Positions 1-64,000 of a DNA stretch of 64,000 bases are shown here, piece after piece. The first letter of the stretch is position 1. Every line of letters begins with the position of its first letter. The notes under the pieces were generated by a model, which saw only the letters and a list, made by a program, of their open reading frames with translations, ran no database searches and had not been told where the DNA came from. The DNA is from Trypanosoma brucei (lineage: Eukaryota), in NCBI GenBank assembly GCA_000002445.1, contig CM000208.1, positions 1,152,001-1,216,000 on the forward strand. Direction: 5' to 3'. The position numbers and the translations under genes are program-made.

Positions 1-398
1 GTCCCGGACCCGCGACCTCTTCGGTCCATTCGTCTCCATGTTGAAGAAGGAACTGTGCAAAGCGATTGAAAACCTCACGCGCGCAGTCGTCAATTACGAA
101 ATCTTCGCAAACGTCACGTAACACAACGTCAGCCAAGTGTAAAGGGGGTGGGATCCGGCTCTCTCCTGTACCTTCCATATGAAAAGCTACTTGCAGTGGC
201 ATGGAAGTCACCGCAAGATCGAAAGAGAAGAGCAAAATAAAAGCAACAAAATGTTTTCGACGGTCAAACGGCGCACTGTGGAAACGTTCGTGAAATGCAC
301 ATGTTGAACATGAATTAGAAGCACCAAATGTACAGAGAGGTAAAAAAATAATAATAATATTTGATGCACGGTATCTGTGACACGTAATCTACTACATT

Positions 399-3300
399 CT
401 ACATGATATAGACAATAACATTCATCTTGCCATTTTGCTGGTCTAAAGGAATTGAATGAACAGAAGTGGTGTTGTTCCGCCGCATCGCCTCCGCCCTTAA
501 GAGCAGCGAAGCGGTGGCAACCACATCGTCACTCCCATCGGCGCCAATCCGGAAAAATAAGACTTTGCTCTCGTTTGTTAGGGGTGTGCTCCACTCTAAC
601 TGAGTTTCCGGGAAACAGATACGGAAGAAAGCGCCCGCCGAAAAGAGTGTTTGTGTCTCGGACAACCTGCAAGTGACTCCTTTCTCTTCCTCACTACCGT
701 ACATGGCGACCTTGAGTGACCCAGCGAGGTCATTAGTTACGAGCGCAACGTTGTAGAGTCGCACTATCACCTGCGTAGCAGCCTCCCGGATAAGCACAGG
801 CGGCGAAAGGCTCCGCTGGTGAACAAAGTTGCGGAGCACATCTCGCCCGACAAGTTCCTCAACAATAATGGCGTCTCGTCCCCAATAAAACTCCTTGAAG
901 AGTGAACCAAAGAGCTGACGACTTCGTTGCCGTTGGGCTTCACGCTTAGTGACAAATGATTCCTCCTGACGGCGGAAGTAATCCATAAGAGCTTCTACTC
1001 CCGTGCGCTCTACCTCCGGTTCCTTGTGTGCGCTTCGTTGCTGCCACTCATCCTCTCGTGATATTATTCGATCAAACAGACGGCGCAAAGCCTCGTAAGA
1101 ATCTTCAACACACTTGTGGATATGGCAACGGCACACGCTCTCTTCCCTCATTAACATCAACAGTAACCTTTCATTCGTTTCGCACGCCGCAGTTTTTCTC
1201 CTTCCCTCGGGTTCCACTGTGTGAACAAGTTCATCGGAAAGACGCTGAAGGAGCTCTTCTAACGACATATATTGTGTAATAGATCGAGTCGACCAGAGCT
1301 CTTCTGAGCAGTATTTTACGGGCCGGTATCCCCCGCGTGAGATGAACAGGGCACCAATAGTTGTTTCTGCTTCGGTTATAATGCTCAAACGCCCGTCAAG
1401 CTCATCCACCTCACAGGACAAAAGATAGGGACGGCTGTACCTGAAGCTCTTTGTTAGGAATTTCCACCGTTGCTGAGCTCCCGTGCCTAAGTCTAACCGC
1501 ACGAATTGTTCCACATCCACCAACTTCTCAAGCGCAATACCACAAAGCCCCCGCTGGAACTCCACTGCTATGTCCATGCGGTTCCACTGTTCCACATCGC
1601 TAAGTATGTTCGCATATACCCATCGTCGACCGTAGGACTCACTTACAACAACCTCCTTGCGTCTACATTTCTCCCTTTCCAGCAATGCCCACTGGTCCGA
1701 ATATTGTCTCCGGTACCATTCTTCCACTAATTTGGGGTCGGGCCCAGCATACACTGGCTGCACCGGTTCATCGTCGACAGGACTGCTAGACGGCGCAGCT
1801 TCCTGAAGAACAATGACCGACCAAGCGCTGCGAGCTTCAGAAATAATCGCAATTCGTTCATTTTCTTCATCGTTCAAGAGTTTCTCGCAGAGCTGCGTTC
1901 CCAAAGTTGCATAACTGCTTCTAACCATCGACTCCCAACAGCTTGCTTCTACCTCCATAATCGCAGCTGCCCTTCCTGCTGCGGTTAATTCACATAGCTG
2001 AAGATGAGAGAACATCATCAAATTCATCGCTTCCTCTATCTCAGCCTCGATAAGCCGCTTCCGGCAGCATTCCTCCTCAGATTCAACGATCATCGCGCTT
2101 TCCATCATCCGTTTAGACCAAACAAAACTGTGATACATATTTTTAAGCTGGGTGTACTCCACACTTTCCTCTGCCCAAAGTTCTCTAAGTTTGTGAACTA
2201 CATCGTAATAGAACTCGTCGTGCTCAGCTTCAAACTTTTCTATTTGTCTCTTCTCACGGTTGTGGCACTCCCCAATTGCGTGGAAGCCGTGTCTCCACTG
2301 GTCAAACACACACATTCGCTCGTACCACTCAAGCCTGTACACAATGTCGGCAGCATCACCTGGTTTTAGCGCTTGATTGAGCAATTCCCGCCACCCAAGG
2401 TAGAACCCCACACGTATTTCCTGACGCTTCTCCATTTCGTACCTCTCAAGAACGGCACGAAGGTCCATTTCCCTGATGGGTACATTAAGCAGAAGACGTG
2501 CGACTTCTCTCATTCGTTCGTCATCAACGAGCTTTCGTCTAATCAAGGATGCACGCATAACTGAAGTCACCATGAGCCGTGAGGCGCTGTTTTCTAGTTC
2601 ATTGGCCAATATTGCAAGATTCTGGAGGCTCAGTCGCTCCAAAGAGCACCGCTCACGCTCCTCCTCAGCATCAAGTAACACAATATCACGTTTAAAGTTG
2701 TCGGAACGACAGCGAGCCCAGAAAGAGACACGATACGATTGTTGGAATAGAAGCTCCATGCCGATGTGTCGACTCGCTTCGAGGAAGCGCCTCCTGGTAA
2801 CCTCCTTGCGGCACATTCCTTCCAACTCGATTAGCTCTCTGCGTCGATCGGCTTCTACCGCTGCCATCTTCCCAAGAAAATGTCCGTACAGATTTTCAAT
2901 TCGCTCACGAGCAAATACGTTATAAGCTAAATATCTGCTATACATCTCATCCCACACAACTTTGAAGAACGCTGCCCTCTTTCCGACTTCTGAAACGGAG
3001 GCAAGCCAGAGCAAGTTGCGGCACTGCTCCTCTTCCTCACACAGTAAAGAGTATTCCTCTGCAATGTATTGTCCAGTGAGGAATGCCTTTTGCATCTTTA
3101 CTCGGCATCGTGATTCCTGGCAGGTGACAACCCCCCGCAACTCTTCCTCAAAGGCGGCGAGATCCTCGAGCGAGCTGATCCCTTTCAGCTGCCGCACCAT
3201 TTGACGCGTCCTCAAGCTCCCCTTCGCTGGCATACAGGTGACTGGCTTCACGGGTTTGTCTGATGCCTCTAGAAGTAGATCATTTAAGATACCGTAAAGC

Positions 3301-3419
3301 GGCGTGTAACCATTTTTTTCGGTCGATGCAGCGACAGCGGCGCTAACGGTGAGCACCGCTGTTTTTGGCATCGAGGCCACTTCGTAATTCCCCTTCCGAA
3401 GGGGGAGAGTAACTAACAA
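399..3419 (-). CDS. Conserved hypothetical protein of about 1000 aa with no recognisable domain
   Basis: 1006-aa uninterrupted ORF on the strand used by the whole transcription unit. No catalytic motif recognised. True start may be the internal Met at 3371 (MPKTAVLTV...). Confidence 0.55.
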   Translation of the reverse strand: MLVTLPLRKGNYEVASMPKTAVLTVSAAVAASTEKNGYTPLYGILNDLLLEASDKPVKPVTCMPAKGSLRTRQMVRQLKGISSLEDLAAFEEELRGVVTCQESRCRVKMQKAFLTGQYIAEEYSLLCEEEEQCRNLLWLASVSEVGKRAAFFKVVWDEMYSRYLAYNVFARERIENLYGHFLGKMAAVEADRRRELIELEGMCRKEVTRRRFLEASRHIGMELLFQQSYRVSFWARCRSDNFKRDIVLLDAEEERERCSLERLSLQNLAILANELENSASRLMVTSVMRASLIRRKLVDDERMREVARLLLNVPIREMDLRAVLERYEMEKRQEIRVGFYLGWRELLNQALKPGDAADIVYRLEWYERMCVFDQWRHGFHAIGECHNREKRQIEKFEAEHDEFYYDVVHKLRELWAEESVEYTQLKNMYHSFVWSKRMMESAMIVESEEECCRKRLIEAEIEEAMNLMMFSHLQLCELTAAGRAAAIMEVEASCWESMVRSSYATLGTQLCEKLLNDEENERIAIISEARSAWSVIVLQEAAPSSSPVDDEPVQPVYAGPDPKLVEEWYRRQYSDQWALLEREKCRRKEVVVSESYGRRWVYANILSDVEQWNRMDIAVEFQRGLCGIALEKLVDVEQFVRLDLGTGAQQRWKFLTKSFRYSRPYLLSCEVDELDGRLSIITEAETTIGALFISRGGYRPVKYCSEELWSTRSITQYMSLEELLQRLSDELVHTVEPEGRRKTAACETNERLLLMLMREESVCRCHIHKCVEDSYEALRRLFDRIISREDEWQQRSAHKEPEVERTGVEALMDYFRRQEESFVTKREAQRQRSRQLFGSLFKEFYWGRDAIIVEELVGRDVLRNFVHQRSLSPPVLIREAATQVIVRLYNVALVTNDLAGSLKVAMYGSEEEKGVTCRLSETQTLFSAGAFFRICFPETQLEWSTPLTNESKVLFFRIGADGSDDVVATASLLLRAEAMRRNNTTSVHSIPLDQQNGKMNVIVYIM

Positions 3420-3769
3420 AATGAAATGTAACAGTAATAAAGAAATAGAAAATAGATATTAAAAAAAAAGGAACACAATGTGACCTTGGAAAACGGCTGT
3501 TTGTTTCAACGAATGTAATGAAGAAGAAAAGACAGAAACACAATAATCAGCAGATAGAGAAGACGAACTTCCATTACATAATGTCCCCTCAGAGAAGGAA
3601 AGAAGAAAAGAAGGAAGGGGGTGAAGAAAACAACAGAGGATAAACCTTCTCTCTTAAGCACGTAGTTGGTTCCACGAGGGCCCCGTATGTATTTGAGCGC
3701 CCACCGAATGTTGACAACCTTAAGTAGGCAAGTGCCGCCACAGGAAGAAAACGGGGAGATAAGTACTCC

Positions 3770-4744
3770 TCAGCTGGCTTTCCGGAAGCACAACGAGCGG
3801 TACAGTGTGGCCAGTTCCATTTCACCTCCGACCAAATAGCGCTCCTTATTTTTGGAGGGGTCGTCCTTATAAGTCTCATAGAATGAGCCAAAGTGTTTGG
3901 AGAACTTCACCATCTCCTCCAGACCGTGCTGTTTCGCACAATCGCGGACATAGTCGAGTGGGACAACATACTCATCACAGTCTACAAACCCATCGAGATT
4001 GAAACGATATCTCGTTCCGACCACTAGTCTGTCGTATTCAAACTGAGGCTCAGAATCGAAGTGGATAGAAAACAAGCCTTTGCTCTCCATCCGGTTCGCC
4101 GCAACACGCTTCGCCAGAACTTCTTCATCGACAGTTGTTGCAATGAATACACCTTCAGGGGCCAAAGCTCTGGCAATTGCTCCCAATAACATGTCAATAC
4201 GTTCGAGCGTATCACAAGCATAGTGAAACGCGAACTGGATGGAAACAATGTCAAATTTTCCAAAATGCTGAGTAAGGGGTAATTCGCGAAGGAGAAAATC
4301 CTCACTAAAGCAATCCTTAACAGTAAATGAGCAACGACACACGGTGTCCGGAGCAATTTTTTTGTATCGGCTTTCCGCCTCGGCAATACATTCTGGCGAC
4401 ACATCGTAACACTCCACATACGCGGCTTTTGTTAGACGCTCACGCGGCAACTTTGCCGTCGCAAAACTGAGCTCAGGACTTTGGCAATGCAGCCATTTTC
4501 CCAGATCACCGCCCCTTCCGCTGGCCAAGTCAAGCACGATAGCATCGCGCCTTCCCGTTGTTACCTTAATATGGTCCAGTGCACACTGAATAAGGCACTT
4601 TTTCACGTAGTTACTGAAGAAACGAAATGGCGTTTCTTTGCTTTTCATATCTCCAGCGCGCTTCTTTACGACTTGGTCGTATGAAGCTGCAGTCCGTAGG
4701 CTCTCCATTAAGGTTACGCTTTCACCCCTTTTACGGCAGTTCAT
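3770..4744 (-). CDS. CMT1: mRNA cap (guanine-N7) methyltransferase
   Basis: Class-I SAM-binding motif VLDLASGRGGDLGKW matches the cap N7-MTase motif VLDLGCGKGGDL-KW. Rossmann-fold MTase layout. The ORF track runs upstream to 4837 through low-complexity hydrophobic sequence. Met at 4744 (MNCRKRG) gives about 324 aa; Met at 4708 (MESLR) is an alternative. Confidence 0.75.
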   Translation of the reverse strand: MNCRKRGESVTLMESLRTAASYDQVVKKRAGDMKSKETPFRFFSNYVKKCLIQCALDHIKVTTGRRDAIVLDLASGRGGDLGKWLHCQSPELSFATAKLPRERLTKAAYVECYDVSPECIAEAESRYKKIAPDTVCRCSFTVKDCFSEDFLLRELPLTQHFGKFDIVSIQFAFHYACDTLERIDMLLGAIARALAPEGVFIATTVDEEVLAKRVAANRMESKGLFSIHFDSEPQFEYDRLVVGTRYRFNLDGFVDCDEYVVPLDYVRDCAKQHGLEEMVKFSKHFGSFYETYKDDPSKNKERYLVGGEMELATLYRSLCFRKAS

Positions 4745-5200
4745 AGAAAAAAAGATGAATGAAACGATACAGCAAAATTCATACAATATCAACAAATACA
4801 TCTTCATCCGCTTGAAAACTTTAAAAGAAACACGCATATACGCAGCACAAACACGAAAGGAGGAAAGCAGAACAACCCTGCTGCCCGCCTTTTCTTTGAT
4901 TTGTTACCTTCCACTCACCTGCTCTCAGGGAGAGCAGTTTCCTCTTCACCTAACTTTCTTTTCCTGCTGACCTTGTGTCCTTACCTTCAGTGCTTCTGCA
5001 ATATGCGCTTCTCTCCCCCTTTATCTGATTCCTCCTCCTCCTCGTCTTCGTCTTCAAAATTCACTTTCTTTCCTGGTGCCGCTTTTAATGTTACCCCAAG
5101 GTTGCGCCTCATTCGCACGTGAGGTGAAACTAGAATCAAGAAAACGGGAGTTCGACGAAACTATATGAAAGGCAACTAAAGAGGTTCCAATCCAAGACGG

Positions 5201-6277
5201 TCACGGATAACTGGATAGCGCTGCGAGTGCGCGATTAACAACACGAACCACCATTGTGGTGGCAGTGATCACTTCATTTCCGCCAAAATCAACACCGAGT
5301 CGAAATCCACAAACACGAAGCAATTGGAGAGCCGGCCGTACAGGAGCCAACTTGGTGCAGAAAGCATTCGTAGATGTTTTTAGCAACCGTTTTGATGTGT
5401 CGAACGGGTTGTCACGAATATTCGTTAAAATTGTTCGAAGCATCTTTAAGCATTGTTGTGCCGTGACGGCGTCATTAAAATTTGCTACTGCAGCGGCGAG
5501 TTCCGGAAGGGAAGAGGCAGCCATGGGAGGCTCGTTGGTGAACACCTCATCCAATGATACAGGAGGCGGTGCCGCCAAGCTCTGAAGGTTCCATACCGTA
5601 GGGGCAGTTCCCGTTTGCGACGTGCCATGTTGCCACTGCTCCATGTCCACCTGAGCTAACGCCTGTTCACGCTTTTTACGTGCCTCTTCTTCAATTTCCT
5701 CCTCCGCTTTCCGTCTTGCCTCCTCAGGCATGGAACCCTCGCGAATAAACTTGTCCGTGAGAATTTGTATCCTGACCCGGCGGCGGGCGGCGAGGTCCTG
5801 TTGCTTCTGCTTCCGAACGGCTTCAAGCTCCGCTTCCCTTCGGATCTTATCAAGTTCTTCCTTCACCTCGATAGCCTTTCTGCCCATGGAAACTCGTTTG
5901 CGCTCATCCTCCAGGGCCTGTCTCTTTTCCTCCTCCATCTTGGCTCGTGCTTTCCCGCGAAGTTCCTGCACCTTTGCCTCCCGTTCCGCTTCAGTCAGCA
6001 CCCTTTTCACCCTTACCACAACCTCCACCCCCTCCTCCAGAGGTGTATTGAGCTCGGGATGATCCTCGTGCATTGTTATCCACTGTGTGCAGGTACCTTC
6101 ATCCACACAACCCGCTACTATAGACTTTTTAATTGCGTTTTCACTGAAACCCTTCGCCTGTAGCGATTCAAACAGAGATTGACTTATGTAGTACTTCCTC
6201 TTTTCACTGTCAGAGTGCTCAGAATCACTTTGACAGTCACGTGTACTTACGTCGTGTTCCCCATTTCGGTCAGTCAT
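5201..6277 (-). CDS. UBA-like plus PUB domain protein with a central charged coiled-coil
   Basis: N-terminal UBA-like segment LQAKGFSENAIKKSIVAG...TQWITMHEDHPELN. Long E/K/R-rich coiled-coil. C-terminal PUB-like segment NPFDTSKRLLKTSTNAFCTKLAPVRPALQLLRVCGF. The ORF track start at 6469 adds a hydrophobic junk-like leader; Met at 6277 (MTDRNGEHD) is preferred. Confidence 0.45.
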   Translation of the reverse strand: MTDRNGEHDVSTRDCQSDSEHSDSEKRKYYISQSLFESLQAKGFSENAIKKSIVAGCVDEGTCTQWITMHEDHPELNTPLEEGVEVVVRVKRVLTEAEREAKVQELRGKARAKMEEEKRQALEDERKRVSMGRKAIEVKEELDKIRREAELEAVRKQKQQDLAARRRVRIQILTDKFIREGSMPEEARRKAEEEIEEEARKKREQALAQVDMEQWQHGTSQTGTAPTVWNLQSLAAPPPVSLDEVFTNEPPMAASSLPELAAAVANFNDAVTAQQCLKMLRTILTNIRDNPFDTSKRLLKTSTNAFCTKLAPVRPALQLLRVCGFRLGVDFGGNEVITATTMVVRVVNRALAALSSYP

Positions 6278-6702
6278 CGGCACTATGTCGTCTTCCCCCA
6301 CGCAGACCCCGAAAGAGATGAGCAGTAACGCAACAAAACAATACCAAAGAAAAAAAACGCCAAGCAAAAATCTGTAGTGGTAAAAATACAGATGCAACCC
6401 CAGCGAGGATCTGCCCTGCTGACGTGTATACACGCGTGCATTTTGGACAATTTCACAAAAGGGGGTCAATTAGCACTAGTGGTGTAATGTGGGAACAAAG
6501 CAGCTGAGAAGGGGGATCAAAGGTGTTAAAAATCAAGGAAAGGAGAACAGTGCTGTCTTGCTTTCCCTCTCAAAGGAAAGCACACAAAGGCACACACATC
6601 CACATACATATGCGTGTACCGATATGAATATACGAAAGACGGGTGATGAGGCAGGCATCCGCCGCAGCAGAAAAAAAAAAATGGACTGCTGCCGCCTTTT
6701 AT

Positions 6703-8139
6703 TCACCCGACGGAGGTGCTCGCCTCGGTGGATGACTGCAAGCGGGGCCGCAACGTAATGGTCGATAAACGTGGCTCCCCCAACCTGTTGTACGTACAAC
6801 ACCATACGGCCCGATGGGCACAGGGCTTGTGAACCGCCTCCTCTACCGGCGGGCCTCCAAAGAATGAAAGTATCGCTCGCAACACGGCTTGGTGAGCAAC
6901 AACTAATATTCCTTTGCGTGTAGCATTAAGGTCATACAGGATAGGTACCAGCCGGCGTTTCAGATCGTGGTAAGATTCGCCGTTGGGGTAACGGAACCCA
7001 GCCTTATCTGTGTGACGGAAAAACTGGATACTCGGGTACTGCTCCTTTACCTCGTTGGCTGTCATGTCTTCACACACACCGGCGTGAATCTCGTTTAGCA
7101 TTTTAAATGCCTTTAAGTTTCCATTCGTGAGAACGTCGGCTGAAGGTTGCGCTGTGTGCCTCGTACGCTTCAACTGGCTACACCAAACCTCAAATCCCTC
7201 CGTTTCATCCCATATCGAATCTCTTGTCGCAAAGAGCCGGGGGTTCCGCACCACCTGATCGCGAAAAAACTCCGCCAACGTCAGCGCATCGTCCACACCC
7301 AGAGGCGTAATGTCCGGGTCTCCACCGAGGCGATCCTCCAAATTGTACTCCGACTGCCCATGCCGTGTAAAGAAGAGCGGACACCCCGACCGCAGTGTCT
7401 CCTCGGGGGATCCGGACAGAGGCTCGTGAAGATGAATATGGTGGAGCGTCGGAAGGCAACTGTTGAGGTAACTCGTTATTTTTGCACAGGTGCTACTTCC
7501 ACGGCACTTAGTCAGACGGTAAGCGGGTTGCCTTAAACATACGTTAATATAGCTGCAATCCACTGGATTGCTTTCCCTCCAACTATCCCCAAACCAGATA
7601 TGGCGCACGAAAAGGTTTTCCATGCTCCCAAGCATTTTGTGCACTGTATCGTATGCCGCCTGTGACTCGCAGTCCGCTAGGACTATTACCACCGGTTCCG
7701 TTAAGGTACCGCGCTTTCGAGCTGACTCGACGTGCTCGAGCGATTTTGCCAAACACGTTTCCATGCATTTCCTCCACGCAGCAGCATCATCTTCATGTCG
7801 ATAGACGTTAAAATCCCGCGGCGAGGGGCCGGCAAGAAAAAAAGCAGCGTCCTTATAACACCAAAGAAGATAGTGAAGGAGTTTCGTGCAGAAGAACCGC
7901 GCCACCAGACCGCAGTTCGGGGGGGAGCTCACCAGGACAAACACTGCGCTCACAGAAGTACTTAAACTACTTCCAGGCACATTCTCGCTGCCTTCCCTCT
8001 GGCACCAGGGAGGGGCGGTAAAAGCGTACTCATCTGCTCGATTAAATGGTCCGACAAAACGACAGAAGTCAATCGAATTCTCCTCGAGTCGATCACTAAT
8101 TTTGATGTTACTTTGCAAAGGGATCGTTGACTGAGTCAT
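6703..8139 (-). CDS. 6-phosphofructo-2-kinase/fructose-2,6-bisphosphatase-like protein
   Basis: C-terminal histidine-phosphatase (PGAM-family) domain with the RHG motif (LFFTRHGQSEYN) and second catalytic His region (ILVVAHQAVLRAIL), as in FBPase-2. N-terminal half resembles the 6PF2K domain, but I cannot find a Walker A P-loop. Confidence 0.7.
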   Translation of the reverse strand: MTQSTIPLQSNIKISDRLEENSIDFCRFVGPFNRADEYAFTAPPWCQREGSENVPGSSLSTSVSAVFVLVSSPPNCGLVARFFCTKLLHYLLWCYKDAAFFLAGPSPRDFNVYRHEDDAAAWRKCMETCLAKSLEHVESARKRGTLTEPVVIVLADCESQAAYDTVHKMLGSMENLFVRHIWFGDSWRESNPVDCSYINVCLRQPAYRLTKCRGSSTCAKITSYLNSCLPTLHHIHLHEPLSGSPEETLRSGCPLFFTRHGQSEYNLEDRLGGDPDITPLGVDDALTLAEFFRDQVVRNPRLFATRDSIWDETEGFEVWCSQLKRTRHTAQPSADVLTNGNLKAFKMLNEIHAGVCEDMTANEVKEQYPSIQFFRHTDKAGFRYPNGESYHDLKRRLVPILYDLNATRKGILVVAHQAVLRAILSFFGGPPVEEAVHKPCAHRAVWCCTYNRLGEPRLSTITLRPRLQSSTEASTSVG

Positions 8140-8473
8140 ATAATCTCACACCCCACTCCTACTTGCGCTATTCACACATAGGTAACAAAAGAGACGTGTT
8201 TACGAGCATACTCACTAGCAGTATTACAATTTCATCCATACATGCAAAGTAAAGAAGGGCACTCAAAAGCATCCCCTGCAACGCAAGAACACCTTTGACA
8301 AAAAATGTTACAGAGCGAATACACGCACCCGCTCATATACGTGTATATAGTCACACCTACGTACGAATGCACACGCACGTACGGTTCCACACACTTACAG
8401 AACCACACAAAACAACATGTCATTAACAACAACTCCAACAATCATCGACACGGCAAACCGCATTGCAAGTCGG

Positions 8474-9337
8474 CTACCGCTTCCCATCCTCCAACATCAT
8501 CTTCTGAATGATTTCATCCTTCTGCTGTAGTAACTCACGGCGCCTTTGATCCGTAAGAGCCGGCACGAACGCGCGTGAAGCTGATCTCCGTTGCTTGTGA
8601 CTGTCACCCTTCATGACGAAACGGTAGCCAAACTTCAGAAATGCAAAGACCATTAACATTATAACCAATGGAACCGGCGACTCGGAGTCCTCCCCTTCAG
8701 CTCTGTTGATCCTAAAAATAGCACTGCAGTTACTCGTTTTCCCAGCGAGCAGAAACACTATGAGGAATCTGTCACTTTTCATACCCTCAATCCAATATCC
8801 TTGCAAATTGAACGGTGCCCTTGCGCATCCACTATCATCAGCAGGGATATGCAACGGTTGCGGTTCTCTTAGCAAGCCACCAAGCTTCGTCTCCCCGCGT
8901 TCCTGTAGCAGCGGGATCAACTTCGCGTCGGTGCAGTTGGAGAGGCGAAGGCCGTCGACCGTTATTTTCATCCTCAGTGAATCCGGTAATGTCAGTGACC
9001 ACTCAGTAGGAACACACTGAACAGATTGATCCGCCTCGTTCGTAAAAATAGAGAAGAAACTGACGACTGACATGACGGCATTCGACAAAACACTTTGCAA
9101 GACCTCACGCCGTAACAGTACTTCCTCGCTCGATACCTCCAACACGAAACCCGTACGCTGCGGCTGGTTACCGGAAAGCCAAAAAACACTCCAATTCCCT
9201 TTCATTTTTCCGTAGAAAACGCTCCTGTCTGAAACGGCTGCAACCGAAGAGGCCTTCACAGTCCTCCAACTACAAACACCCACAACCGTGACGAAGAGAG
9301 ACAGCACCACCCATCCCCTCCAGCTTGCATTCATCAT
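8474..9337 (-). CDS. Hypothetical membrane or secretory protein
   Basis: N-terminal signal-peptide-like segment (WVVLSLFVTVVGVCS), several N-glycosylation sequons, and a C-proximal hydrophobic segment (LVIMLMVFAFLKFGY). No known domain recognised. Confidence 0.4.
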   Translation of the reverse strand: MMNASWRGWVVLSLFVTVVGVCSWRTVKASSVAAVSDRSVFYGKMKGNWSVFWLSGNQPQRTGFVLEVSSEEVLLRREVLQSVLSNAVMSVVSFFSIFTNEADQSVQCVPTEWSLTLPDSLRMKITVDGLRLSNCTDAKLIPLLQERGETKLGGLLREPQPLHIPADDSGCARAPFNLQGYWIEGMKSDRFLIVFLLAGKTSNCSAIFRINRAEGEDSESPVPLVIMLMVFAFLKFGYRFVMKGDSHKQRRSASRAFVPALTDQRRRELLQQKDEIIQKMMLEDGKR

Positions 9338-9516
9338 TCTCCTTTTCTCTTAATTTCCGGTATTGCTCACGAAAAGGTTGTGAACAGCCAGTAAACAGTG
9401 AAAAAGTGCCGAACTTACATATACGCCCATGGAGGAATGAGAAGGGGGAAATAAAGAAGTGATGTGCGCAGACCACTACGCGAATGATATGTGGTGCGAC
9501 CCAAGCGCCACCAACG

Positions 9517-10068
9517 TTACCCACCAAGCAAAAACGGCCGCTTCGCGAACGCCATCCAAAATTTGTTCCCCGTTCCATCTTCCTCAGGAAACAGGAAGAT
9601 TTTTTCAACGAGCCGACTTCCCGCCTCTACACGAAGCTGCGTGGCATACGATTTCCATCTATCTTGCTCAGAGTCATCTCCTGGTGAAAAAAAGCGGCTG
9701 AACACGAACCCTTCATCCACGGGAGCAACGACGCCCTCCACGGCGCGGTTAAGCATTGCCTTCTGAGCCTCATTACGATTAAGACCAACCAAACTTTTGA
9801 TGCATTCGTGAAGGTACCACGTGAGGTATAAGATAACGCGATCTCCCGCTCCCCTGATGGGAAACGCGCGTCTAACCAAATGTGTTTTTAGAAAGTACAG
9901 CGCTTCGTCAACTATGTCTTGTGGTTCCCCCTCCCCCTCGATGGGATCTATCACCTCACTCATGGGTCGCGAAGGACCGTTGGGAGTGTCCAGTGAGGTA
10001 CGGCGCAACGGATACACGCCACAACCAAGTAAAGTGCTCTCCTCATAACCGTTCCACTGACTCTCCAT
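9517..10068 (-). CDS. ARPC3: Arp2/3 complex subunit 3 (ARPC3, p21)
   Basis: Collinear with ARPC3: DIVDEALYFLKTHLV...DRVILYLTWYLHECIKSL aligns to DIVDEAIYYFKANVF...DRTLIYITLYISECLKKL. YATQLRVEAGSRLVEKIF aligns to YLQQLRQETGLRLCEKVF. KFWMAFAKRPF aligns to KWWTCFVKRQF. Length about 180 aa fits. Confidence 0.75.
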   Translation of the reverse strand: MESQWNGYEESTLLGCGVYPLRRTSLDTPNGPSRPMSEVIDPIEGEGEPQDIVDEALYFLKTHLVRRAFPIRGAGDRVILYLTWYLHECIKSLVGLNRNEAQKAMLNRAVEGVVAPVDEGFVFSRFFSPGDDSEQDRWKSYATQLRVEAGSRLVEKIFLFPEEDGTGNKFWMAFAKRPFLLGG

Positions 10069-10308
10069 TTCAAATTTCTAAAACTGTGTCGTAATAAAGG
10101 TGAGGAAACGGGAGTGTACAGGGAACGATACTACAGGGACAAATACAACTTTTGTGGCATTTTGCGTATGGCTACGCTACGTCCAAAGCCGTCACAGCCC
10201 AATGGACACCGGCAGAAGCAGCAACGACAGCAAATTTTAAAAAAAGGTCTTGCAGCCCTTTCACGCAAAATGACAAAGATAGACACGAGTAGTGAAGAAT
10301 CAGGCACT

Positions 10309-10779
10309 TCAAGGCTTCTTAACGGTATTCATCACGTTAGTGCGAAGGAGATCGTCAACCTTCCCTTGTTTGGACTCCATCTCCAACTCACGTTGATGTC
10401 GCCACACGCGCATCCTCAGCCCGTCCTCCTCCATCACTCTCTGCAGCTCGTTCTGATTGTACGGGTACCTCTCGAAAATACCCGTCCTCATCATGCCGCT
10501 ACCATAACGCTCAACGTAAAACATAACCTCCTTCCTCCCCAACCACCTGTAATCATCAAGCGGCTCCTCACCGCTTTTAGAGCGAGCACACCTCCACAGC
10601 AGCTTCGCAAGCTGAAATTGATTAACCGGGGAGTCAAGACGCAAAAATGAACCCATGAAGTCCTGAAAACGATCATCACAGCGCCACGGACGCATACCGT
10701 AATATATACTGCGACCGGTAACTACGTTAAGAGCCTCTGGTGCATCCACAACCCTAGAATAATGAGGTGTGCTACCCAT
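10309..10779 (-). CDS. Hypothetical protein, 156 aa
   Basis: ORF on the transcription-unit strand in an otherwise gene-dense region. No motif recognised. Confidence 0.4.
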   Translation of the reverse strand: MGSTPHYSRVVDAPEALNVVTGRSIYYGMRPWRCDDRFQDFMGSFLRLDSPVNQFQLAKLLWRCARSKSGEEPLDDYRWLGRKEVMFYVERYGSGMMRTGIFERYPYNQNELQRVMEEDGLRMRVWRHQRELEMESKQGKVDDLLRTNVMNTVKKP

Positions 10780-11105
10780 TCACCACTCACTGCAGTTCCA
10801 CTAGCAATTAGTACCAGTCTAATCTACAAGAAAAAATGTGAAAAACAGAAACACAAGAATTTAGTACTTACCTACCACGGTACAAAAAAATTTACAGACA
10901 ACACAAACAACATCAAATCAAAAATATATATCAGAAACTTTACTTAGTATTCTCAATTATCTCATGATCATGTTTAAGTTTACTACAATCCTAGTTTATT
11001 TCTTAAAACCCAAATAGTAACTACCAACCCCTTTCCCCAACACCGCATTAAAAAAGAGGTTTTACTGACGCAGTTACGAGTAAAACGAAAAACTAATTAT
11101 ACCGC

Positions 11106-13646
11106 CTATAGCTTGTCCAGGAAGGTGTCGAGGCCCGGAATGTCTGGTTTGAGGCCCTTGCGTTGGCGAATGCTCAGCACCAGAGTGTTTGCCTGTGACT
11201 TGGGGTCAAGCGGGTCACCAGGGTACTGCTGCCAGTGGTCAAACACACACTGCGGGAATGCCTGGCCTCCGGTTCCGGCACGAAGGTCAGCGGTGAAACC
11301 GAACGACTCGGCGACTGGGAGGTATGCACGAACGTTGTAGATGGGTGTGCCTGGGCGGTTCTCCTCGCCGATAATCACACCACGGCGGCGTGTCAGTACA
11401 CCGTAGATGCCTCCCATGGCGTGCTCCACAGTCTGAATGTCAACCTGGAACATCGGCTCCATCAACCGCGGCGTAGCAGTCAGGCAGCAGGCATAGAACA
11501 CACGGCGGGCAGTGGGGATGATCTGACCGCCACCACGATGGATGGCATCAGCGTGCATCGTCACGTCCTCCACGTTGATCCTCACACCACGCATGTTCTC
11601 GTCACAGAGCACACCCTCACGTGTCGCCCATTGCCAGGCCGCAACGAACGAATCTTTCATTTCCATCATGTTCTGCACACCCTTCGTCACGTCCACAACC
11701 ACGTTGGGTCCGCGATTGTCGGGACCGTAGCACCAGATCTTACGCGCCTCAGCCACATCCCATTCGAACTTGTCCGCAAGGAAGCGGGCACGAGTCTTGG
11801 GGTCCGCCTCGGAGCCGGCATTTGCGCCATCCTCAATCTCAACGCACAGCTCCTCCGTCAGCGGCGCGCCGCGGCAGAATAGACGATTGTGTTTGTTAGC
11901 AGACTTGGAGAGACATTGTATCGACGACACATCCGTCACAGTTTCACGGAACGACACCACAGGTTCTGAGATCTTTAGCGGTGCGCCGTTCATAAAATCT
12001 TCCTGAAGATCCTTGAGGCAAATCTCCAAGTGCAGCTCACCAGCACCAGCAACAATGTGCTCACCGCTTTCCTCAATCGAACACACAACAAGGGGATCGG
12101 ATTTTGCAAGGCGCTTCAGCCCTTCCACCAACTTGGGAAGGTCCGACGGGTTCTTGGCCTCCACAGCAACACGGACGACAGGTGAGACGGAGTATTTCAT
12201 GTCACGAAGCGGGTGCGGGGATTCACCATCGTCAGTGATGGTGGCAGACTTCACAATGTACTTGTCCACTCCCACGAGACCAACAACGTTACCGCACGGC
12301 ATGTCCTCCACGGCCTCCTGGTAGCGACCCATCATCAGCACCGTACGCTGCACCGGCTTGTCCTCGTACAGATCTTGCTTCTTACCATGGATGTAGTTGT
12401 TACCCATGATACGCACCTTCTGACCGCATCGAACCTTACCAGAGAAGATACGACCGAACGCAAAGAAGCGGCCACGATCGGCGGTCGGTACCATCTTGCT
12501 AATGTACAGCATCAGCGGTGCATTCGGGTCGCAGTTCTTGATACCCATGTAGTATTTCTCATCTGGGTTAGACTCACCGGAGTAGAGCATCTCAGCACGG
12601 TAGCTCTGTGCCTTCTTGGGTGAAGGCAGGTGCGCTACGATCATCTGCAGCAGTGTCTCGGCAGCAGGAAGGAACTTCATCATGATAGATTTCAGTAACT
12701 TCTTGGGAACCTGCTCGCGCTCCTCGGTTGTCAGGTTAATGTTGAGTGACTTGAGCATCTTCTCCACCTTCTCAGCCTTCTCTGTCATTACTGCATCGAA
12801 GATCTGGTAGATGGGGTCCAAGCAGAACTGGCAGAACGCGCGACGTACACGCTCACCTGCGGCGTTTGTCTCACTCTTGATCCATTTCTTGTTCTTCGCG
12901 TCAAAGAAGTTATCACCCCATAGTCGCTCACACATCTTGGACTCATCAACACCGAACTTGGATGCGTACATCTTCGCAAAGCGGGTGACAGAGAAGGCCC
13001 AAGCCTGCAGGCCGGAACCAATGGCGACTGTACCCTTCTCGGGGTACACCTGCACGTCACCCATGACGGGGTCATTGTAGGTGGCGATCACAACGTTCAC
13101 GTTTTGCAGTGTCTTCACGAAGCCCTGGTATGCCTCTTCGGGGTCCAGCTGTAGCTCCAGAATAGCACGATCCACCTTGTTGATGAAGACTACGGGGCGA
13201 ATACGCTCAGTCAGAGCCTGGCGAAGCACCGTTTCCGTTTGCACGCACACACCCTCCACACAATCAACGACCACTAGGGCACCATCGGTCACACGGAGTG
13301 CAGCAGTAACCTCGGAACTGAAATCAACGTGCCCGGGTGAGTCAATAAGATTGATCAAGAAGTCACGGCGGTCATCGGGAAGGTCACTGATAATCTCGGG
13401 AGGTACATGGTAATGCATCGAGATGGCAGTCGACTTGATTGTGATACCACGGGCAATTTCGTCCGCACGAGTGTCCATGATACGTTTGTCACCGGCGTCC
13501 TCCATCTTAATGATACCAGCGGCACCGACAAGCGAGTCGGACAGAGTGGACTTGCCGTGGTCGACGTGCGCGATCACGGACATATTACGGATCTGTTCGG
13601 GGTAGTCCATGAGGGCACGGACCTCATCAACGGTGAAGTTGACCAT
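11106..13646 (-). CDS. EF2: Elongation factor 2 (eEF2), tandem copy 1
   Basis: 846-aa translation with GTP-binding motifs [17 protein letters not shown] and NKVDR, plus the C-terminal eEF2 domain IV/V including the diphthamide-region [18 protein letters not shown]. Confidence 0.95.
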
Positions 13647-13828
13647 CTTGGATAGCTTTAAACAAGTGTATGTTCTACGTGAGTTACGAATGGTTGGGGG
13701 AACGACAAAAGGGAAGACGGGAAGAAGGATGTACGCACGCAGGCGGGGGAGCGGTAGGCAGCGAGCGAAGCGGACGGCTCATGTCACCCGTTGCCAACTA
13801 ACAGGTTGTTTAACAGACGCTCCACAAT
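11106..13828. repeat. EF2 tandem repeat unit 1 (2723 bp: CDS plus about 180 bp of 5' flank)
   Basis: Direct comparison: 11106-13828 equals 14266-16988 with one mismatch. Identity starts exactly at the stop codon and ends about 180 bp upstream of the ATG. Confidence 0.9.
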
Positions 13829-14265
13829 TCCTCCAGAAACTGTCATCGAGGCGTTGTTGCAGTGATGCATCTGACCATGGGAACAACATATACGTCCTTT
13901 ATGTTCGGGAGTAATGATTTCTTTCCTCTGTCTTTGACTTGATCTATCTCTCTGTCCATTCTGTATTTTAGATTATCTGAATATATTTACTTACTTTATT
14001 TGTATTGGTGCAGGACTTCCAATTTCCCGCAACTTTGCCCGTACGTCGAGGGAAGCACTCTCCTTAGCACCCCTTACTCCCTTCGATTGCACCTTTATAC
14101 TTCCATTACCTTTACTTTTCATATATGCCCTAATTTTTGGCCACTTTCTCCATTCGGTTTTTTTACGTTAGAAAACAGTGCTATTGATTACCCCGCTTAC
14201 GTTGGTGTGCGCTTAAATCGCCCTCCCGCCCAAACAGTAACACCTATGCACATTGTCCTGGTATG

Positions 14266-16806
14266 CTATAGCTTGTCCAGGAAGGTGTCGAGGCCCGGAA
14301 TGTCTGGTTTGAGGCCCTTGCGTTGGCGAATGCTCAGCACCAGAGTGTTTGCCTGTGACTTGGGGTCAAGCGGGTCACCAGGGTACTGCTGCCAGTGGTC
14401 AAACACACACTGCGGGAATGCCTGGCCTCCGGTTCCGGCACGAAGGTCAGCGGTGAAACCGAACGACTCGGCGACTGGGAGGTATGCACGAACGTTGTAG
14501 ATGGGTGTGCCTGGGCGGTTCTCCTCGCCGATAATCACACCACGGCGGCGTGTCAGTACACCGTAGATGCCTCCCATGGCGTGCTCCACAGTCTGAATGT
14601 CAACCTGGAACATCGGCTCCATCAACCGCGGCGTAGCAGTCAGGCAGCAGGCATAGAACACACGGCGGGCAGTGGGGATGATCTGACCGCCACCACGATG
14701 GATGGCATCAGCGTGCATCGTCACGTCCTCCACGTTGATCCTCACACCACGCATGTTCTCGTCACAGAGCACACCCTCACGTGTCGCCCATTGCCAGGCC
14801 GCAACGAACGAATCTTTCATTTCCATCATGTTCTGCACACCCTTCGTCACGTCCACAACCACGTTGGGTCCGCGATTGTCGGGACCGTAGCACCAGATCT
14901 TACGCGCCTCAGCCACATCCCATTCGAACTTGTCCGCAAGGAAGCGGGCACGAGTCTTGGGGTCCGCCTCGGAGCCGGCATTTGCGCCATCCTCAATCTC
15001 AACGCACAGCTCCTCCGTCAGCGGCGCGCCGCGGCAGAATAGACGATTGTGTTTGTTAGCAGACTTGGAGAGACATTGTATCGACGACACATCCGTCACA
15101 GTTTCACGGAACGACACCACAGGTTCTGAGATCTTTAGCGGTGCGCCGTTCATAAAATCTTCCTGAAGATCCTTGAGGCAAATCTCCAAGTGCAGCTCAC
15201 CAGCACCAGCAACAATGTGCTCACCGCTTTCCTCAATCGAACACACAACAAGGGGATCGGATTTTGCAAGGCGCTTCAGCCCTTCCACCAACTTGGGAAG
15301 GTCCGACGGGTTCTTGGCCTCCACAGCAACACGGACGACAGGTGAGACGGAGTATTTCATGTCACGAAGCGGGTGCGGGGATTCACCATCGTCAGTGATG
15401 GTGGCAGACTTCACAATGTACTTGTCCACTCCCACGAGACCAACAACGTTACCGCACGGCATGTCCTCCACGGCCTCCTGGTAGCGACCCATCATCAGCA
15501 CCGTACGCTGCACCGGCTTGTCCTCGTACAGATCTTGCTTCTTACCATGGATGTAGTTGTTACCCATGATACGCACCTTCTGACCGCATCGAACCTTACC
15601 AGAGAAGATACGACCGAACGCAAAGAAGCGGCCACGATCGGCGGTCGGTACCATCTTGCTAATGTACAGCATCAGCGGTGCATTCGGGTCGCAGTTCTTG
15701 ATACCCATGTAGTATTTCTCATCTGGGTTAGACTCACCGGAGTAGAGCATCTCAGCACGGTAGCTCTGTGCCTTCTTGGGTGAAGGCAGGTGCGCTACGA
15801 TCATCTGCAGCAGTGTCTCGGCAGCAGGAAGGAACTTCATCATGATAGATTTCAGTAACTTCTTGGGAACCTGCTCGCGCTCCTCGGTTGTCAGGTTAAT
15901 GTTGAGTGACTTGAGCATCTTCTCCACCTTCTCAGCCTTCTCTGTCATTACTGCATCGAAGATCTGGTAGATGGGGTCCAAGCAGAACTGGCAGAACGCG
16001 CGACGTACACGCTCACCTGCGGCGTTTGTCTCACTCTTGATCCATTTCTTGTTCTTCGCGTCAAAGAAGTTATCACCCCATAGTCGCTCACACATCTTGG
16101 ACTCATCAACACCGAACTTGGATGCGTACATCTTCGCAAAGCGGGTGACAGAGAAGGCCCAAGCCTGCAGGCCGGAACCAATGGCGACTGTACCCTTCTC
16201 GGGGTACACCTGCACGTCACCCATGACGGGGTCATTGTAGGTGGCGATCACAACGTTCACGTTTTGCAGTGTCTTCACGAAGCCCTGGTATGCCTCTTCG
16301 GGGTCCAGCTGTAGCTCCAGAATAGCACGATCCACCTTGTTGATGAAGACTACGGGGCGAATACGCTCAGTCAGAGCCTGGCGAAGCACCGTTTCCGTTT
16401 GCACGCACACACCCTCCACACAATCAACGACCACTAGGGCACCATCGGTCACACGGAGTGCAGCAGTAACCTCGGAACTGAAATCAACGTGCCCGGGTGA
16501 GTCAATAAGATTGATCAAGAAGTCGCGGCGGTCATCGGGAAGGTCACTGATAATCTCGGGAGGTACATGGTAATGCATCGAGATGGCAGTCGACTTGATT
16601 GTGATACCACGGGCAATTTCGTCCGCACGAGTGTCCATGATACGTTTGTCACCGGCGTCCTCCATCTTAATGATACCAGCGGCACCGACAAGCGAGTCGG
16701 ACAGAGTGGACTTGCCGTGGTCGACGTGCGCGATCACGGACATATTACGGATCTGTTCGGGGTAGTCCATGAGGGCACGGACCTCATCAACGGTGAAGTT
16801 GACCAT
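14266..16806 (-). CDS. EF2: Elongation factor 2 (eEF2), tandem copy 2
   Basis: Protein identical to copy 1. The DNA differs by a single synonymous substitution (16525 g versus 13365 a). Confidence 0.95.
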
Positions 16807-16988
16807 CTTGGATAGCTTTAAACAAGTGTATGTTCTACGTGAGTTACGAATGGTTGGGGGAACGACAAAAGGGAAGACGGGAAGAAGGATGTACGCACGC
16901 AGGCGGGGGAGCGGTAGGCAGCGAGCGAAGCGGACGGCTCATGTCACCCGTTGCCAACTAACAGGTTGTTTAACAGACGCTCCACAAT
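14266..16988. repeat. EF2 tandem repeat unit 2
   Basis: Period 3160 bp. A unique 437-bp spacer (13829-14265) separates the units. The 3' flanks of the two copies (below 11106 and below 14266) are unrelated. Confidence 0.9.
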
Positions 16989-17141
16989 GTTATTGAGCAA
17001 GGAATTTGTTTTATATAGTTATCTACTGATGTCGTGTACTTTACAGTGTCGTTTATCAATGTTGTTGTCATGAGGTGGAGCCACGGTTGTTTGTGATGTT
17101 TTTCTTCTCATGTTCGGTGTGTTTTAGCAGTATCTACCCCT

Positions 17142-18278
17142 TTATGTGACCCACTGTCGCACGAATAGTTTTTCATCTCCGTTTTTTATAGTGTAGCCCC
17201 GTGTTCGCTCGATCCATGTGTACGTGGGCATCCACCCCGGGAAAGCAGCGTTGTATGAGTGAAGTACGCTCTCTGCAAGCGCCTTACTATATAGCTTTGT
17301 GCTTTCGCTTCTGGTCTCTCCCATCTTTGATGCAGTTATAACACTCTCATTCCAACCTTTAACGTTGATATACTGCAAACACTTTGTACCGATGTGTCTA
17401 AACAACTCTCTTAATTTAGAAGCTGTGGGTATGCAATGCTCATTCATGACGAGCAAGCCTTCGGGAGCTAACTTTGCGAATGCTTTCTCTATGAGTTTGT
17501 GTGAGTTAACCATTTTACCCGTCTTGGGTTCAAAAACATCCATAAAAATAAAGTTGAAGTCATCCGGGCAGTCCAGGAGAGCTTCCTCTACCGTTTTAAC
17601 ATGAATGTGCGTGTTCGGATTGCCATCAAGCAGGTTATTTCTGCGGCACGTTCGGACCACGGCAGGCTCAATTTCCACGATGCTAATGTGGGCCTTTACT
17701 CCCAGGATGTGGCGGAGACCAAATTCCATACTATTGCCACCCATTCCAAGAATTAGCACCTTTGTTGTGGCAGAGGGAAAGCTCGCACGGCCGCTTCCTT
17801 CATCTTCATGGACTCCGCACCGTTGCATCATTCCGTGCGTGAGAAAGGCGAAATGCAACATATAACCTGCCACACATTGCATTTGCTCCTGTCGCTGGAA
17901 AAACACGACCGATTGGAGGTTGTAACTTCCGTCATCGCCGGTGATATGAGCGTCTCGGTGGACAAAGTGCATGGACCCGAAGCCAAACACCTCTTCGTCA
18001 CACTGGACTCCTCCTTGTATATCAACGGTGCCGGGCGTCCCAGTTCTTCTGGTGGAAACAACGATATCAGACCGCATCCACACAACATCAACACCAGAAA
18101 ATATCTCACAGGGCTCACGGTCCAGGAGGCGAACATTGCACGACACAAGGGCAGGTTTTCTCTTACACACGGCGCGAAGCTCTACAAGTGCCTTCCAGAA
18201 GGGATACACGCGCAGAATTTCGTTTTTCACGCCGACTACAATATCTTCATTCGGGATTACTTCAACCTTCCCAACCAT
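17142..18278 (-). CDS. Spermidine-synthase-like or class I SAM-methyltransferase-like protein
   Basis: Rossmann-type segment KVLILGMGGNSMEFGLRHILGVKAHISIVEIEPAVV...FNFIFMDVF...GLLVMN resembles the PABS/MTase fold. The ORF track start at 18404 is a likely spurious extension; Met at 18278 (MVGKVEV) is preferred. Confidence 0.45.
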   Translation of the reverse strand: MVGKVEVIPNEDIVVGVKNEILRVYPFWKALVELRAVCKRKPALVSCNVRLLDREPCEIFSGVDVVWMRSDIVVSTRRTGTPGTVDIQGGVQCDEEVFGFGSMHFVHRDAHITGDDGSYNLQSVVFFQRQEQMQCVAGYMLHFAFLTHGMMQRCGVHEDEGSGRASFPSATTKVLILGMGGNSMEFGLRHILGVKAHISIVEIEPAVVRTCRRNNLLDGNPNTHIHVKTVEEALLDCPDDFNFIFMDVFEPKTGKMVNSHKLIEKAFAKLAPEGLLVMNEHCIPTASKLRELFRHIGTKCLQYINVKGWNESVITASKMGETRSESTKLYSKALAESVLHSYNAAFPGWMPTYTWIERTRGYTIKNGDEKLFVRQWVT

Positions 18279-18479
18279 GGAACGCCTGCTGTGTGGACGT
18301 GATACAAAATGCCGCCTTGAAGCTCCAGAAGAAGTAAGGGGAGAAAAAGAAGACCAAAAGAGTACAACACGATAGAAACCGAATAAACTGTAAGCCACAT
18401 TCACGTGACAGTAGACGGAAACTTTTGATTATGCCCTCAGTGAAGTGTTCCCCAATTCTGGTTTCCAATATCAGCATTC

Positions 18480-19205
18480 TTATGGTCCCTCACCCGCTCC
18501 CCCTTTCGGAGCAGTTGAAGGAAGACGTGTAAGGGAGGGCCATATTTTCAACAGCACACGGCCACGGAGACATTCAACGGGCATGGCGCCGGTATGACGT
18601 GAGTCAAAACTCTCTAGAGGATTATCACCCTCGAGCCAGAGCCAAAGCGCTGACTTGTTTCCAGCACGTTCGAGGCATGTGTCCCATTCGTGTGACCTAG
18701 AACTGTTGTCACTATGTGCGCCAGTTTCTTCCTCTCCTCCTGAGTTTTCCGAAGGCTCACCCCCCAGCACCAGCGCCGGTACCGTGAACTGTAAGTTGTT
18801 CCAGTACTGCACGACCGAAGCATCGCTGGTGGTTCGAACGACCCGTTTGCAAACTCTTAACTCCGGTGAAATTTGCATAACAACAATATCTCCCTCCCGC
18901 ACCAACTGCATCTTCGTCAGTTCCCTTGCAAGTAAATGCACAAAAGATGGAATGAACAACACGTAATCACCGGGTATTAGTGTTGGATACATTGACCTGC
19001 CCTTTACTGAGCAGCAGACGTCAACGTTATATCCGATAAACGCCCCAAGAAATATACATGGTAGGTTTCGATTCACCGAAAAAAATCCCCAACGCATCAC
19101 CATGTATGTTGTATGACCCTTCTCCCCTCTCCTTCTCTCCCCCAAACAGGCCTCAAAGCCTGAGGTAGTGAAGACGGTAATGGTAAGAAGAAAAGGAACT
19201 GACAC
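18480..19205 (-). CDS. Mitochondrial inner membrane signal peptidase (S26 family, IMP1/IMP2-like)
   Basis: Catalytic Ser box GRSMYPTL. Conserved C-terminal GDNPLESFDSRHTGAMP...GRV box resembling GDNxxNSxDSRxxG of type I signal peptidases. Start may be the internal Met near 19103. Confidence 0.65.
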   Translation of the reverse strand: MSVPFLLTITVFTTSGFEACLGERRRGEKGHTTYMVMRWGFFSVNRNLPCIFLGAFIGYNVDVCCSVKGRSMYPTLIPGDYVLFIPSFVHLLARELTKMQLVREGDIVVMQISPELRVCKRVVRTTSDASVVQYWNNLQFTVPALVLGGEPSENSGGEEETGAHSDNSSRSHEWDTCLERAGNKSALWLWLEGDNPLESFDSRHTGAMPVECLRGRVLLKIWPSLTRLPSTAPKGGAGEGP

Positions 19206-20173
19206 AACCCGTTGGGTTTCCGTTGCCGATTACGGTCCCCAGTATCTGCACTATCTTGGTCCAAGGAAGAGAAATTCGACGAAGGTATAATGATACGGAC
19301 ACTACAAAGAGGAAAGAGAGCGTTTGATTGTTGTCATCAATAATAAGTCCAACTTCATGGATACCCAAACCCGATATACATTTCACAAACAAAAAAATGT
19401 ACGCATATATGTTCCGTTTTCATTAAATTGTTCTGTGTATCACCACCGGGCATGCGTACCGTGCCTCACAACGTGAAAAACAGGTTTGTGTGCAAGCATG
19501 CTGTGCACAACTCCCTGCACCTTGGTTAGAAACAAACTGAAACCAAACAGCAGAAGCAACAAGACAGTCATATTGCTGATAAATCGGTACAGGAGAGAGT
19601 GCAGCGGAAGTTATAAGCTCTAGCTAACCAAAAAAAAAAGGATCACTAAGTCCAAATCATGGTAGATATATAAACCTCTCATTCCGTTTTACGCATGCAC
19701 AAGCACAATTACACACTTCGCCATACGTGTATGCACGAATCCGCTCCTTCGGTGGAAATGGAACGGCCTTGGCACAACACTAACGATGAGTATGGCCGTT
19801 GAGGCACCCTGGTAGCAAAGAACTTCTCAGAAATCGTCTACTGAATACTCACGTCCTCGTCACAATGCCTTAATGTACTTTTGCCTCTACCAGCCGCATC
19901 GTTTGCCAACCCTCGTTCTTTGTTTGAAAACGCCCACTCTATGGATTTCGCCTGAAATGCAGGGAACGCAGAAAACACCCCAACAATGACGATAGGTCGC
20001 GGGTGATTTGTAAAAATGCAACCCACTCTGCGGCGAACACAACTTCCCTTCCCCGGTCTCCTCCTTTAGTAGCTCTGCCAACCCACACGAGGCTGAGAAC
20101 ACTTTAAACCTATTGTTTCGTATTCTCCCCTTTATTCTTTAATGTCTTCAATGCTTTACAAGCTGCAAGTACC

Positions 20174-21574
20174 TCAAAGATCATTTAGGTGTGGCGCAGG
20201 AACCTTGCGATGCCACGCGTGGGTACCGTACGCTCGTAGAGACTCCTCATTGGGGACAATAATCTCGCGACAGTAAGCAGAACCGCAGAAACACGAAAAG
20301 GGTTTCATGGTATTATCGCAGAAGGTGCAGTAATCCATTGTCAGTTCATCCCCTTTTGCAATGTCCCGGGCCGCGATTACGTTTAGTGAATGGTTCTCAT
20401 CAAAAATACAATTTGGTTCACAGGAATGATTTATGGGTCGCCAACAATTTGGGTCACTATCCCAGGTGACGTAGACGTGTCCATCTGCATCAATGGGCCA
20501 TGCATATTCTCTGAACAGTTTCTTCTTCTCCTCATCCCAGGTCTTCTCAACAAAAGGCCGCGTGACGATAGAAAAGCTTCTTTCCTCATCTTCGAAAACG
20601 AGCCCGCCCTTCGGAACATCCCTCGATGCACGAAGATAATAACCCTTATTTTCGCCACCGAAGCATACCTCAGCGACAGGTGCCAGCGGGGCGCGCTCGC
20701 ACTCCCGCACACACTCGTCTAACAATCCTTCCTGCGAGGCCACAATTGAAAGCTGCGTGCAGAGACCTAATAAAGAGCATCCAACATCTATGTCCTCTAA
20801 AACAAGTTTTTCCGAAGTTGTGCTTGAATTAAAGCGCAGCCGCGCGAAACCGCTGCGGTTCAGCACGTCTTTTGAAAATGCGGCGGCCCATTTTTCTATA
20901 GAAGGCTTCCACTTTTTTATGAAGGCATCATCTTGCTGCCTGGGGGGTTCCGTTGCCACTGCAAAACTCCCAGCGCCCCATACAAGGACCTCCAGCCCCA
21001 TATCCTTTACAGGGCTCACCTCCCAGGCGATCAGTTTGCCATGTGATTGAATGCCTTGACGTACCATACGAAGCAAGGCTGATTTCTTCTCAACAACGGT
21101 TTCAAAACGACTTTGAAGAGGATTTGCATTCCGCAGTTTTACGGGAAGACGGAGCTCAAGATAATCGGTTTGCGTGTCCGCCTTAACGACAGTAGACCGT
21201 GGTAACGGGAGGCCAGCGTAGAAGGCCATCATGAAGAGAACATCTAATGGTTGTCTCAACGTTGCGTAACGACATCCGCCATACAAAATATCGAAATGCT
21301 CAAAGAGAGAGGAGAGAACTTGAGGGCTCGCCAACTCTTCGTCCTCCGCTGTTCCGGTACAGAGGTTCAATGCACAACGGTACAAGTTCCGGGATGCGTA
21401 AATTTCCCGCACGGCACGGTACATGGAAGGGCCGTTGCAGACGGGAAACAATTTAAATGGGAACCTTGCCAACGGAATGAGTTGCGCAGTCATCGCTGTT
21501 TCGCACCCTTTGTCGCAGAACACTGCAACAAGATCTGCCTTGCTCATCCTGTGTTGCAGGGCTTCTGTTTGCAT
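20174..21574 (-). CDS. SET-domain protein (putative protein-lysine methyltransferase)
   Basis: C-terminal SET motifs: RPINHSCEPNC (NHxCxPN), GDELTMDY (ELxxDY), followed by a Cys-rich post-SET segment CTFCDNTMKPFSCFCGSAYC. Confidence 0.7.
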   Translation of the reverse strand: MQTEALQHRMSKADLVAVFCDKGCETAMTAQLIPLARFPFKLFPVCNGPSMYRAVREIYASRNLYRCALNLCTGTAEDEELASPQVLSSLFEHFDILYGGCRYATLRQPLDVLFMMAFYAGLPLPRSTVVKADTQTDYLELRLPVKLRNANPLQSRFETVVEKKSALLRMVRQGIQSHGKLIAWEVSPVKDMGLEVLVWGAGSFAVATEPPRQQDDAFIKKWKPSIEKWAAAFSKDVLNRSGFARLRFNSSTTSEKLVLEDIDVGCSLLGLCTQLSIVASQEGLLDECVRECERAPLAPVAEVCFGGENKGYYLRASRDVPKGGLVFEDEERSFSIVTRPFVEKTWDEEKKKLFREYAWPIDADGHVYVTWDSDPNCWRPINHSCEPNCIFDENHSLNVIAARDIAKGDELTMDYCTFCDNTMKPFSCFCGSAYCREIIVPNEESLRAYGTHAWHRKVPAPHLNDL

Positions 21575-21936
21575 GCAACCAAAAAAAAAAAGGAGCTACA
21601 GTAGTGAGAATTTAGGCGGCTAAACGGAGGAAGAAGGGAACAGACACACGTATACGTGTATGGGCAAGTGCTGCACTACTCAACGCACAGTGTAAACACA
21701 AGCCAGCGCACGCAGCGTGGATATTCGTGCTTATGTGTTGAAAAATAAAATAAAAAGCACGGAAAAACAGCAACTGTTTTCGCGCACAAATATATCCACG
21801 TGGAGTGCGGTTAGAGGCAACAGAAGGTTTATTGAGATGTGGGTAGGAGTACGCCCCAGGGGTTTCTCTTTTCTCCCCACTGGTACCACAGAGTAACAAT
21901 CTCTTTACAACAAACTAAGCAAGGGAAAGGTGTGTG

Positions 21937-22716
21937 CTAAAGAAGAATGTAAAAACAGTAAAAAATAAGCGGCAACAGCACAAGTAGAACCGTGAGCGCG
22001 GTGCCATACACGTAAAAGTAGAGGAGCTTCAGGTGCTCTAAATAATTGACGATCACCTTACCTGTTAACTTACTCTCGCCTACAGTGCGCGCAGCAAAGT
22101 TAAATCCAACTTCCTCATATTTACGAACAGCACACTTAACAAATAGCTCTAGTGCGATTTTGTACCCAATAGGGTTCACAACTTCTCGACCGCGTTGAAA
22201 AACATCGACGCGAAGACCAAAAAAACCCGACATGGGATCACTCAGTGGTGTAAGTGGCCTCGCCAGGAGTCGCGCACCCCACGATATGAAGCGACGGTGC
22301 AACGGCCAGTCCTTGTCAATTTCAACACCGGCTCCGTAACGAGTTCCACAAACGAACTCAACACCAGGTTTTTCAAGTGCCCTCAGCAAACGGGGTACTG
22401 TTTTTGGTGGGTGCTGAAGGTCCGCATCCATTACGAGAATGAAGCTTCCCTTGGATGCGGAAATGCCATGAATTACTGCACTGCTCAACCCCCGGTCGTT
22501 CGTCCTCACTTCGATACGCACACCGTAGCCTTCATTTCGGACTTTCTCCACAACTTCAACAGAACCGTCTCTGGAGTTATCGTCTACAATTACCATTTCC
22601 ACTTCATTCTTGGAAAAACCATCGTCAGCCAGGGCATCAAACACCTGCTTTGTAAGTGGCTCAAGGTTCCCACACTCCTTGTAGGCTGGAACAATAATGG
22701 AATACTTCACCGTCAT
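21937..22716 (-). CDS. DPM1: Dolichol-phosphate mannosyltransferase (DPM1), single-chain type with C-terminal transmembrane segment
   Basis: GT2 signature YSIIVPAYKE...VIVDDNSRDGS...VMDADLQHPP, collinear with DPM1. Hydrophobic C-terminus LTVLLVLLPLIFYCFYILL. Confidence 0.85.
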   Translation of the reverse strand: MTVKYSIIVPAYKECGNLEPLTKQVFDALADDGFSKNEVEMVIVDDNSRDGSVEVVEKVRNEGYGVRIEVRTNDRGLSSAVIHGISASKGSFILVMDADLQHPPKTVPRLLRALEKPGVEFVCGTRYGAGVEIDKDWPLHRRFISWGARLLARPLTPLSDPMSGFFGLRVDVFQRGREVVNPIGYKIALELFVKCAVRKYEEVGFNFAARTVGESKLTGKVIVNYLEHLKLLYFYVYGTALTVLLVLLPLIFYCFYILL

Positions 22717-23022
22717 TGTTCTACTTCCTTGTATTGTACTGCTTTTACCTAAACAAAAATTTCCTTCCGCTCTTCTGTTTTGCTATTCTCCTCCTCTTTT
22801 GGCACTTCTGAGTACAAGAAACCCCGATGAACTACAGGAAAGGTAAAAAATACGTGGAATAAACTGGTGTAGTACAATTATCTTTTACATCCGCTAGCAC
22901 ATCCGCCCTGTTCCCATTCTCCTGGTCCCTTATTTTACAACAATAGAGTTCTGTCTTTCTCCCCTTCAAAAGAAACCTTTATCATCCACCTTCCTACACC
23001 ACTAAAAATACCTTCGCTGGTA

Positions 23023-23370
23023 TCAGTTAATTGCGACGAGTTCCATTTCGAACACTAGCGATGCGCCGGGCTCGATACCCCACTCAGGAAAACCTTTCGT
23101 CCCGTAGGCGTATTCGCTTGTCATGGCAATCTTCGCCTTCTCTCCCAAAGGCATTTGAAGCACAGCCTCGTCCCAACCCCGAATTACATGTCCAAGACCC
23201 ACGCGGAATGAAAAGGATTCGGTCCCGCCTTTTGCCGGCCAAAATATGCGCCCATCAGGGAAGAAACCGGCGGCACGCACCGTGACGGAATCACCTGCTT
23301 TCGGACAAGGGCCAGTTCCTTTAGTGATGATGTCGTACTGAAGCGGCATCAGTTTACGTGGTTCTTCCAC
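23023..23370 (-). CDS. FKBP12: FKBP-type peptidyl-prolyl cis-trans isomerase (FKBP12-like)
   Basis: FKBP core: VIRGWDEAVLQMPLGEKAKI...YAYG...IEPGASLVFEMELV aligns to FKBP12 [20 protein letters not shown]...YAYG...IPPHATLVFDVELL. Confidence 0.85.
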   Translation of the reverse strand: MEEPRKLMPLQYDIITKGTGPCPKAGDSVTVRAAGFFPDGRIFWPAKGGTESFSFRVGLGHVIRGWDEAVLQMPLGEKAKIAMTSEYAYGTKGFPEWGIEPGASLVFEMELVAIN

Positions 23371-23893
23371 AGGTATCGGTAAGGTTAAAGAAAATTAGAG
23401 GGTAATCGTCACCACATGTAAAGGAGGGAACGCCCCGAAGGGGTTAAACGTACAACGAACGCAAGAGAACAAAGGGGAGGTGAGGTGAGGAAATAAGTTA
23501 AACAAAAAGGAAACATCGAGAGTGTGAGAGAGGGATTCCAGGGAGAGAAGGGAGATGACAAAATTACTGAATAATTAACACGTGACGAATGGCGACAAAT
23601 GCATACTGGGAAGGTGTAAGCACATGTCTGCCAAGATAACTCGTGCATATGCGATGGTCGACAGAAACAAAAATCTCCTCCACACAAACCGCAGGCAAAA
23701 AAAAAAGAAGGGGAGAAGAGAGCGCCTACACGCCAAAATGCATGTGTCACACCGCTGATGTTCGGTCTTGTTGAAAGGAATCAACACGAACCCTATAAAC
23801 ACTTCTTTTTTCCTTTGTTTTATGATACAAAAAAATCCACCGTCCCCTTCCCCCGTTTCATACACTGTTTAGTAATATAACATCTACTGCGAC

Positions 23894-24649
23894 TTAACGA
23901 CGCATGCAAGAGTGAAGCATGTCTTTGAGACGTTCCAACTCTGACTCTAACTGACCATTGCGCACCTGTAATTTCTGCGAACGTGACTCTTCTAACAGTA
24001 GCTGCTTTCTAACCTGCTCTCGCCTTTGTGACAAGACATTGACTGATGAAAGAGCTTCCTGACGTTCCGCCTTAAGCCTCTGCTTCATTTCCGCTACAGC
24101 ATTCTTTAGCTCTTCACACTCCTGAGCCTTTTTCTCCAACTGGTGATGAAGCGACCGCTTCTCCGCCTTTACTACTGCTAGACGGTCCTCCCATGACTCA
24201 CATCCACGGCCGTGAGAACCATTTCGTATGGCTGAGAGCAACAGGAGCGCATCGGCCGAACAGCAATCGAACCCTGGAGAGAGATGCGGCACAAGTTCAC
24301 GCAGTTCGTATGTTAGTTTCAGTGAACGCTCATCCGCAGCCTGTACATCTGCAGCCACAGCGGTTACTCTCGCTTTGGGAGTACTTTCCTTTGGCCCCGA
24401 CGCATTCCCTACAGACCGCTGGTTAAGGAGTAGTGCGAAGTTCTCTTCAAGCCGGCGTAAGCGCTCCTCGTGCATATGATGATCTCCTGGGGCCTGTGGC
24501 TCGGGGAGATAATCATCGTTGTCACTAACAAACATATATCGAACAGAACAACTTGGCACTGCAACCCAAGTGCTGGAAAACAACAAAGATGAGAAAAGAA
24601 GAGTGGCAACACAGATGTGAACAGTTGTGTCTTTGAGGTAACAAAGCAA
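23894..24649 (-). CDS. Hypothetical coiled-coil protein with N-terminal hydrophobic segment
   Basis: N-terminal signal/TM-like segment. C-terminal half is heptad-rich in E/K/R/L/Q. No domain recognised. Confidence 0.4.
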   Translation of the reverse strand: MLCYLKDTTVHICVATLLFSSLLFSSTWVAVPSCSVRYMFVSDNDDYLPEPQAPGDHHMHEERLRRLEENFALLLNQRSVGNASGPKESTPKARVTAVAADVQAADERSLKLTYELRELVPHLSPGFDCCSADALLLLSAIRNGSHGRGCESWEDRLAVVKAEKRSLHHQLEKKAQECEELKNAVAEMKQRLKAERQEALSSVNVLSQRREQVRKQLLLEESRSQKLQVRNGQLESELERLKDMLHSCMRR

Positions 24650-24900
24650 CCGATTTTTCCTCGGAGAGATGACGATCGGCTAGCAACCGTCATGGAAGCA
24701 GCGGTTGCGACAAAAACGTAAAGGGTTTTGAGGAAGTAGCTACCCCACACTTTGATTTTATCTGGATCTCTTAGTGACCTTCGCATTATATGTCTTAATT
24801 AGGAACTTGCGTATGAATAATCCTATTTTGGCGCCATTGTTTCTCTCCTTTTCTCTTCTTCTTCCTTCCAATATTAAAAGAGGGGAGAAACGCACGAATG

Positions 24901-26367
24901 TTAGTTAGTATTGTGGGCATCCGGTGCCGGTCGCCTTCCCTGACGTGGGTTATCGAAATGCCTGTGGCGCGGGCGGCGTTGCGTCATGCGCTTGAAATAT
25001 TTTGACTCAATTGTGCGGTAGGACGACTTCTGCACCACGCATATGTTATCACCCTCAACCGTGCAATCAAGTGCTGCACGGACAACATATGTGCCAGAAT
25101 GCAGATCGGCGGAGACACCATCATGAACCAGTTGCCTGGAGGTCAGTTTCATGGCAAACAGCGGCACGAGTCCGTCGTTGACGTCTAAGACGGTTTTGAC
25201 GAGCTCTGTGGTTGTAGTTTGATACACACCAAGGTACACACGAAGTTTAATTGTGTCCTGTTGCTGCTTCACTGCACGAAGAAAAAGGCGGGCCTGAAGT
25301 TCCTTACCCTCCATACCCTTGCACACAGTTGGTGGCACGGGGGGTACAGCCAGAAACTTGGGGCTGCAGCGATCGAAGACGTCTCGAAACCGCTCCTCGT
25401 CACCGGTGGCAAGGAGCTCTTTATCATCTTCAAGGACCTGGAGCTTGCGGGAATCCATCAACCAGCTCAGATTGTCGGGTTGCGTGCCGCAAAGTATGCA
25501 GGAGACGACGTGCATGAAAGCGCAGTCCAATCGAACCCTTTCGGAGAACTTACGGCTACTCACCTTTGCCGAGAGGCTTTGTCGGAAAACCCTGCTAGCA
25601 TCGGCGTAACGCCGGAGCATGAGGTAGCTGAAACCCACATAATACATCAGTGACACGTTGGCAGGCGCTACCTCCGCCAAGATCTTCTTCCCACGACCAT
25701 AAATATCCAGTGGCTTCAGTACCGATAGAGCAGAGTTATAGTCTCCCAGAAGTACGTTGATTTTAGCTACGGTAATTATTCCAAAGAACCCAGACATCCA
25801 CCGAACGTGGTTTTCCCCTGATTTGGTGATATCGTCCGCCTTGTCGCTCTCCATAACCTCTTCAATACCCGACTCGCTGATGACCTTCTCCATCATTTGC
25901 ACAGCTTCAGTTACCGACCACTCTGCACCCTCAGCAAAACGCTTCTGATAAACCACCGTCATTTGGAACAGGAACTCGTCGAAAATATCCCAAAGGAACC
26001 AATTCGGAATATCACAACTCCCTGGAAGAGAGACAAAGAGGTCGCAGAAAGTCCTCCATGAAACCTTAGCATCCTCTGCCGTCACGTCACGATCGGTGAA
26101 GAGGTGCTTGAAGCACAGGAAGGAGTACAGCTTTCCAGCTGTGTCATTTCCAAAGCACTCGGCGACTTCCATCCTCTGCAGCACTGGCAAGGGGCGGAAC
26201 TCCCCCTGTTCGGCCGCATAGTACTTGCTCAAGTGGCTGGGGAAGATGTTCTCGTAAAGGTTGTGAAAACTGCTGATATCCCCTGTGTCCACGGCAGTGT
26301 TCAGAGAGTTGAAGAAGTTGAACATTTCATCGGGGATGTGCAACTTTGAATCAGGGTTCGACGCCAT
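24901..26367 (-). CDS. EIF3L: Translation initiation factor eIF3 subunit L
   Basis: Collinear matches to eIF3L: NWFLWDIFDEFLFQ aligns to NQWLWDIIDEFIYQ. LLGDYNSALSVLKPLD aligns to LLGDYYQAIKVLENIE. YYVGFSYLMLRRYADASRVF aligns to YYVGFAYLMMRRYQDAIRVF. CSPKFL aligns to CPKFL. Confidence 0.75.
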   Translation of the reverse strand: MASNPDSKLHIPDEMFNFFNSLNTAVDTGDISSFHNLYENIFPSHLSKYYAAEQGEFRPLPVLQRMEVAECFGNDTAGKLYSFLCFKHLFTDRDVTAEDAKVSWRTFCDLFVSLPGSCDIPNWFLWDIFDEFLFQMTVVYQKRFAEGAEWSVTEAVQMMEKVISESGIEEVMESDKADDITKSGENHVRWMSGFFGIITVAKINVLLGDYNSALSVLKPLDIYGRGKKILAEVAPANVSLMYYVGFSYLMLRRYADASRVFRQSLSAKVSSRKFSERVRLDCAFMHVVSCILCGTQPDNLSWLMDSRKLQVLEDDKELLATGDEERFRDVFDRCSPKFLAVPPVPPTVCKGMEGKELQARLFLRAVKQQQDTIKLRVYLGVYQTTTTELVKTVLDVNDGLVPLFAMKLTSRQLVHDGVSADLHSGTYVVRAALDCTVEGDNICVVQKSSYRTIESKYFKRMTQRRPRHRHFDNPRQGRRPAPDAHNTN

Positions 26368-26549
26368 ATCTAGTAACTTTAACTTTGCGTCGTAATGGAA
26401 AGGTTATAAAGGGGAGAAGATATGATACACAAGATTCACCTCAACGCAGACGGAAACAATCAGATACCGCATGCGATATCCTCTACGTCGCATACACACC
26501 ATGAGTGCTCTTCATAAACAACACATCTGCAGCAAACAGCACCCACATA

Positions 26550-28865
26550 TCAACCTCTGACCGCGAGCCGATATGTGTTCTTGAGAGACTGTACCACATA
26601 CAACACAGCCTGAAGACTCCCCGAAAGAAGCATTTCATCCAGCAATGGAACGTCTAGCAGGATGCGCTTCTCCGTTTGCAGGTAAGAAATGCACTTACGT
26701 AAGTTCCGACGCTTCGCCGCCGCCGATTTTGCTTGCAATTCAATCGACTCCAGTTCCACGCACGGCCTCCGCTGGAGAGTTCGAATCAGATGCGCCAACA
26801 CAACACCGTCCGAGAACAGCACGGGATAATCCCGCAACCAAAGCGACCGACATGAAAACGAAAAGGACTGATCTGCAGCTACGTATCGAAAGTCGGATCC
26901 AAGAACTTCCGTGACCCACGTTCCTAGTTCCTCAACCTCTTCGGTAGCGTAATCCAACCCACTCAAAACAACAACCGGTGCAGGGGCCGCCGTCTGCGCA
27001 GTGGAGGCAACATTGTCCCCCACCTTCCTCCCTTTGGATCCCGCAGCAGCACAGCATGTAAGTGGAGAAGTGATAAGGCAACGCGCTACCCTTCGCTCTT
27101 GTGATTTCGACAGCCTGTGACCTGCACCCTGCCGCCTTTGCTCTTGTTGACGGGGTTGCACACATACTTCCAACTGCAGTTGTGGCGGTGGAGCAGTTGT
27201 AGAGGGTGCTGATGCAGTGGGAAAGTAGGGCGCGTCAGAATGTTTCGGAGGTTGGCGCCGTGGAGGAACGTCGGCAGCAAACCGCATGATATCCTCCAAG
27301 AGAAGCAAAATGTAGCACCTGTCACCGTGATACACCCGGTGAGCTTCATTCAAAAACAGGGAGCTCATCCGCGCGGGGCAATACCGATGAAGCTCATCGA
27401 ATGCCACCTTAATGTTGTCTATGCAGTTCGATTTTATCCGAGGATTTCTATGCACAGGGAGATGACTTCCTGTAACCTTATCAACGAGGTCACATAAGGC
27501 TGCACCGTTCGTCAGGAAAGGGAACACTGACGGAATGTAAAGGGAAGAAAAACTGTCCCTTCGTAAGCACCAGAGTCGTCGCTGTGGCGGCAAAAATGGG
27601 GCTTGTAGGGCCGGAGGAACTATGGCGTCATCAGGTGGTAAACGATGGGCAACGGGGTCAGGCAATATCTTCTGCAAATAAAGGAAGTCACACACTTCCC
27701 GCTCGAGCCTACGCATGGCACTCGGTTGGTACCCCACCGCAGTTGAGTCTACCTGCCACGTTAGTGAGGGTGAACTCCAGAGTTTTTCGCAGGTTGTCGG
27801 GAAACATGCCTCAATAATAACCCTCAACAGAGAAAAAAGAACCCGCGATTTGCCCTTGACAAGCACACTTTCAGGTTTTATAATTCGACACTCGTGGGGC
27901 ACAGAAACCCCTGACACCTTTCGCAAGTTTCGGAGCGTGCCCATAGCTGCGACATAGTTGAGGCGAACGTCATCAAGGCATTTAGGTGGCGCAACATGCA
28001 CAGGATTGAAGGTTTCCCCATTCCCATTGCTGAGGTGCAGGGCTGCGAGAAGAAGACGACGGAGCGCGCTTCCATTCAACACGGGATCGTTAATGGGCTC
28101 CTCAGATTCGCTAAGTTCGGCCTCCACAATATTTAGCCGCCGTAAGTAGTCACGAACCTTCAATTCGTCACTTCGGGTGACGTCGTCCACGTTCTCATGA
28201 ACGCTACCTGCGAGTTCAGCAGAGCAGTTGGTAAGGCTTTCAGAGCTATCATCGCTGCAGTCATCAGCATTATTTGGGCTGCAGTGTCGGGCTTCTTTCC
28301 TCACCGGTAACCCTTGCCGTTCCCCCGCAGGATTCTGCAATATCCTCTCGTCACCCTTTGAGGCGCCTTTATGGTTTACAGCTTTATTAAGAGGAAGTGT
28401 AGGAGGAGCCGCCGAAGCCGTGCATGGCTCAATCGCCGGTTGTTTGGGTCGGTGGCGAACCGCCCTCCCCTCATCACTACCCAACATGAGACTTGTCATT
28501 GGGGCGGTGGGTAATGGAAAGAAAAGTGCGCCTCCGCAGTACACACCACAAGATGACACGTAGCCTTTCAGTCGTTTACTGTCCGGTGACCCTTTGAGCA
28601 CTAAGCTACGGTTCGCGCGCAGTGACATGGTGCGCTCGGTATTGTCCCTTGTGTTTGCCGATTCTTTTATGTGACTTAAATCTACCCGCATCCGACCTAA
28701 TAAGCTGAGCGCTTCACGGACCAAAAGCTCCCTGCCGTCTCCATCCGCAGTGTTCCTTGGTTCAAAACCACAATTGTGTCTTCCACTTTCTCCCTCCGCA
28801 CCGCATTCTTGCGACGCAGCGCACGGAGACACACTGGCGCTCATTGACTTCCTCACAAACGCCAA
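26550..28865 (-). CDS. Hypothetical protein, 771 aa, Ser/Ala/Pro-rich N-terminal half
   Basis: Long ORF on the transcription-unit strand. No domain recognised by eye. Confidence 0.5.
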   Translation of the reverse strand: MAFVRKSMSASVSPCAASQECGAEGESGRHNCGFEPRNTADGDGRELLVREALSLLGRMRVDLSHIKESANTRDNTERTMSLRANRSLVLKGSPDSKRLKGYVSSCGVYCGGALFFPLPTAPMTSLMLGSDEGRAVRHRPKQPAIEPCTASAAPPTLPLNKAVNHKGASKGDERILQNPAGERQGLPVRKEARHCSPNNADDCSDDSSESLTNCSAELAGSVHENVDDVTRSDELKVRDYLRRLNIVEAELSESEEPINDPVLNGSALRRLLLAALHLSNGNGETFNPVHVAPPKCLDDVRLNYVAAMGTLRNLRKVSGVSVPHECRIIKPESVLVKGKSRVLFSLLRVIIEACFPTTCEKLWSSPSLTWQVDSTAVGYQPSAMRRLEREVCDFLYLQKILPDPVAHRLPPDDAIVPPALQAPFLPPQRRLWCLRRDSFSSLYIPSVFPFLTNGAALCDLVDKVTGSHLPVHRNPRIKSNCIDNIKVAFDELHRYCPARMSSLFLNEAHRVYHGDRCYILLLLEDIMRFAADVPPRRQPPKHSDAPYFPTASAPSTTAPPPQLQLEVCVQPRQQEQRRQGAGHRLSKSQERRVARCLITSPLTCCAAAGSKGRKVGDNVASTAQTAAPAPVVVLSGLDYATEEVEELGTWVTEVLGSDFRYVAADQSFSFSCRSLWLRDYPVLFSDGVVLAHLIRTLQRRPCVELESIELQAKSAAAKRRNLRKCISYLQTEKRILLDVPLLDEMLLSGSLQAVLYVVQSLKNTYRLAVRG

Positions 28866-29168
28866 CTATTTTCCCGATAGCATCCCTTCCCAGAAGGCGT
28901 ACGCAAGTAACATAACATGAAGGAAATTAGGGGGGGGGAATAAGTTCCAAAAAAAAAAGCAGTAGATCAAAGGCAGAAATTAAAAAAAAAACAGACCACC
29001 CGGTTGTAAGTGGCAGTAAAGGTGAGGAGTGGCATGTACATATTTGTCTAGATGGAAGTGAGCGATAGATGCACCTGTAAGGGTATCGCCCGCAGTGCAA
29101 ACCCTGTGGAATGCGCCAGGAGACTGCTTGCTTGCCACTTTCACATTTATAAAGATACTTTTAAAGAA

Positions 29169-29735
29169 TCAACCCTTCAACGATTTTTCACTGCTTCCCT
29201 CGCCGCCTCCATAATCCGACGAAGAAGATGATGATGATGTACTAGATGCCGCCTCGCTACCACTACGGCTACTACATTGACACTGGTTATCAAAGTTGTA
29301 TTCAAAGTGAGTTCCATTCTCCTCCGAATCAAGTGCTAACTGGTTGACGTTAAGTCGATCGCGCCTTACGAGTTTGCAGGTCGAGCAAAGCATCTTAGTG
29401 GAATCATGCAGCATGTGCTCACGAATCCGTTTCCTTAGGAATCGGTCCCTTTTGCGGCGTTCCTCCACTGAGAGCATCTCCTTTGGCTTCATAGTGGCGA
29501 TAGTGTCTGGTCCTAAACTCAACAACTCGCCGTCCAAACCCTTTAAGTTGGCTAGTAGACCCATCAGTTGGTCACGAAAAGCTTCTTTATCCCTACAAGT
29601 GGAGCACATCTTGTCCACTATTCCCCTGGCAAACGTCATGGCACTAACGGGTTCACTTCTGAACTCTTCCATCTTCTGCAGCAGTGCAGACAGTTGGGAT
29701 GTAGCCTTTTCCCGCATTGCCTCTGATGCAGCCAT
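29169..29735 (-). CDS. Hypothetical protein, 188 aa, C-terminal Ser-rich tail
   Basis: ORF on the transcription-unit strand between two other genes. No motif recognised. Confidence 0.4.
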   Translation of the reverse strand: MAASEAMREKATSQLSALLQKMEEFRSEPVSAMTFARGIVDKMCSTCRDKEAFRDQLMGLLANLKGLDGELLSLGPDTIATMKPKEMLSVEERRKRDRFLRKRIREHMLHDSTKMLCSTCKLVRRDRLNVNQLALDSEENGTHFEYNFDNQCQCSSRSGSEAASSTSSSSSSSDYGGGEGSSEKSLKG

Positions 29736-30080
29736 CCTCTATGAGAGTTCGGTTTTGTAAAAAAAAAAATCAAAAAAAAATAACTACAAAAGTGACTGAT
29801 TTACTAATCGTAAAATCATTTTGACAGTGCGCGTGGCAAAGGGTTCATTGATAGAGAGAGAGAACAATCCGACTTAAACCGACAACTGAGGTGCGGAAGC
29901 ACAGGTACTTCCAACCAAGGCCAAAAAGCACCACATCAGCGCTGAGTTTACTACTATCCGCGGGACACCACCGCTGTAATCAACGTCAGTGAGTAGGGGA
30001 CGCAAGTTAATACAATAGTATCAGGCAACCAAATAATAAACGCTCTTCGAAACAGCTCCATAGCGAGGTTTATGACAACA

Positions 30081-30977
30081 TCATGTGTCCTCAGTGTTGG
30101 GAGCGGCAGCCATGTCGCCTTGAGGGGACTCGGCAAGGGGAGGTGGCTCCACAGGTGCGAGTGCAGACCTTTCACGCACAGCAGTGACAATTACACGGCA
30201 CACCAAAAGTCCAAATACCACCCACATTGCATGGTATAGGAACCTATATGGAGATACCCATTCACCAAAGAAGTAGTACATGAACGCCTGGGAAAAATCA
30301 GTGAAGGCTCTGGGGTTCATGACATGTTGATTTTGGGGAGGTTTCACTCCAGCCGGCGGGGTCAAGAAGGGATTTTCCCAGTCGAACTTTACGGAAGAAG
30401 ACTTCTTGCTCGCTTCATGGAACTTCTCCCTGTGGCGACGCCGTATCACTGCCGCTATTTTGCTGTGTTCGTATGCCACTCTTTGGGGAAACTTGAAGAA
30501 GCAATCTCTGCTATAGGACGTCACAACTATCGTGACACCCTCTGGCACAAATCCAACGTCATCACACAGTAGATAGGTCGCGAGAACTTCGTTAATGGTA
30601 GTAGGCCAATGGATCAACGTGTCCACAACATGGCTCAGGCGATTATGAACAGCGCGCGTCAAAGGATGATATCTGCCATAATCGTGCTCTATTTCGCCAT
30701 CAAGCTCTTCCAATAACACGTTCATTATTTCGTCAAGCTTTTTGGAGTCGTTCTTTTCGTCAGCTACCCAATAGAAGGGCGAGGGCGTGTAACCCTTAAG
30801 TTTCGATTTGAGATCTCCCTTTTCTAACAGGAGTTTGACGGCTGCGACGTCTCGCGATATGATGGCCTCATGCAAGGCTTCTACGGCCACATCTACGCTT
30901 TCCACACCAACCGCCACGGAGGTCACTACCGACAACGAAGCAACAGCAATAATGACGGTTAGTGGCAGACTTGCCAT
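30081..30977 (-). CDS. Hypothetical type I membrane protein
   Basis: Signal peptide MASLPLTVIIAVASLSVVTSVAVG from Met at 30977. The ORF track extension to 31157 is hydrophobic low-complexity. C-terminal TM segment MWVVFGLLVCRVIVTAV. Confidence 0.45.
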   Translation of the reverse strand: MASLPLTVIIAVASLSVVTSVAVGVESVDVAVEALHEAIISRDVAAVKLLLEKGDLKSKLKGYTPSPFYWVADEKNDSKKLDEIMNVLLEELDGEIEHDYGRYHPLTRAVHNRLSHVVDTLIHWPTTINEVLATYLLCDDVGFVPEGVTIVVTSYSRDCFFKFPQRVAYEHSKIAAVIRRRHREKFHEASKKSSSVKFDWENPFLTPPAGVKPPQNQHVMNPRAFTDFSQAFMYYFFGEWVSPYRFLYHAMWVVFGLLVCRVIVTAVRERSALAPVEPPPLAESPQGDMAAAPNTEDT

Positions 30978-31254
30978 GCGTGGTATGTGCAACATATTGA
31001 AAAAGTAACACTCTATTCCCCTTCTCACACACACGGACACACACCTCACAAAAAAAAACACAAAATCAGGCAGAGCAACGAAGCAAACAAAGAAGGGTTC
31101 AGACAAGGCAGGTTCTACATCAGAAACCGGGGAAACAGGTCTAATCTTGTCCGACACGAAAAGTTTTTTTTTTTGTGCGTGTGTGTTAGGTACAGGAAAA
31201 AAAAAAGTATAAAACCCAATACGCTTCCACCTCCCTCAATTAACGCTGGAACAA

Positions 31255-32151
31255 CTAACGCTTTCCAAGTGGGTGCTCTGGGTCGCGAGCAATCGCCGGA
31301 CTGCAACCCAGGGCGGTTCCGGACCCACCCAACGCCGTGATCAAGCGCACCAGCAATTCGCACATGACGAATGCGGTGACTCCCCACACCAGCTCTCCAG
31401 GAAAGTTGTTGGGTAAAAGTGGCTCGTGGCCACCATCCTCCTGCGACAACTGGAGAAGTCCAGGTGAAGGAGAGACTGGATCACAGTACCTCGCCTGAGA
31501 CGGGCTAGTAAAAAAACACGGGAAGTGGAGGGGCACCCCAGACGAACTAGGAAGGTACTTGAGCAAACGGCAATGTGTCTGTTTGCTATTAAGCAACAAC
31601 GGCGAGAGATGCAAGTAATGAATGGAGTCAACCTCATGAGGGCTGTGGCAGAGGGGCGTTACTGAATATTGGGTGACTGCGACAATAGGGGTAACGTGTG
31701 ACTTGCCGCTGAGGGGAGCCAATGGACGCAGGGGCCCAAGAATTTCGTATAGTGAACTGTCGATACCAATTTCCTCAGCTGTCTCGCGTTGTGCTGCTGC
31801 TGCTGCCTGTTCTTCACCATCTAGACGACCACCAGGAAACGACATTTCACCCTTGTGGTGACGAAGATGAGGTGTCCGCTTAGTAAGTGTGACACACATC
31901 TCTTGAAACGTGTTTGGCGGCATACCAGCGGCAGGTGAGAGTAAAACAAGCACGGCACTCTCGCGTTTATCTCCCACGGTGGGGGGCGTGTTCAGATGCG
32001 AGAAACGGCACCCCGTCGATAAATTTTTTAAATGGAAGTGCTCCGGCAAATGCAAATCCTCTACCTTGAGATGCAACGCCCGCTGGAGCGCTTCTACCCA
32101 CGCTGACACATTTGATGGCAGCGAGGACACGGAAACTCTTCCCATAGCCAT
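31255..32151 (-). CDS. NUDIX hydrolase, CoA-pyrophosphatase-like
   Basis: Nudix box GEMSFPGGRLDGEEQAAAAAQRETAEEIGI (Gx5Ex7REUxEExGU). Upstream LLTKR-like segment VLVLLSPAA...LTKRTPHLRHHKGE resembles NUDT7/8 CoA diphosphatases. Confidence 0.7.
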   Translation of the reverse strand: MAMGRVSVSSLPSNVSAWVEALQRALHLKVEDLHLPEHFHLKNLSTGCRFSHLNTPPTVGDKRESAVLVLLSPAAGMPPNTFQEMCVTLTKRTPHLRHHKGEMSFPGGRLDGEEQAAAAAQRETAEEIGIDSSLYEILGPLRPLAPLSGKSHVTPIVAVTQYSVTPLCHSPHEVDSIHYLHLSPLLLNSKQTHCRLLKYLPSSSGVPLHFPCFFTSPSQARYCDPVSPSPGLLQLSQEDGGHEPLLPNNFPGELVWGVTAFVMCELLVRLITALGGSGTALGCSPAIARDPEHPLGKR

Positions 32152-32709
32152 CTTACGCCGCAGCCCCCTAACTAACCTCGTTGAGGCACGGCAACATATT
32201 TAAAATTAAGAAAATGTTGAGCGAAGCTGTGTATATCATCAGAGAGTAAGGAGAGCGAGATGGGGAAATGAAGAAATAGAGTGGCACAACCAAACGGAGA
32301 ACGGGAGACCACGACGGTACAAAATCAACGAAACAAACAAAAGAAAGAGACTCGAGGATAATGAGCCAGGAGCGGAAAAGTATAGGCCAAAGCGTGAAGG
32401 GAACCCAGTTGTCACAACACATTACCTAGAACTACTTTTGGTAAGGGAACAAAAGGTACTTTACGAAAGAAGGGCGCCCAACACTGGAGGGGTAAAACCA
32501 CATGTTCTCCTTTCTCAAAAGTTCTGATGTACCACTTGCATCACACACCAGAGCGTCCGTTATTGATTCGCCCCCAGCGCAGCTATCCAGAACATCTATT
32601 TTGGCATTTCTGCTGTTTTGCTCCGTCCTCTTGCCCTCCTCCCAACGCCATCCTCTGGCCGAAAGTACAGCCAATATCTACATTCTCCAGTAAACAGGTG
32701 CGGCTGATC

Positions 32710-33048
32710 CTACAACCCCTTGAAGACGACAATTGCTACATAACCTTTATGGAACATGTACATAAGGTGCTTCATCTCATATGAAATTTCGAAGCCAAAT
32801 CCCTCACCCATCACACAGTGCCATGAAGGGCCGTACTTTTTGTCCATCTGTTCCTTGATGTGTCTTGCTGCAAGTTCGTAGCTGTCTTCGTGCTTCTCAA
32901 TCGCGTTTACCACAATTTCCTTGCACTCGGCGCGCATTTCTTCCGCCATGTCACTCATCTTCTCTAATGGATAGTTTAACGGTGTTACATATTGACGAAT
33001 GGTATCGATGTTGCAGGGCCCGTCAGGTTCCTTCACGTTGGACGTCAT
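32710..33048 (-). CDS. DYNLL: Dynein light chain LC8 type
   Basis: KKYGPSWHCVMGEGFGFEISYEMKHLMYMFHKGYVAIVVFK aligns to LC8 [40 protein letters not shown]. About 25-aa N-terminal extension. Confidence 0.85.
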   Translation of the reverse strand: MTSNVKEPDGPCNIDTIRQYVTPLNYPLEKMSDMAEEMRAECKEIVVNAIEKHEDSYELAARHIKEQMDKKYGPSWHCVMGEGFGFEISYEMKHLMYMFHKGYVAIVVFKGL

Positions 33049-33455
33049 TGCTTGTTGTGGCCTCTCTATCTAGCTTCATGAAGAGAAAACCATTTATGAA
33101 CCACCATATTTTTGCAGCAACACACACACACATTGAAAGTATTGCGCAGTCATTATCGAGAAAAGGGTTTAGGGAACCAAATTGGAAAGGAGAGATACAA
33201 CAAACAACAACCGTTGCAACGCAACCCCCCGAAACATCAAACTGTGGCGTACCACTCGATATCATGTGTAAAGAATAAACGTGCACTGAGAGGACGGGAT
33301 TCCAACACCAACGGCACGTAGAGGACCACGTTGAAAAAAAGAGAGAAAGACAATATATTTAAATCATTGAACGTGTCAACTCATCAGCTACTGACAGATA
33401 CCGGGTCGACTCTCATAAAAGCAAAGAAGCTTCCGTACGGAGGAAGTTGTCCCCG

Positions 33456-34169
33456 TCATATAGCTGCGCCACCAAACTTCACTCCTTCATACGGCCGCCT
33501 GTCACTGCCATCTAGGTTGAACAATGTGACACTGAACAAGCCCTTGTGGGAGACGGGCCGCTCGGCGAGAGTGTGAAGAAAGCACCGCACCGCCTGCTCC
33601 TGGGAAAGTGCGCCCACGTCCTCGATTGGAACTGCTTCCTGTGTCAACCGTGGAAGAAGTTGCTCACTTTCCCGACTGTAAAGCAAACATTGGCCATCAA
33701 CTAATTCGTCAAAAGTCATAACAACACCTTTCTGCGACAAGTACGCAACTGTTGTTCCTGCACCCCTCTCGAGAATCCACGCAAGCAGTGACTGCTCGAG
33801 TTCCTTCAGCCCACCTTTACTAGTTGTAACCAATACAGAAACATCTCCCATACCATCGCCGTCAGACGTCAGAACACAGTGTTCCGACCACTGTGCCACT
33901 AACGATGAAATCACCTTCTTGACATCTTCTGGTCGAAGACGGCGATTAATCGTCTCATTCCGAAACAAACCACTATTGCAGCTGTACAATCGAAGAAGTG
34001 GGCACGTGTCACGTTTCCTATGTTGTGCATGAAAAGCAGCGTGGTCCATCACCAAATTTCCCCACAGTGCCATCTGCCGTTCTAGCGCACTCGGCGACGG
34101 CTGCAGCGTGAAGAAAGGAGGAAGTTTAAAGAAGTCCCAGTGACCCGGCTCCTTTGACATCTGATGCAA
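33456..34169 (-). CDS. VPS25: ESCRT-II subunit VPS25
   Basis: N-terminal WDFFKLPPFFTLQPSPSALERQMALWGNLV aligns to VPS25 WQYRFPPFFTLQPNVDTRQKQLAAWCSLV. C-terminal EGVKFGG aligns to RGVKFF. Tandem winged-helix length of about 180-230 aa fits. Confidence 0.65.
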   Translation of the reverse strand: MHQMSKEPGHWDFFKLPPFFTLQPSPSALERQMALWGNLVMDHAAFHAQHRKRDTCPLLRLYSCNSGLFRNETINRRLRPEDVKKVISSLVAQWSEHCVLTSDGDGMGDVSVLVTTSKGGLKELEQSLLAWILERGAGTTVAYLSQKGVVMTFDELVDGQCLLYSRESEQLLPRLTQEAVPIEDVGALSQEQAVRCFLHTLAERPVSHKGLFSVTLFNLDGSDRRPYEGVKFGGAAI

Positions 34170-34693
34170 ATCAGACTTCTACTTTTCTTAATAAGGAAGG
34201 ATGTTATGCGTGTGTTCGGTTTTAGCATTCAAGAAGGGCAAGGAAAATGAGGGGGGGACGAAAGAGGAAAGATGATGCTTCCATGGACAGAAAACGTGCA
34301 AAAAAAAAAAAAACAGCGACGACATGTGCATTTTACACACAAGAAGAGGGTAAACTCGCGACACATTTCCCATTGCATGCCACTTCTTTGTGACGACATC
34401 ACGCGGGAGGGAATAAAATGCCGCTCGTAAAAGGAAAAAGCTGAAAGTATTTACCTTTGAATTCACTCCCTCACCAGCCGCCCACCTAGCCGTTGCTCGT
34501 GCCATAAAATCCCCATGGTTCTTTCTTTCGCTCTCCTTCTTCAATTCCTTTTCCGTTTCTTTTTCAACGCAAACAACACGAAAGGCGAAGTGTGGAGCTG
34601 GTAACGGGAGGCGGGGGGAGTCCCCCGAAGCAGAGATAAATACATGCCGAAGGAACAAGTGACACCATCCGAAGCATGGCGAAGTTGATTTCT

Positions 34694-35314
34694 CTAGCTT
34701 ACAGATTGCACTCGCTCTACGCCGTCCTTCGTTACAGCCTTACATATAAAAGTATTGTTGCTTACCACTACTCGCTTCTTCACCTCATCACAGCATTTTT
34801 GCATTAGCTCAACTCCCTCCTGTGCTGTCAAATTGGGACGCCACATCCGGTCAAGCATGGCGGTAACAAACGGTGCTCCGTATCCGTGACAGCCGTAAGG
34901 CACCTCCTGAAGTGTGCCCAGGTAATCCAGATAGTAGAGGTGCGCACCTGTTGCAACATCGTCCTCCGCGGATGCCGGTACGTCGAAACCAGCGAGCAGG
35001 CAATTGACAGGATACAACCCGTCACGGCTACGCAGCGCCCCAGCAAGCGTATTACGCATAAAAGATGCCGTAGCGTGTGTGCTTATCATACGGCCGTGCT
35101 CGCGCATCTTCTTGAGCGCCATATTGCATTTCACGTACTCCACAAAGTGCGTCCGCGGCCCGTTTTCACCCGCGCAGGCCACCACCTTGTGAGAGTCGAG
35201 TTCCGTGATCTTATCCTCCGTATCCGTTATCTTAATGTAGTAAAACGCATTTAACCCCGCAGCTGCGACCAAAACAAAGTCCTGGCACCTAAACCCGATA
35301 GTCGTCTCTGCCAT
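34694..35314 (-). CDS. PSMB2: Proteasome beta subunit, beta-4 type (PSMB2-like, non-catalytic)
   Basis: Collinear with PSMB2: TIGFRCQDFVLVAAAG aligns to LIGIQGPDYVLVASDR. FMRNTLAGALRSR aligns to FTRRNLADCLRSR. VNCLLAGFD aligns to VNLLLAGYD. HLYYLDYLG aligns to ALYYMDYLA. CHGYGA aligns to AHGYGA. No Thr1 catalytic N-terminus. Confidence 0.85.
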   Translation of the reverse strand: MAETTIGFRCQDFVLVAAAGLNAFYYIKITDTEDKITELDSHKVVACAGENGPRTHFVEYVKCNMALKKMREHGRMISTHATASFMRNTLAGALRSRDGLYPVNCLLAGFDVPASAEDDVATGAHLYYLDYLGTLQEVPYGCHGYGAPFVTAMLDRMWRPNLTAQEGVELMQKCCDEVKKRVVVSNNTFICKAVTKDGVERVQSVS

Positions 35315-36396
35315 TGCGCGTCCTTGTTGGAATATATACGTATACGTATATATGTGTGGATGTATAAAATATACTTACTTTCTCTTTCCGTTTTATATTC
35401 CTAGACCCCTTTGTGTTGCTGTTTTTTTTTCCCACCTTTTTTCTCTTATCTTACGGTCGCAAGCAAGCACAGTCCAACAAATGTTACGAATGCTTATTCA
35501 TCGCGGGAAGATATGGAGAAGGGCATGAAGAAATAAAGAATGCACATTTCCCTCCTTCTGTATACCTGGGTATTTCCAAGCAGGGGAGATTGACGGTGAC
35601 AAAGTAAGACTAAAAGGATTTTTTGAAAAAAGAAAACTCCTTCACCGTTTCCTCATTGCTTTTTCTCCCACTTGCAGCTTGCTGCCATTACACGCACACA
35701 CGCATATATATATATATCAATGATCCACCCCCACTTTGGGGTATGGAAGCGAAATGGAACGGAACAAGGTGGAGTGGGAGATCAGTAAACACATGTCTCA
35801 GACACAAACACCTCTTTATACCTTTATGGTAAACGTGGATTTTTATCAACAATCCTGCGCGTATGTGTGATTCACGCCGTTACAGCGCTCAATCCGTAAT
35901 TCTAAAATGCATTTTGCCTACGGCTAAGTGGAGGCAAGCACCATCACCGTCAAACCGCCGGCAACCGCTTTTAGCAAAAAACAGGGAAGCAGTGATTGAA
36001 TTAACATTTTCTCTCTTTTTTCTCCCTCTCCTCCCCCGCCGCCCAACAAACAAAAGGCTCTTTGCAAAGTTTATTCCAACTAGACATGACACAAGCGAAA
36101 CTAAAAAAGGGGGAGAATCACAAGGATTTGGGCCCTCATTTGTGTGACCGTAAGGAGTGCTTTCCCACTGCTTTCCTTCCATCCATTAGCTTTTCCCACA
36201 AAATGGGTAAAACCAGCATCCGGCGACGACACGTGCGCGCCACCGAGGTTGTTAAACTGGCAAATGGAAAAGGGAAGAAAGGAGGTCACACGGCGGCGGC
36301 TCGCGAACAAGGGCCTCGACGCAGAACTGAATAAAAACAAAACGATGCATCGCATGGGCTCAAGTGACAACTGTTACGCATCATCTGCGGTGCATG

Positions 36397-37509
36397 TTAA
36401 CAGAGCTTCAAGTACTCCAATGTGCGCAAAGCTCTTTCCCCACTAAGCTGGGCTACTTTTATGGGAGTACACCACACTCCTTGAAAAAACGCACCCGCAG
36501 ACAAATCTGCATCAACACTACAAAGAAACTGAAGAGAATCAAAATGTCTATCGTCGGTGGCGCACATGTGCGCTGCTGTCTCACCATCGTCCGTACGCTC
36601 ATTGACGTCGCAGCCGGCCCCCAGTAGCGCCCTTTTCAACTGAGCGGCTCCGTCAGACGTGTTAAGACAAGCGATATGAAACGGAGAGCGGCCCTGAGCG
36701 TTCTTCGCACTCGCATCAGCACCCGCTTTCAGTAGTAGCTTCAGCACAGCCGTCGAAAAATTGTGTTTACCGCACAAAACATGTAGTGCTGTGTTGCCCT
36801 CCTCGTCCGCTTTATTCACAATATGCGATCCGGAATCACCAAACTGCGCTAACACTTCACTAACCGTTTCAGAATCGCAAGACGAGCTGCGAATAACTGC
36901 CATGAGTCGTTCACACTCTGGTGACAAGGGAGCAAATTTACGCACAGGTGCACAAAGAGTTTCGTTACAGCGTACCCCTAGTGACTCTTCCAGGGAAGGA
37001 TGGCTCCCTTGTAGCTGCGTCGGGTGGTTGAACAGGCGGACAGACTGTCTATCCCATCCAGATCCCTTAACTCCGACTATTCCACCACTAAAGTGACCCC
37101 AAAGGGTGTTTACCCTTTCCATTGTGTGTTGCTCCATCAAACTAAGGCACGCCTCAGTCCATAACAACCGCTGTATCCTTTCGGAAAGCTCGCTGGTGCG
37201 CAGCCGCAAGTTTTCATGCTCTGCTTGCTCCACCAACTCCTCCTTGGTAGCATCCAGTTCATCCATAAGGCACCTTATTGTGGTCTCTTCTTCGTCCATA
37301 CGCGCACTAAAATTTTGGAACTCCGCTGTCTCAATGTCCTCGGTTCGCCGCAGTTCCTCAACGGCGTCATGAATGCGCGCTAACCGCCTATTTATAAGTG
37401 CGACAGCCTCCTCACCTGGGGCCGCGTAGGTGTGCGGGGGGTTGTCTGCCTCAGAAATGCTTGTTGCTGATGTGCTCATTGGCTTGTTTGTCTTTGAAGC
37501 ACACAGCAA
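36397..37509 (-). CDS. Ankyrin-repeat protein with N-terminal coiled-coil
   Basis: ANK consensus elements GNTALHVLCGKHNFSTAVLKLLLKAGADASAKNAQGRSPFHIA and DDGETAAHMCA in the C-terminal half. Confidence 0.6.
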   Translation of the reverse strand: MLCASKTNKPMSTSATSISEADNPPHTYAAPGEEAVALINRRLARIHDAVEELRRTEDIETAEFQNFSARMDEEETTIRCLMDELDATKEELVEQAEHENLRLRTSELSERIQRLLWTEACLSLMEQHTMERVNTLWGHFSGGIVGVKGSGWDRQSVRLFNHPTQLQGSHPSLEESLGVRCNETLCAPVRKFAPLSPECERLMAVIRSSSCDSETVSEVLAQFGDSGSHIVNKADEEGNTALHVLCGKHNFSTAVLKLLLKAGADASAKNAQGRSPFHIACLNTSDGAAQLKRALLGAGCDVNERTDDGETAAHMCATDDRHFDSLQFLCSVDADLSAGAFFQGVWCTPIKVAQLSGERALRTLEYLKLC

Positions 37510-37829
37510 ATGGGCATGTAACTAGTAGAGTATAAAGATTATGTCCTACCGACTGTACAATCCGCGGCTTCACACAACGGCACCACAAGCGGAAGACGTC
37601 CCCTACGAATTCAACTGCCTAAAGTTAGATGAGGAAGAAAGGTGAGGAGAAACCGCAAAAAAAAAACAATACACTGCCAACAACAATACAAAATTCATAG
37701 AGCAGTAAAAATCATGCACATTTCTGGTACGAGTGACACAAACATACTTGACGAAGTGTATGGGCGTGAATGTATATACGAAGAGAAATGTAAGCATTCT
37801 CTCCTTCAGTCGCAAAAGCTTCCCTCTCT

Positions 37830-39263
37830 CTATGAGTGGCTATCTTTCATTTTGCGCCTCGCTTGCCTTGCCAACGCTTCCGCGCAGGGTCTGTAGGATC
37901 TACGGTGGATGGAGGACAAACCGTGTTTCTTCACAGCACGCATGTGATGATCCACAGGATAGCCCTTGTTCTCTGCAAAGTGATACTTTGGGTACAATGG
38001 ATCAAGATAGTCCATTATCTCATCCCGCGAGACCTTGGCAAGACACGAAGCAGCTGCAATTGTAAGGCTGCGCTTGTCGCCCTCTATGATCGGCTGCACG
38101 CAGCCACCCGTCTGAACATCAGTGAAAACGGAAACCGTTTCGTAGGGCGCTGTGTGCCCATCAACTAAGACCAATGGAGGCTGGACAGGTTCTGCGTCAA
38201 AAAAGTCAGTCGCACCCTCTACCAAGTCGATTTGGTCGGGAACCTCATATCGCCGGCGATCATCGTTTGCAGCGGTTATACAAAACCTCGAGAACAGATA
38301 CTGGGCAATAGAACAGTTTTTGGGTCGAGGTGCTACATGGTAGGAAAAACGCGCATCATTCAGCGCATCCCAAACACCGAGGCAACATCGATGCATGGTG
38401 TTCATAGAGGCGGAATAGATGTTAACCGTGTCAATGTAAGTGTGGTTTGCAATACCAATGGCCCAAAAGTACAAGTAATTACCGCTAACATTGCTACCGT
38501 GGTATGAAATCAAATACGGCGTCTGCATGGAGAGAAGCTTCTTAAAAGGCAGTTTGCCCAGTTTGGTGTGTGAAGGAAGTCGTTTCTTCAGCACATTATC
38601 GGGCACCGAATCGCCCCCGGCATGGTGAACCACGAAGTCCTGGTCTTCCACTAATGAAAACAAATTGTGGTACCCGGTGATATTGTTATATACGACTTTA
38701 CGTTGGGTTTCCGAAACTGACTTGCTGTCAAATATCTGAAACTCCTCATCGGCATCGTACAGTGCCTTTAGATCGTTGTTAAAACTTGAACGTGGGATGC
38801 GACATACGGCCGCCCCAACCACCGGCCCAGCAAGTGGTCCACGACCAGCTTCATCACAACCAATTGTTAAAAACGTTTCTTTTATACTTCGCCGAATCAC
38901 CACCCCGTTCTTCCGCATGCGTGCCATTAACTGCTCCTTTTCCTTTTCAAGTCTACGCATTTCCGGTGTGAGATGCTTCGGGAACTGGAGCTGTTGCTGC
39001 CGCCGCTGAAGGAAACTGAGGGGTGGTGGGGAAAGAAGACCGTCACGGAACAACTGGTATCCAACCATATCAAGCGTACTATCAAGCGTAGCCACGCTGT
39101 CGACCGTCGTGCGAGGTGGGACGCGAAGCTCACGCAAAGCGTCCCACGGGGTCTTGCGCTCATGAGACCCCCGGTCAGCGCTATTTTTACACGGCATCGT
39201 GGGCCGGAAGGCACCAAACAAAAGTGCTGGGGAATGTGAAAAACACGCCCTCACACCCAACAT
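37830..39263 (-). CDS. RNH2A: Ribonuclease H2 catalytic subunit A (RNase HII family), with long N-terminal extension
   Basis: RNase HII motif GCDEAGRGPLAGPVV. C-terminal conserved block IEGDKRSLTIAAASCLAKVSRDEIM...YPKYHFAENKGYPVDHHMRAVKKHG. About 130 aa precede the catalytic motif. Confidence 0.8.
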   Translation of the reverse strand: MLGVRACFSHSPALLFGAFRPTMPCKNSADRGSHERKTPWDALRELRVPPRTTVDSVATLDSTLDMVGYQLFRDGLLSPPPLSFLQRRQQQLQFPKHLTPEMRRLEKEKEQLMARMRKNGVVIRRSIKETFLTIGCDEAGRGPLAGPVVGAAVCRIPRSSFNNDLKALYDADEEFQIFDSKSVSETQRKVVYNNITGYHNLFSLVEDQDFVVHHAGGDSVPDNVLKKRLPSHTKLGKLPFKKLLSMQTPYLISYHGSNVSGNYLYFWAIGIANHTYIDTVNIYSASMNTMHRCCLGVWDALNDARFSYHVAPRPKNCSIAQYLFSRFCITAANDDRRRYEVPDQIDLVEGATDFFDAEPVQPPLVLVDGHTAPYETVSVFTDVQTGGCVQPIIEGDKRSLTIAAASCLAKVSRDEIMDYLDPLYPKYHFAENKGYPVDHHMRAVKKHGLSSIHRRSYRPCAEALARQARRKMKDSHS

Positions 39264-39742
39264 GGAGGGTCAACTCTCTTCCGCCACAGGGCGCAGACAG
39301 CTAAGGCTTTGAACAATCTGCTGCTCCTCCAGACTTCCAAACGTCCTTGCTATCTATCTACCACTGCACGATGCAGTACTAAACAGTGCAAACAATAATA
39401 ATAATAACATTGGAGAAGTGCGCAGCATGTGTTAATGTTAAAAAGTAAAGTGGGAAACTTCCACGTCAGGAAGAAAAGAAGTCCAACCACCACTCGGTAA
39501 GGTAAACACCGCAAAATGTTTAAAGAGAGAAAAAGGAATAGAAGAGAGAAGTGTAGAAAAATAAAAACCTTACTTTTAACCTTCGTCATGTAGTTTTAAT
39601 AGCTTCGACAAAGAGGCTTCCGTTCTCTCTCACTCTCCCTCTCCCCCAGCAACAACTACGCCGAATGGGGAAGAAGAAAAGAAAAGAGAAGAAAGAATAT
39701 AATTAAATCACGTCCCTCCCACTGAATAATATACTGTGTTGC

Positions 39743-39934
39743 TTAAAGTGGCTTTGGGCGTTTTTCCGATGCTAGTGCCTTGAAGCGTCTCTTAATGGTT
39801 ACACGGTGACGGCTGTATTTGTCATCGGGGCTGAAACGTGCGGGATGCGCGCTGAGTGTTGGTTTCCCATCCGGGTCCATCTTCTTTAAAGTGTACTGCC
39901 GTTTGCCGTCCACGAGATAAACTTGAAGGTGCAT
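39743..39934 (-). CDS. NOP10: H/ACA snoRNP protein NOP10
   Basis: 63-aa [13 protein letters not shown]...[24 protein letters not shown] aligns almost residue-for-residue with NOP10 DGKRIYTLKK...[24 protein letters not shown]. Confidence 0.85.
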
Positions 39935-39968
39935 GATGAATTACCCCTTTTGTGCGTGTTACTAATAG

Positions 39969-39970
<2 letters not shown>

Positions 39971-40003
<33 letters not shown>
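39971..40003. repeat. (TA)16 dinucleotide microsatellite
   Basis: Perfect alternating at/ta run, 37 nt upstream of the NOP10 ATG on the minus strand. Confidence 0.9.
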
Positions 40004-40005
<2 letters not shown>

Positions 40006-42143
40006 TCCTTTTCTCCTTCTTCTTCAAAGCGTGTCTCAAGATAGAGAAGTGAGATGAAGAGCACCATTTAGAGTCGGAAGCGGTGAAGGAATTAAAACAA
40101 CGAAAAGATAATATTATTTTTTCCTTTGCTAAAGGGAAGAAAATGCCGTTACATAATCAACGAAACAAACAGCACAATCACACACGAATGCACCGCGCCT
40201 ACACGCAGTACAAAGAATTCGCGCATGCACTTTAATGAATACTGAATGCTGTGGGAAAACAAAAACAGAAACAAGGTATAGGCGCTGTGAGAAAAGACAG
40301 GAGTAAGGAAAAACAAAAAGATGAGCGGTGAATTTAAAAGAAAAAAAGGAAAGGGGGGAAAGAAGAGGGGGGGGAAAGAAAAAAAAAAAAATAGCGCCAG
40401 CAAAGAAAAAAAAAGAAAACGTTTCTAAAACCTTAAAGCTTAAAGAAACGGTGCCGTTCCTTCATGCTTACGCACACGTACACACACTTCCTCTCCCTTT
40501 CCAACACTGCATGTTATGTTACATCACCACAACTAATAACAACTAATAATAATATTAATACTGAAATTGATATCGTGAAAAATAGCGAAAGAACGTTGTG
40601 ATGCGGCTGGGCAATGATGCAGAGGTGAGGTTGGTCATGTGAGAAAAGAACAGCGTGCTGCAACAAACGCAAACAAAAAGAATATACGAATCGATACAAA
40701 AAAGTAAGGAAGGGAAAAACACATCTTCAAGAGGTTGTCGATCACTGGCAATTATTGCATGATATGTTAGACGGTAAATGAAGCGGATACAAATAAACAA
40801 GGAAATAGAAGGGGGGAGAAGTGGAAAAGTGGAGCAAAAATAAGACAAGAACAAAACGAACTTGTGGGTTTGGAAAAAGCGAAAGTGATGCCCAATCTAC
40901 CTGAAACTGCCAGTTGAAAAGATGAAGAAAAGTGGGGCGGAAAAAAATGGCCCCGTACGTCCACAACTCAATTTGCACTCAGTAATCCCCAAGTGCACAT
41001 AAACATTTCAATCATCTTCTTTTTAATTATTTGTCATCCAGCTAGATTCCTATAAAATTAGGTTATGAGAAGGCAACAAGCACGGCCAGAAGACAGGAAA
41101 CTGCCTCCGGTGCGATTATGAAAATTATTAGTCTTTTTTGTCCTCCCTATTCTTCTTTTCCCCTTCCTACTCACCTCTTTATTTATTTTCGCTGAAACCC
41201 CTAGTATTCTTCTACACCACGCACTCCCTTTTTTTTTTTCTGTCCCATTATTTTTACCTTTTTTTTTTCTGTACACCAACATCTCATAAAAATGTTTGTG
41301 TTTTGAATCACCATACGGTGCCATCCACCTGCTACTGTGAAAACAAAATCAAATCGAAAAAAAGAATGAAAAGCACTTTTCCCCCTTTGTGACGTGACAG
41401 AAGAAACTCCATATCAGGTGGGTCCCCCTTTAACTCTAAGGAAAAAAAAAACAAAGCGTCAACAGAGGGTAACAGAGAAAACAGAACAGAATAAAGAAAA
41501 AGAAAAGGAAATTAACAAAAACAGAGAAACGTGTACCTCGTACATACATGCAAACAAAATGAGGCACAAACACGTGCCGGAAATGGGCAACCGACATGAC
41601 TCTTCTCTCTTCTGACGCTTTTATATTTATTGTAACTTTCATTTTCTCTCATCCACCCACAGGATTTTATTGCGCATCGAGAGCCAAGAGGTGTCACATT
41701 CAGTGCCATGTGCATACGCAGAGAGGGAGGGCTGCACATTCATTAAAAGCGAATGAAAACCACAAACAAATATGTGTCCACCGCTATACGGAAATGAAAG
41801 GACCTATCGATGAGGAATATACATCACCACTCCTCCCATCCTTTTGATTGAAGCACAAATACATCCACCATAAATAATTACCGCGTGCTGATTTTGCATT
41901 TGTACGACTGCCAACGATTATTCGACGGTGCCGTTTCCTCCGCAACCCTTTTCTCTCTTCGTTCTGTCTTTTGTTTTGCTCCTTCCATCTATTGCCTTTG
42001 TTGTTATTTACGTTAAAACCGACAACTTTTCATTGGTTGTCCTCATATTTAGCCGTTAATACGGTCAATCAGGATGCCCTCACGCAAGCGCATAAATGCC
42101 TTAGATCTACACTTTACTTGGGTCTAAAACCCCCACACCATAC

Positions 42144-43316
42144 TTATTCCCATTCATTAGATGGATCGTAACGACCATAGTATGAAACTACCATCTTTGG
42201 ACGCCTCTCTAAGTGTGCACGAACCAACCGATCGTCACGCATTTCACTCGTGATGTAACACACGTTGTCAAGTACGGAATACAACTTTTGTTGTGAGAGA
42301 AATGTTGGAAGACGCCTATTAGATCCGGCTTCGACACAGAGCCACATCCAACAGTAGTATAAACTGCGGAGCTCGTAGCGAATAAATATTTCCGGAAGGC
42401 GCTCACCACACCTGGGAAACTCAAGGCTCATCTCATCACTCCCGTTAATATCTAGTCCATTGTACTCCTCCTCAGCCCGCCTGTTTTCATCCTCCACGTC
42501 CTTCAGGTACATCTCCTCCACGCTGGCTCGTATTTTTCTGTAATTCAACTCCACGTGCGCGTCCACGTAGGTTTTGTGACGCTTGTAAGCACGCTGCAGA
42601 ATCACAGCCGCTTCCCGTAGTTGGCGAAAGCTGTGAGAAGATAATGGACATCGGCGGCGCAGGTAAGAAAGAACAACACCAACAGCAATCACCTTCTCTC
42701 GCGTCCGCGGCGATGGAAGTTTTTCCCGTGATTCACTCGGGGCCAAGGTTACCTTTTTTTTACCTCTCTTTCGAAGCCATAGCCTGCAGATAGGAAGAAG
42801 AAGATTGCGAAGGGTCTTCAGAGCACACCTTGAGTGGTGACCCGATTCCCCTTCATTCAGCGGAGGAAGTGTCGAGGTTGTTACGGCGTTGTTATACAAG
42901 GCACCGCAACCGCGATGTTGGGCGTTAATAACATCCAGCACCGAAAGACGCCCAGCGGTGAAATGATCGCCAATTTCAACTTCCGTGGCTGTTTTGAGGC
43001 GGCGTCGCACCGCCTTTTTTCGGGAATTAAAGCCATAAAAACATTCCCCTGACGACCTTCGGAGGGTCCGTTTCCAGTCTGTGGGTCCTAAAACTCTATC
43101 TCTCTCCCTTTGACCCAAGGCATTAATACGTGAATGAAACGCCATACAGTGACGTCTTACCCTTGGTAACGTGCTGACAGGTTGGTTCTTTGACGTGCAA
43201 GGAACCTGGCTTCCCAGCGGTTCAAGTCGCAGATCGTGAACGTGGTTCATACGGGCCAGTTCTTCATCGTGAAATGCATTTCGTGTGGCGATGGGCCTCA
43301 GAGCTCGCACCGCCAT
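42144..43316 (-). CDS. Hypothetical basic protein with IQ-like motif
   Basis: IQ-like segment AAVILQRAYKRHKTY. Arg/Lys-rich. The ORF track start at 43424 runs through poly-purine/poly-G low complexity; Met at 43316 (MAVRALRP) is preferred. Confidence 0.45.
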   Translation of the reverse strand: MAVRALRPIATRNAFHDEELARMNHVHDLRLEPLGSQVPCTSKNQPVSTLPRVRRHCMAFHSRINALGQRERDRVLGPTDWKRTLRRSSGECFYGFNSRKKAVRRRLKTATEVEIGDHFTAGRLSVLDVINAQHRGCGALYNNAVTTSTLPPLNEGESGHHSRCALKTLRNLLLPICRLWLRKRGKKKVTLAPSESREKLPSPRTREKVIAVGVVLSYLRRRCPLSSHSFRQLREAAVILQRAYKRHKTYVDAHVELNYRKIRASVEEMYLKDVEDENRRAEEEYNGLDINGSDEMSLEFPRCGERLPEIFIRYELRSLYYCWMWLCVEAGSNRRLPTFLSQQKLYSVLDNVCYITSEMRDDRLVRAHLERRPKMVVSYYGRYDPSNEWE

Positions 43317-43862
43317 TTTTTTTTTTCGCTTTACTTTCACTCCGCTTCCACTGTTGTTTTTGTCTTCTTTTTTTTGGGGGGGGGGATATCCTGGGCAAAC
43401 AATGGTAATCGACTGAAACACCACAGGAATAAGGGGGGAAAAAAACTAATCTATACGGAGTTTTTTTGTCTCCCGAACAGGCAGAAAACGAAATGAAAGA
43501 GAAATTATTCGTGCGTTCGTCTGGGAACGAGGACAGCACAAATCACCCACCGCGTGACACAAGCCAGCAGTGACGTCAGCAGCGGCAGCAACAAAATATG
43601 CTGAGAGTAGTGTGAAGTATTATTTACTTTAGTATGTGTATTGATTAACCTTCTGCCCTTCCTCTGTCAGGACTAGAAGTACCCGTTCCCTCCTTCGACT
43701 ACCCTATCCCTCAGCTCTCATCCCCTTTTACTTCATCTCCTATCATCGTTCAAAATTAAAACAATGAAAGCAAGGAAAATAAACAACACAACCACAATGC
43801 GGGCGATACGCCTTTCCTGAAATTTGGCTTCAAACAGCCATTGAAGTACACTGCTGCTGCTA

Positions 43863-44618
43863 CTATTTACCTTCAAGGAGTAAACGGGGGGCATCTCCGT
43901 ACACCCACCGGTGCTTGTCTTGTGCGTACTCCAGTTCGTCCGACAGGGATTTAAAAACTTTGTTGTAATCTACCGGTTGTTGAGGCCCTCCACCACTCAT
44001 TGAATTCATCATCATAGCGTTCTCGTCTGGGATGCCCCCTTCTCCGAGTAAAAGCTGAAGGACGCTGTTGGAGCCAAACATAATCAGAAAGTACATGCTG
44101 AGTGACGTCACGTAATTACAGTCGAGGTCGTCAATCTCCACGCCACGCTGCATCATCCCTCGGAACCTAGATGCAAGCACGAATGGAAACTTGGCCACGA
44201 CAAAGCCAGAGAAAAAGTAGGAGACGAGCATCATCATTCCCATGCTTGGAAGCATCGACAACACATTCCCTTTCATCATATCGCCCAGAACGGTAGGGTC
44301 ATTCATGATCTCCATAGGGTTTACCTCAATCTTTTTTTTCAAGGGCCCCTCACGCAATGCCTTTACGCGTTGCTGGAAAGCCTCCGACGGTAGTTTCCTT
44401 CCCTCCGAGAGAAGGTGCCGTGCGCAGTTGACCGTATTTGCGCAGCACATGGTCTCCATCTTGGGAGACGCGCTGGTCTTCATCAGAATAGAGGCGTAAT
44501 GCTTTAGGATTCCAACAAAAATAACCAACGCAATAAGGGGGAACAGAACCCAGTCACGGATGCTGGGGTCCAAAAGAATGTTCTGCGTCATTGCGTGTAA
44601 TCTCCTTACCCCTACCAA
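43863..44618 (-). CDS. EMC3: ER membrane protein complex subunit 3 (EMC3/TMCO1 family)
   Basis: [32 protein letters not shown] aligns to EMC3 [45 protein letters not shown] aligns to [26 protein letters not shown] aligns to FSGFVTTKVPFPL. Confidence 0.7.
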   Translation of the reverse strand: [251 protein letters not shown]

Positions 44619-44695
44619 CAGTTTTACTTATATCCCCTCAAATAGTGTAAAGAAATAATACACACACAAACAAGAAATGAAAGGAAAGGAAAACA

Positions 44696-44730
44696 TATAT
44701 ATACATATATATATATATATATATTCACTT
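44696..44730. repeat. (TA)n microsatellite, imperfect
   Basis: atatatacatatatatatatatatata run about 78 nt upstream of the EMC3 start codon. Confidence 0.85.
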
Positions 44731-45010
44731 TACGTTTTGAATTTCTGCGGCACAGGCGCCAAACAGCACCAGTTATACAGCACAAGAGAACATTATTGAA
44801 TAAACGAGCGGGGGAAAAGAAAAAAAGAAGGGCCAGCAAGGTGAAAACACATAAAGGAACAGACTTATGTTCCACTGGCATATTCTTTAACGGTGCCATT
44901 CTTTTTTTTTTCCTCCAGCTGCTTTTAGAAGGGGGAGGAGTGTATAGTTACCAGGAAAATGAAACATGCTCTCCAGAGAATAAACGCGGTTGCGAGCAAA
45001 TTAGTGCGTG

Positions 45011-46351
45011 CTATTTCTCTGGTGGAGGTATTTTGCCGTCGACATGCGACCGAAAAATGTCTTCGGTAAATTGAAGAATACGTTCGCAGTACTTAAGCGG
45101 AGGTATGGTTGATAGCGTATCCATCCTCCACAAAAATGACTTGAAGAGTTTTGCGAGTTTCTTTTTAAATGTATATGGTGTTAGAACATCAATGACACCG
45201 ATGTAGTACACTTCTTGGTTGTACAAACTGAAAATCCCTTTCGAAAACTTACATTCACCTCCGCACGTCATCGTCCACTCAGGCCTGTTTTCCATCGCAC
45301 CCTCGGGAGGTCCGCAACGGGGATACGGCATGCGCATGCTCCGAAGCCGCTTCGTCGGGTTGGATATCCCCTTTTCCTCGTACGCTACGCCTATGAGAAG
45401 GGAGTAGTCCATCAACCCCACACTTGCAAGAAACTTACAATCGTCCCGAAGGGTAAGAAGAAGTTTCTCCCTTTGCTCCTTATCTAACCAAAAATAGCGT
45501 GTCAGGTCCTTATCCTTCTTCGTCGCAAGTTTGTTTTTATCAGTCGCTTTCGGCATTTCTTTCAGACCAGAGATGCCTGTCCCAGAAGGAAAATATTGCG
45601 TTGTGTCGGTGCCAGGTGTCGTACTTTGACCTGTGGTCGAATCGTATGGGTGCTGAAAAAGCTTTGCAAAGTGCTTGTATTTCCCGGGTTTTGGCCGGCG
45701 GCCCTTTAAATCCCATTTCTCATTTAGCGTGCGGCACGGCGCAAACACATCACCAAAGCAAAGTACGTAGCCTAATTCTCCCCGAAACTCCACACGAAGA
45801 AGCATATAAAATCGCATCAACAGGGTATTAGAATGTTCACGAAAATGTTTCGCGTAACGCGGAAGCAAATGGAGCAACACGTCTACTTCGACCTTTGCAA
45901 TGATTTTACACAACAGGTACTTGGATTTCGACTCGAGAAATAGCGCCATAGAGCGGCCCTCACTGAGCTCGAGGTCCTGTCGCTCATTCGGTAGATCCCA
46001 CTCATCAGCAAATGTCTTCTTGTCAAAGCCGTCAAGTTTCCGCAAAAGGTAAAACACATCGGGGGCGTACTCGTACACATTCATGGGTTCCTTACCATTG
46101 CCATAAGGACACAGAACACTTAGCCGTCGCCCATTACGGCATTTTTCTTCAGTGATATGCTCTAACGCTACCGTATCGCCTTCACGTTTGTTACCTTCCT
46201 GTTCTTTTTCTGCGTCCTCGGTGAGTTTTGAGCGCTCCTCGTGCTCTTCACCCGATGGCTTGCTCGCATACTTAAGGGCAGCGGCGACCTGCCGGCCAGT
46301 GAGTCCCTTGCCACTCGTAGCCGCACCACAAACCGCCTGGCATGAACCCAT
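45011..46351 (-). CDS. Phosphatidylinositol phosphate kinase (PIPK/PIP5K family)
   Basis: PIPK catalytic-core motifs: MDYSLLIGV (kinase core) and YYIGVIDVLTPYTFKKKL (the IID...Y C-terminal block typical of PIP5K). N-terminal MGSCQ suggests possible acylation. Confidence 0.75.
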   Translation of the reverse strand: MGSCQAVCGAATSGKGLTGRQVAAALKYASKPSGEEHEERSKLTEDAEKEQEGNKREGDTVALEHITEEKCRNGRRLSVLCPYGNGKEPMNVYEYAPDVFYLLRKLDGFDKKTFADEWDLPNERQDLELSEGRSMALFLESKSKYLLCKIIAKVEVDVLLHLLPRYAKHFREHSNTLLMRFYMLLRVEFRGELGYVLCFGDVFAPCRTLNEKWDLKGRRPKPGKYKHFAKLFQHPYDSTTGQSTTPGTDTTQYFPSGTGISGLKEMPKATDKNKLATKKDKDLTRYFWLDKEQREKLLLTLRDDCKFLASVGLMDYSLLIGVAYEEKGISNPTKRLRSMRMPYPRCGPPEGAMENRPEWTMTCGGECKFSKGIFSLYNQEVYYIGVIDVLTPYTFKKKLAKLFKSFLWRMDTLSTIPPLKYCERILQFTEDIFRSHVDGKIPPPEK

Positions 46352-47706
46352 CCGTGCAGATCACCGGAAAGGGGTGAAAGCAAGCAAAAAATAAGGGGGC
46401 AAACAACGAAAAAGGGACGAAACCTATATGTATATATAGGGGGACAAACCTGTACCTTTATATACAACAATGCAAGCAAACGAGGATAAATTGGAAACTG
46501 GTTTTCTAGCTGCCTTCTGGGACCTTGCTTCCTTTATTTTGTAGTACTCATTCACAACAAAAACCCTCCTTTTGAAAAGAAAAAAAGAGACGGGGAATAA
46601 ATTGGTAGATCCGGGGGGGGAAATCATCATAGAGTTAAACAAAAACAACAGACGAGAGTGGACAAAAAAATGGGTAACTAGAGACTATATGCAACGGTAA
46701 ATGTGGGTGGTTGTCTGACAACGCAAAACTTACGTGACTTTAATCCCCTCCCCAAACTTTCTCATCATTTCAACCCACAGTCAGCAGGAAAAGCAAAAAC
46801 AATATATGCCACCGACTTTATCAATTGCCCACAACCGCAACATTCAAAACTGGCGGTAACCATGACCAGACGGCTGGAAACTTCAACAAATATAAAGAAC
46901 CAATCGTGAGGGTGAAGCTAACGGCTCAGCTTACGCAACACTGAGTACCTTGCACATATGCGAAAAGGCAAGAAAAGATATCTGAAAAACTCATGTGAAG
47001 GCTCCGGCTCAACTCATTGGAACAATTTAGTGAACTCCTTCTAACGCTCGGTACGTTTTTTTCCCGGTCCAACCACCAACAGCAGAAGTGCCACCGTCAC
47101 CACCATATGGGGAAAGAAAAATCAGTAAAATCAACAGTCGAGTCCATAAAGAAGAGATAGATGTAGCACCCGGGTAAAAGATCAATAACTGATAGCACAC
47201 ACACAAGAGGGGGGAAAGAAAAAAAAGGAAAAAGAAGAAGCGGAAAAAATTTGGACGTGGTGAAATGAACCCGAAGACAAAGTAAAAAATCCTGTGCGGT
47301 CCGCGTAGGTTGCAATAAAGGTGAAGGAAAGAAAATATTTACCGCAAATAGACTGCACTGCACCGAAAGCGCGTCAAACAAGATTAGTAAAACGACGTCC
47401 GAATTGAAAAATATGCGGTTCCACGCCCACAACAAAAACAGAAAGACACGCCAGGTATGTGACATACCCCCTCGCGGCTATGGATTCCGGCGCGGGCAAA
47501 GGGAAACAACAATCCGAAAAAAAAAAAGGCAATGCATATCAGACTCACTTGCACCGTTTTTCAACGCTCAATCGGTACCTCAAGAAGAGATAACGAAAAG
47601 GCAGCGATTTTTATTTTTTATTTTTGCAAAAGTGCGCTAAAGAGAAGGGGAACCTCACAGGTGCAGAAGGAACCGCCACCAGGTTTGCCCGATGTACTCT
47701 AACGCA

Positions 47707-49383
47707 TCAGTAGCCCCCCTGGTCCCCAAATCGCCTCTGAATGTCGCCATTGAACGGGTTCTCAGTAGGTAAGATGCCGAGGTCTTGCATTTTCGCAAAT
47801 ACGCGAGCCCCCATAAGCGCTGTGGCGATTTGAGAAGGATGGAAACCATCAACCGGGTTAACAAGTTTCCATAGGGGGCCTTCGAAACTGCTAACGACTT
47901 CGCCAATAACGTCGCCAAGTGCATGGACTTTAATGTTTTCTAAATCAGTTGATTCATCCACGACGCGTGATATCATTGCATTCATTGCGCTGGCTCGCTC
48001 CCACGTCTCGTTCCGCACCGATTCGTTCGAGTTAAGCCACCCCCAGCAGGGCGAAACCTGCAGACAGTTCAAGTAATCATACAGATTACCGTACGTTACG
48101 TCGCTGTTGAGGGTGCCGATGGGATGGATCCGATTAACGATGCTGCCAATTGCAGCGCGTGCATCCACAAGAGAAACTATAAGAACATGGCTTCCGGGTG
48201 GTAAGAAGGAGTCCGCTTTCTTCACTGCCTCAGAAAGGCTATGGTAGTAATCAAGTGGGGTGGGTGCATCCTGCGGCCGAGGGCACACATCGTTCCCAAC
48301 CATAGAAAAGAAGACATAAGCGGGTTTCACACTCTCGGAACGGTTTCTGGCGACTGAGTCCAAAATAGAAAGAATACTTCCACTCCTAGCACCATTATGT
48401 CCCAGATTTTGATAATCACGGTGATTACATCGATTCAGCTCCACAAGTTTACTGTAAACCGATGCCATCGGCCCATCGACGTCCGGTTCATATCTTGTAG
48501 AGTTGGCGAAACCAGTTAAGCCGGAGAGCATCGGCCAGTCTATCTCATTGTCAAGTACAGGTATTATATTAGCAACCGCCTCTGAGGAAAGATCAAGTAT
48601 CGAAACATATCCTAAGGGAATACCAAAGTCGGCCGTTGCGCTGTCTCCGACCGCAATGACGCCCATGGGAGATGAGTTGCTGCACCACAATTCCTCATAA
48701 GTTTTTTTGCTCGATTCTTCCACGCCGTAGATGCCGTTGCAATTCTCATCCCTCTGGGAGTCAGTACTGTTCCGACCTGGGTACACCCGTGCATCGTCGT
48801 CATCACAATCGCGCCCCCTCCAATCCGTTCCACGTTTCGTTGGGTATGTTGAGAATCGATCCCCATCTTTATCATGTGCGGAATCTTCAAACAAAGGCCG
48901 GCAAAGAGTTGGGAACGTTCGGCAGGCATCCACCAATTTCCTGCCATCCAGGCGGTAAGCACTTCGTAGCTTATGTAAAGGCAAGGTGTCATTTTTGTCA
49001 GGCGGGAAGAGAATGCACTCTTCAGTATCGCAGTACTTCATTATCTGGCAAACTTTATCAGGTGTCCTTCCCTCATCAATCAACTGCAATGCCCCTTCCA
49101 ACAGAATGAGAGAAGCGGTCTTACAAAGGACGGCTTCAGCAGACCTGAAGAAGCTGCAAAAAAGGCCCAGAGCGTCCTTGGCTGGTATTTGATGTAGCTG
49201 ACCCAGTTGAGAGACCGTGGCAACTACGGCAGTACAGAGTACACACCCCCAGGTGTCTGAAGAACCCAGTGACTTGCTCTCCCTCGCTTCGGCTTTCGCA
49301 GTGTGGATGGACGGGCACACAACGGTTAGTTGCAGAAGCGCTGTGAACAAAAGCAGTTTGTAAAATATATAGAGTCGACTCAT
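47707..49383 (-). CDS. Acyloxyacyl hydrolase-like protein: saposin-B-type domain plus GDSL/SGNH lipase domain, secreted
   Basis: Signal peptide LLLFTALLQLTVVCP. Saposin-like Cys pattern CVLCTAVVATVSQL...C...C...C. SGNH-hydrolase block I VIAVGDSATADFG with downstream GHNGARSG and GNDV blocks. Overall layout matches AOAH. Confidence 0.6.
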   Translation of the reverse strand: MSRLYIFYKLLLFTALLQLTVVCPSIHTAKAEARESKSLGSSDTWGCVLCTAVVATVSQLGQLHQIPAKDALGLFCSFFRSAEAVLCKTASLILLEGALQLIDEGRTPDKVCQIMKYCDTEECILFPPDKNDTLPLHKLRSAYRLDGRKLVDACRTFPTLCRPLFEDSAHDKDGDRFSTYPTKRGTDWRGRDCDDDDARVYPGRNSTDSQRDENCNGIYGVEESSKKTYEELWCSNSSPMGVIAVGDSATADFGIPLGYVSILDLSSEAVANIIPVLDNEIDWPMLSGLTGFANSTRYEPDVDGPMASVYSKLVELNRCNHRDYQNLGHNGARSGSILSILDSVARNRSESVKPAYVFFSMVGNDVCPRPQDAPTPLDYYHSLSEAVKKADSFLPPGSHVLIVSLVDARAAIGSIVNRIHPIGTLNSDVTYGNLYDYLNCLQVSPCWGWLNSNESVRNETWERASAMNAMISRVVDESTDLENIKVHALGDVIGEVVSSFEGPLWKLVNPVDGFHPSQIATALMGARVFAKMQDLGILPTENPFNGDIQRRFGDQGGY

Positions 49384-49648
49384 TTTTCCAGGCTGTGGAA
49401 AGGGGGTCTTAATTAGCTAGCGCTATTTAAAGCGGCGCTTCCAGAATGAAAAAAAAGTCTGGAGGCGAAGAAAGGGTGTTTCACGGCTATCAAAAAAAAA
49501 AAAAAGAAGAGGCAGCAATAAGGCGTCGATTAGTCCGTTACATCTGAGACAGTTACAATTTTTATCGCAAAACAACCACAACCATCCATCCTTAAAACCG
49601 CCTGCAATCCATGTGCACAAACCAAAAAGAGGTACACCACATCATGTA

Positions 49649-50059
49649 TTACTTCCCCTTCTGCAACTTTAACAGCAATTTTTCCTTTACTGAAGTTTTG
49701 ACCGTGGGTGCCTCCACTGCGACAGTGTTGCCGAAGATGGCGGTGGCTTCTTCACGTTTCCGCTTATGCGACATGATTTGCTGCAACACGTATGCCTCTT
49801 GATCCTCAGCTGACTTTCTTGTCGGTCCATTCGGTCCTGGAGTGTTAGGCAGCGGATCAAGGGCGCTTACCGCGGTGCTCCTATCGATGTTGCCGACCCT
49901 GCTCCCGGCTATACCACTGTCCTCTCCGGTTCCACGACCAAACACCTTCTCACGAAGCGCACGCCGCCGCTGTTCACGCCACGCCACCGGGTCCTTACAC
50001 AACTCCAGTAAATCTGGGTTGACATCTTGAAGCGAACCATCATCCCCATCGTGGGACAT
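49649..50059 (-). CDS. Hypothetical small protein
   Basis: ORF on the transcription-unit strand. The ORF track extension to 50182 is Cys/Pro/hydrophobic; Met at 50059 (MSHDGDDG) is preferred. No domain recognised. Confidence 0.35.
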   Translation of the reverse strand: MSHDGDDGSLQDVNPDLLELCKDPVAWREQRRRALREKVFGRGTGEDSGIAGSRVGNIDRSTAVSALDPLPNTPGPNGPTRKSAEDQEAYVLQQIMSHKRKREEATAIFGNTVAVEAPTVKTSVKEKLLLKLQKGK

Positions 50060-50260
50060 CGCCCTAATACTACGCAGTATAAAAGGGCAAGGATGCAGCG
50101 GCGTCAGGCAGCAGATAAGTGTCCCCACACTCACCACGCAGGGACACACAAATGGGGGAGGAACAGTTCGCAACAATACCAAACGATACTATGAGCATAT
50201 AAACCTGTCACACACGAAAATCCCACTGGAGGAGAACGTGGCACACAAATTCGACCCCGC

Positions 50261-51350
50261 TCAGATGGTAAACCAGACAGTGACATCTCACTTTACAAAA
50301 AACTCAAAAAGAACGCAGCAGATGACAAATCGTCACGGCAATTTCACAATATGAGGTGGGCGGAGAATGGATGAAGGAAAGAGATAGTAGTCATAACGGT
50401 GGGCTCATTGTAACTATGACATGTTGTATTCGTAAATAATCATACGGTAAGGTCACCAAAAATAATACGTGTTGGAATCACTGCACAATAAACCGTCTGA
50501 CAGCCTATTCCTATGTACTAGCCAAGATGGGAAAGGTAATACATACGCACATGCGAAATTGCTCAGTCGGTAAGTCATGTAACATCTCACTTTACAAAAA
50601 ACTCAAAAAGAACGCAGCAGATGACAAATCGTCACGGCAATTTCACAATATGAGGTGGGTGGAGAATGGATGAAGGAAAGAGATAGTAGTCATAACGGTG
50701 GGCTCATTGTAACTATGACATGTTGTATTCGTAAATAATCATGCGGTAAGGTCACCAAAAATAATACGTGTTGGAATCACTGCACAATAAACCGTCTGAC
50801 AGCCTATTCCTATGTACTAGCCAAGATGGGAAAGGTAATACATACGCACATGCGAAATTGCTCAGTCGGTAAGTCATGTAACATCTCACTTTACAAAAAA
50901 CTCAAAAAGAACGCAGCAGATGACAAATCGTCACGGCAATTTCACAATATGAGGTGGGCGGAGAATGGATGAAGGAAAGAGATAGTAGTCATAACGGTGG
51001 GCTCATTGTAACTATGACATGTTGTATTCGTAAATAATCATGCGGTAAGGTCACCAAAAATAATACGTGTTGGAATCACTGCACAATAAACCGTGTGACA
51101 GCCTATTCCTATGTACTAGCCAAGATGGGAAAGGCAGACGTATAAACCCAATGCCGCTCAGTTTCTTGTGTCTCAGTGACATCCTACTTTAAACGTCAGT
51201 TCAAACAGAACGCATTTATTGACAGGGCATCATAGCGGCGATCAAACTAAGGTAGCGCAGTGACAGCTAACTCATTGTAACTATAACATGTTATATTCGT
51301 AAATAATCATACGGTAAGGTCACCAAAAACAATACGTGTTGGAACCGCAG
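50261..51350. repeat. Tandem array of a roughly 298-bp repeat: three near-identical copies plus a degenerate fourth
   Basis: Copies start at 50284, 50582 and 50882 (periods 298 and 300), about 99% identical with 1-2 substitutions each. A fourth copy at about 51181-51350 is diverged but keeps a roughly 75-nt core (ctcattgtaactat.acatgtt.tattcgtaaataatcatacggtaaggtcaccaaaaa.aatacgtgttggaa). No ORF on either strand. Confidence 0.9.
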
Positions 51351-51658
51351 CTTGGTGCAATAACTTGGAAAATCACAGCTCCCAGTATCTAGCCGTAAGA
51401 TCGGTACCAACCGTGGCGGCTCCGCAACCGTTGGTACCGACGCTACCGGGGCAGGGCAACGTCCGTTACAGGCATAACGCTGCAGCGATCCTTTGGCAAG
51501 CAAAGCTACGGAAAAAAGAAACACAACCAAGAGATGTGCCACCATGCGCTCGAAAGTTTATGAGTTCAGTAAACAGTCGGACAAAAGAGACTATCCCTAC
51601 ATCTCAAGCACATTAACACACGGTGGGGTTGCACAGGCCTGTACAAAACGTAATTATG

Positions 51659-51659
<1 letters not shown>

Positions 51660-51698
<39 letters not shown>
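51660..51698. repeat. (TA)19 microsatellite
   Basis: Perfect at-repeat in the 3' flank of the 52085-53830 gene. Confidence 0.9.
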
Positions 51699-51701
<3 letters not shown>

Positions 51702-51970
51702 CTGCTGTGACCTAAAGAAAAAAGTGAATAGAAAGAACGGGAAAACCGAAAGGCAGGGACGTCGATGTGTGACAGAAGGAGATGCCCTCTACCGACCCAC
51801 CCGCTCATCCATCCTAGAACGTATAAGATTTTGTACATTCCAGCCACGGCAGCACGCTCCTAGCAACCAAGAAAAATAAAATGTAGTTTGTGCAAACGGT
51901 TATGCAGCGTCCCCACCACCAAAAAAGAAAAAGGTAAACCAAAGCAAACAAAGGCGGGGGAGCATAAACG

Positions 51971-51975
<5 letters not shown>

Positions 51976-52004
<29 letters not shown>
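51976..52004. repeat. (AT)n microsatellite
   Basis: Second at-repeat about 80 nt downstream of the stop of the 52085-53830 gene. Confidence 0.85.
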
Positions 52005-52009
<5 letters not shown>

Positions 52010-52084
52010 GGGGGACCAACAAGAGCCCTCGCAAGTACTTGAAACGAAACTAAAGGAGAAATAAGGGAAAGCACAGGCCCACAC

Positions 52085-53830
52085 CTACGCAGAAGAACAT
52101 TGACTTGTATCCAATAACTGATACGGATCGTACCAAATCGGAACCGACACACCCCCGAGGTCCACACCCGCAGCTTTACGAAGAGCCTTACGCCACTCCG
52201 CCTGACCGTCCTCGCAATACTTCGCCTTGCGGTCCATGAAGTTGTTTACGTCCCCCTCCGCTTCAGGATCCGGTAGCGTAAGAAACTCCGTAGGAAGCCG
52301 CCTGCAGCGGGAATTGGAAACACAGAGCTGGGGCTTGACCGAGTGTCCATCGCTGGAAGCTACTTTTTGCTCGAGCCCCTCGCGGCCCGTTGGCGGACGC
52401 TTCACACGGGCAGGTTGCTCTAGATCCCGATGCGAAGGCATGAGCACGTACCGAGCTTCGAGCTCCCTCACTAAGTTTGTCCACTTCTCACGCTCTCCCT
52501 TTGGAATTACTTCGATGTTCCGAAGCCAGTCCAGGTTCCGCCGGCCTCGGCCGTTCAGGTCACGCAGCCATGACTGGCGACTCTCGGTACCCCATGACAT
52601 AAGTCGCATCCGGAGCAGCTTCTCCACAAGACCAAAAAGAAATTTAAATTGGCATCCCCACTTGGGTTCACCCACGAAACGTCGCAGGACAGCTATTCCA
52701 CCGTTACCTTCAAACGAACGTTGAATGCTCTCGTCAGATTCCACAATGATGTCCGTTAAACTTTCTGCCTGCTCGGCGGAGTCACATACCTGACATAGAC
52801 GAACAAAAGTCAGTACCATGTTTGATCTATCCTCTCCCAATCCCCTCGCTGAAGGGCTCCCCATGATTTGTGTCAATTTTTCCCTCCAGCGTGTTCGTCT
52901 AGGTGAAAAGTCGTCTACCTGTTTTGCCATAGCGGGTACGACAGGGTGTTCCATGTTTATCCTCTGCTGGATTCTAGTGGCTGGTGGATAACACATGCTA
53001 CTGGCGTGTGAGTTCGAGCAGGAAGGAGTGGAATCCGTAACCCCTCCCATGCTCTCGCCTCTGGATGTACCGTCCGTGTTAGCGAGTACGGTAACCTCCG
53101 TTGTTTTCATACTTAGCCACGATCCACTCCGGAGGTAGTTTTCTACACCTTGGCGCCTGTGGGAAGCGGATGGGAAGCGCACATTCGACGCCATGCTAAG
53201 GTTTTGGTATCGTGTCCCCCCTTTCCGCCAGTCAAGGAACTTTGTATGATATGTTTGCTCCGAAAAGACACCCCCAGGTATACCCGATTCGGAGATTAGG
53301 AAATAAATAAACTGTTTGACCACCTCGTCCCACTTGGGGCGGTTTTCTTCAGATATGACATCGTAGAGTAACTTTAACATGTCGCAGCTAGTCGCGTAAG
53401 AGATCGCCAGTCCGCTCTTGTTTCCCCATGTATACCGGGGTTTTTTTACACCATTCTTCACCGCCTGAACAGCCTGCTTTTCATACTCCAAACGTACCTG
53501 TTGAAGGAACATCTCAACAGCCACTCGAAAATAGTCAACAACTCTGTAATGGCCGTCTGGAAAACTATCATAGTTGGAAGCAACATACCGGACTACGTTA
53601 CGCGCAGAAGGGGAAACATGAATAACACTATCGTCGGGTTTTAGGAACTGTAGATTTGGGTTTCGCTTAACATTGCGGAACACTGGGTCATGACCGGAAA
53701 CTGAGGAAGTTTCACCAGAGAAAACGCTCGTTGCACCCTCTGATATCTGTCTGCTAGTGCGGGAACCGACTGAGCTTGGCGCGCTACTCAGAGAACTCTT
53801 ATATGAAGTGTCATACCCCGACGAACCCAT
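52085..53830 (-). CDS. Hypothetical protein of about 580 aa
   Basis: Long ORF. The ORF track start at 54052 passes through Cys/Val/Leu junk; Met at 53830 (MGSSGYDTSY) is preferred. No domain recognised. Confidence 0.5.
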   Translation of the reverse strand: MGSSGYDTSYKSSLSSAPSSVGSRTSRQISEGATSVFSGETSSVSGHDPVFRNVKRNPNLQFLKPDDSVIHVSPSARNVVRYVASNYDSFPDGHYRVVDYFRVAVEMFLQQVRLEYEKQAVQAVKNGVKKPRYTWGNKSGLAISYATSCDMLKLLYDVISEENRPKWDEVVKQFIYFLISESGIPGGVFSEQTYHTKFLDWRKGGTRYQNLSMASNVRFPSASHRRQGVENYLRSGSWLSMKTTEVTVLANTDGTSRGESMGGVTDSTPSCSNSHASSMCYPPATRIQQRINMEHPVVPAMAKQVDDFSPRRTRWREKLTQIMGSPSARGLGEDRSNMVLTFVRLCQVCDSAEQAESLTDIIVESDESIQRSFEGNGGIAVLRRFVGEPKWGCQFKFLFGLVEKLLRMRLMSWGTESRQSWLRDLNGRGRRNLDWLRNIEVIPKGEREKWTNLVRELEARYVLMPSHRDLEQPARVKRPPTGREGLEQKVASSDGHSVKPQLCVSNSRCRRLPTEFLTLPDPEAEGDVNNFMDRKAKYCEDGQAEWRKALRKAAGVDLGGVSVPIWYDPYQLLDTSQCSSA

Positions 53831-54537
53831 GTTAAGCGCTCTAACACACCTACAACAAAAAAGAGAAAGGAAAAAAGAGATTACGTATATCCGACGGGGC
53901 AACAACAGCAAAGTATAACAGATGCAACACAACACACGAGGCACATGCCGAGGTTGAGGTGCCGATACCCAAGGAGGTAATATTAAAATAATGTAACACA
54001 TAAACTTCTGCACGTGAACTTCCCGAACAAACACAAACACACAAACACACACAGAAGATAATCAGACAGCTCTTATTTCCCTCACACATTTGAGTTCACA
54101 CTACTCTATAACATGGAACGGAACAAAGTGGAACTTCAGCACGCAGAGAATACAAGAAAAACAAATTACCACTGGAGGTGTGTATAAAACAAAAATAAAC
54201 GTCCGCCAGAGAGAGAGAGATAGAGGGAAAGAGGCGATGTATCTGAAAATAATACCACTTCCGCGTAGGGGAGTTGAATGTAAGCAAATATATATACGAT
54301 GTACTAGGTGTACAGTCATAACGGATGTCTGTACATATATATATATACTATGGCATTGCGGTAACAGCACACGACCCGACGCGGCACGCCAAGGAGTAAA
54401 AGATAGAACAATAATTAAAATTTAAAAAAAAAACACCTCTGTTCTGGCACATTCCCTCTCTCTTTACTGCTCGGGCACTAATCGAAGGGGTACGGGTCTC
54501 CACTATGTGCATCACCGAATGTAACGGCGGGCACACC

Positions 54538-54951
54538 TTATTTACGGAATGACACTACACGATCAAGGATGGTGCGCCCAATGAGTATCTGGGCCTTCAG
54601 CCTCGCCAGCATTCGGTGATCAGCGAGGGTGCCGGTCCCGTCGCTGCTGCACACAATCAAACTCGGCATCAACATCTGAGGATGGCCACGTGAAGTTACT
54701 GCGGATGCGGGGGGGCTCAAGGAATCAAGAATCGTTGTGGAGAGCGACATTACATCTTCCTCCCCGCCTTTTCCCGTATCGCTTCCGATACGTTCCCAAC
54801 GCATGAGGGCCATTCTGTAGAAGCAAAGCAACTCTCTTGGATCAGCACCGGGTTCGATCCTGATTCCATCAAGTGCGCACAATGCCTCCAGGTGAACGAC
54901 TGGTGTAACGCGCTGATCCCTTAACAGAGCAAACATGTCAATTACCTGCAT
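54538..54951 (-). CDS. Hypothetical small protein (possibly roadblock/longin-like fold)
   Basis: 137-aa ORF. Weak resemblance of SLIVCSSDGTGTLADHRM to the roadblock/LC7 GIIVVNTEGIPI segment. Not secure. Confidence 0.35.
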   Translation of the reverse strand: MQVIDMFALLRDQRVTPVVHLEALCALDGIRIEPGADPRELLCFYRMALMRWERIGSDTGKGGEEDVMSLSTTILDSLSPPASAVTSRGHPQMLMPSLIVCSSDGTGTLADHRMLARLKAQILIGRTILDRVVSFRK

Positions 54952-55300
54952 GAATCACCTCTTATATAAAGGTAGCGAGGGAAACGCAAGTGCTTCACAC
55001 CACAGCTATCCCCAAAGGCAGAGAAATATAGTATTACAGTGCTAGCAAACGTTATCACGCGTAGGTCGTGCGACATGCATGCGGCACACATCCACGAAAG
55101 AAACCCCAGGAAGTCAGAAAAGTGAACAGGAAATTCGTTGGGGCACACAATCGGACGGGTAAAGCAACAGAGAGAAATGAAAGCTAGGGCAACTCACAAA
55201 GGGAGTTCCGCCCGCACAAATAGTGGGCTTTAAAGCAACATCCCACCCTCATTCAACAGTACAGTGGCGATTGCCTAGAGGTTTTCACATACTGCAAGTA

Positions 55301-56326
55301 TTACCGCTTGAGGAATTGCTGAATGGTCGATGCGAACTCAGCCCTTTGTGTGGTTGGAACGGGGTCTCTGAGTAATGCGGCACCGTCGGAGTTAACAGTA
55401 GTTTCCTGCGCCCTTGAGTACGACATTACATCTACTAACCCAGAACAGCCCCTTGAATCTCCACAACCGCCTCCCAACGTCAAATTCTTCACACGTGACA
55501 CGCCATCATCAACCGCAACGCTGACACTTCTGGAGCAACGACCTTCACTTTCCACACGTTGTTGCCTTGCCCCTAGCGAGTAACCCGCTATTCTTGAAAG
55601 TTGCCTTTCGATTTCCTTTACCTGCTCGTGCAGTACGTGGATTTCAACCCGGGGAACCAGCTGCTTTTCAACAAGCGCCAGCCGTTCTGCTGAAAGCATG
55701 CACTCGGCTGTTAATCGGTGCATGTCAGCCAACCGATCCACATTCAGCAATCTAATCCCCTTCGCCATGTATTTGCTATAACCTTCCATCAAGCCTAGAA
55801 GTTCCCTCCGCAGCCCAACCCCCATCCGATGCAACTCCTCTTTAACACGCGCAACTTCTCTATTCATGGATTCAAGCCAGCTCACACGCAGGGAGTCTAG
55901 TTCCTGCTCCATCTGTTCCACAGTTGTTCGCACTACTCGCTCCTGAAAGGATAACATATCCGCTGACAGGCGACCCTTCATCTCCCGGAGGTTCTTTGAG
56001 CTTGTCGCTATGGCTATGTCGTTCACATTTTTAAGGCTCGTCACATACGAGCGGAGGGAACTCTCTGCAGCAACAAGTATGTGCTCCTTCGTGCGAAACG
56101 AAATCTGCTCCATCTTCTCCTGGTCACACGTGAGGGGTTCGCCTTGAACACGTTGAACCTGCTGCTCCGCAGGAACAGAAAAGGGAGCAGAGCGTAGCTC
56201 TTTTTTAAACAGATCCGTTTCATTGGCATGAGCTACAAGCAGTCGTATGACATCAATTAGGTCCGAAGAGCACGTGTTAGAGTCCAGCAGATGCTCAAAC
56301 CTCCGGTTCAGGGCCTCCGTCACCAT
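55301..56326 (-). CDS. Hypothetical coiled-coil protein
   Basis: Heptad-rich central region (LRVSWLESMNREVARVKEELHRMGVGLRRELLGLMEG...). No enzymatic motif. Confidence 0.45.
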   Translation of the reverse strand: MVTEALNRRFEHLLDSNTCSSDLIDVIRLLVAHANETDLFKKELRSAPFSVPAEQQVQRVQGEPLTCDQEKMEQISFRTKEHILVAAESSLRSYVTSLKNVNDIAIATSSKNLREMKGRLSADMLSFQERVVRTTVEQMEQELDSLRVSWLESMNREVARVKEELHRMGVGLRRELLGLMEGYSKYMAKGIRLLNVDRLADMHRLTAECMLSAERLALVEKQLVPRVEIHVLHEQVKEIERQLSRIAGYSLGARQQRVESEGRCSRSVSVAVDDGVSRVKNLTLGGGCGDSRGCSGLVDVMSYSRAQETTVNSDGAALLRDPVPTTQRAEFASTIQQFLKR

Positions 56327-56600
56327 AGTGGATACTGCACAACGTTCCTTTTTTCTTTTGGTTCGATTTGATGGTCCACCGTTGTATCAGGTTAGTTTCA
56401 GAAGAGGAAGCAACCGAATTATTCTCAAGGAAGAAAATAGCAGCAGCAATCACGTAAATGTAAAATCACAGGAATGCAACTGAACAACTGATACTTACCT
56501 CCGTGTTTGTCCCTTTCTCATCCAACAGCCCTAAACAAAGCGTGCTTCCCCCTTCCTTTAATAAACGAAACGTCTTTCCCCATCTCCATCCCAGGCACAT

Positions 56601-57206
56601 TTAAAAAATAATAACAGATTTGCGTTGTAGAACAACCATTTCAAACACTTTCCGGAACCTTTCCCCAACGCCGGTCAGATCACCAGCGAGTGCAAAACCC
56701 TCAGAGGAGACGAGGCCCTTTGCAATAAGGGTAAATGGCTCGTCCCTCTCCAATATCATCTCAAGTACAAATAACAACCCCCTCTCCGTTACCTTCGTGT
56801 CGCTAATGTCGAGTAGTTCCACCTGCGCAGGCACTGCTGAAAAACGAATGACTTGAGACAAAAATATGACGACTTCATCGTTGATGCGGTTGTTCCCGGC
56901 AGCTCGAATGGTTCTTACATGGGGTAGCTGGCCGTTCGCCAGCGCTAATGCAGCAGGAAAGGGTGGAACACCACCAATATCGATGTCGGATTCTTCTGAT
57001 GTGAGAATTCGCATCAATTCCCCCCTTTCATGATGAGTCGCTCCAGACGCAAAAAGGTTGAACATACTATCGACTAGCTTTTGGGCTCTCGTGGTGGCCT
57101 TTGACAGGGTTTCAAGTTGTGCGCCTTCCTCTGCGATCCGCATACGCGTAGCGCCCGCCATGCGCTGGAGCTCTGACATGGTCTTTCGTGTCCCATCACT
57201 ATACAT
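56601..57206 (-). CDS. Hypothetical protein, 201 aa
   Basis: ORF on the transcription-unit strand. No motif recognised. Confidence 0.4.
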   Translation of the reverse strand: MYSDGTRKTMSELQRMAGATRMRIAEEGAQLETLSKATTRAQKLVDSMFNLFASGATHHERGELMRILTSEESDIDIGGVPPFPAALALANGQLPHVRTIRAAGNNRINDEVVIFLSQVIRFSAVPAQVELLDISDTKVTERGLLFVLEMILERDEPFTLIAKGLVSSEGFALAGDLTGVGERFRKVFEMVVLQRKSVIIF

Positions 57207-58035
57207 CGGTATCCCACGGGAGATGGCACCCTCCTTCTTCGTTTCGCTCGATCACGCCGCCCACAATACACACACACACTCAGTTTACTCCTCGTTTGGT
57301 TTGCACTCAGTTTGGGATACCTGAACTGTGGCGTGATAAACGCACACCGAGCGGCAAAGTTTGTATACACCGACTTTTATGAACGTTTTAACTGATTGAG
57401 GCGACAGCCACGGTTTCTCACTCACTTGGTAACGAACAAATAAACCCCGTCCAAACTATGGTAGAAATGAAGAAATGGTGGGAGAAACTCACAAAAAGTA
57501 CGGTGAGCGTTACGGTAAGAACTCTACGGCACCTCGGATGGCAGGGGGATTCACGTCATAGCTAGCGTGTCATTCTGCAAGGCAAGAATCAACAATCTGT
57601 GCGGGCAAAAGTATGGGCTTTATGGGCCAATAAACTACTGGACGTAATTCTGCCGACCCTAGCCTCGTTATCGGTAATGATTACGCATGTACCAAGATGT
57701 TAGCGGTGAATAACCTCAGAATTTTCCGAATATGAGGAGTATCGTCAACACCGCCACTATTATTATTATTATCTTTTTTTTTTGGGGGGGGGTCTAGAAG
57801 AGGACGGCGGTGCACACGGCGAGGCAAAATACGACCGTCCTTTTGCATCCACACTATCGTTAACGAAACCATTATAAATAACATCCCTCTGATAAGAATT
57901 GCTTCAAGAAAAAGAGGCAAACACAAAGCACCTGAAGGATCGGCCAGGTTCACTTGACGCAAAGGTAACTTCGCTGCTTGCAAACTAAGCGAGTTAATAG
58001 CAACGACATTTTCGCGATCGCTGCAAACGAAAGAA

Positions 58036-58578
58036 TTAGGGCCGCGAGCGCTTCCGTTTTTTTCTCGAAGACGCGGATACTGAAGTTGCGCTACGACTCA
58101 CCACCTCTTTCAGGTACACTTTCAGATAATCTAGTCGAATGGTCTCTGTAGACCCCGTGGCGTCCGTCAGTTCTAAGATAGGGTCCTTCAGGAGTATCGT
58201 CCACATTCCATCCTTCACACGGTAAACCGGGTACAAAACTTCCTCGTCCAGAACATCACAGGGGGTTGTGGCTACAGTGTGCGTCACCTCTGAAGGCGGT
58301 AAGGGGAACTCCATTTCCGCAGGCCTCGTGCTGAGCGTGGGAGCGTCAATCGAACTGAGACCAGATTCACCTCCAAGAGTGGCGTGACCCACAAGTGACG
58401 GTGCCGACGTGCGCACGCGCACTTGTGAGCGGACGGGCGCTTCCGCCAGCGTCCGGTCCATGGCAATATCAAATATTTCCCAGAGTTGCTGTTTCTGCCC
58501 TTCAGTGAGGAGGCAGTCGGACTCCAGTTCGGCCAACGTCGCCCCAAGTGCCACACCCAGCAGGCTCTCACGGTACAT
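58036..58578 (-). CDS. TFIIA small (gamma)-subunit-like protein
   Basis: N-terminal MYRESLLGVALGATLAEL...LTEGQKQQLWEIFDIAMDRTLAEAPVRSQVRVR follows TFIIA-gamma (LYRNTTLGNSLQESLDEL...[32 protein letters not shown]). C-terminal DGMWTILLKDPILELTD aligns to DNVWTFVLNDVEFREVT. Divergent, with a basic tail. Confidence 0.45.
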   Translation of the reverse strand: MYRESLLGVALGATLAELESDCLLTEGQKQQLWEIFDIAMDRTLAEAPVRSQVRVRTSAPSLVGHATLGGESGLSSIDAPTLSTRPAEMEFPLPPSEVTHTVATTPCDVLDEEVLYPVYRVKDGMWTILLKDPILELTDATGSTETIRLDYLKVYLKEVVSRSATSVSASSRKKRKRSRP

Positions 58579-58934
58579 TTGCGCAGTTAGGGCAGACCCA
58601 CCAAAAGCGGCGCTCCACTCTTATTTCCTAAGAAACCGTTTTTAAAACGTATCCCACGAGAACAAAAGGGGGAAGAGGTCCGGCAAAATGGTAAGGTGAG
58701 GGAGAGAAGAAAGTTACAGAAAAACACGACCCGATGCAAACTCTTATCGACTGAAAATGACACGGTGCATAAGAAAGAGGGAGGTAAAGCAACAGGGAAA
58801 GACAGCACTCAAGTCGAACCGTATCCCCTTCTGCGATCCTTGTCTCCTTTTTTCTCGCCTTCATTCGCCGCCACGTAAGTACGCACACTCGTCGACATCC
58901 GCACCCCCTACAAACCTAAGTCAAGCGCACATGA

Positions 58935-60353
58935 TCACTGTAAACCGTATGCCTTCTTTACGAACAGAAGCCGTTCAAGCACCACTTTCGACTCTTTTTC
59001 AGCACTCGCCTCATCTGGCAAAACCACCGCACCACTGCTCAAACACTGTAAAAGATTCTGCTGGGCTTCGTTACGAACGTTGAGTGTCACACATGCCCAC
59101 AAAGTTTGCAGGAGTGTTATCCCATCAAGTGCATCACGGTGCACGGACAGCAACTGCGTACAGACGTGCACGAGTTCGTCGCTCCTCTCCTGCACGACAG
59201 CGAAGCTCGTCAAGATCCCGGCGGCGTCAACGGGACTGACGTACCCGCCTTGTTTCACGATAGACACGAAGCGCGACGCTAACAATGGAAAGAGCTCACC
59301 GTCGAAAAGGTCGAAGGAAGCGAGGGAGCTCAATGTTTGGTTGATCTCATCAGGTCGGAAATCAGCAACAACCTTACAAGCGCGTTCAGCAAGTGTCCCA
59401 AGTACCTCCTCGGCGGGTACATTAGCGCGGTAAAAGGCATCACACGTCTTCGCAATAGAATTCGAGTCAAATGTATTGCCAATAGCCACAATCCGCTCAC
59501 CACACGCCGTAAAAAGAGGTGATGGGGCTCGTCCGGCCTTTGCGAGGCACGAAACGAGGGATGCCATCAGTGGCGCCGGTAACTCCGCTAGTTCTCCGAG
59601 CAAGCGTTGCTCAAGCGCGGTGAATAATGCGTCGTCCACGAAACCGATTTCCGCAAACCCATCAAGGATGGTGACAGCCACTAGCGGTGGTCCTTGTGAT
59701 GCTTGTCGTTCTGCTTGATCACGTAACGTAAGGAATAGGTCTCTGTGAAAATACCGCACACGGGAAAGGGCGTGTGCCACGTTCGCCGTATGCGCTACGA
59801 ACGTGCGTGGGTCCTTCATCACAACGGCCGCCCTGTCGCAGATAACTTTATAGAATTCCTCGTGATGCACCTGCGCTCTGCCATAGGCGTTGATAAGAAC
59901 TGCACACGAAACTGTGTCGAGAGTTGCTGCGAGTGTAATGAGCCTGCGTATGTACGTGAAAAGGACCTCGTACAGATGTGGTGAACGCAAAATCAAACAA
60001 GAGTGAGCAATGCGGGCTAGAGATGGTGCGTCCATCACCCCCACTGCCTCAGGTGTCAGGCTTAATCCCACGACGGCACCGAACGGCTGGCCTTTGGTTG
60101 GCGATATTCGCAGCTGTGTAGCCGCGTGGCATATTTTTCCCGCCACAACTGGAGTCCACGCCGAGTGGATGTCATCGAGTGACTCATTTTCAAACAACTG
60201 CCTCCCGTGGAGAATGAGGTCTTGTTTACGCTCAGATGTACCCAACTGGTGTTGCACCTTTTCTACTGATGAGACGAAAGCCTCAGTTGAGATTAACCGC
60301 GGCGCTGGGCAACAACATGATCCCCCTATTGCTAGTGAATAACGCCGGATCAT
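58935..60353 (-). CDS. Hypothetical protein, 472 aa, helical-repeat-like
   Basis: Long ORF with Leu/Ala-rich helical composition. No motif recognised. Confidence 0.5.
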   Translation of the reverse strand: MIRRYSLAIGGSCCCPAPRLISTEAFVSSVEKVQHQLGTSERKQDLILHGRQLFENESLDDIHSAWTPVVAGKICHAATQLRISPTKGQPFGAVVGLSLTPEAVGVMDAPSLARIAHSCLILRSPHLYEVLFTYIRRLITLAATLDTVSCAVLINAYGRAQVHHEEFYKVICDRAAVVMKDPRTFVAHTANVAHALSRVRYFHRDLFLTLRDQAERQASQGPPLVAVTILDGFAEIGFVDDALFTALEQRLLGELAELPAPLMASLVSCLAKAGRAPSPLFTACGERIVAIGNTFDSNSIAKTCDAFYRANVPAEEVLGTLAERACKVVADFRPDEINQTLSSLASFDLFDGELFPLLASRFVSIVKQGGYVSPVDAAGILTSFAVVQERSDELVHVCTQLLSVHRDALDGITLLQTLWACVTLNVRNEAQQNLLQCLSSGAVVLPDEASAEKESKVVLERLLFVKKAYGLQ

Positions 60354-60417
60354 TAGTTTCTATTGTCGCGGACGGCGCTCTTCTAACAATCGAACAAATC
60401 ACCTATGAGATACCAAT

Positions 60418-60436
60418 AATATATATATATATATAT
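60418..60436. repeat. (AT)n microsatellite
   Basis: atatatatatatatatat run about 65 nt upstream of the start codon of the 58935-60353 gene. Confidence 0.85.
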
Positions 60437-60818
60437 ATCAAAAAAGCAGTGAACCCGGGGAGAATATGCAGTGCACAGAAGCGCAGGAGGAAGGAAAACA
60501 ACCAATGAAAAATGCTAACACAACGGTGCGACCGCTAGTTACCTCCAAATACCTAGAGTACAAACATAGGTAAAATATGTAGCGGGGCAAATCAGGACCG
60601 GCGACCACGCACTAAAGTGTACCGCCTGGGATTACAAACACATTGATACATCCCAAAAACCAGAGGGTTGATAACTCTACTGCAGCAATTGTCGAGTGCA
60701 TCTATCGATAGCAAGAAGCATTTGGTCACTCCCTCTTCCCAAACTTGTAACGAAACTCTTTTTTTTGCTCTATCTGGTTTAACTCCGTTATGTGGCTTCA
60801 GGATGTAATACCTGTTTA

Positions 60819-61997
60819 TTATATGAGGCCGACAGTCTTCAAATATTGTCTAGTTTCATAGCTACCATAGCCGTCACTTTGTGAGTCGTAACCTGTGACG
60901 GAAGCGCTGGTCTCACCGAATTCATCCTTGTCTGGTTGATTCCAACCACGAGAAGAGTTCCAACCTTTCACCGACTGTAATTCCTCGCCACAACTGACTC
61001 CTCCAGTCACGGAGCTCCCAACAACGGGACCAGAACCTGAAGTACCAGTGTGCGGTGGTATAAATTCTTCTTCTCGTCTGGTGACGTGTGAAGCGTCCAC
61101 TTTACGGCTGCTTGGTACGATACGCTTGCGCGCCCTCTGGTGATGATGTTTTTCCTCTGAAGGAGCAGAGCTAAACAATGAAGACGTCACATGACGCGCA
61201 CCATAATCAAGACGGGAGGCAGACGAAGTCGAGCTGCGCGCGGTGGGCCGCGCCGTTGGTTTGGGATCATCTTGATTAACACTAACATTCATACTCGCCG
61301 AGTGTCCCGTAGCAACAGAAGTGGAGGTGATAGCCGAACGGTTTGGTGTCGGTAGCTTACCGCGCAGCGACGACAATAGAGGGTTTTCTCCACGCACGCC
61401 GCGGGTGGCACTACTGTGGCGAGAGCCAGCGGAAGGATCCCACGGAGCTGCGGACTCCGAGGAGCGATTCATCATGCTCTGCCGAGACACATCAGAATCC
61501 CCCGGTGGCGGTGTGCAGGAGCGCGATACTTCCCCCTGATGTTGTGCAGTGGAAGGTTGGCGCTCCGTAACCACGGCATCCTCCCTGTGCTCACCCGCCC
61601 TACCACGCACACTGCTAGAGGTGACGGGGGCGTCTACAGCTGTCAGGGGTGCCCCTACAGAAGCAGAGAGTGCGGTGTGTACCGGAGCGCTCTGACTGGC
61701 GTCCTCGGAATCATGCTTCGTAGTTGAAGCATTTAGATGAGGAAGCGCAGAAATGGCCATGTAAAGTTGCTGTAGTGATAGCGCCATCGACTGCAACTGA
61801 ATTTGGAACGCCTGTTGCTGCTGGTACAGCAGCTGCAACATTAGTCGGTCTTCCTGCGTAAAGGAGCCCCCACCACTCACAGTGCTTTCCGCGGGACGTC
61901 CTGCTATGTGGAACAGCTGCCGAGCTGAGAAAGGTGCGGTTGGTGTAGAGAAGATATTCGAGACTCCCCCCTGGAAGGGTGCCTGCATCCCGCTCAT
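60819..61997 (-). CDS. Hypothetical Ser/Thr/Pro-rich low-complexity protein
   Basis: 392-aa ORF. Gln-rich N-terminal segment, then extended S/T/P/R-rich low complexity. Confidence 0.45.
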   Translation of the reverse strand: MSGMQAPFQGGVSNIFSTPTAPFSARQLFHIAGRPAESTVSGGGSFTQEDRLMLQLLYQQQQAFQIQLQSMALSLQQLYMAISALPHLNASTTKHDSEDASQSAPVHTALSASVGAPLTAVDAPVTSSSVRGRAGEHREDAVVTERQPSTAQHQGEVSRSCTPPPGDSDVSRQSMMNRSSESAAPWDPSAGSRHSSATRGVRGENPLLSSLRGKLPTPNRSAITSTSVATGHSASMNVSVNQDDPKPTARPTARSSTSSASRLDYGARHVTSSLFSSAPSEEKHHHQRARKRIVPSSRKVDASHVTRREEEFIPPHTGTSGSGPVVGSSVTGGVSCGEELQSVKGWNSSRGWNQPDKDEFGETSASVTGYDSQSDGYGSYETRQYLKTVGLI

Positions 61998-63093
61998 AAG
62001 AAACAGGGTACTGAGATGATGACCCGAGACCTTGGAAAGTTAAAATGAATAGTAAAAAAAAATGGGAAAAAAACAGGCAAACAGTGGGGAACAGCACTCA
62101 GAGTCCTATCCGTAGAAACAGCTAGTGTCCACTTAGAAGTCTCATCAAGGCGTAAAAACACACATTCACGTACGCGCAGGGCATGCAACAACAAAGCGAC
62201 TAAAGAAAACAATACAAAAAAGGGTTAGATTCCTCCCTCCCCCCAAACTTTGTAGCAGCTGATTAAACGTTGTGGCAAACGGTAGTGGGAAGTTAGCCAC
62301 AACTCGGTTTCGTTACTAGCTCCTCAGCGTTAGAAATAAAGAATACAGTTCATGTAAAGGTAAGCTCATTCCTTTATCGGTAAGATGGTAATGGCATGCA
62401 CGAAGTGACCAAAATACCACCTATCCTCAGTATATCCTGAAGTAAATAATCCACAACGACGGTATTTTAAAAAACAACATAACGACCAACTAAAGGGAGC
62501 TCGACAACAGTATGTTATTGAGTGGACAGACGGGGGTGCATCCACCACTTACCCGCCAACTTGCAACATTGAAAAAGGCGGCGTGATTTCCGTGCGTTTC
62601 AAGCACCAGTAACACATGTGGAAATCACCTTTTAGTACGTTAAAGGCAAGGTATTCCACAAGCAGCAACCACCTCACAGCCCTTCCAGCGTGAAACCAGA
62701 CCGGGTGACCCGCAGGAATTGGCAACAAGATGCGGTCACCACCACGACACAACAAAACAGGTCCGTGGGGCGGTGCACATATCAATCTACTAGCATGGTG
62801 GTGACTGAGTGAGGGTTGCGGTCAAAATTGCAACAACACTGCCTACCGAGAAGCGGCAGAAGCGTTTCGAACCCATTAGAAGTTACATAAGCACATTTCC
62901 CCCTTCTTAGTGTCAATAAAATGGCAGATATGATGCGTGGCGGCAACGTCACAGGCAGACAGGCTAATAGTTCAGTTCAAAACAAACAACGAAAGGAAAT
63001 GGCATTCGACGACGTTGGGCCACCCCGCTGCCAGGAGGTGGCAAACAAAGAGCACAAAGGAAGATTTGGCGTTCTCTAAACCAGAACAGGTGT

Positions 63094-64000
63094 TTACCGA
63101 CCCATCTCCGCCTCTCCCTTGTGCTTTTTAGAAAGCCGATGAATCCCCTCCACATGGCTGTCCCCATCGACGCCGGTTGTTTCACCAATCAACAACTTCG
63201 CTTCATTAAGATCCTGTTCCTCCACAGGAAGAGACGACAGCAATTCTGCTTCCGACACACCTTGCATAGACTGCTGCTCCTCCACAGACAGACCAAATAT
63301 CCTGGCTGCATCCTCATAGCAGTTTGTTTCCCGCTGAAGTGCAATCATCAAGTGTTTTAACGCCGTAATGTTAGGCACACTTCTCGTCAAGTGATATTTC
63401 GTGTACACATACGGTGTCCGGTAGATCACATGGTGCCGCAACAAACCTCGATACAATTCCATCCATGACGCACATGCCATTGGAGTGGCCATAAAATCCG
63501 TACAAGGTTCCCGGTCGTCACCGGGGTCTTCCCGTGGTTCGGACGACACCTTCGAAAAGACACTCATATCCAACATGGCGTGGCGGGCAATCATGGCGGC
63601 ATCGAAACCAAACTGCGCAGCCTTACGCCTGCCGTCACCCCTAGATGATATAGATCCATTAAGAACGAAACAGACCTTTGAAAACAACTTGTGACTACGG
63701 AGTTGGCTGATTGTTGCCGCAGCTCGCTCATAGTGTGGGGGTGAATCGGGCAGTTGATCAGGCGTGCGGGCATGCAAAGTTATTGCATGAACACGATCGG
63801 GGCCTACCCCCTCCATCACAGATAGTAGCATTTGCGCCGTAGCATCAGCCGTATCAAGAAGCCGGGTTTTAAAACTAATGGGAACCCGTCGGCGACGGGC
63901 CACGACTTTCTCGGGGCTGTTAACCGCCTCATCAACAGCGACAAGTATAGCCGCAGCTCGCGCAGGGTCCCGCATGAGTGCCGCACCCATTCCATTGTCA
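63094..64000 (-). CDS. DUS: tRNA-dihydrouridine synthase (DUS family), 5'-truncated by window end
   Basis: MGAALMRDPARAAAIL aligns to DUS GAALLKDPELVAKI. ITLHARTPDQ aligns to DUS (I/V)TVHGRT. The reading frame is still open at position 64000, so the true start is off-window. Confidence 0.55.
   Translation of the reverse strand, partial: DNGMGAALMRDPARAAAILVAVDEAVNSPEKVVARRRRVPISFKTRLLDTADATAQMLLSVMEGVGPDRVHAITLHARTPDQLPDSPPHYERAAATISQLRSHKLFSKVCFVLNGSISSRGDGRRKAAQFGFDAAMIARHAMLDMSVFSKVSSEPREDPGDDREPCTDFMATPMACASWMELYRGLLRHHVIYRTPYVYTKYHLTRSVPNITALKHLMIALQRETNCYEDAARIFGLSVEEQQSMQGVSEAELLSSLPVEEQDLNEAKLLIGETTGVDGDSHVEGIHRLSKKHKGEAEMGR

What the first reader, a model, noticed from the sequence alone, without database searches (positions are those of the whole stretch)
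47707..49383. Secreted saposin+GDSL acyloxyacyl-hydrolase-like enzyme in a protist
AOAH is best known as the animal enzyme that deacylates bacterial lipid A. The saposin-B plus SGNH-hydrolase fusion is phylogenetically patchy. Its presence here with an intact signal peptide, Cys-rich saposin module and GDS(A) nucleophile block suggests a functional secreted or lysosomal lipase, possibly acquired horizontally or an ancient lysosomal enzyme. Substrate and role in a trypanosome are unknown.
Basis: partly seen in the sequence, partly recalled or inferred. Interest (0 to 1): 0.55.

Follow-up and report, generated by a model that had tools for sequence, protein, structure and literature searches.

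The report
Known trypanosome GPI inositol deacylase gene
The ORF is real and really is a saposin-plus-GDSL relative of animal acyloxyacyl hydrolase, but it is the already cloned and characterised Trypanosoma brucei gene GPIdeAc (Tb927.10.4780), which strips the fatty acid from the inositol of GPI-anchor precursors, so the finding is ordinary.

Summary
Window 47707-49383 (minus strand) is an intact 558-aa ORF with an N-terminal signal sequence, a six-cysteine saposin-like domain, an acidic calcium-site-like region and a complete SGNH/GDSL esterase domain (Ser248, Gly331, Asn364, Asp512, His515). It matches solved mammalian AOAH over its full length (E=4.5e-102). An AlphaFold model superposes on murine AOAH with TM 0.83/0.87.

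The claim that substrate and role are unknown is wrong. The protein is 100% identical to T. brucei TREU927 XP_822725.1/Q38BC3, "GPI inositol deacylase precursor". It differs at 5 of 558 residues from CAC50079.1, the gene cloned by Güther et al. (EMBO J 2001). [quoted passage not shown]

Horizontal acquisition is not supported. Trypanosoma sequences form one clade that follows the species tree. An environmental kinetoplastid-like contig carries the orthologue in the same gene order. There is no affinity to animal or planctomycete homologues.

Verdict: already known, low interest.

The parts
47707..49383 (-). Complete CDS of GPIdeAc (Tb927.10.4780), 558 aa plus TGA stop
   Evidence: ORF list. 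100% identical to XP_822725.1/Q38BC3 and 5/558 differences from the cloned CAC50079.1. Gene ID from PMC3973304 and PMC3536898.
49487..49515 (-). Polypyrimidine tract followed by the first AG: putative trans-splice acceptor of the mRNA (inferred)
   Evidence: Sequence read directly. Its function is inferred from the general trypanosome splice-acceptor pattern and was not tested.
49291..49383 (-). Signal peptide region, aa 1-31 (MSRLYIFYKLLLFTALLQLTVVCPSIHTAKA). The cleavage site is inferred after the A-K-A motif.
   Evidence: The highest Kyte-Doolittle windows lie here. The AF2 model has a helix at 2-22 followed by a disordered stretch at 22-41. No signal-peptide predictor was available.
48991..49245 (-). 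Saposin-like domain, aa 47-131, with six invariant cysteines (C47, C50, C76, C87, C112, C118) plus C123
   Evidence: Pfam PF20825, E=1.3e-6, above cut-off. All 16 aligned family members hit PF20825. Invariant cysteines. Helical bundle with pLDDT 80-95. Matches AOAH small-subunit chains with TMt 0.71-0.76.
48724..48873 (-). Acidic D/N-rich segment, aa 171-220 (DKDGDRFS...RDCDDDD...DENCNG), equivalent to the N-terminal part of the AOAH large subunit; probable Ca2+-binding region
   Evidence: Invariant D171, D173, D175, D192, D212, N214, C193, C215. Sub-threshold Pfam Cu-binding_MopE hit at 192-218. Aligns with AOAH large subunit from residue 170. Calcium binding itself is inferred from what I recall of the AOAH crystal structures.
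47803..48660 (-). SGNH/GDSL esterase domain, aa 242-527
   Evidence: Pfam PF00657, E=6.2e-7, above cut-off. Structural match to AOAH with TM 0.83/0.87.
48640..48648 (-). SGNH block I, G246-D247-S248; Ser248 is the catalytic nucleophile
   Evidence: Invariant in 16 sequences. Aligns with the GDS/GDA of AOAH, where the crystallised S262A/S263A mutants carry Ala. Coordinates checked.
48391..48396 (-). SGNH block II, N330-G331 (oxyanion-hole glycine)
   Evidence: Invariant. Coordinates checked.
48289..48297 (-). SGNH block III, G363-N364-D365 (oxyanion-hole asparagine)
   Evidence: G363 and N364 invariant, D365 nearly invariant. Coordinates checked.
47839..47850 (-). SGNH block V, D512-G-F-H515 (catalytic Asp and His)
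   Evidence: Invariant. The motif PVDGFHP is identical to that of mammalian AOAH. Coordinates checked.

Best explanation
The ORF is the T. brucei gene GPIdeAc (Tb927.10.4780). It encodes a soluble, N-glycosylated, signal-peptide-bearing enzyme of the acyloxyacyl-hydrolase (AOAH) family that works in the secretory pathway; the literature places it in the ER. Proposed mechanism: the saposin-like domain and the hydrophobic face of the esterase domain dock onto the membrane and present a glycolipid to the active site. There Ser248, activated by His515 and Asp512 and with Gly331/Asn364 forming the oxyanion hole, hydrolyses a single fatty-acyl ester. In T. brucei the documented substrate is the acyl chain on the inositol of GPI-anchor intermediates, and the enzyme is a diisopropylfluorophosphate-sensitive serine hydrolase. 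It is one of two inositol deacylases; the other is GPIdeAc2, a PGAP1 homologue. It is expressed almost only in bloodstream forms, where GPI precursors must lose the inositol acyl group before fatty-acid remodelling and attachment to VSG. Procyclic forms keep the acyl group. Shown here: gene identity, domain architecture, an intact catalytic apparatus and the AOAH fold. Taken from papers: activity class, ER location, stage regulation and the existence of a second enzyme. Inferred: the membrane-docking role of the saposin domain, calcium binding and the signal-peptide cleavage site.
For: Identity: exact match to XP_822725.1/Q38BC3 'GPI inositol deacylase precursor', and 99.1% identity to CAC50079.1 'GPI inositol deacylase [T. 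brucei brucei]'. [quoted passage not shown] A review states that GPIdeAc and GPIdeAc2 (the PGAP1 homologue) are the two T. brucei GPI inositol deacylases, and that deacylation is essential in bloodstream forms to complete fatty-acid remodelling (PMC12692612). ER location: PMC3320590. The DFP-sensitive inositol deacylase is in equilibrium with a PMSF-sensitive acyltransferase, and procyclin retains its inositol acyl (PMC8591177). [quoted passage not shown] Architecture and chemistry: Pfam Saposin and Lipase_GDSL hits; AOAH E=4.5e-102 over the full length; invariant S248, G331, N364, D512, H515, six saposin cysteines and the acidic cluster; AF2 pLDDT 82 with TM 0.83/0.87 to murine AOAH, including the lipid A and phosphatidylcholine complexes.
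Against: The primary experimental papers (Güther 2001, Güther 2003, Hong 2006) are not held in the library and could not be read. Details of the activity assays and the knockout phenotype therefore rest on citing papers and on my own recollection. That recollection is that the null mutant is viable, makes normal VSG anchors and loses only part of the deacylase activity. If so, this enzyme is not the sole deacylase and perhaps not the main one. The protein ends in GDQGGY and has no obvious ER-retention motif or second hydrophobic segment, so how a soluble protein stays in the ER is unexplained.
Confidence: 0.85

Rival explanations
1. One reading: it is a functional orthologue of animal AOAH, a secreted or lysosomal lipase whose real substrate is the acyloxyacyl-linked (secondary) fatty acids of bacterial lipid A.
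For: Identity to animal AOAH is 36-40% over the whole length, and every catalytic, cysteine and acidic residue is conserved. The model superposes on murine AOAH bound to lipid A with TM 0.82/0.86. The conserved C-terminus GDQGG(Y/H) is shared.
Against: [quoted passage not shown] It is reported as an ER glycoprotein, not lysosomal or secreted. It was isolated and named for GPI inositol deacylase activity. Trypanosomes are not phagotrophs of bacteria (general knowledge).
Confidence: 0.04
2. It is a broader glycolipid or phospholipid esterase. Its main job in vivo would be controlling or clearing pools of free or surplus GPI precursors, or other lipids, rather than acting as the biosynthetic deacylase, a role carried mainly by the PGAP1-type GPIdeAc2.
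For: A second, unrelated deacylase exists. [quoted passage not shown] AOAH was crystallised with phosphatidylcholine as well as lipid A, so the family's pocket accepts several lipids. T. cruzi pathway annotation lists only GPIdeAc2 as the inositol deacylase (PMC3738449), although T. cruzi has an orthologue of this gene.
Against: Reviews still list GPIdeAc as a GPI inositol deacylase. Bloodstream-specific expression matches the stage at which inositol deacylation occurs. No direct data here separate the two roles.
Confidence: 0.1
3. The gene entered trypanosomes recently by horizontal transfer, from a bacterium or from an animal host or vector.
For: Genuine bacterial homologues exist in planctomycetes (Ca. 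Uabimicrobium: 34% identity, E=5e-71, next to dnaG). No Leishmania protein appears among the named top 120 hits. In the NJ tree the Trypanosoma clade groups with ciliate/Colpodella/environmental sequences and not with the other Discoba sequences, Diplonema and Pharyngomonas.
Against: Trypanosoma monophyly has 100% bootstrap, and the internal branching follows the species tree. Support for Trypanosoma plus animals, or Trypanosoma plus planctomycetes, is 0%. The bacterial proteins lack the saposin domain. The environmental contig L009 has all genes on one strand and shares the gene order JBP3-like / 177-aa ORF / AOAH-like / PIP5K with the window. The gene has therefore sat at this locus since before Trypanosoma diverged from that kinetoplastid-like relative. 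The window's GC content is even across the gene.
Confidence: 0.02

Closest known systems
T. brucei GPIdeAc (GPI inositol deacylase; Tb927.10.4780; UniProt Q38BC3 / Q95P05; GenBank CAC50079.1; Güther et al. 2001)
   Same: It is this gene: 558/558 identical to the TREU927 reference protein and 553/558 to the originally cloned allele.
   Different: Nothing of substance. The five substitutions against the cloned allele (T182A, A307T, A469S, D480N, I484V) are strain polymorphisms outside the catalytic motifs.
Mammalian acyloxyacyl hydrolase, AOAH (PDB 5w78, 5w7a-5w7f)
   Same: Same architecture and order of parts: signal peptide, saposin-like domain, acidic Ca-site region and SGNH esterase, with the same catalytic residues and the same C-terminal GDQGG motif. 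E=4.5e-102; TM 0.83/0.87.
   Different: About 34-40% identity. The linker between the saposin and esterase domains is shorter. The documented substrate is the inositol-linked acyl chain of GPI precursors, not the secondary acyl chains of lipid A. It is reported in the ER rather than in lysosomes or secreted. Whether it is cleaved into two subunits like AOAH was not determined here.
PGAP1 / Bst1p / T. brucei GPIdeAc2 (the canonical eukaryotic GPI inositol deacylase)
   Same: Same reaction: removal of the acyl chain from GPI inositol by a serine hydrolase in the ER.
   Different: An unrelated protein family. PGAP1 is a multi-pass membrane alpha/beta-hydrolase (about 804 aa in T. cruzi). The window protein has no PGAP1 Pfam hit and no transmembrane segment beyond the signal peptide. 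The shared function is convergent.
Planctomycete AOAH-like esterases (Ca. Uabimicrobium amorphum, L003:2929-4233)
   Same: Homologous acidic region and SGNH domain, with the GDS, GND, DGFH and C-terminal GEQGGH motifs conserved. 34% identity, E=5e-71.
   Different: No saposin domain (434 aa; Pfam finds only Lipase_GDSL). Bacterial genomic context next to dnaG. It forms the outgroup to all eukaryote-type sequences with 100% bootstrap.

Membership tests
T. brucei GPIdeAc (Tb927.10.4780) | Amino-acid identity with the deposited GPIdeAc sequences | tested here: met
   Exact match to XP_822725.1/EAN77897.1/Q38BC3; 5/558 differences from CAC50079.1/Q95P05.
T. brucei GPIdeAc (Tb927.10.4780) | Hydrolyses the inositol-linked acyl chain of GPI intermediates; DFP-sensitive | not testable with these tools
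   Reported in Güther 2001, which is not held. Stated second-hand in PMC12692612 and PMC8591177.
Acyloxyacyl hydrolase (AOAH) family | Full-length colinear similarity to AOAH (saposin small subunit plus large subunit) | tested here: met
   phmmer E=4.5e-102 over residues 43-558 against 5w7d residues 24-562.
Acyloxyacyl hydrolase (AOAH) family | N-terminal AOAH-type saposin-like domain with six conserved cysteines | tested here: met
   PF20825, 28.9 bits against a cut-off of 27. C47, C50, C76, C87, C112 and C118 are invariant in 16 sequences.
Acyloxyacyl hydrolase (AOAH) family | Same three-dimensional fold, including the relative placement of the two domains | tested here: met
   AF2 model with pLDDT 82 and pTM 0.81. 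Foldseek against 5w7e_B gives TMq 0.83, TMt 0.87 over 537 columns; the best non-AOAH hit has TM 0.27. This is a predicted model, not an experimental one.
Acyloxyacyl hydrolase (AOAH) family | Conserved acidic (calcium-site) cluster at the start of the large subunit | tested here: met
   D171, D173, D175, D192, D212 and N214 are invariant. Metal binding itself was not tested.
Acyloxyacyl hydrolase (AOAH) family | Removes secondary (acyloxyacyl-linked) fatty acids from lipid A/LPS | not testable with these tools
Stage-specific expression and ER location argue against this being the physiological role.
Acyloxyacyl hydrolase (AOAH) family | Proteolytic processing into disulfide-linked small and large subunits | not testable with these tools
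   The linker at residues 124-170 is shorter than in animals and has low confidence in the model. No data on cleavage.
SGNH/GDSL hydrolase superfamily | Four conserved blocks: I (GDS), II (G), III (GxND), V (DxxH), giving a Ser-Asp-His triad and an oxyanion hole | tested here: met
   G246-D247-S248, N330-G331, G363-N364-D365 and D512-G-F-H515 are all invariant or nearly so. PF00657, 30.2 bits against a cut-off of 23.6.
PGAP1/Bst1 GPI inositol deacylase family | PGAP1-like alpha/beta-hydrolase domain in a multi-pass membrane protein | tested here: not met
   No PGAP1 family among the Pfam hits at E<=1. The only strongly hydrophobic segment is the N-terminal signal. The PGAP1 homologue of trypanosomes is a different gene, GPIdeAc2.

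The most novel reading that the evidence does not exclude
The enzyme's assignment as a 'GPI inositol deacylase' may capture only a side activity. This reading rests on my recollection that the null mutant is viable with normal VSG anchors, and on the fact that a PGAP1-type enzyme exists. The AOAH-family protein could instead be a bloodstream-stage-specific ER or endomembrane esterase that edits a wider set of acylated glycolipids, such as free GPIs or host-derived lipids. Conversely, the ancestral role of the widespread eukaryotic AOAH family might be endogenous glycolipid deacylation rather than LPS detoxification. Nothing in my evidence excludes this, but nothing specifically supports it either.
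Probability: 0.08. Interest if true: 0.4.

Novelty: already known. Interest (0 to 1): 0.07.

Why it matters
For a genome scan it matters mainly as a calibration point. A reader working from sequence alone correctly recognised an AOAH-like saposin-GDSL architecture, but the gene has been in the literature since 2001 with a named substrate. It is a good textbook example of an LPS-detoxifying enzyme family being used for an endogenous glycolipid: both substrates are acylated, phosphorylated, glucosamine-containing lipids. It is also an example of convergence with the unrelated PGAP1 deacylase. Nothing here opens a new question. The only open issues are the division of labour with GPIdeAc2, how the protein is retained in the ER, and whether it retains LPS activity. 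The field already recognises these.

Tried and rejected
(1) Reading the primary papers failed. Güther 2001 (DOI and PMC125599), Gorelik 2018 (PMC5798384) and Hong 2006 (DOI) are not held. Claims about them are limited to titles, citing papers or marked recollection.

(2) Full-text searches linking AOAH with GPI inositol deacylase or with saposin in T. brucei returned nothing useful.

(3) NCBIfam gave no hit, as expected for a prokaryote-oriented library.

(4) Bacterial origin. The genome scan returned two full-length 'bacterial MAG' hits, L001 (a 'Spirochaetia' record) and L002. For L001/L007, and for the related environmental contig L008, the 20-kb flanks hold only tiny ORFs with no Pfam hits. 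I rejected these as evidence for bacterial saposin-AOAH, because they are probably mis-binned eukaryotic DNA. L002's flanks were not examined beyond ORF coverage. L006, a 1-kb 'Saccharibacteria' fragment, is too short to judge.

(5) The first bootstrap script timed out. It was rewritten with numpy distances. Only neighbour-joining was available, so deep branching is not trustworthy.

(6) I tried to find the T. brucei JBP3 gene ID in papers to name the neighbouring ORF and did not find it. The question was settled by similarity to the solved JBP3 DNA-binding domain.

(7) I considered the possibility that the ORF is extended or mis-started, and rejected it. There is an in-frame stop 12 codons upstream with no alternative ATG.

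Full report
OBSERVATION. An in-frame TAG lies 12 codons upstream with no intervening ATG. A 24-nt polypyrimidine tract followed by AG sits about 105-130 nt upstream, the usual trypanosome trans-splice acceptor pattern, so the start is secure. All sizeable ORFs listed between 38 and 58 kb of the window lie on the minus strand, as expected for a kinetoplastid polycistronic unit.

The N-terminus holds the most hydrophobic segment of the protein (19-aa windows starting at residues 4-11), followed by A-K-A at 29-31. There are 17 cysteines and 7 N-glycosylation sequons.

DOMAINS AND CATALYTIC APPARATUS. Pfam places residues 47-131 in PF20825 (Saposin-like domain; 28.9 bits, cut-off 27). It places residues 242-527 in PF00657 (Lipase_GDSL; 30.2 bits, cut-off 23.6). 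There is also a sub-threshold MopE-type metal-motif hit at 192-218.

Against solved structures the protein matches murine AOAH over residues 43-558 with E=4.5e-102. It matches the separate large and small subunits of human and rabbit AOAH as well.

I aligned the protein with orthologues from other trypanosomes, ciliates, a sponge, molluscs, a tunicate, a reptile and a mammal. The following residues are invariant:
- the six saposin cysteines (C47, C50, C76, C87, C112, C118);
- an acidic cluster (D171, D173, D175, D192, D212, N214);
- all SGNH blocks: G246-D247-S248, N330-G331, G363-N364 and D512-G-F-H515.

An AlphaFold2 model built on that alignment has mean pLDDT 82 and pTM 0.81. It superposes on full-length murine AOAH, including the lipid A and phosphatidylcholine complexes, with TM 0.82-0.83 (query-normalised) and 0.86-0.88 (target-normalised). 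The best non-AOAH structure reaches only TM 0.27.

WHAT IT IS. The translated sequence is present, residue for residue, in public databases as XP_822725.1 / EAN77897.1 / UniProt Q38BC3, 'GPI inositol deacylase precursor [Trypanosoma brucei brucei TREU927]'. The same sequence occurs in T. equiperdum. The 90% cluster also contains CAC50079.1 / Q95P05, 'GPI inositol deacylase [T. brucei brucei]'. The window protein differs from that entry at 5 of 558 positions, none in a motif.

Two omics papers give the gene ID Tb927.10.4780 and the name GPIdeAc. [quoted passage not shown]

That paper is not in the held library. From my own recollection of its abstract, unverified here, the enzyme was affinity-labelled with [3H]DFP and purified. 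The cloned gene was explicitly noted to resemble mammalian acyloxyacyl hydrolase, with a signal sequence, a saposin domain and a GDSL-lipase domain. HA-tagged protein had inositol deacylase activity. The null mutant was viable with normal VSG anchors and only reduced total activity.

What I could verify in held papers:
- T. brucei has two GPI inositol deacylases, GPIdeAc and GPIdeAc2, the latter a PGAP1 homologue. Deacylation is needed in bloodstream forms to complete fatty-acid remodelling (PMC12692612; PMC3738449).
- The inositol deacylase activity is DFP-sensitive and balances a PMSF-sensitive acyltransferase. Procyclin keeps its inositol acyl group (PMC8591177).
- GPIdeAc is listed as an endoplasmic-reticulum glycoprotein (PMC3320590).
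- The protein is more than 30-fold more abundant in bloodstream than procyclic forms, with only a 3.5-fold mRNA change (PMC3536898).
- It is among the genes most strongly up-regulated in translation in bloodstream forms, rank 390 against 5994 (PMC3973304).

MECHANISM. The best-supported account is an ER-lumenal, soluble, glycosylated SGNH serine esterase. The saposin-like domain and the adjacent hydrophobic surface engage the membrane and the glycolipid. This is inferred from the AOAH structures, which were solved with LPS, lipid A and phosphatidylcholine bound. Ser248, His515 and Asp512, with the Gly331/Asn364 oxyanion hole, cleave the ester that links a fatty acid to the inositol of GPI intermediates.

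The chemical analogy with AOAH is close. Both substrates are phosphorylated, glucosamine-containing glycolipids from which one ester-linked fatty acid is removed. The stage-specific expression fits the biology, since only bloodstream forms deacylate.

Three things remain unexplained: how a soluble protein ending in GDQGGY stays in the ER, whether it is cleaved into two chains like AOAH, and how much of the flux it carries relative to GPIdeAc2.

ORIGIN. The family is not very patchy. Besides animals from sponge to mammals, named homologues come from:
- ciliates (Halteria, Platyophrya);
- Colpodella;
- a foraminiferan (Bolivina);
- a heterolobosean (Pharyngomonas);
- an amoebozoan (Phalansterium);
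- Diplonema;
- a glaucophyte (Gloeochaete).

Many environmental sequences are also present. Orthologues are found in all eight named Trypanosoma species among the hits, at 52-64% identity. No Leishmania protein appears among the top 120 hits.

In neighbour-joining trees Trypanosoma is monophyletic (100% of 500 bootstraps) and its internal branching mirrors the species tree. It groups with a ciliate/Colpodella/environmental clade (99%). It never groups with animals, planctomycetes, Diplonema or Pharyngomonas (0% each).

One member of that sister clade, P0009 (46-47% identical), lies on a 25-kb environmental contig on which all nine called genes in the 13-kb stretch examined share one strand. 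Four of its genes are colinear and co-oriented with the window:
- a JBP3-like gene (30% identity, E=1e-61);
- the 177-aa ORF (39%, E=1e-17);
- the AOAH-like gene (47%, E=1.5e-163);
- PIP5K (42%, E=7e-43).

That contig is therefore from a kinetoplastid-like relative, and the gene has occupied this locus since before Trypanosoma diverged from it. This argues for vertical descent with losses, not recent horizontal acquisition.

A caveat on the sister clade: Colpodella preys on bodonid kinetoplastids (my knowledge), so its transcript may be prey-derived. NJ trees also cannot settle deep relationships.

BACTERIA. A scan of 185,579 prokaryotic species genomes found six loci. The Ca. Uabimicrobium amorphum protein is genuine. 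It has 434 aa, is 34% identical over query residues 167-558 (E=5e-71), has all SGNH motifs, lacks a saposin domain and sits next to dnaG. It forms the outgroup to all eukaryote-type sequences.

Two records returned full-length saposin-containing hits: L001, labelled 'Spirochaetia bacterium MAG', and L002, an unnamed bacterial MAG. L001/L007, and the related environmental contig L008, sit in about 20 kb of DNA with only tiny ORFs and no Pfam hits. This is not what a bacterial chromosome looks like, so I treat these two as mis-binned eukaryotic DNA. L002's flanks were not examined beyond ORF coverage.

VERDICT. The architecture and the homology are right. The statement that substrate and role are unknown is wrong, and the suggested localisation and horizontal origin are not supported. 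The gene is already known and experimentally characterised. Interest is low.

Noticed in passing
window 52085-54052 (-): The 655-aa ORF two genes upstream of GPIdeAc is a J-DNA-binding protein 3 (JBP3) orthologue. Pfam gives only a sub-threshold JBP1 DNA-binding-domain hit (E=4.9e-4). phmmer against solved structures gives E=6.9e-48 to 'DNA binding domain of J-DNA binding protein 3' (9gsq).
   Followed up: yes
L009 (ENA ERZ19399582 scaffold_2222) 1021-13057 vs window 45779-53563: An environmental metagenome contig with all called genes on one strand shares the gene order JBP3-like / 177-aa ORF / AOAH-like / PIP5K with the window. It carries four extra genes, including an ALG10/DIE2 glucosyltransferase, between the 177-aa ORF homologue and the AOAH-like gene. 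It is probably an unsampled free-living or otherwise divergent kinetoplastid. The organism was not identified.
   Followed up: partly
L003:2929-4233 (Ca. Uabimicrobium amorphum NZ_AP019860.1), also L004, L005: The prey-engulfing planctomycete Ca. Uabimicrobium encodes a saposin-less homologue of the AOAH large subunit (34% identity, E=5e-71, all SGNH motifs, C-terminal GEQGGH) next to dnaG. An LPS- or lipid-deacylating role in digesting engulfed bacteria is an obvious but untested idea.
   Followed up: partly
L001/L007 (OZ253446.1 'MAG: Spirochaetia bacterium', 2.34 Mb) and L008 (ENA ERZ25069326 ctg78759, 1.25 Mb): Records labelled or binned as bacterial carry an intronless full-length saposin+GDSL AOAH gene. 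The surrounding 20 kb contains only tiny ORFs without Pfam hits (stop-to-stop ORFs of at least 100 aa cover 0.59 of the 7.7-kb locus L001). These are likely eukaryotic DNA mis-assigned to a bacterial MAG.
   Followed up: partly
protein search: Named orthologues come from eight Trypanosoma species, but no Leishmania, Crithidia or other Leishmaniinae protein appears among the top 120 hits (weakest listed E=1.8e-84). This suggests loss in that lineage. It was not checked against an orthology database.
   Followed up: no
trees: The Trypanosoma clade groups with ciliate/Colpodella/environmental sequences (99% NJ bootstrap) rather than with the other Discoba sequences, Diplonema and Pharyngomonas (0%). 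Possible causes are prey contamination of predator transcriptomes, ancient paralogy or eukaryote-to-eukaryote transfer. This was not resolved with the available methods.
   Followed up: partly
window 45011-46351 (-), 43863-44618 (-), 37830-39263 (-): Downstream neighbours on the same strand are a PIP5K-domain phosphatidylinositol phosphate kinase (E=4e-55), an EMC3/TMCO1-like ER membrane protein (E=1e-49) and a protein with an RNase HII domain (E=9e-23). These are ordinary housekeeping genes with no functional link to GPIdeAc suggested.
   Followed up: partly
window 40001-42000 and 50001-52000: Two intergenic-looking stretches have lower GC (0.396 and 0.429) and strong positive AT skew (0.19 and 0.24) relative to the rest of the window. 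They were not examined further.
   Followed up: no

What the first reader, a model, noticed from the sequence alone, without database searches (positions are those of the whole stretch)
50261..51350. Non-coding roughly 298-bp tandem repeat array with a conserved 75-nt core
Three near-identical direct copies (about 99%) plus a decayed fourth lie between two genes, with no ORF on either strand. Period (298-300 bp), location (inside a transcription unit) and composition differ from dinucleotide microsatellites, the 177-bp minichromosomal satellite and ingi/RIME elements. In trypanosomatids, intra-unit tandem repeats of a few hundred bp are the typical organisation of snoRNA and other small-RNA clusters. 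The decayed fourth copy keeps only one roughly 75-nt block intact, which suggests purifying selection on a sub-element. On the + strand that block is flanked by a possible 4-bp terminal stem (ggct...agcc) with a CUGA (D-box-like) near its 3' end. I could not find a convincing canonical C box (RUGAUGA) or an H/ACA AGA box, so the RNA class is open.
Basis: partly seen in the sequence, partly recalled or inferred. Interest (0 to 1): 0.65.

Follow-up and report, generated by a model that had tools for sequence, protein, structure and literature searches.

The report
Trypanosome box C/D snoRNA gene cluster

Summary
There are 2.8 copies of a 299-bp unit at 99% identity (50283-51134) plus an older, diverged unit (about 51140-51354). 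They lie between two minus-strand genes and contain no ORF longer than 51 aa.

The genes are on the MINUS strand, which is the strand of the surrounding T. brucei chromosome 10 polycistron. Each unit encodes two box C/D snoRNAs.

- Its 13-nt D-guide is invariant from Trypanosoma to Leishmania and Leptomonas.
- It pairs perfectly with the helix-69 loop of LSU rRNA and places the methyl on LSU-beta A520 (yeast Am2256; snR63/U46 equivalent).
- The literature assigns that site to TB10Cs7C2.

2. The second is an ~85-nt C/D snoRNA (C = GUGACGA, D = CUGA, 6-bp terminal stem).
- In T. brucei its D' guide pairs 13 bp with 5.8S rRNA and predicts the mapped Am43.

The same two-gene tandem unit sits downstream of the JBP3 orthologue in T. 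cruzi, T. vivax, T. grayi and L. donovani. Copy number differs in T. b. equiperdum.

Verdict: a known kind, almost certainly a known locus, and low interest.

The parts
50998..51084 (-). Core box C/D snoRNA, copy 1 of the 99% repeats (probable TB10Cs7C2). C box GTGATTC at 51079-51073. D-guide GTCATAGTTAC at 51018-51008. D box ATGA at 51006-51003.
   Evidence: Profile search hit at 51083-50998, E = 5.5e-21. Boxes and guide are invariant in the 10-sequence, 7-species alignment. The guide makes a perfect 11-bp duplex with the LSU H69 loop.
50699..50785 (-). Core box C/D snoRNA, copy 2.
   Evidence: Profile hit at 50784-50699, E = 5.5e-21. 99% repeat copy.
50400..50486 (-). Core box C/D snoRNA, copy 3.
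   Evidence: Profile hit at 50485-50400, E = 1.9e-20. Repeat copy.
51267..51354 (-). D', C', guide and D box are kept, but the C box is mutated (GCGGTTC) and the guide has C>U (a G.U-compatible change). It may be a pseudogene, or it may use an upstream GTGATTT.
   Evidence: Profile hit at 51351-51270, E = 1.1e-17. Alignments.
51152..51239 (-). Second box C/D snoRNA, ancestral type. C box ATGATGC, conserved D' guide ...TGCGTTCTGTTTGAA followed by CTGA, D box CTGA, 6-bp terminal stem GCCGCT/AGCGGC (as folded).
   Evidence: C/D scan. Fold -26.4 kcal/mol, z = -2.8, closed by the terminal stem. The guide is conserved in T. cruzi, T. vivax, T. grayi and L. donovani. 9-bp perfect pairing to LSU-alpha UCAAACAGA.
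50856..50940 (-). Second box C/D snoRNA, T. brucei-derived type, full copy 1. C box GTGACGA. D' guide TGCTGCGTTCTTT followed by TTGA, antisense to 5.8S rRNA. D box CTGA. Terminal stem AATTGC/GCAATT.
   Evidence: C/D scan. Sub-threshold Rfam SNORD33-like hit showing the C/D architecture. 13-bp duplex with 5.8S GAAGAACGCAGCA, flush to the D' box, in 13 of 13 rDNA contigs.
50557..50641 (-). Second box C/D snoRNA, derived type, full copy 2.
50255..50342 (-). Second box C/D snoRNA, last copy. The 5' half comes from the repeat and carries the 5.8S guide. The 3' half is unique and resembles the ancestral copy. The terminal stem is weak.
   Evidence: This is the only derived copy present in T. b. equiperdum.
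50941..50997 (-). Pyrimidine-rich spacer between the two snoRNA genes (also at 50642-50698 and 50343-50399). It is unstructured.
   Evidence: Fold -1.1 kcal/mol. The equivalent spacer is pyrimidine-rich but not sequence-conserved in T. cruzi and T. vivax.
50788..50855 (-). T. brucei-specific segment between the second snoRNA and the next core copy (also at about 50489-50556, and partly at 51087-51151). It ends in ...GGCTGTCAGACGG (AGA; ACA in the first copy). It is a possible but unsupported H/ACA-like RNA.
   Evidence: Fold z = -0.6 with no pseudouridylation pocket. T. cruzi and T. vivax units are about 40 nt shorter and have no counterpart. The 5' arm lies in the repeat junction, which T. 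b. equiperdum lacks.

Best explanation
The array is a tandemly repeated snoRNA gene cluster of Trypanosoma brucei chromosome 10. It lies between the JBP3 orthologue and a ~136-aa gene, on the minus strand of the window.

Inferred from established trypanosomatid biology: it is transcribed by RNA polymerase II as part of the surrounding polycistron. The precursor is trimmed to individual ~85-nt box C/D snoRNAs that assemble with NOP1/fibrillarin, NOP56, NOP58 and SNU13.

Shown here by sequence analysis: each unit encodes two guide RNAs.

- It has an invariant guide, UGUCAUAGUUACA, directly upstream of its D box.
- The guide pairs with the LSU helix-69 loop (GUAACUAUGAC).
- By the fifth-nucleotide rule it directs 2'-O-methylation of LSU-beta A520, the equivalent of yeast Am2256 (snR63) and human U46.
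- It is very probably the catalogued TB10Cs7C2.

snoRNA 2 descends from an ancestral snoRNA whose D' guide pairs with LSU-alpha GGAGUCAAACAGA.
- In the T. brucei 299-bp units its D' guide has changed to UGCUGCGUUCUUU.
- This pairs 13 bp with 5.8S rRNA and predicts methylation of A43, a mapped NOP1-dependent Nm site.

Tandem duplication sets gene dosage. Copy number varies between T. brucei lineages through unequal recombination.
For: Organism and context
- The 655-aa ORF is 99% identical to T. b. equiperdum DPX39_100053600, and its L. donovani orthologue is named JBP3.
- All neighbouring genes are on the minus strand.

Synteny
- The order JBP3, gap, ~130-aa gene, saposin/GDSL lipase, PIP5K is conserved in T. 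cruzi, T. vivax and T. grayi.
- The gap carries same-strand homologues of both snoRNAs.
- These are tandemly repeated in T. cruzi (258 bp), T. vivax (262-bp spacing between the two copies) and L. donovani (446 bp). L. pyrrhocoris has five copies.

Box architecture
- In the 10-sequence alignment the invariant columns fall in the C box (UGAUUC), D' (GUGA), C' (UGA) and the block UGU.AUAGUUACAAUGA.
- A C/D scan gives 4 hits on the minus strand and 0 on the plus strand of the intergenic region.
- With a stricter stem rule, 3 of the 4 hits in the whole 64-kb window (both strands) fall inside the array.

Targets
- The core guide makes a perfect 11-bp duplex with the H69 loop in every LSU-bearing kinetoplastid-type rDNA contig, starting at guide position 2.
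- Anchoring A520 on the predicted A reproduces 17 of 17 published LSU-beta Nm nucleotides. The total is 114/119 at shift 0 and at most 53/119 at any shifted anchor (using Table 2 of PMC9283944).
- That table names TB10Cs7C2 as the guide of LSUb_520.
- Plasmodium PFS14 has the same guide in the same register and is assigned to yeast Am2256 / snR63 / U46.
- snoRNA 2 makes a 13-bp duplex with 5.8S, flush to UUGA, in 13 of 13 contigs. The 5.8S numbering was verified against the published 5.8S Nm sites: positions 41, 43 and 75 match in all seven contigs and all five sites in four. The same 12-mer is the ITS1-BR 5.8S primer. Am43 is a mapped, NOP1-dependent site.

Structure
- Both snoRNA bodies are unstructured (z about 0 to +0.8), as expected for guide RNAs.
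Against: - There are no expression data here. Discrete ~85-nt RNAs, their ends and snoRNP association are inferred, not shown.
- The core snoRNA has non-canonical C and D boxes and no convincing terminal stem. Rfam has no family matching either RNA at gathering score.
- I could not obtain the published TB10Cs7C2 sequence (Liang 2005 and Rajan 2020 are not held). The name therefore rests on chromosome plus target site, not on sequence identity.
- The published table credits 5.8S Am43 to another snoRNA, TB6Cs1'C1.
- The rDNA used for target tests comes from environmental kinetoplastid-type contigs, not from T. brucei itself.
- No target was found for the T. brucei core D' guide or for the D guides of snoRNA 2.
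- The ancestral D' guide's fifth-nucleotide position (A762 by my numbering) is not a listed Nm site.
Confidence: 0.9

Rival explanations
1. One reading: a ~75-nt structured small RNA of unknown class on the plus strand, closed by a 4-bp ggct/agcc stem, with a D-like CUGA near its 3' end.
For: A plus-strand CUGA and the 4-bp complementarity do exist in the sequence. The plus-strand fold of the core is marginally lower in energy (-14.0 against -11.4 kcal/mol).
Against: - The plus strand is antisense to the transcription unit.
- Its fold is no better than shuffled sequence (z = +1.0).
- No C/D candidate was found on the plus strand of the intergenic region.
- On the plus strand the conserved 11-mer has the same sense as rRNA, so it cannot guide.
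- The cross-species conservation pattern fits minus-strand C, D', C' and D boxes.
Confidence: 0.02
2. A neutral tandem satellite or recent segmental duplication with no RNA product. The conserved block would reflect recent gene conversion rather than selection.
For: Copy number is polymorphic: T. b. equiperdum has the old unit plus only one 299-bp unit. The 99% identity between copies shows recent homogenisation.
Against: - The two elements are conserved at the syntenic site across Trypanosoma, Leishmania and Leptomonas, while the spacers are not.
- The invariant 13-mer is exactly antisense to a known rRNA methylation site, in the correct register to a box.
Confidence: 0.03
3. In addition to the two C/D genes, the T. 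brucei-specific ~65-nt segment ending ...GGCUGUCAGACGG encodes a single-hairpin H/ACA-like (AGA-box) pseudouridylation guide. Each unit would then carry three snoRNAs.
For: - An AGA sits 3 nt before a plausible 3' end, and in the first copy it is ACA, which is also a valid box.
- The T. brucei unit is about 40 nt longer than the T. cruzi and T. vivax units.
- Mixed C/D plus H/ACA clusters are typical of trypanosomatids (PMC3273796).
- H/ACA loci named TB10Cs7'H1 exist in the catalogue.
Against: - The fold is not better than shuffles (z = -0.6). The best structure is an 11-bp stem with an 11-nt loop and no internal pocket.
- The 5' arm lies in the repeat junction. It is missing from the first copy and from T. 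b. equiperdum.
- There is no counterpart in other species.
Confidence: 0.15
4. The repeat is a cis-acting element of the JBP3 mRNA 3' UTR, or an RNA-processing signal, rather than a set of independent genes.
For: The array lies 0.7-1.8 kb downstream of the JBP3 stop codon. Some T. brucei snoRNA clusters lie in annotated 3' UTRs (PMC3273796). The spacers are pyrimidine-rich.
Against: The conserved parts are precisely the box and guide elements, not the spacers. Location in a UTR does not exclude snoRNA processing, and the literature reports that such UTR-located snoRNAs are processed.
Confidence: 0.02

Closest known systems
T. brucei snoRNA cluster TB10Cs7, snoRNA TB10Cs7C2 (Michaeli-laboratory catalogue; listed as the guide of LSU-beta Am520 in PMC9283944, Table 2)
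   Same: Both are on chromosome 10, both are box C/D, and the guide predicts exactly LSU-beta A520.
   Different: Nothing is known to differ. Sequence identity could not be checked because the catalogue sequences are not in the held library.
Yeast snR63, human SNORD46 (U46) and Plasmodium falciparum PFS14, the guides for the helix-69 Am (yeast 25S Am2256)
   Same: Same target nucleotide. PFS14 shares the 11-nt antisense element GUCAUAGUUAC in the same register, one nucleotide before the D box.
   Different: - There is no detectable sequence-family relationship (no Rfam hit).
- The trypanosomatid RNA uses non-canonical C (RUGAUUC) and D (AUGA) boxes.
- In most trypanosomatids it is a double guide with a second target, in the SSU or elsewhere in the LSU.
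- It is encoded in a tandem polycistronic cluster rather than as an intronic or monocistronic gene.
TB6Cs1'C1, the snoRNA credited with 5.8S Am41 and Am43 in T. brucei (PMC9283944)
   Same: snoRNA 2 of this array is predicted to target the same 5.8S segment, at A43.
   Different: - It is at a different locus (chromosome 6 by its name).
- snoRNA 2 derives from an ancestral gene with a different D' guide (LSU-alpha) that is retained in other species and in the old T. brucei unit.
- Whether the two act redundantly is unknown.
Generic trypanosomatid reiterated snoRNA clusters (for example TB9Cs2, TB10Cs1 and the Leptomonas collosoma clusters)
   Same: Tandem repeats of a few hundred bp inside Pol II polycistrons, several snoRNAs per repeat, and processing from a polycistronic precursor (PMC3273796).
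   Different: This unit appears to hold only C/D genes (two per unit). Many clusters mix C/D and H/ACA-like genes.

Membership tests
Box C/D snoRNA (core snoRNA, 50998-51084 minus strand and its copies) | C box (RUGAUGA) near the 5' end and D box (CUGA) near the 3' end | tested here: inconclusive
   Motifs occupy the right positions but deviate from consensus: C = GUGAUUC (RUGAUUC in all 7 species) and D = AUGA (invariant). Their invariance across genera argues that they are functional boxes. They would fail a strict consensus scan, and indeed they were not picked up by the scan.
Box C/D snoRNA (core snoRNA) | Antisense element of at least 10 nt ending next to the D or D' box, with the fifth nucleotide opposite a 2'-O-methylated rRNA residue | tested here: met
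   Perfect 11-bp duplex with the LSU H69 loop, starting at position 2 from the D box. The fifth nucleotide faces LSU-beta A520, a mapped Nm. The anchoring reproduces 17 of 17 published sites.
Box C/D snoRNA (core snoRNA) | Internal D' and C' boxes | tested here: met
   GUGA (D') and UGAU / UGAG (C') are invariant or nearly so in the alignment. In Leishmania, T. cruzi and T. grayi the guide upstream of D' pairs 11-12 bp with the SSU.
Box C/D snoRNA (core snoRNA) | Short terminal stem bringing the C and D boxes together | tested here: inconclusive
   Only about 3 bp (GUG/CAC) can be drawn. The minimum-free-energy fold uses guide nucleotides instead.
Box C/D snoRNA (second snoRNA, 50856-50940 and 51152-51239, minus strand) | C box, D box and terminal stem | tested here: met
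   C = GUGACGA or AUGAUGC (at most 1 mismatch), D = CUGA, with a 5-6-bp terminal stem. Homologues in 5 species keep the boxes. A sub-threshold SNORD33-like Rfam alignment shows the same architecture.
Box C/D snoRNA (second snoRNA) | Antisense element in register with a mapped Nm | tested here: met
   Derived T. brucei copies: a 13-bp duplex (1 G.U) with 5.8S, flush to D' UUGA, points to A43, a mapped Nm. Ancestral copies: 9 bp to LSU-alpha, but the fifth nucleotide faces A762, which is not a listed Nm. The feature is therefore met for the derived copies and not shown for the ancestral ones.
Box C/D snoRNA (both) | Expressed as a discrete ~70-100-nt RNA bound by fibrillarin/NOP1, NOP56, NOP58 and SNU13, and dependent on NOP58 | not testable with these tools
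TB10Cs7 / TB10Cs7C2 (a specific catalogued T. brucei snoRNA) | Located on chromosome 10 and guides LSU-beta Am520 | tested here: met
   Chromosome 10 follows from the orthologue's locus tag. The target is A520. The table entry reads LSUb_520 = TB10Cs7C2.
TB10Cs7 / TB10Cs7C2 | Sequence identity with the published snoRNA | not testable with these tools
   The catalogue papers and supplements that carry the sequences are not held. Sequence strings were not found in the supplements that are held.
Rfam snoRNA families (snR63, SNORD46, trypanosomatid snoTBR families) | Score at or above the family's gathering threshold | tested here: not met
   No hit at gathering score anywhere in the window. The only hit is SNORD33-like at 23 bits against a gathering score of 44. 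The relationship to snR63 and U46 is functional (same target), not family membership.
Trypanosomatid H/ACA-like (AGA-box) snoRNA, for the segment 50788-50855 minus strand | Single stable hairpin with an internal pseudouridylation pocket, and AGA or ACA 3 nt from the 3' end | tested here: not met
   AGA (ACA in one copy) is present. However, the fold is not better than shuffles (z = -0.6), there is no pocket, and the 5' arm is absent from the first copy and from T. b. equiperdum.

The most novel reading that the evidence does not exclude
After tandem duplication in the T. brucei lineage, the second snoRNA of the unit was retargeted. Its ancestral D' guide pairs with LSU-alpha and is still present in T. 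cruzi, T. vivax, T. grayi, L. donovani and the old T. brucei unit. It mutated into a 13-bp guide for 5.8S A43.

If so, this array would be the real or a redundant guide for 5.8S Am43. The literature currently credits that site, together with Am41 two nucleotides away, to a single other snoRNA (TB6Cs1'C1). A single guide obeying the fifth-nucleotide rule does not readily explain two sites 2 nt apart.

Copy-number differences between T. brucei subspecies (3 derived copies here, 1 in T. b. equiperdum) would then change the dosage of a 5.8S methylation guide.
Probability: 0.3. Interest if true: 0.35.

Novelty: already known. Interest (0 to 1): 0.15.

Why it matters
For annotating this window, the result turns an "unknown non-coding repeat" into eight box C/D snoRNA gene copies with defined strand, boundaries and rRNA targets. 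The targets are the helix-69 Am, which is conserved across eukaryotes, and probably 5.8S Am43.

Biologically it is an ordinary example of how trypanosomatids encode snoRNAs. Two points have modest wider interest:
- The helix-69 guide works with non-canonical C and D boxes that are invariant from Trypanosoma to Leishmania.
- The second snoRNA shows a clean case of guide turnover after duplication, with copy-number polymorphism inside T. brucei.

Neither point changes current understanding.

Tried and rejected
Database and literature searches that found nothing useful
- Rfam at gathering threshold on the whole window found nothing. Rfam in E-value mode gave only a sub-threshold SNORD33-like hit, plus AT-microsatellite artefacts (mir-297 and similar).
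- I searched the held papers and supplements for the snoRNA sequences and found no sequence match. The search did reveal that TGCTGCGTTCTT is the 5.8S ITS1-BR primer.
- The key catalogue papers are not held: Liang 2005, Barth 2008 and Rajan 2020.
- Rfam on the seven rDNA contigs together failed internally. On L009 alone it found only 5.8S. I therefore identified the LSU and SSU regions by conserved motifs and by the 17/17 Nm-nucleotide test instead.

Ideas tested and dropped
- My first guess for the H69 Am was LSU-beta A622 / TB10Cs2'C1. TB10Cs2'C1 is snoGRUMPY and its primer sequence is absent from the window. Proper anchoring gives A520.
- The H/ACA-like reading of the T. brucei-specific segment is not supported by folding or conservation. 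The names 'TB10Cs-7H1' and 'TB10Cs7'H1' refer to other loci, so they do not support it either.
- The plus-strand model was rejected.

Target searches and locus fetches that gave nothing
- For the T. brucei core D' guide and for the D guides of snoRNA 2, there is no consistent complementarity in the rDNA contigs.
- The T. conorhini contig ends 146 bp after JBP3, and the T. melophagium protein is not on record.
Full report
**1. The observation**

The repeat exists as described. Tandem Repeats Finder reports one array at 50283-51134: period 299, 2.8 copies, 99% matches, no indels, score 1683. It is the only tandem repeat scoring at least 150 in the whole window.

An 81-nt block occurs four times, at 50404-50484, 50703-50783 and 51002-51082 (99-100%) and at 51271-51351 (93%). 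The last spacing is 269 rather than 299 bp.

No ORF longer than 51 aa lies inside the array. All substantial flanking ORFs are on the minus strand.

**2. Organism and context**

The 655-aa ORF upstream (52085-54052, minus) is 99% identical to T. brucei equiperdum DPX39_100053600, a chromosome 10 locus tag. Its L. donovani orthologue is named JBP3, and it has a weak Pfam hit to the JBP1 DNA-binding domain.

The gene order is JBP3, a gap of about 1 kb, a ~130-aa gene, a saposin/GDSL lipase, then PIP5K. This order is conserved in T. cruzi, T. vivax and T. grayi.

Because the whole neighbourhood is minus-strand, I read the repeat on the minus strand.

**3. What the unit contains**

On the minus strand each unit holds two elements with box C/D architecture.

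- Homologues were found by BLAST and pattern search at the syntenic gap, on the same strand, in T. cruzi, T. vivax, T. grayi, L. donovani and Leptomonas pyrrhocoris.
- In a 10-sequence alignment the invariant columns fall in four blocks: UGAUUC (C box), GUGA (D'), UGA (C') and UGU.AUAGUUACAAUGA (guide plus D box). The sequence between the blocks varies freely.
- A profile built from that alignment finds exactly four copies in the window, all on the minus strand, with E-values from 1e-17 to 5e-21.

*(b) A second C/D gene.*
- A simple scan (C box with at most 1 mismatch, CUGA, terminal stem of at least 4 bp) finds it four times on the minus strand of the intergenic region and never on the plus strand.
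- With a stem of at least 5 bp, three of the four hits in the entire 64-kb window (both strands) are these copies.
- The copy in the old unit (51239-51152) is canonical: AUGAUGC ... CUGA ... CUGA, with a 6-bp terminal stem and fold z = -2.8.
- The copies in the 299-bp units have C = GUGACGA, D = CUGA and the terminal stem AAUUGC/GCAAUU.
- Homologues in T. cruzi, T. vivax, T. grayi and L. donovani share the boxes and the guide GCGUUCUGUUUGA(A/G) followed by C(U/C)GA.

The spacer between the two genes is pyrimidine-rich and unstructured. It is not conserved in sequence.

**4. Targets**

The held literature confirms three points about the core guide.
- GTAACTATGAC is 28S rDNA (GGGAGTAACTATGACTCTCTT).
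- Plasmodium snoRNA PFS14 carries GUCAUAGUUAC one nucleotide before its D box, the same register as here.
- PFS14 is assigned to Pf 28S Am2551, which is yeast Am2256, with snR63 and U46 as its yeast and human counterparts.

To test pairing on kinetoplastid rRNA, I retrieved kinetoplastid-type rDNA contigs from metagenomes using a 5.8S pattern.

*Core guide.*
- It forms a perfect 11-bp Watson-Crick duplex with the helix-69 loop in every contig that reaches the LSU. The duplex starts at guide position 2.
- The fifth-nucleotide rule therefore selects the second A of GUAAC.
- I anchored T. brucei LSU-beta position 520 on that A. With this anchor, all 17 published LSU-beta Nm sites between 377 and 728 (Table 2 of PMC9283944) fall on the correct nucleotide in six of six full-length contigs. 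The total is 114/119 at shift 0, against at most 53/119 for shifts of -4 to +4.
- The table gives TB10Cs7C2 as the guide of LSUb_520. The window is chromosome 10, so the core is very probably TB10Cs7C2.

*Other guides of the core family.* In Leishmania, Leptomonas, T. cruzi and T. grayi the same snoRNA also carries a D' guide that pairs 11-12 bp with SSU GAAAGCAUGGGA. The T. vivax D' guide pairs with LSU AUGAAUGGAUU. The T. brucei D' guide has no match.

*Second snoRNA, derived T. brucei form.*
- UGCUGCGUUCUUU followed by UUGA pairs 13 bp (one G.U) with 5.8S GAAGAACGCAGCA in 13 of 13 contigs. The duplex is flush with the box, which places the methyl on A43.
- The 5.8S numbering was checked against the published 5.8S Nm sites: positions 41, 43 and 75 match in all seven contigs and all five sites in four.
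- The same 12-mer is the ITS1-BR primer in trypanosome 5.8S.
- 5.8S Am43 is a mapped, NOP1-dependent site. The table credits it to TB6Cs1'C1.

*Second snoRNA, ancestral form.* It pairs 9 bp with LSU-alpha UCAAACAGA, in the conserved GGACCAAGGAGUCAAACAGA region. The predicted position is A762 by my numbering, which is not a listed Nm site. That function is therefore not established.

**5. Evolution of the array**

T. cruzi has a 258-bp unit (1.9 copies) and T. vivax has two copies 262 bp apart. L. donovani has a 446-bp unit (2.2 copies), and L. pyrrhocoris has five core copies. Tandem reiteration at this site is therefore ancestral or recurrent.

In T. b. equiperdum the gap is about 600 bp shorter. 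It contains the old unit plus a single 299-bp unit, without the repeat-junction segment. Copy number is therefore polymorphic within T. brucei, as expected from unequal recombination, although assembly collapse cannot be fully excluded.

The old-unit core copy has a mutated C box (GCGGUUC) and a G.U-compatible guide change. It may be a pseudogene.

**6. What is not supported**

*The plus-strand model.* The fold is no better than shuffles (z = +1.0), there are no boxes, and the conserved 11-mer has rRNA sense on that strand.

*An H/ACA-like gene in the T. brucei-specific ~65-nt segment.* An AGA (ACA in one copy) is suitably placed. Against this, the fold has z = -0.6 and no pocket, the 5' arm is missing from the first copy and from T. 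b. equiperdum, and other species have no counterpart.

*Rfam membership.* Rfam has no family for either RNA. The relationship to snR63 and U46 is one of shared target, not demonstrated homology.

**7. Mechanism**

Shown here:
- gene strand;
- box layout;
- cross-genus conservation;
- guide-target complementarity in register with mapped Nm sites.

Inferred from established trypanosomatid snoRNA biology (PMC3273796):
- Pol II polycistronic transcription;
- nucleolytic release of individual snoRNAs;
- assembly with NOP1, NOP56, NOP58 and SNU13;
- methyl transfer to LSU-beta A520 and, probably, 5.8S A43.

**8. Novelty and score**

This is a standard trypanosomatid snoRNA cluster and, by target and chromosome, a catalogued one (TB10Cs7). 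The only possibly unreported aspect is the lineage-specific retargeting of the second snoRNA to 5.8S A43 and its variable dosage.

Interest is low (0.15).

Noticed in passing
window 51401-51440 (folded as 51385-51450, minus strand): A very stable hairpin lies about 45 nt upstream, in the direction of transcription, of the first snoRNA copy. Its 19-nt arms are 89% complementary, with -34.7 kcal/mol and z = -4.4. It is followed by CUAGAUAC, with AGA 3 nt from the end, but it has no internal pocket, so it is not a convincing H/ACA-like RNA. T. grayi has an unrelated strong hairpin (z = -5.6) 4 nt upstream of its core copy, and T. cruzi has none. It could be a processing or boundary element.
   Followed up: partly
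window 52085-54052 (minus strand): The upstream gene is the T. brucei orthologue of JBP3, the base-J-binding protein 3 linked to Pol II termination. Evidence is a weak Pfam DB_JBP1 hit and an L. donovani orthologue named JBP3. The snoRNA cluster sits directly downstream of it in all trypanosomatids examined.
   Followed up: partly
window 51661-51698 and 51975-52004: Two perfect (AT)n microsatellites, of 19 and 15 units, lie between the JBP3 stop codon and the snoRNA array. Their lengths differ in T. b. equiperdum (17 and 13 units). They produce spurious miRNA-like Rfam hits.
   Followed up: no
L008 (T. b. equiperdum) 5918-7336, compared with window 50060-52084: The T. b. equiperdum assembly has only one 299-bp unit where this window has 2.8. 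Its single derived second snoRNA has UUGA instead of CUGA as the D box (ACCATTTGAGCGG). This snoRNA may therefore be decaying in that lineage.
   Followed up: partly
L005 (T. conorhini contig MKKU01000270.1): The contig ends 146 bp after the JBP3 stop codon. The assembly probably broke at the tandem snoRNA repeat.
   Followed up: no
L007 (Leptomonas pyrrhocoris), 6035-9228: Five copies of the helix-69 guide snoRNA, in two alternating flank contexts, lie in a 3.2-kb gap downstream of JBP3. TRF did not call this array, which implies a larger or composite repeat unit.
   Followed up: no
L081, L091 and L104 (metagenome rDNA contigs), just 3' of the H69 motif: In three kinetoplastid-type rDNA contigs the LSU sequence diverges abruptly 4-8 nt after GTAACTATGAC (TCTC|AACCTTCATC... 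and TCTCTTAA|AAGGAAACC...). The break falls at or near the classic R2-type insertion site in 28S. Possible explanations are insertions, introns or chimeric assemblies.
   Followed up: no
window 54610-54685 (plus strand): This is the only other C/D-like pattern hit in the 64-kb window (GTGATCA ... CTGA with a 5-bp stem). It lies antisense to the coding strand and has no rDNA complementarity, so it is most likely chance.
   Followed up: partly
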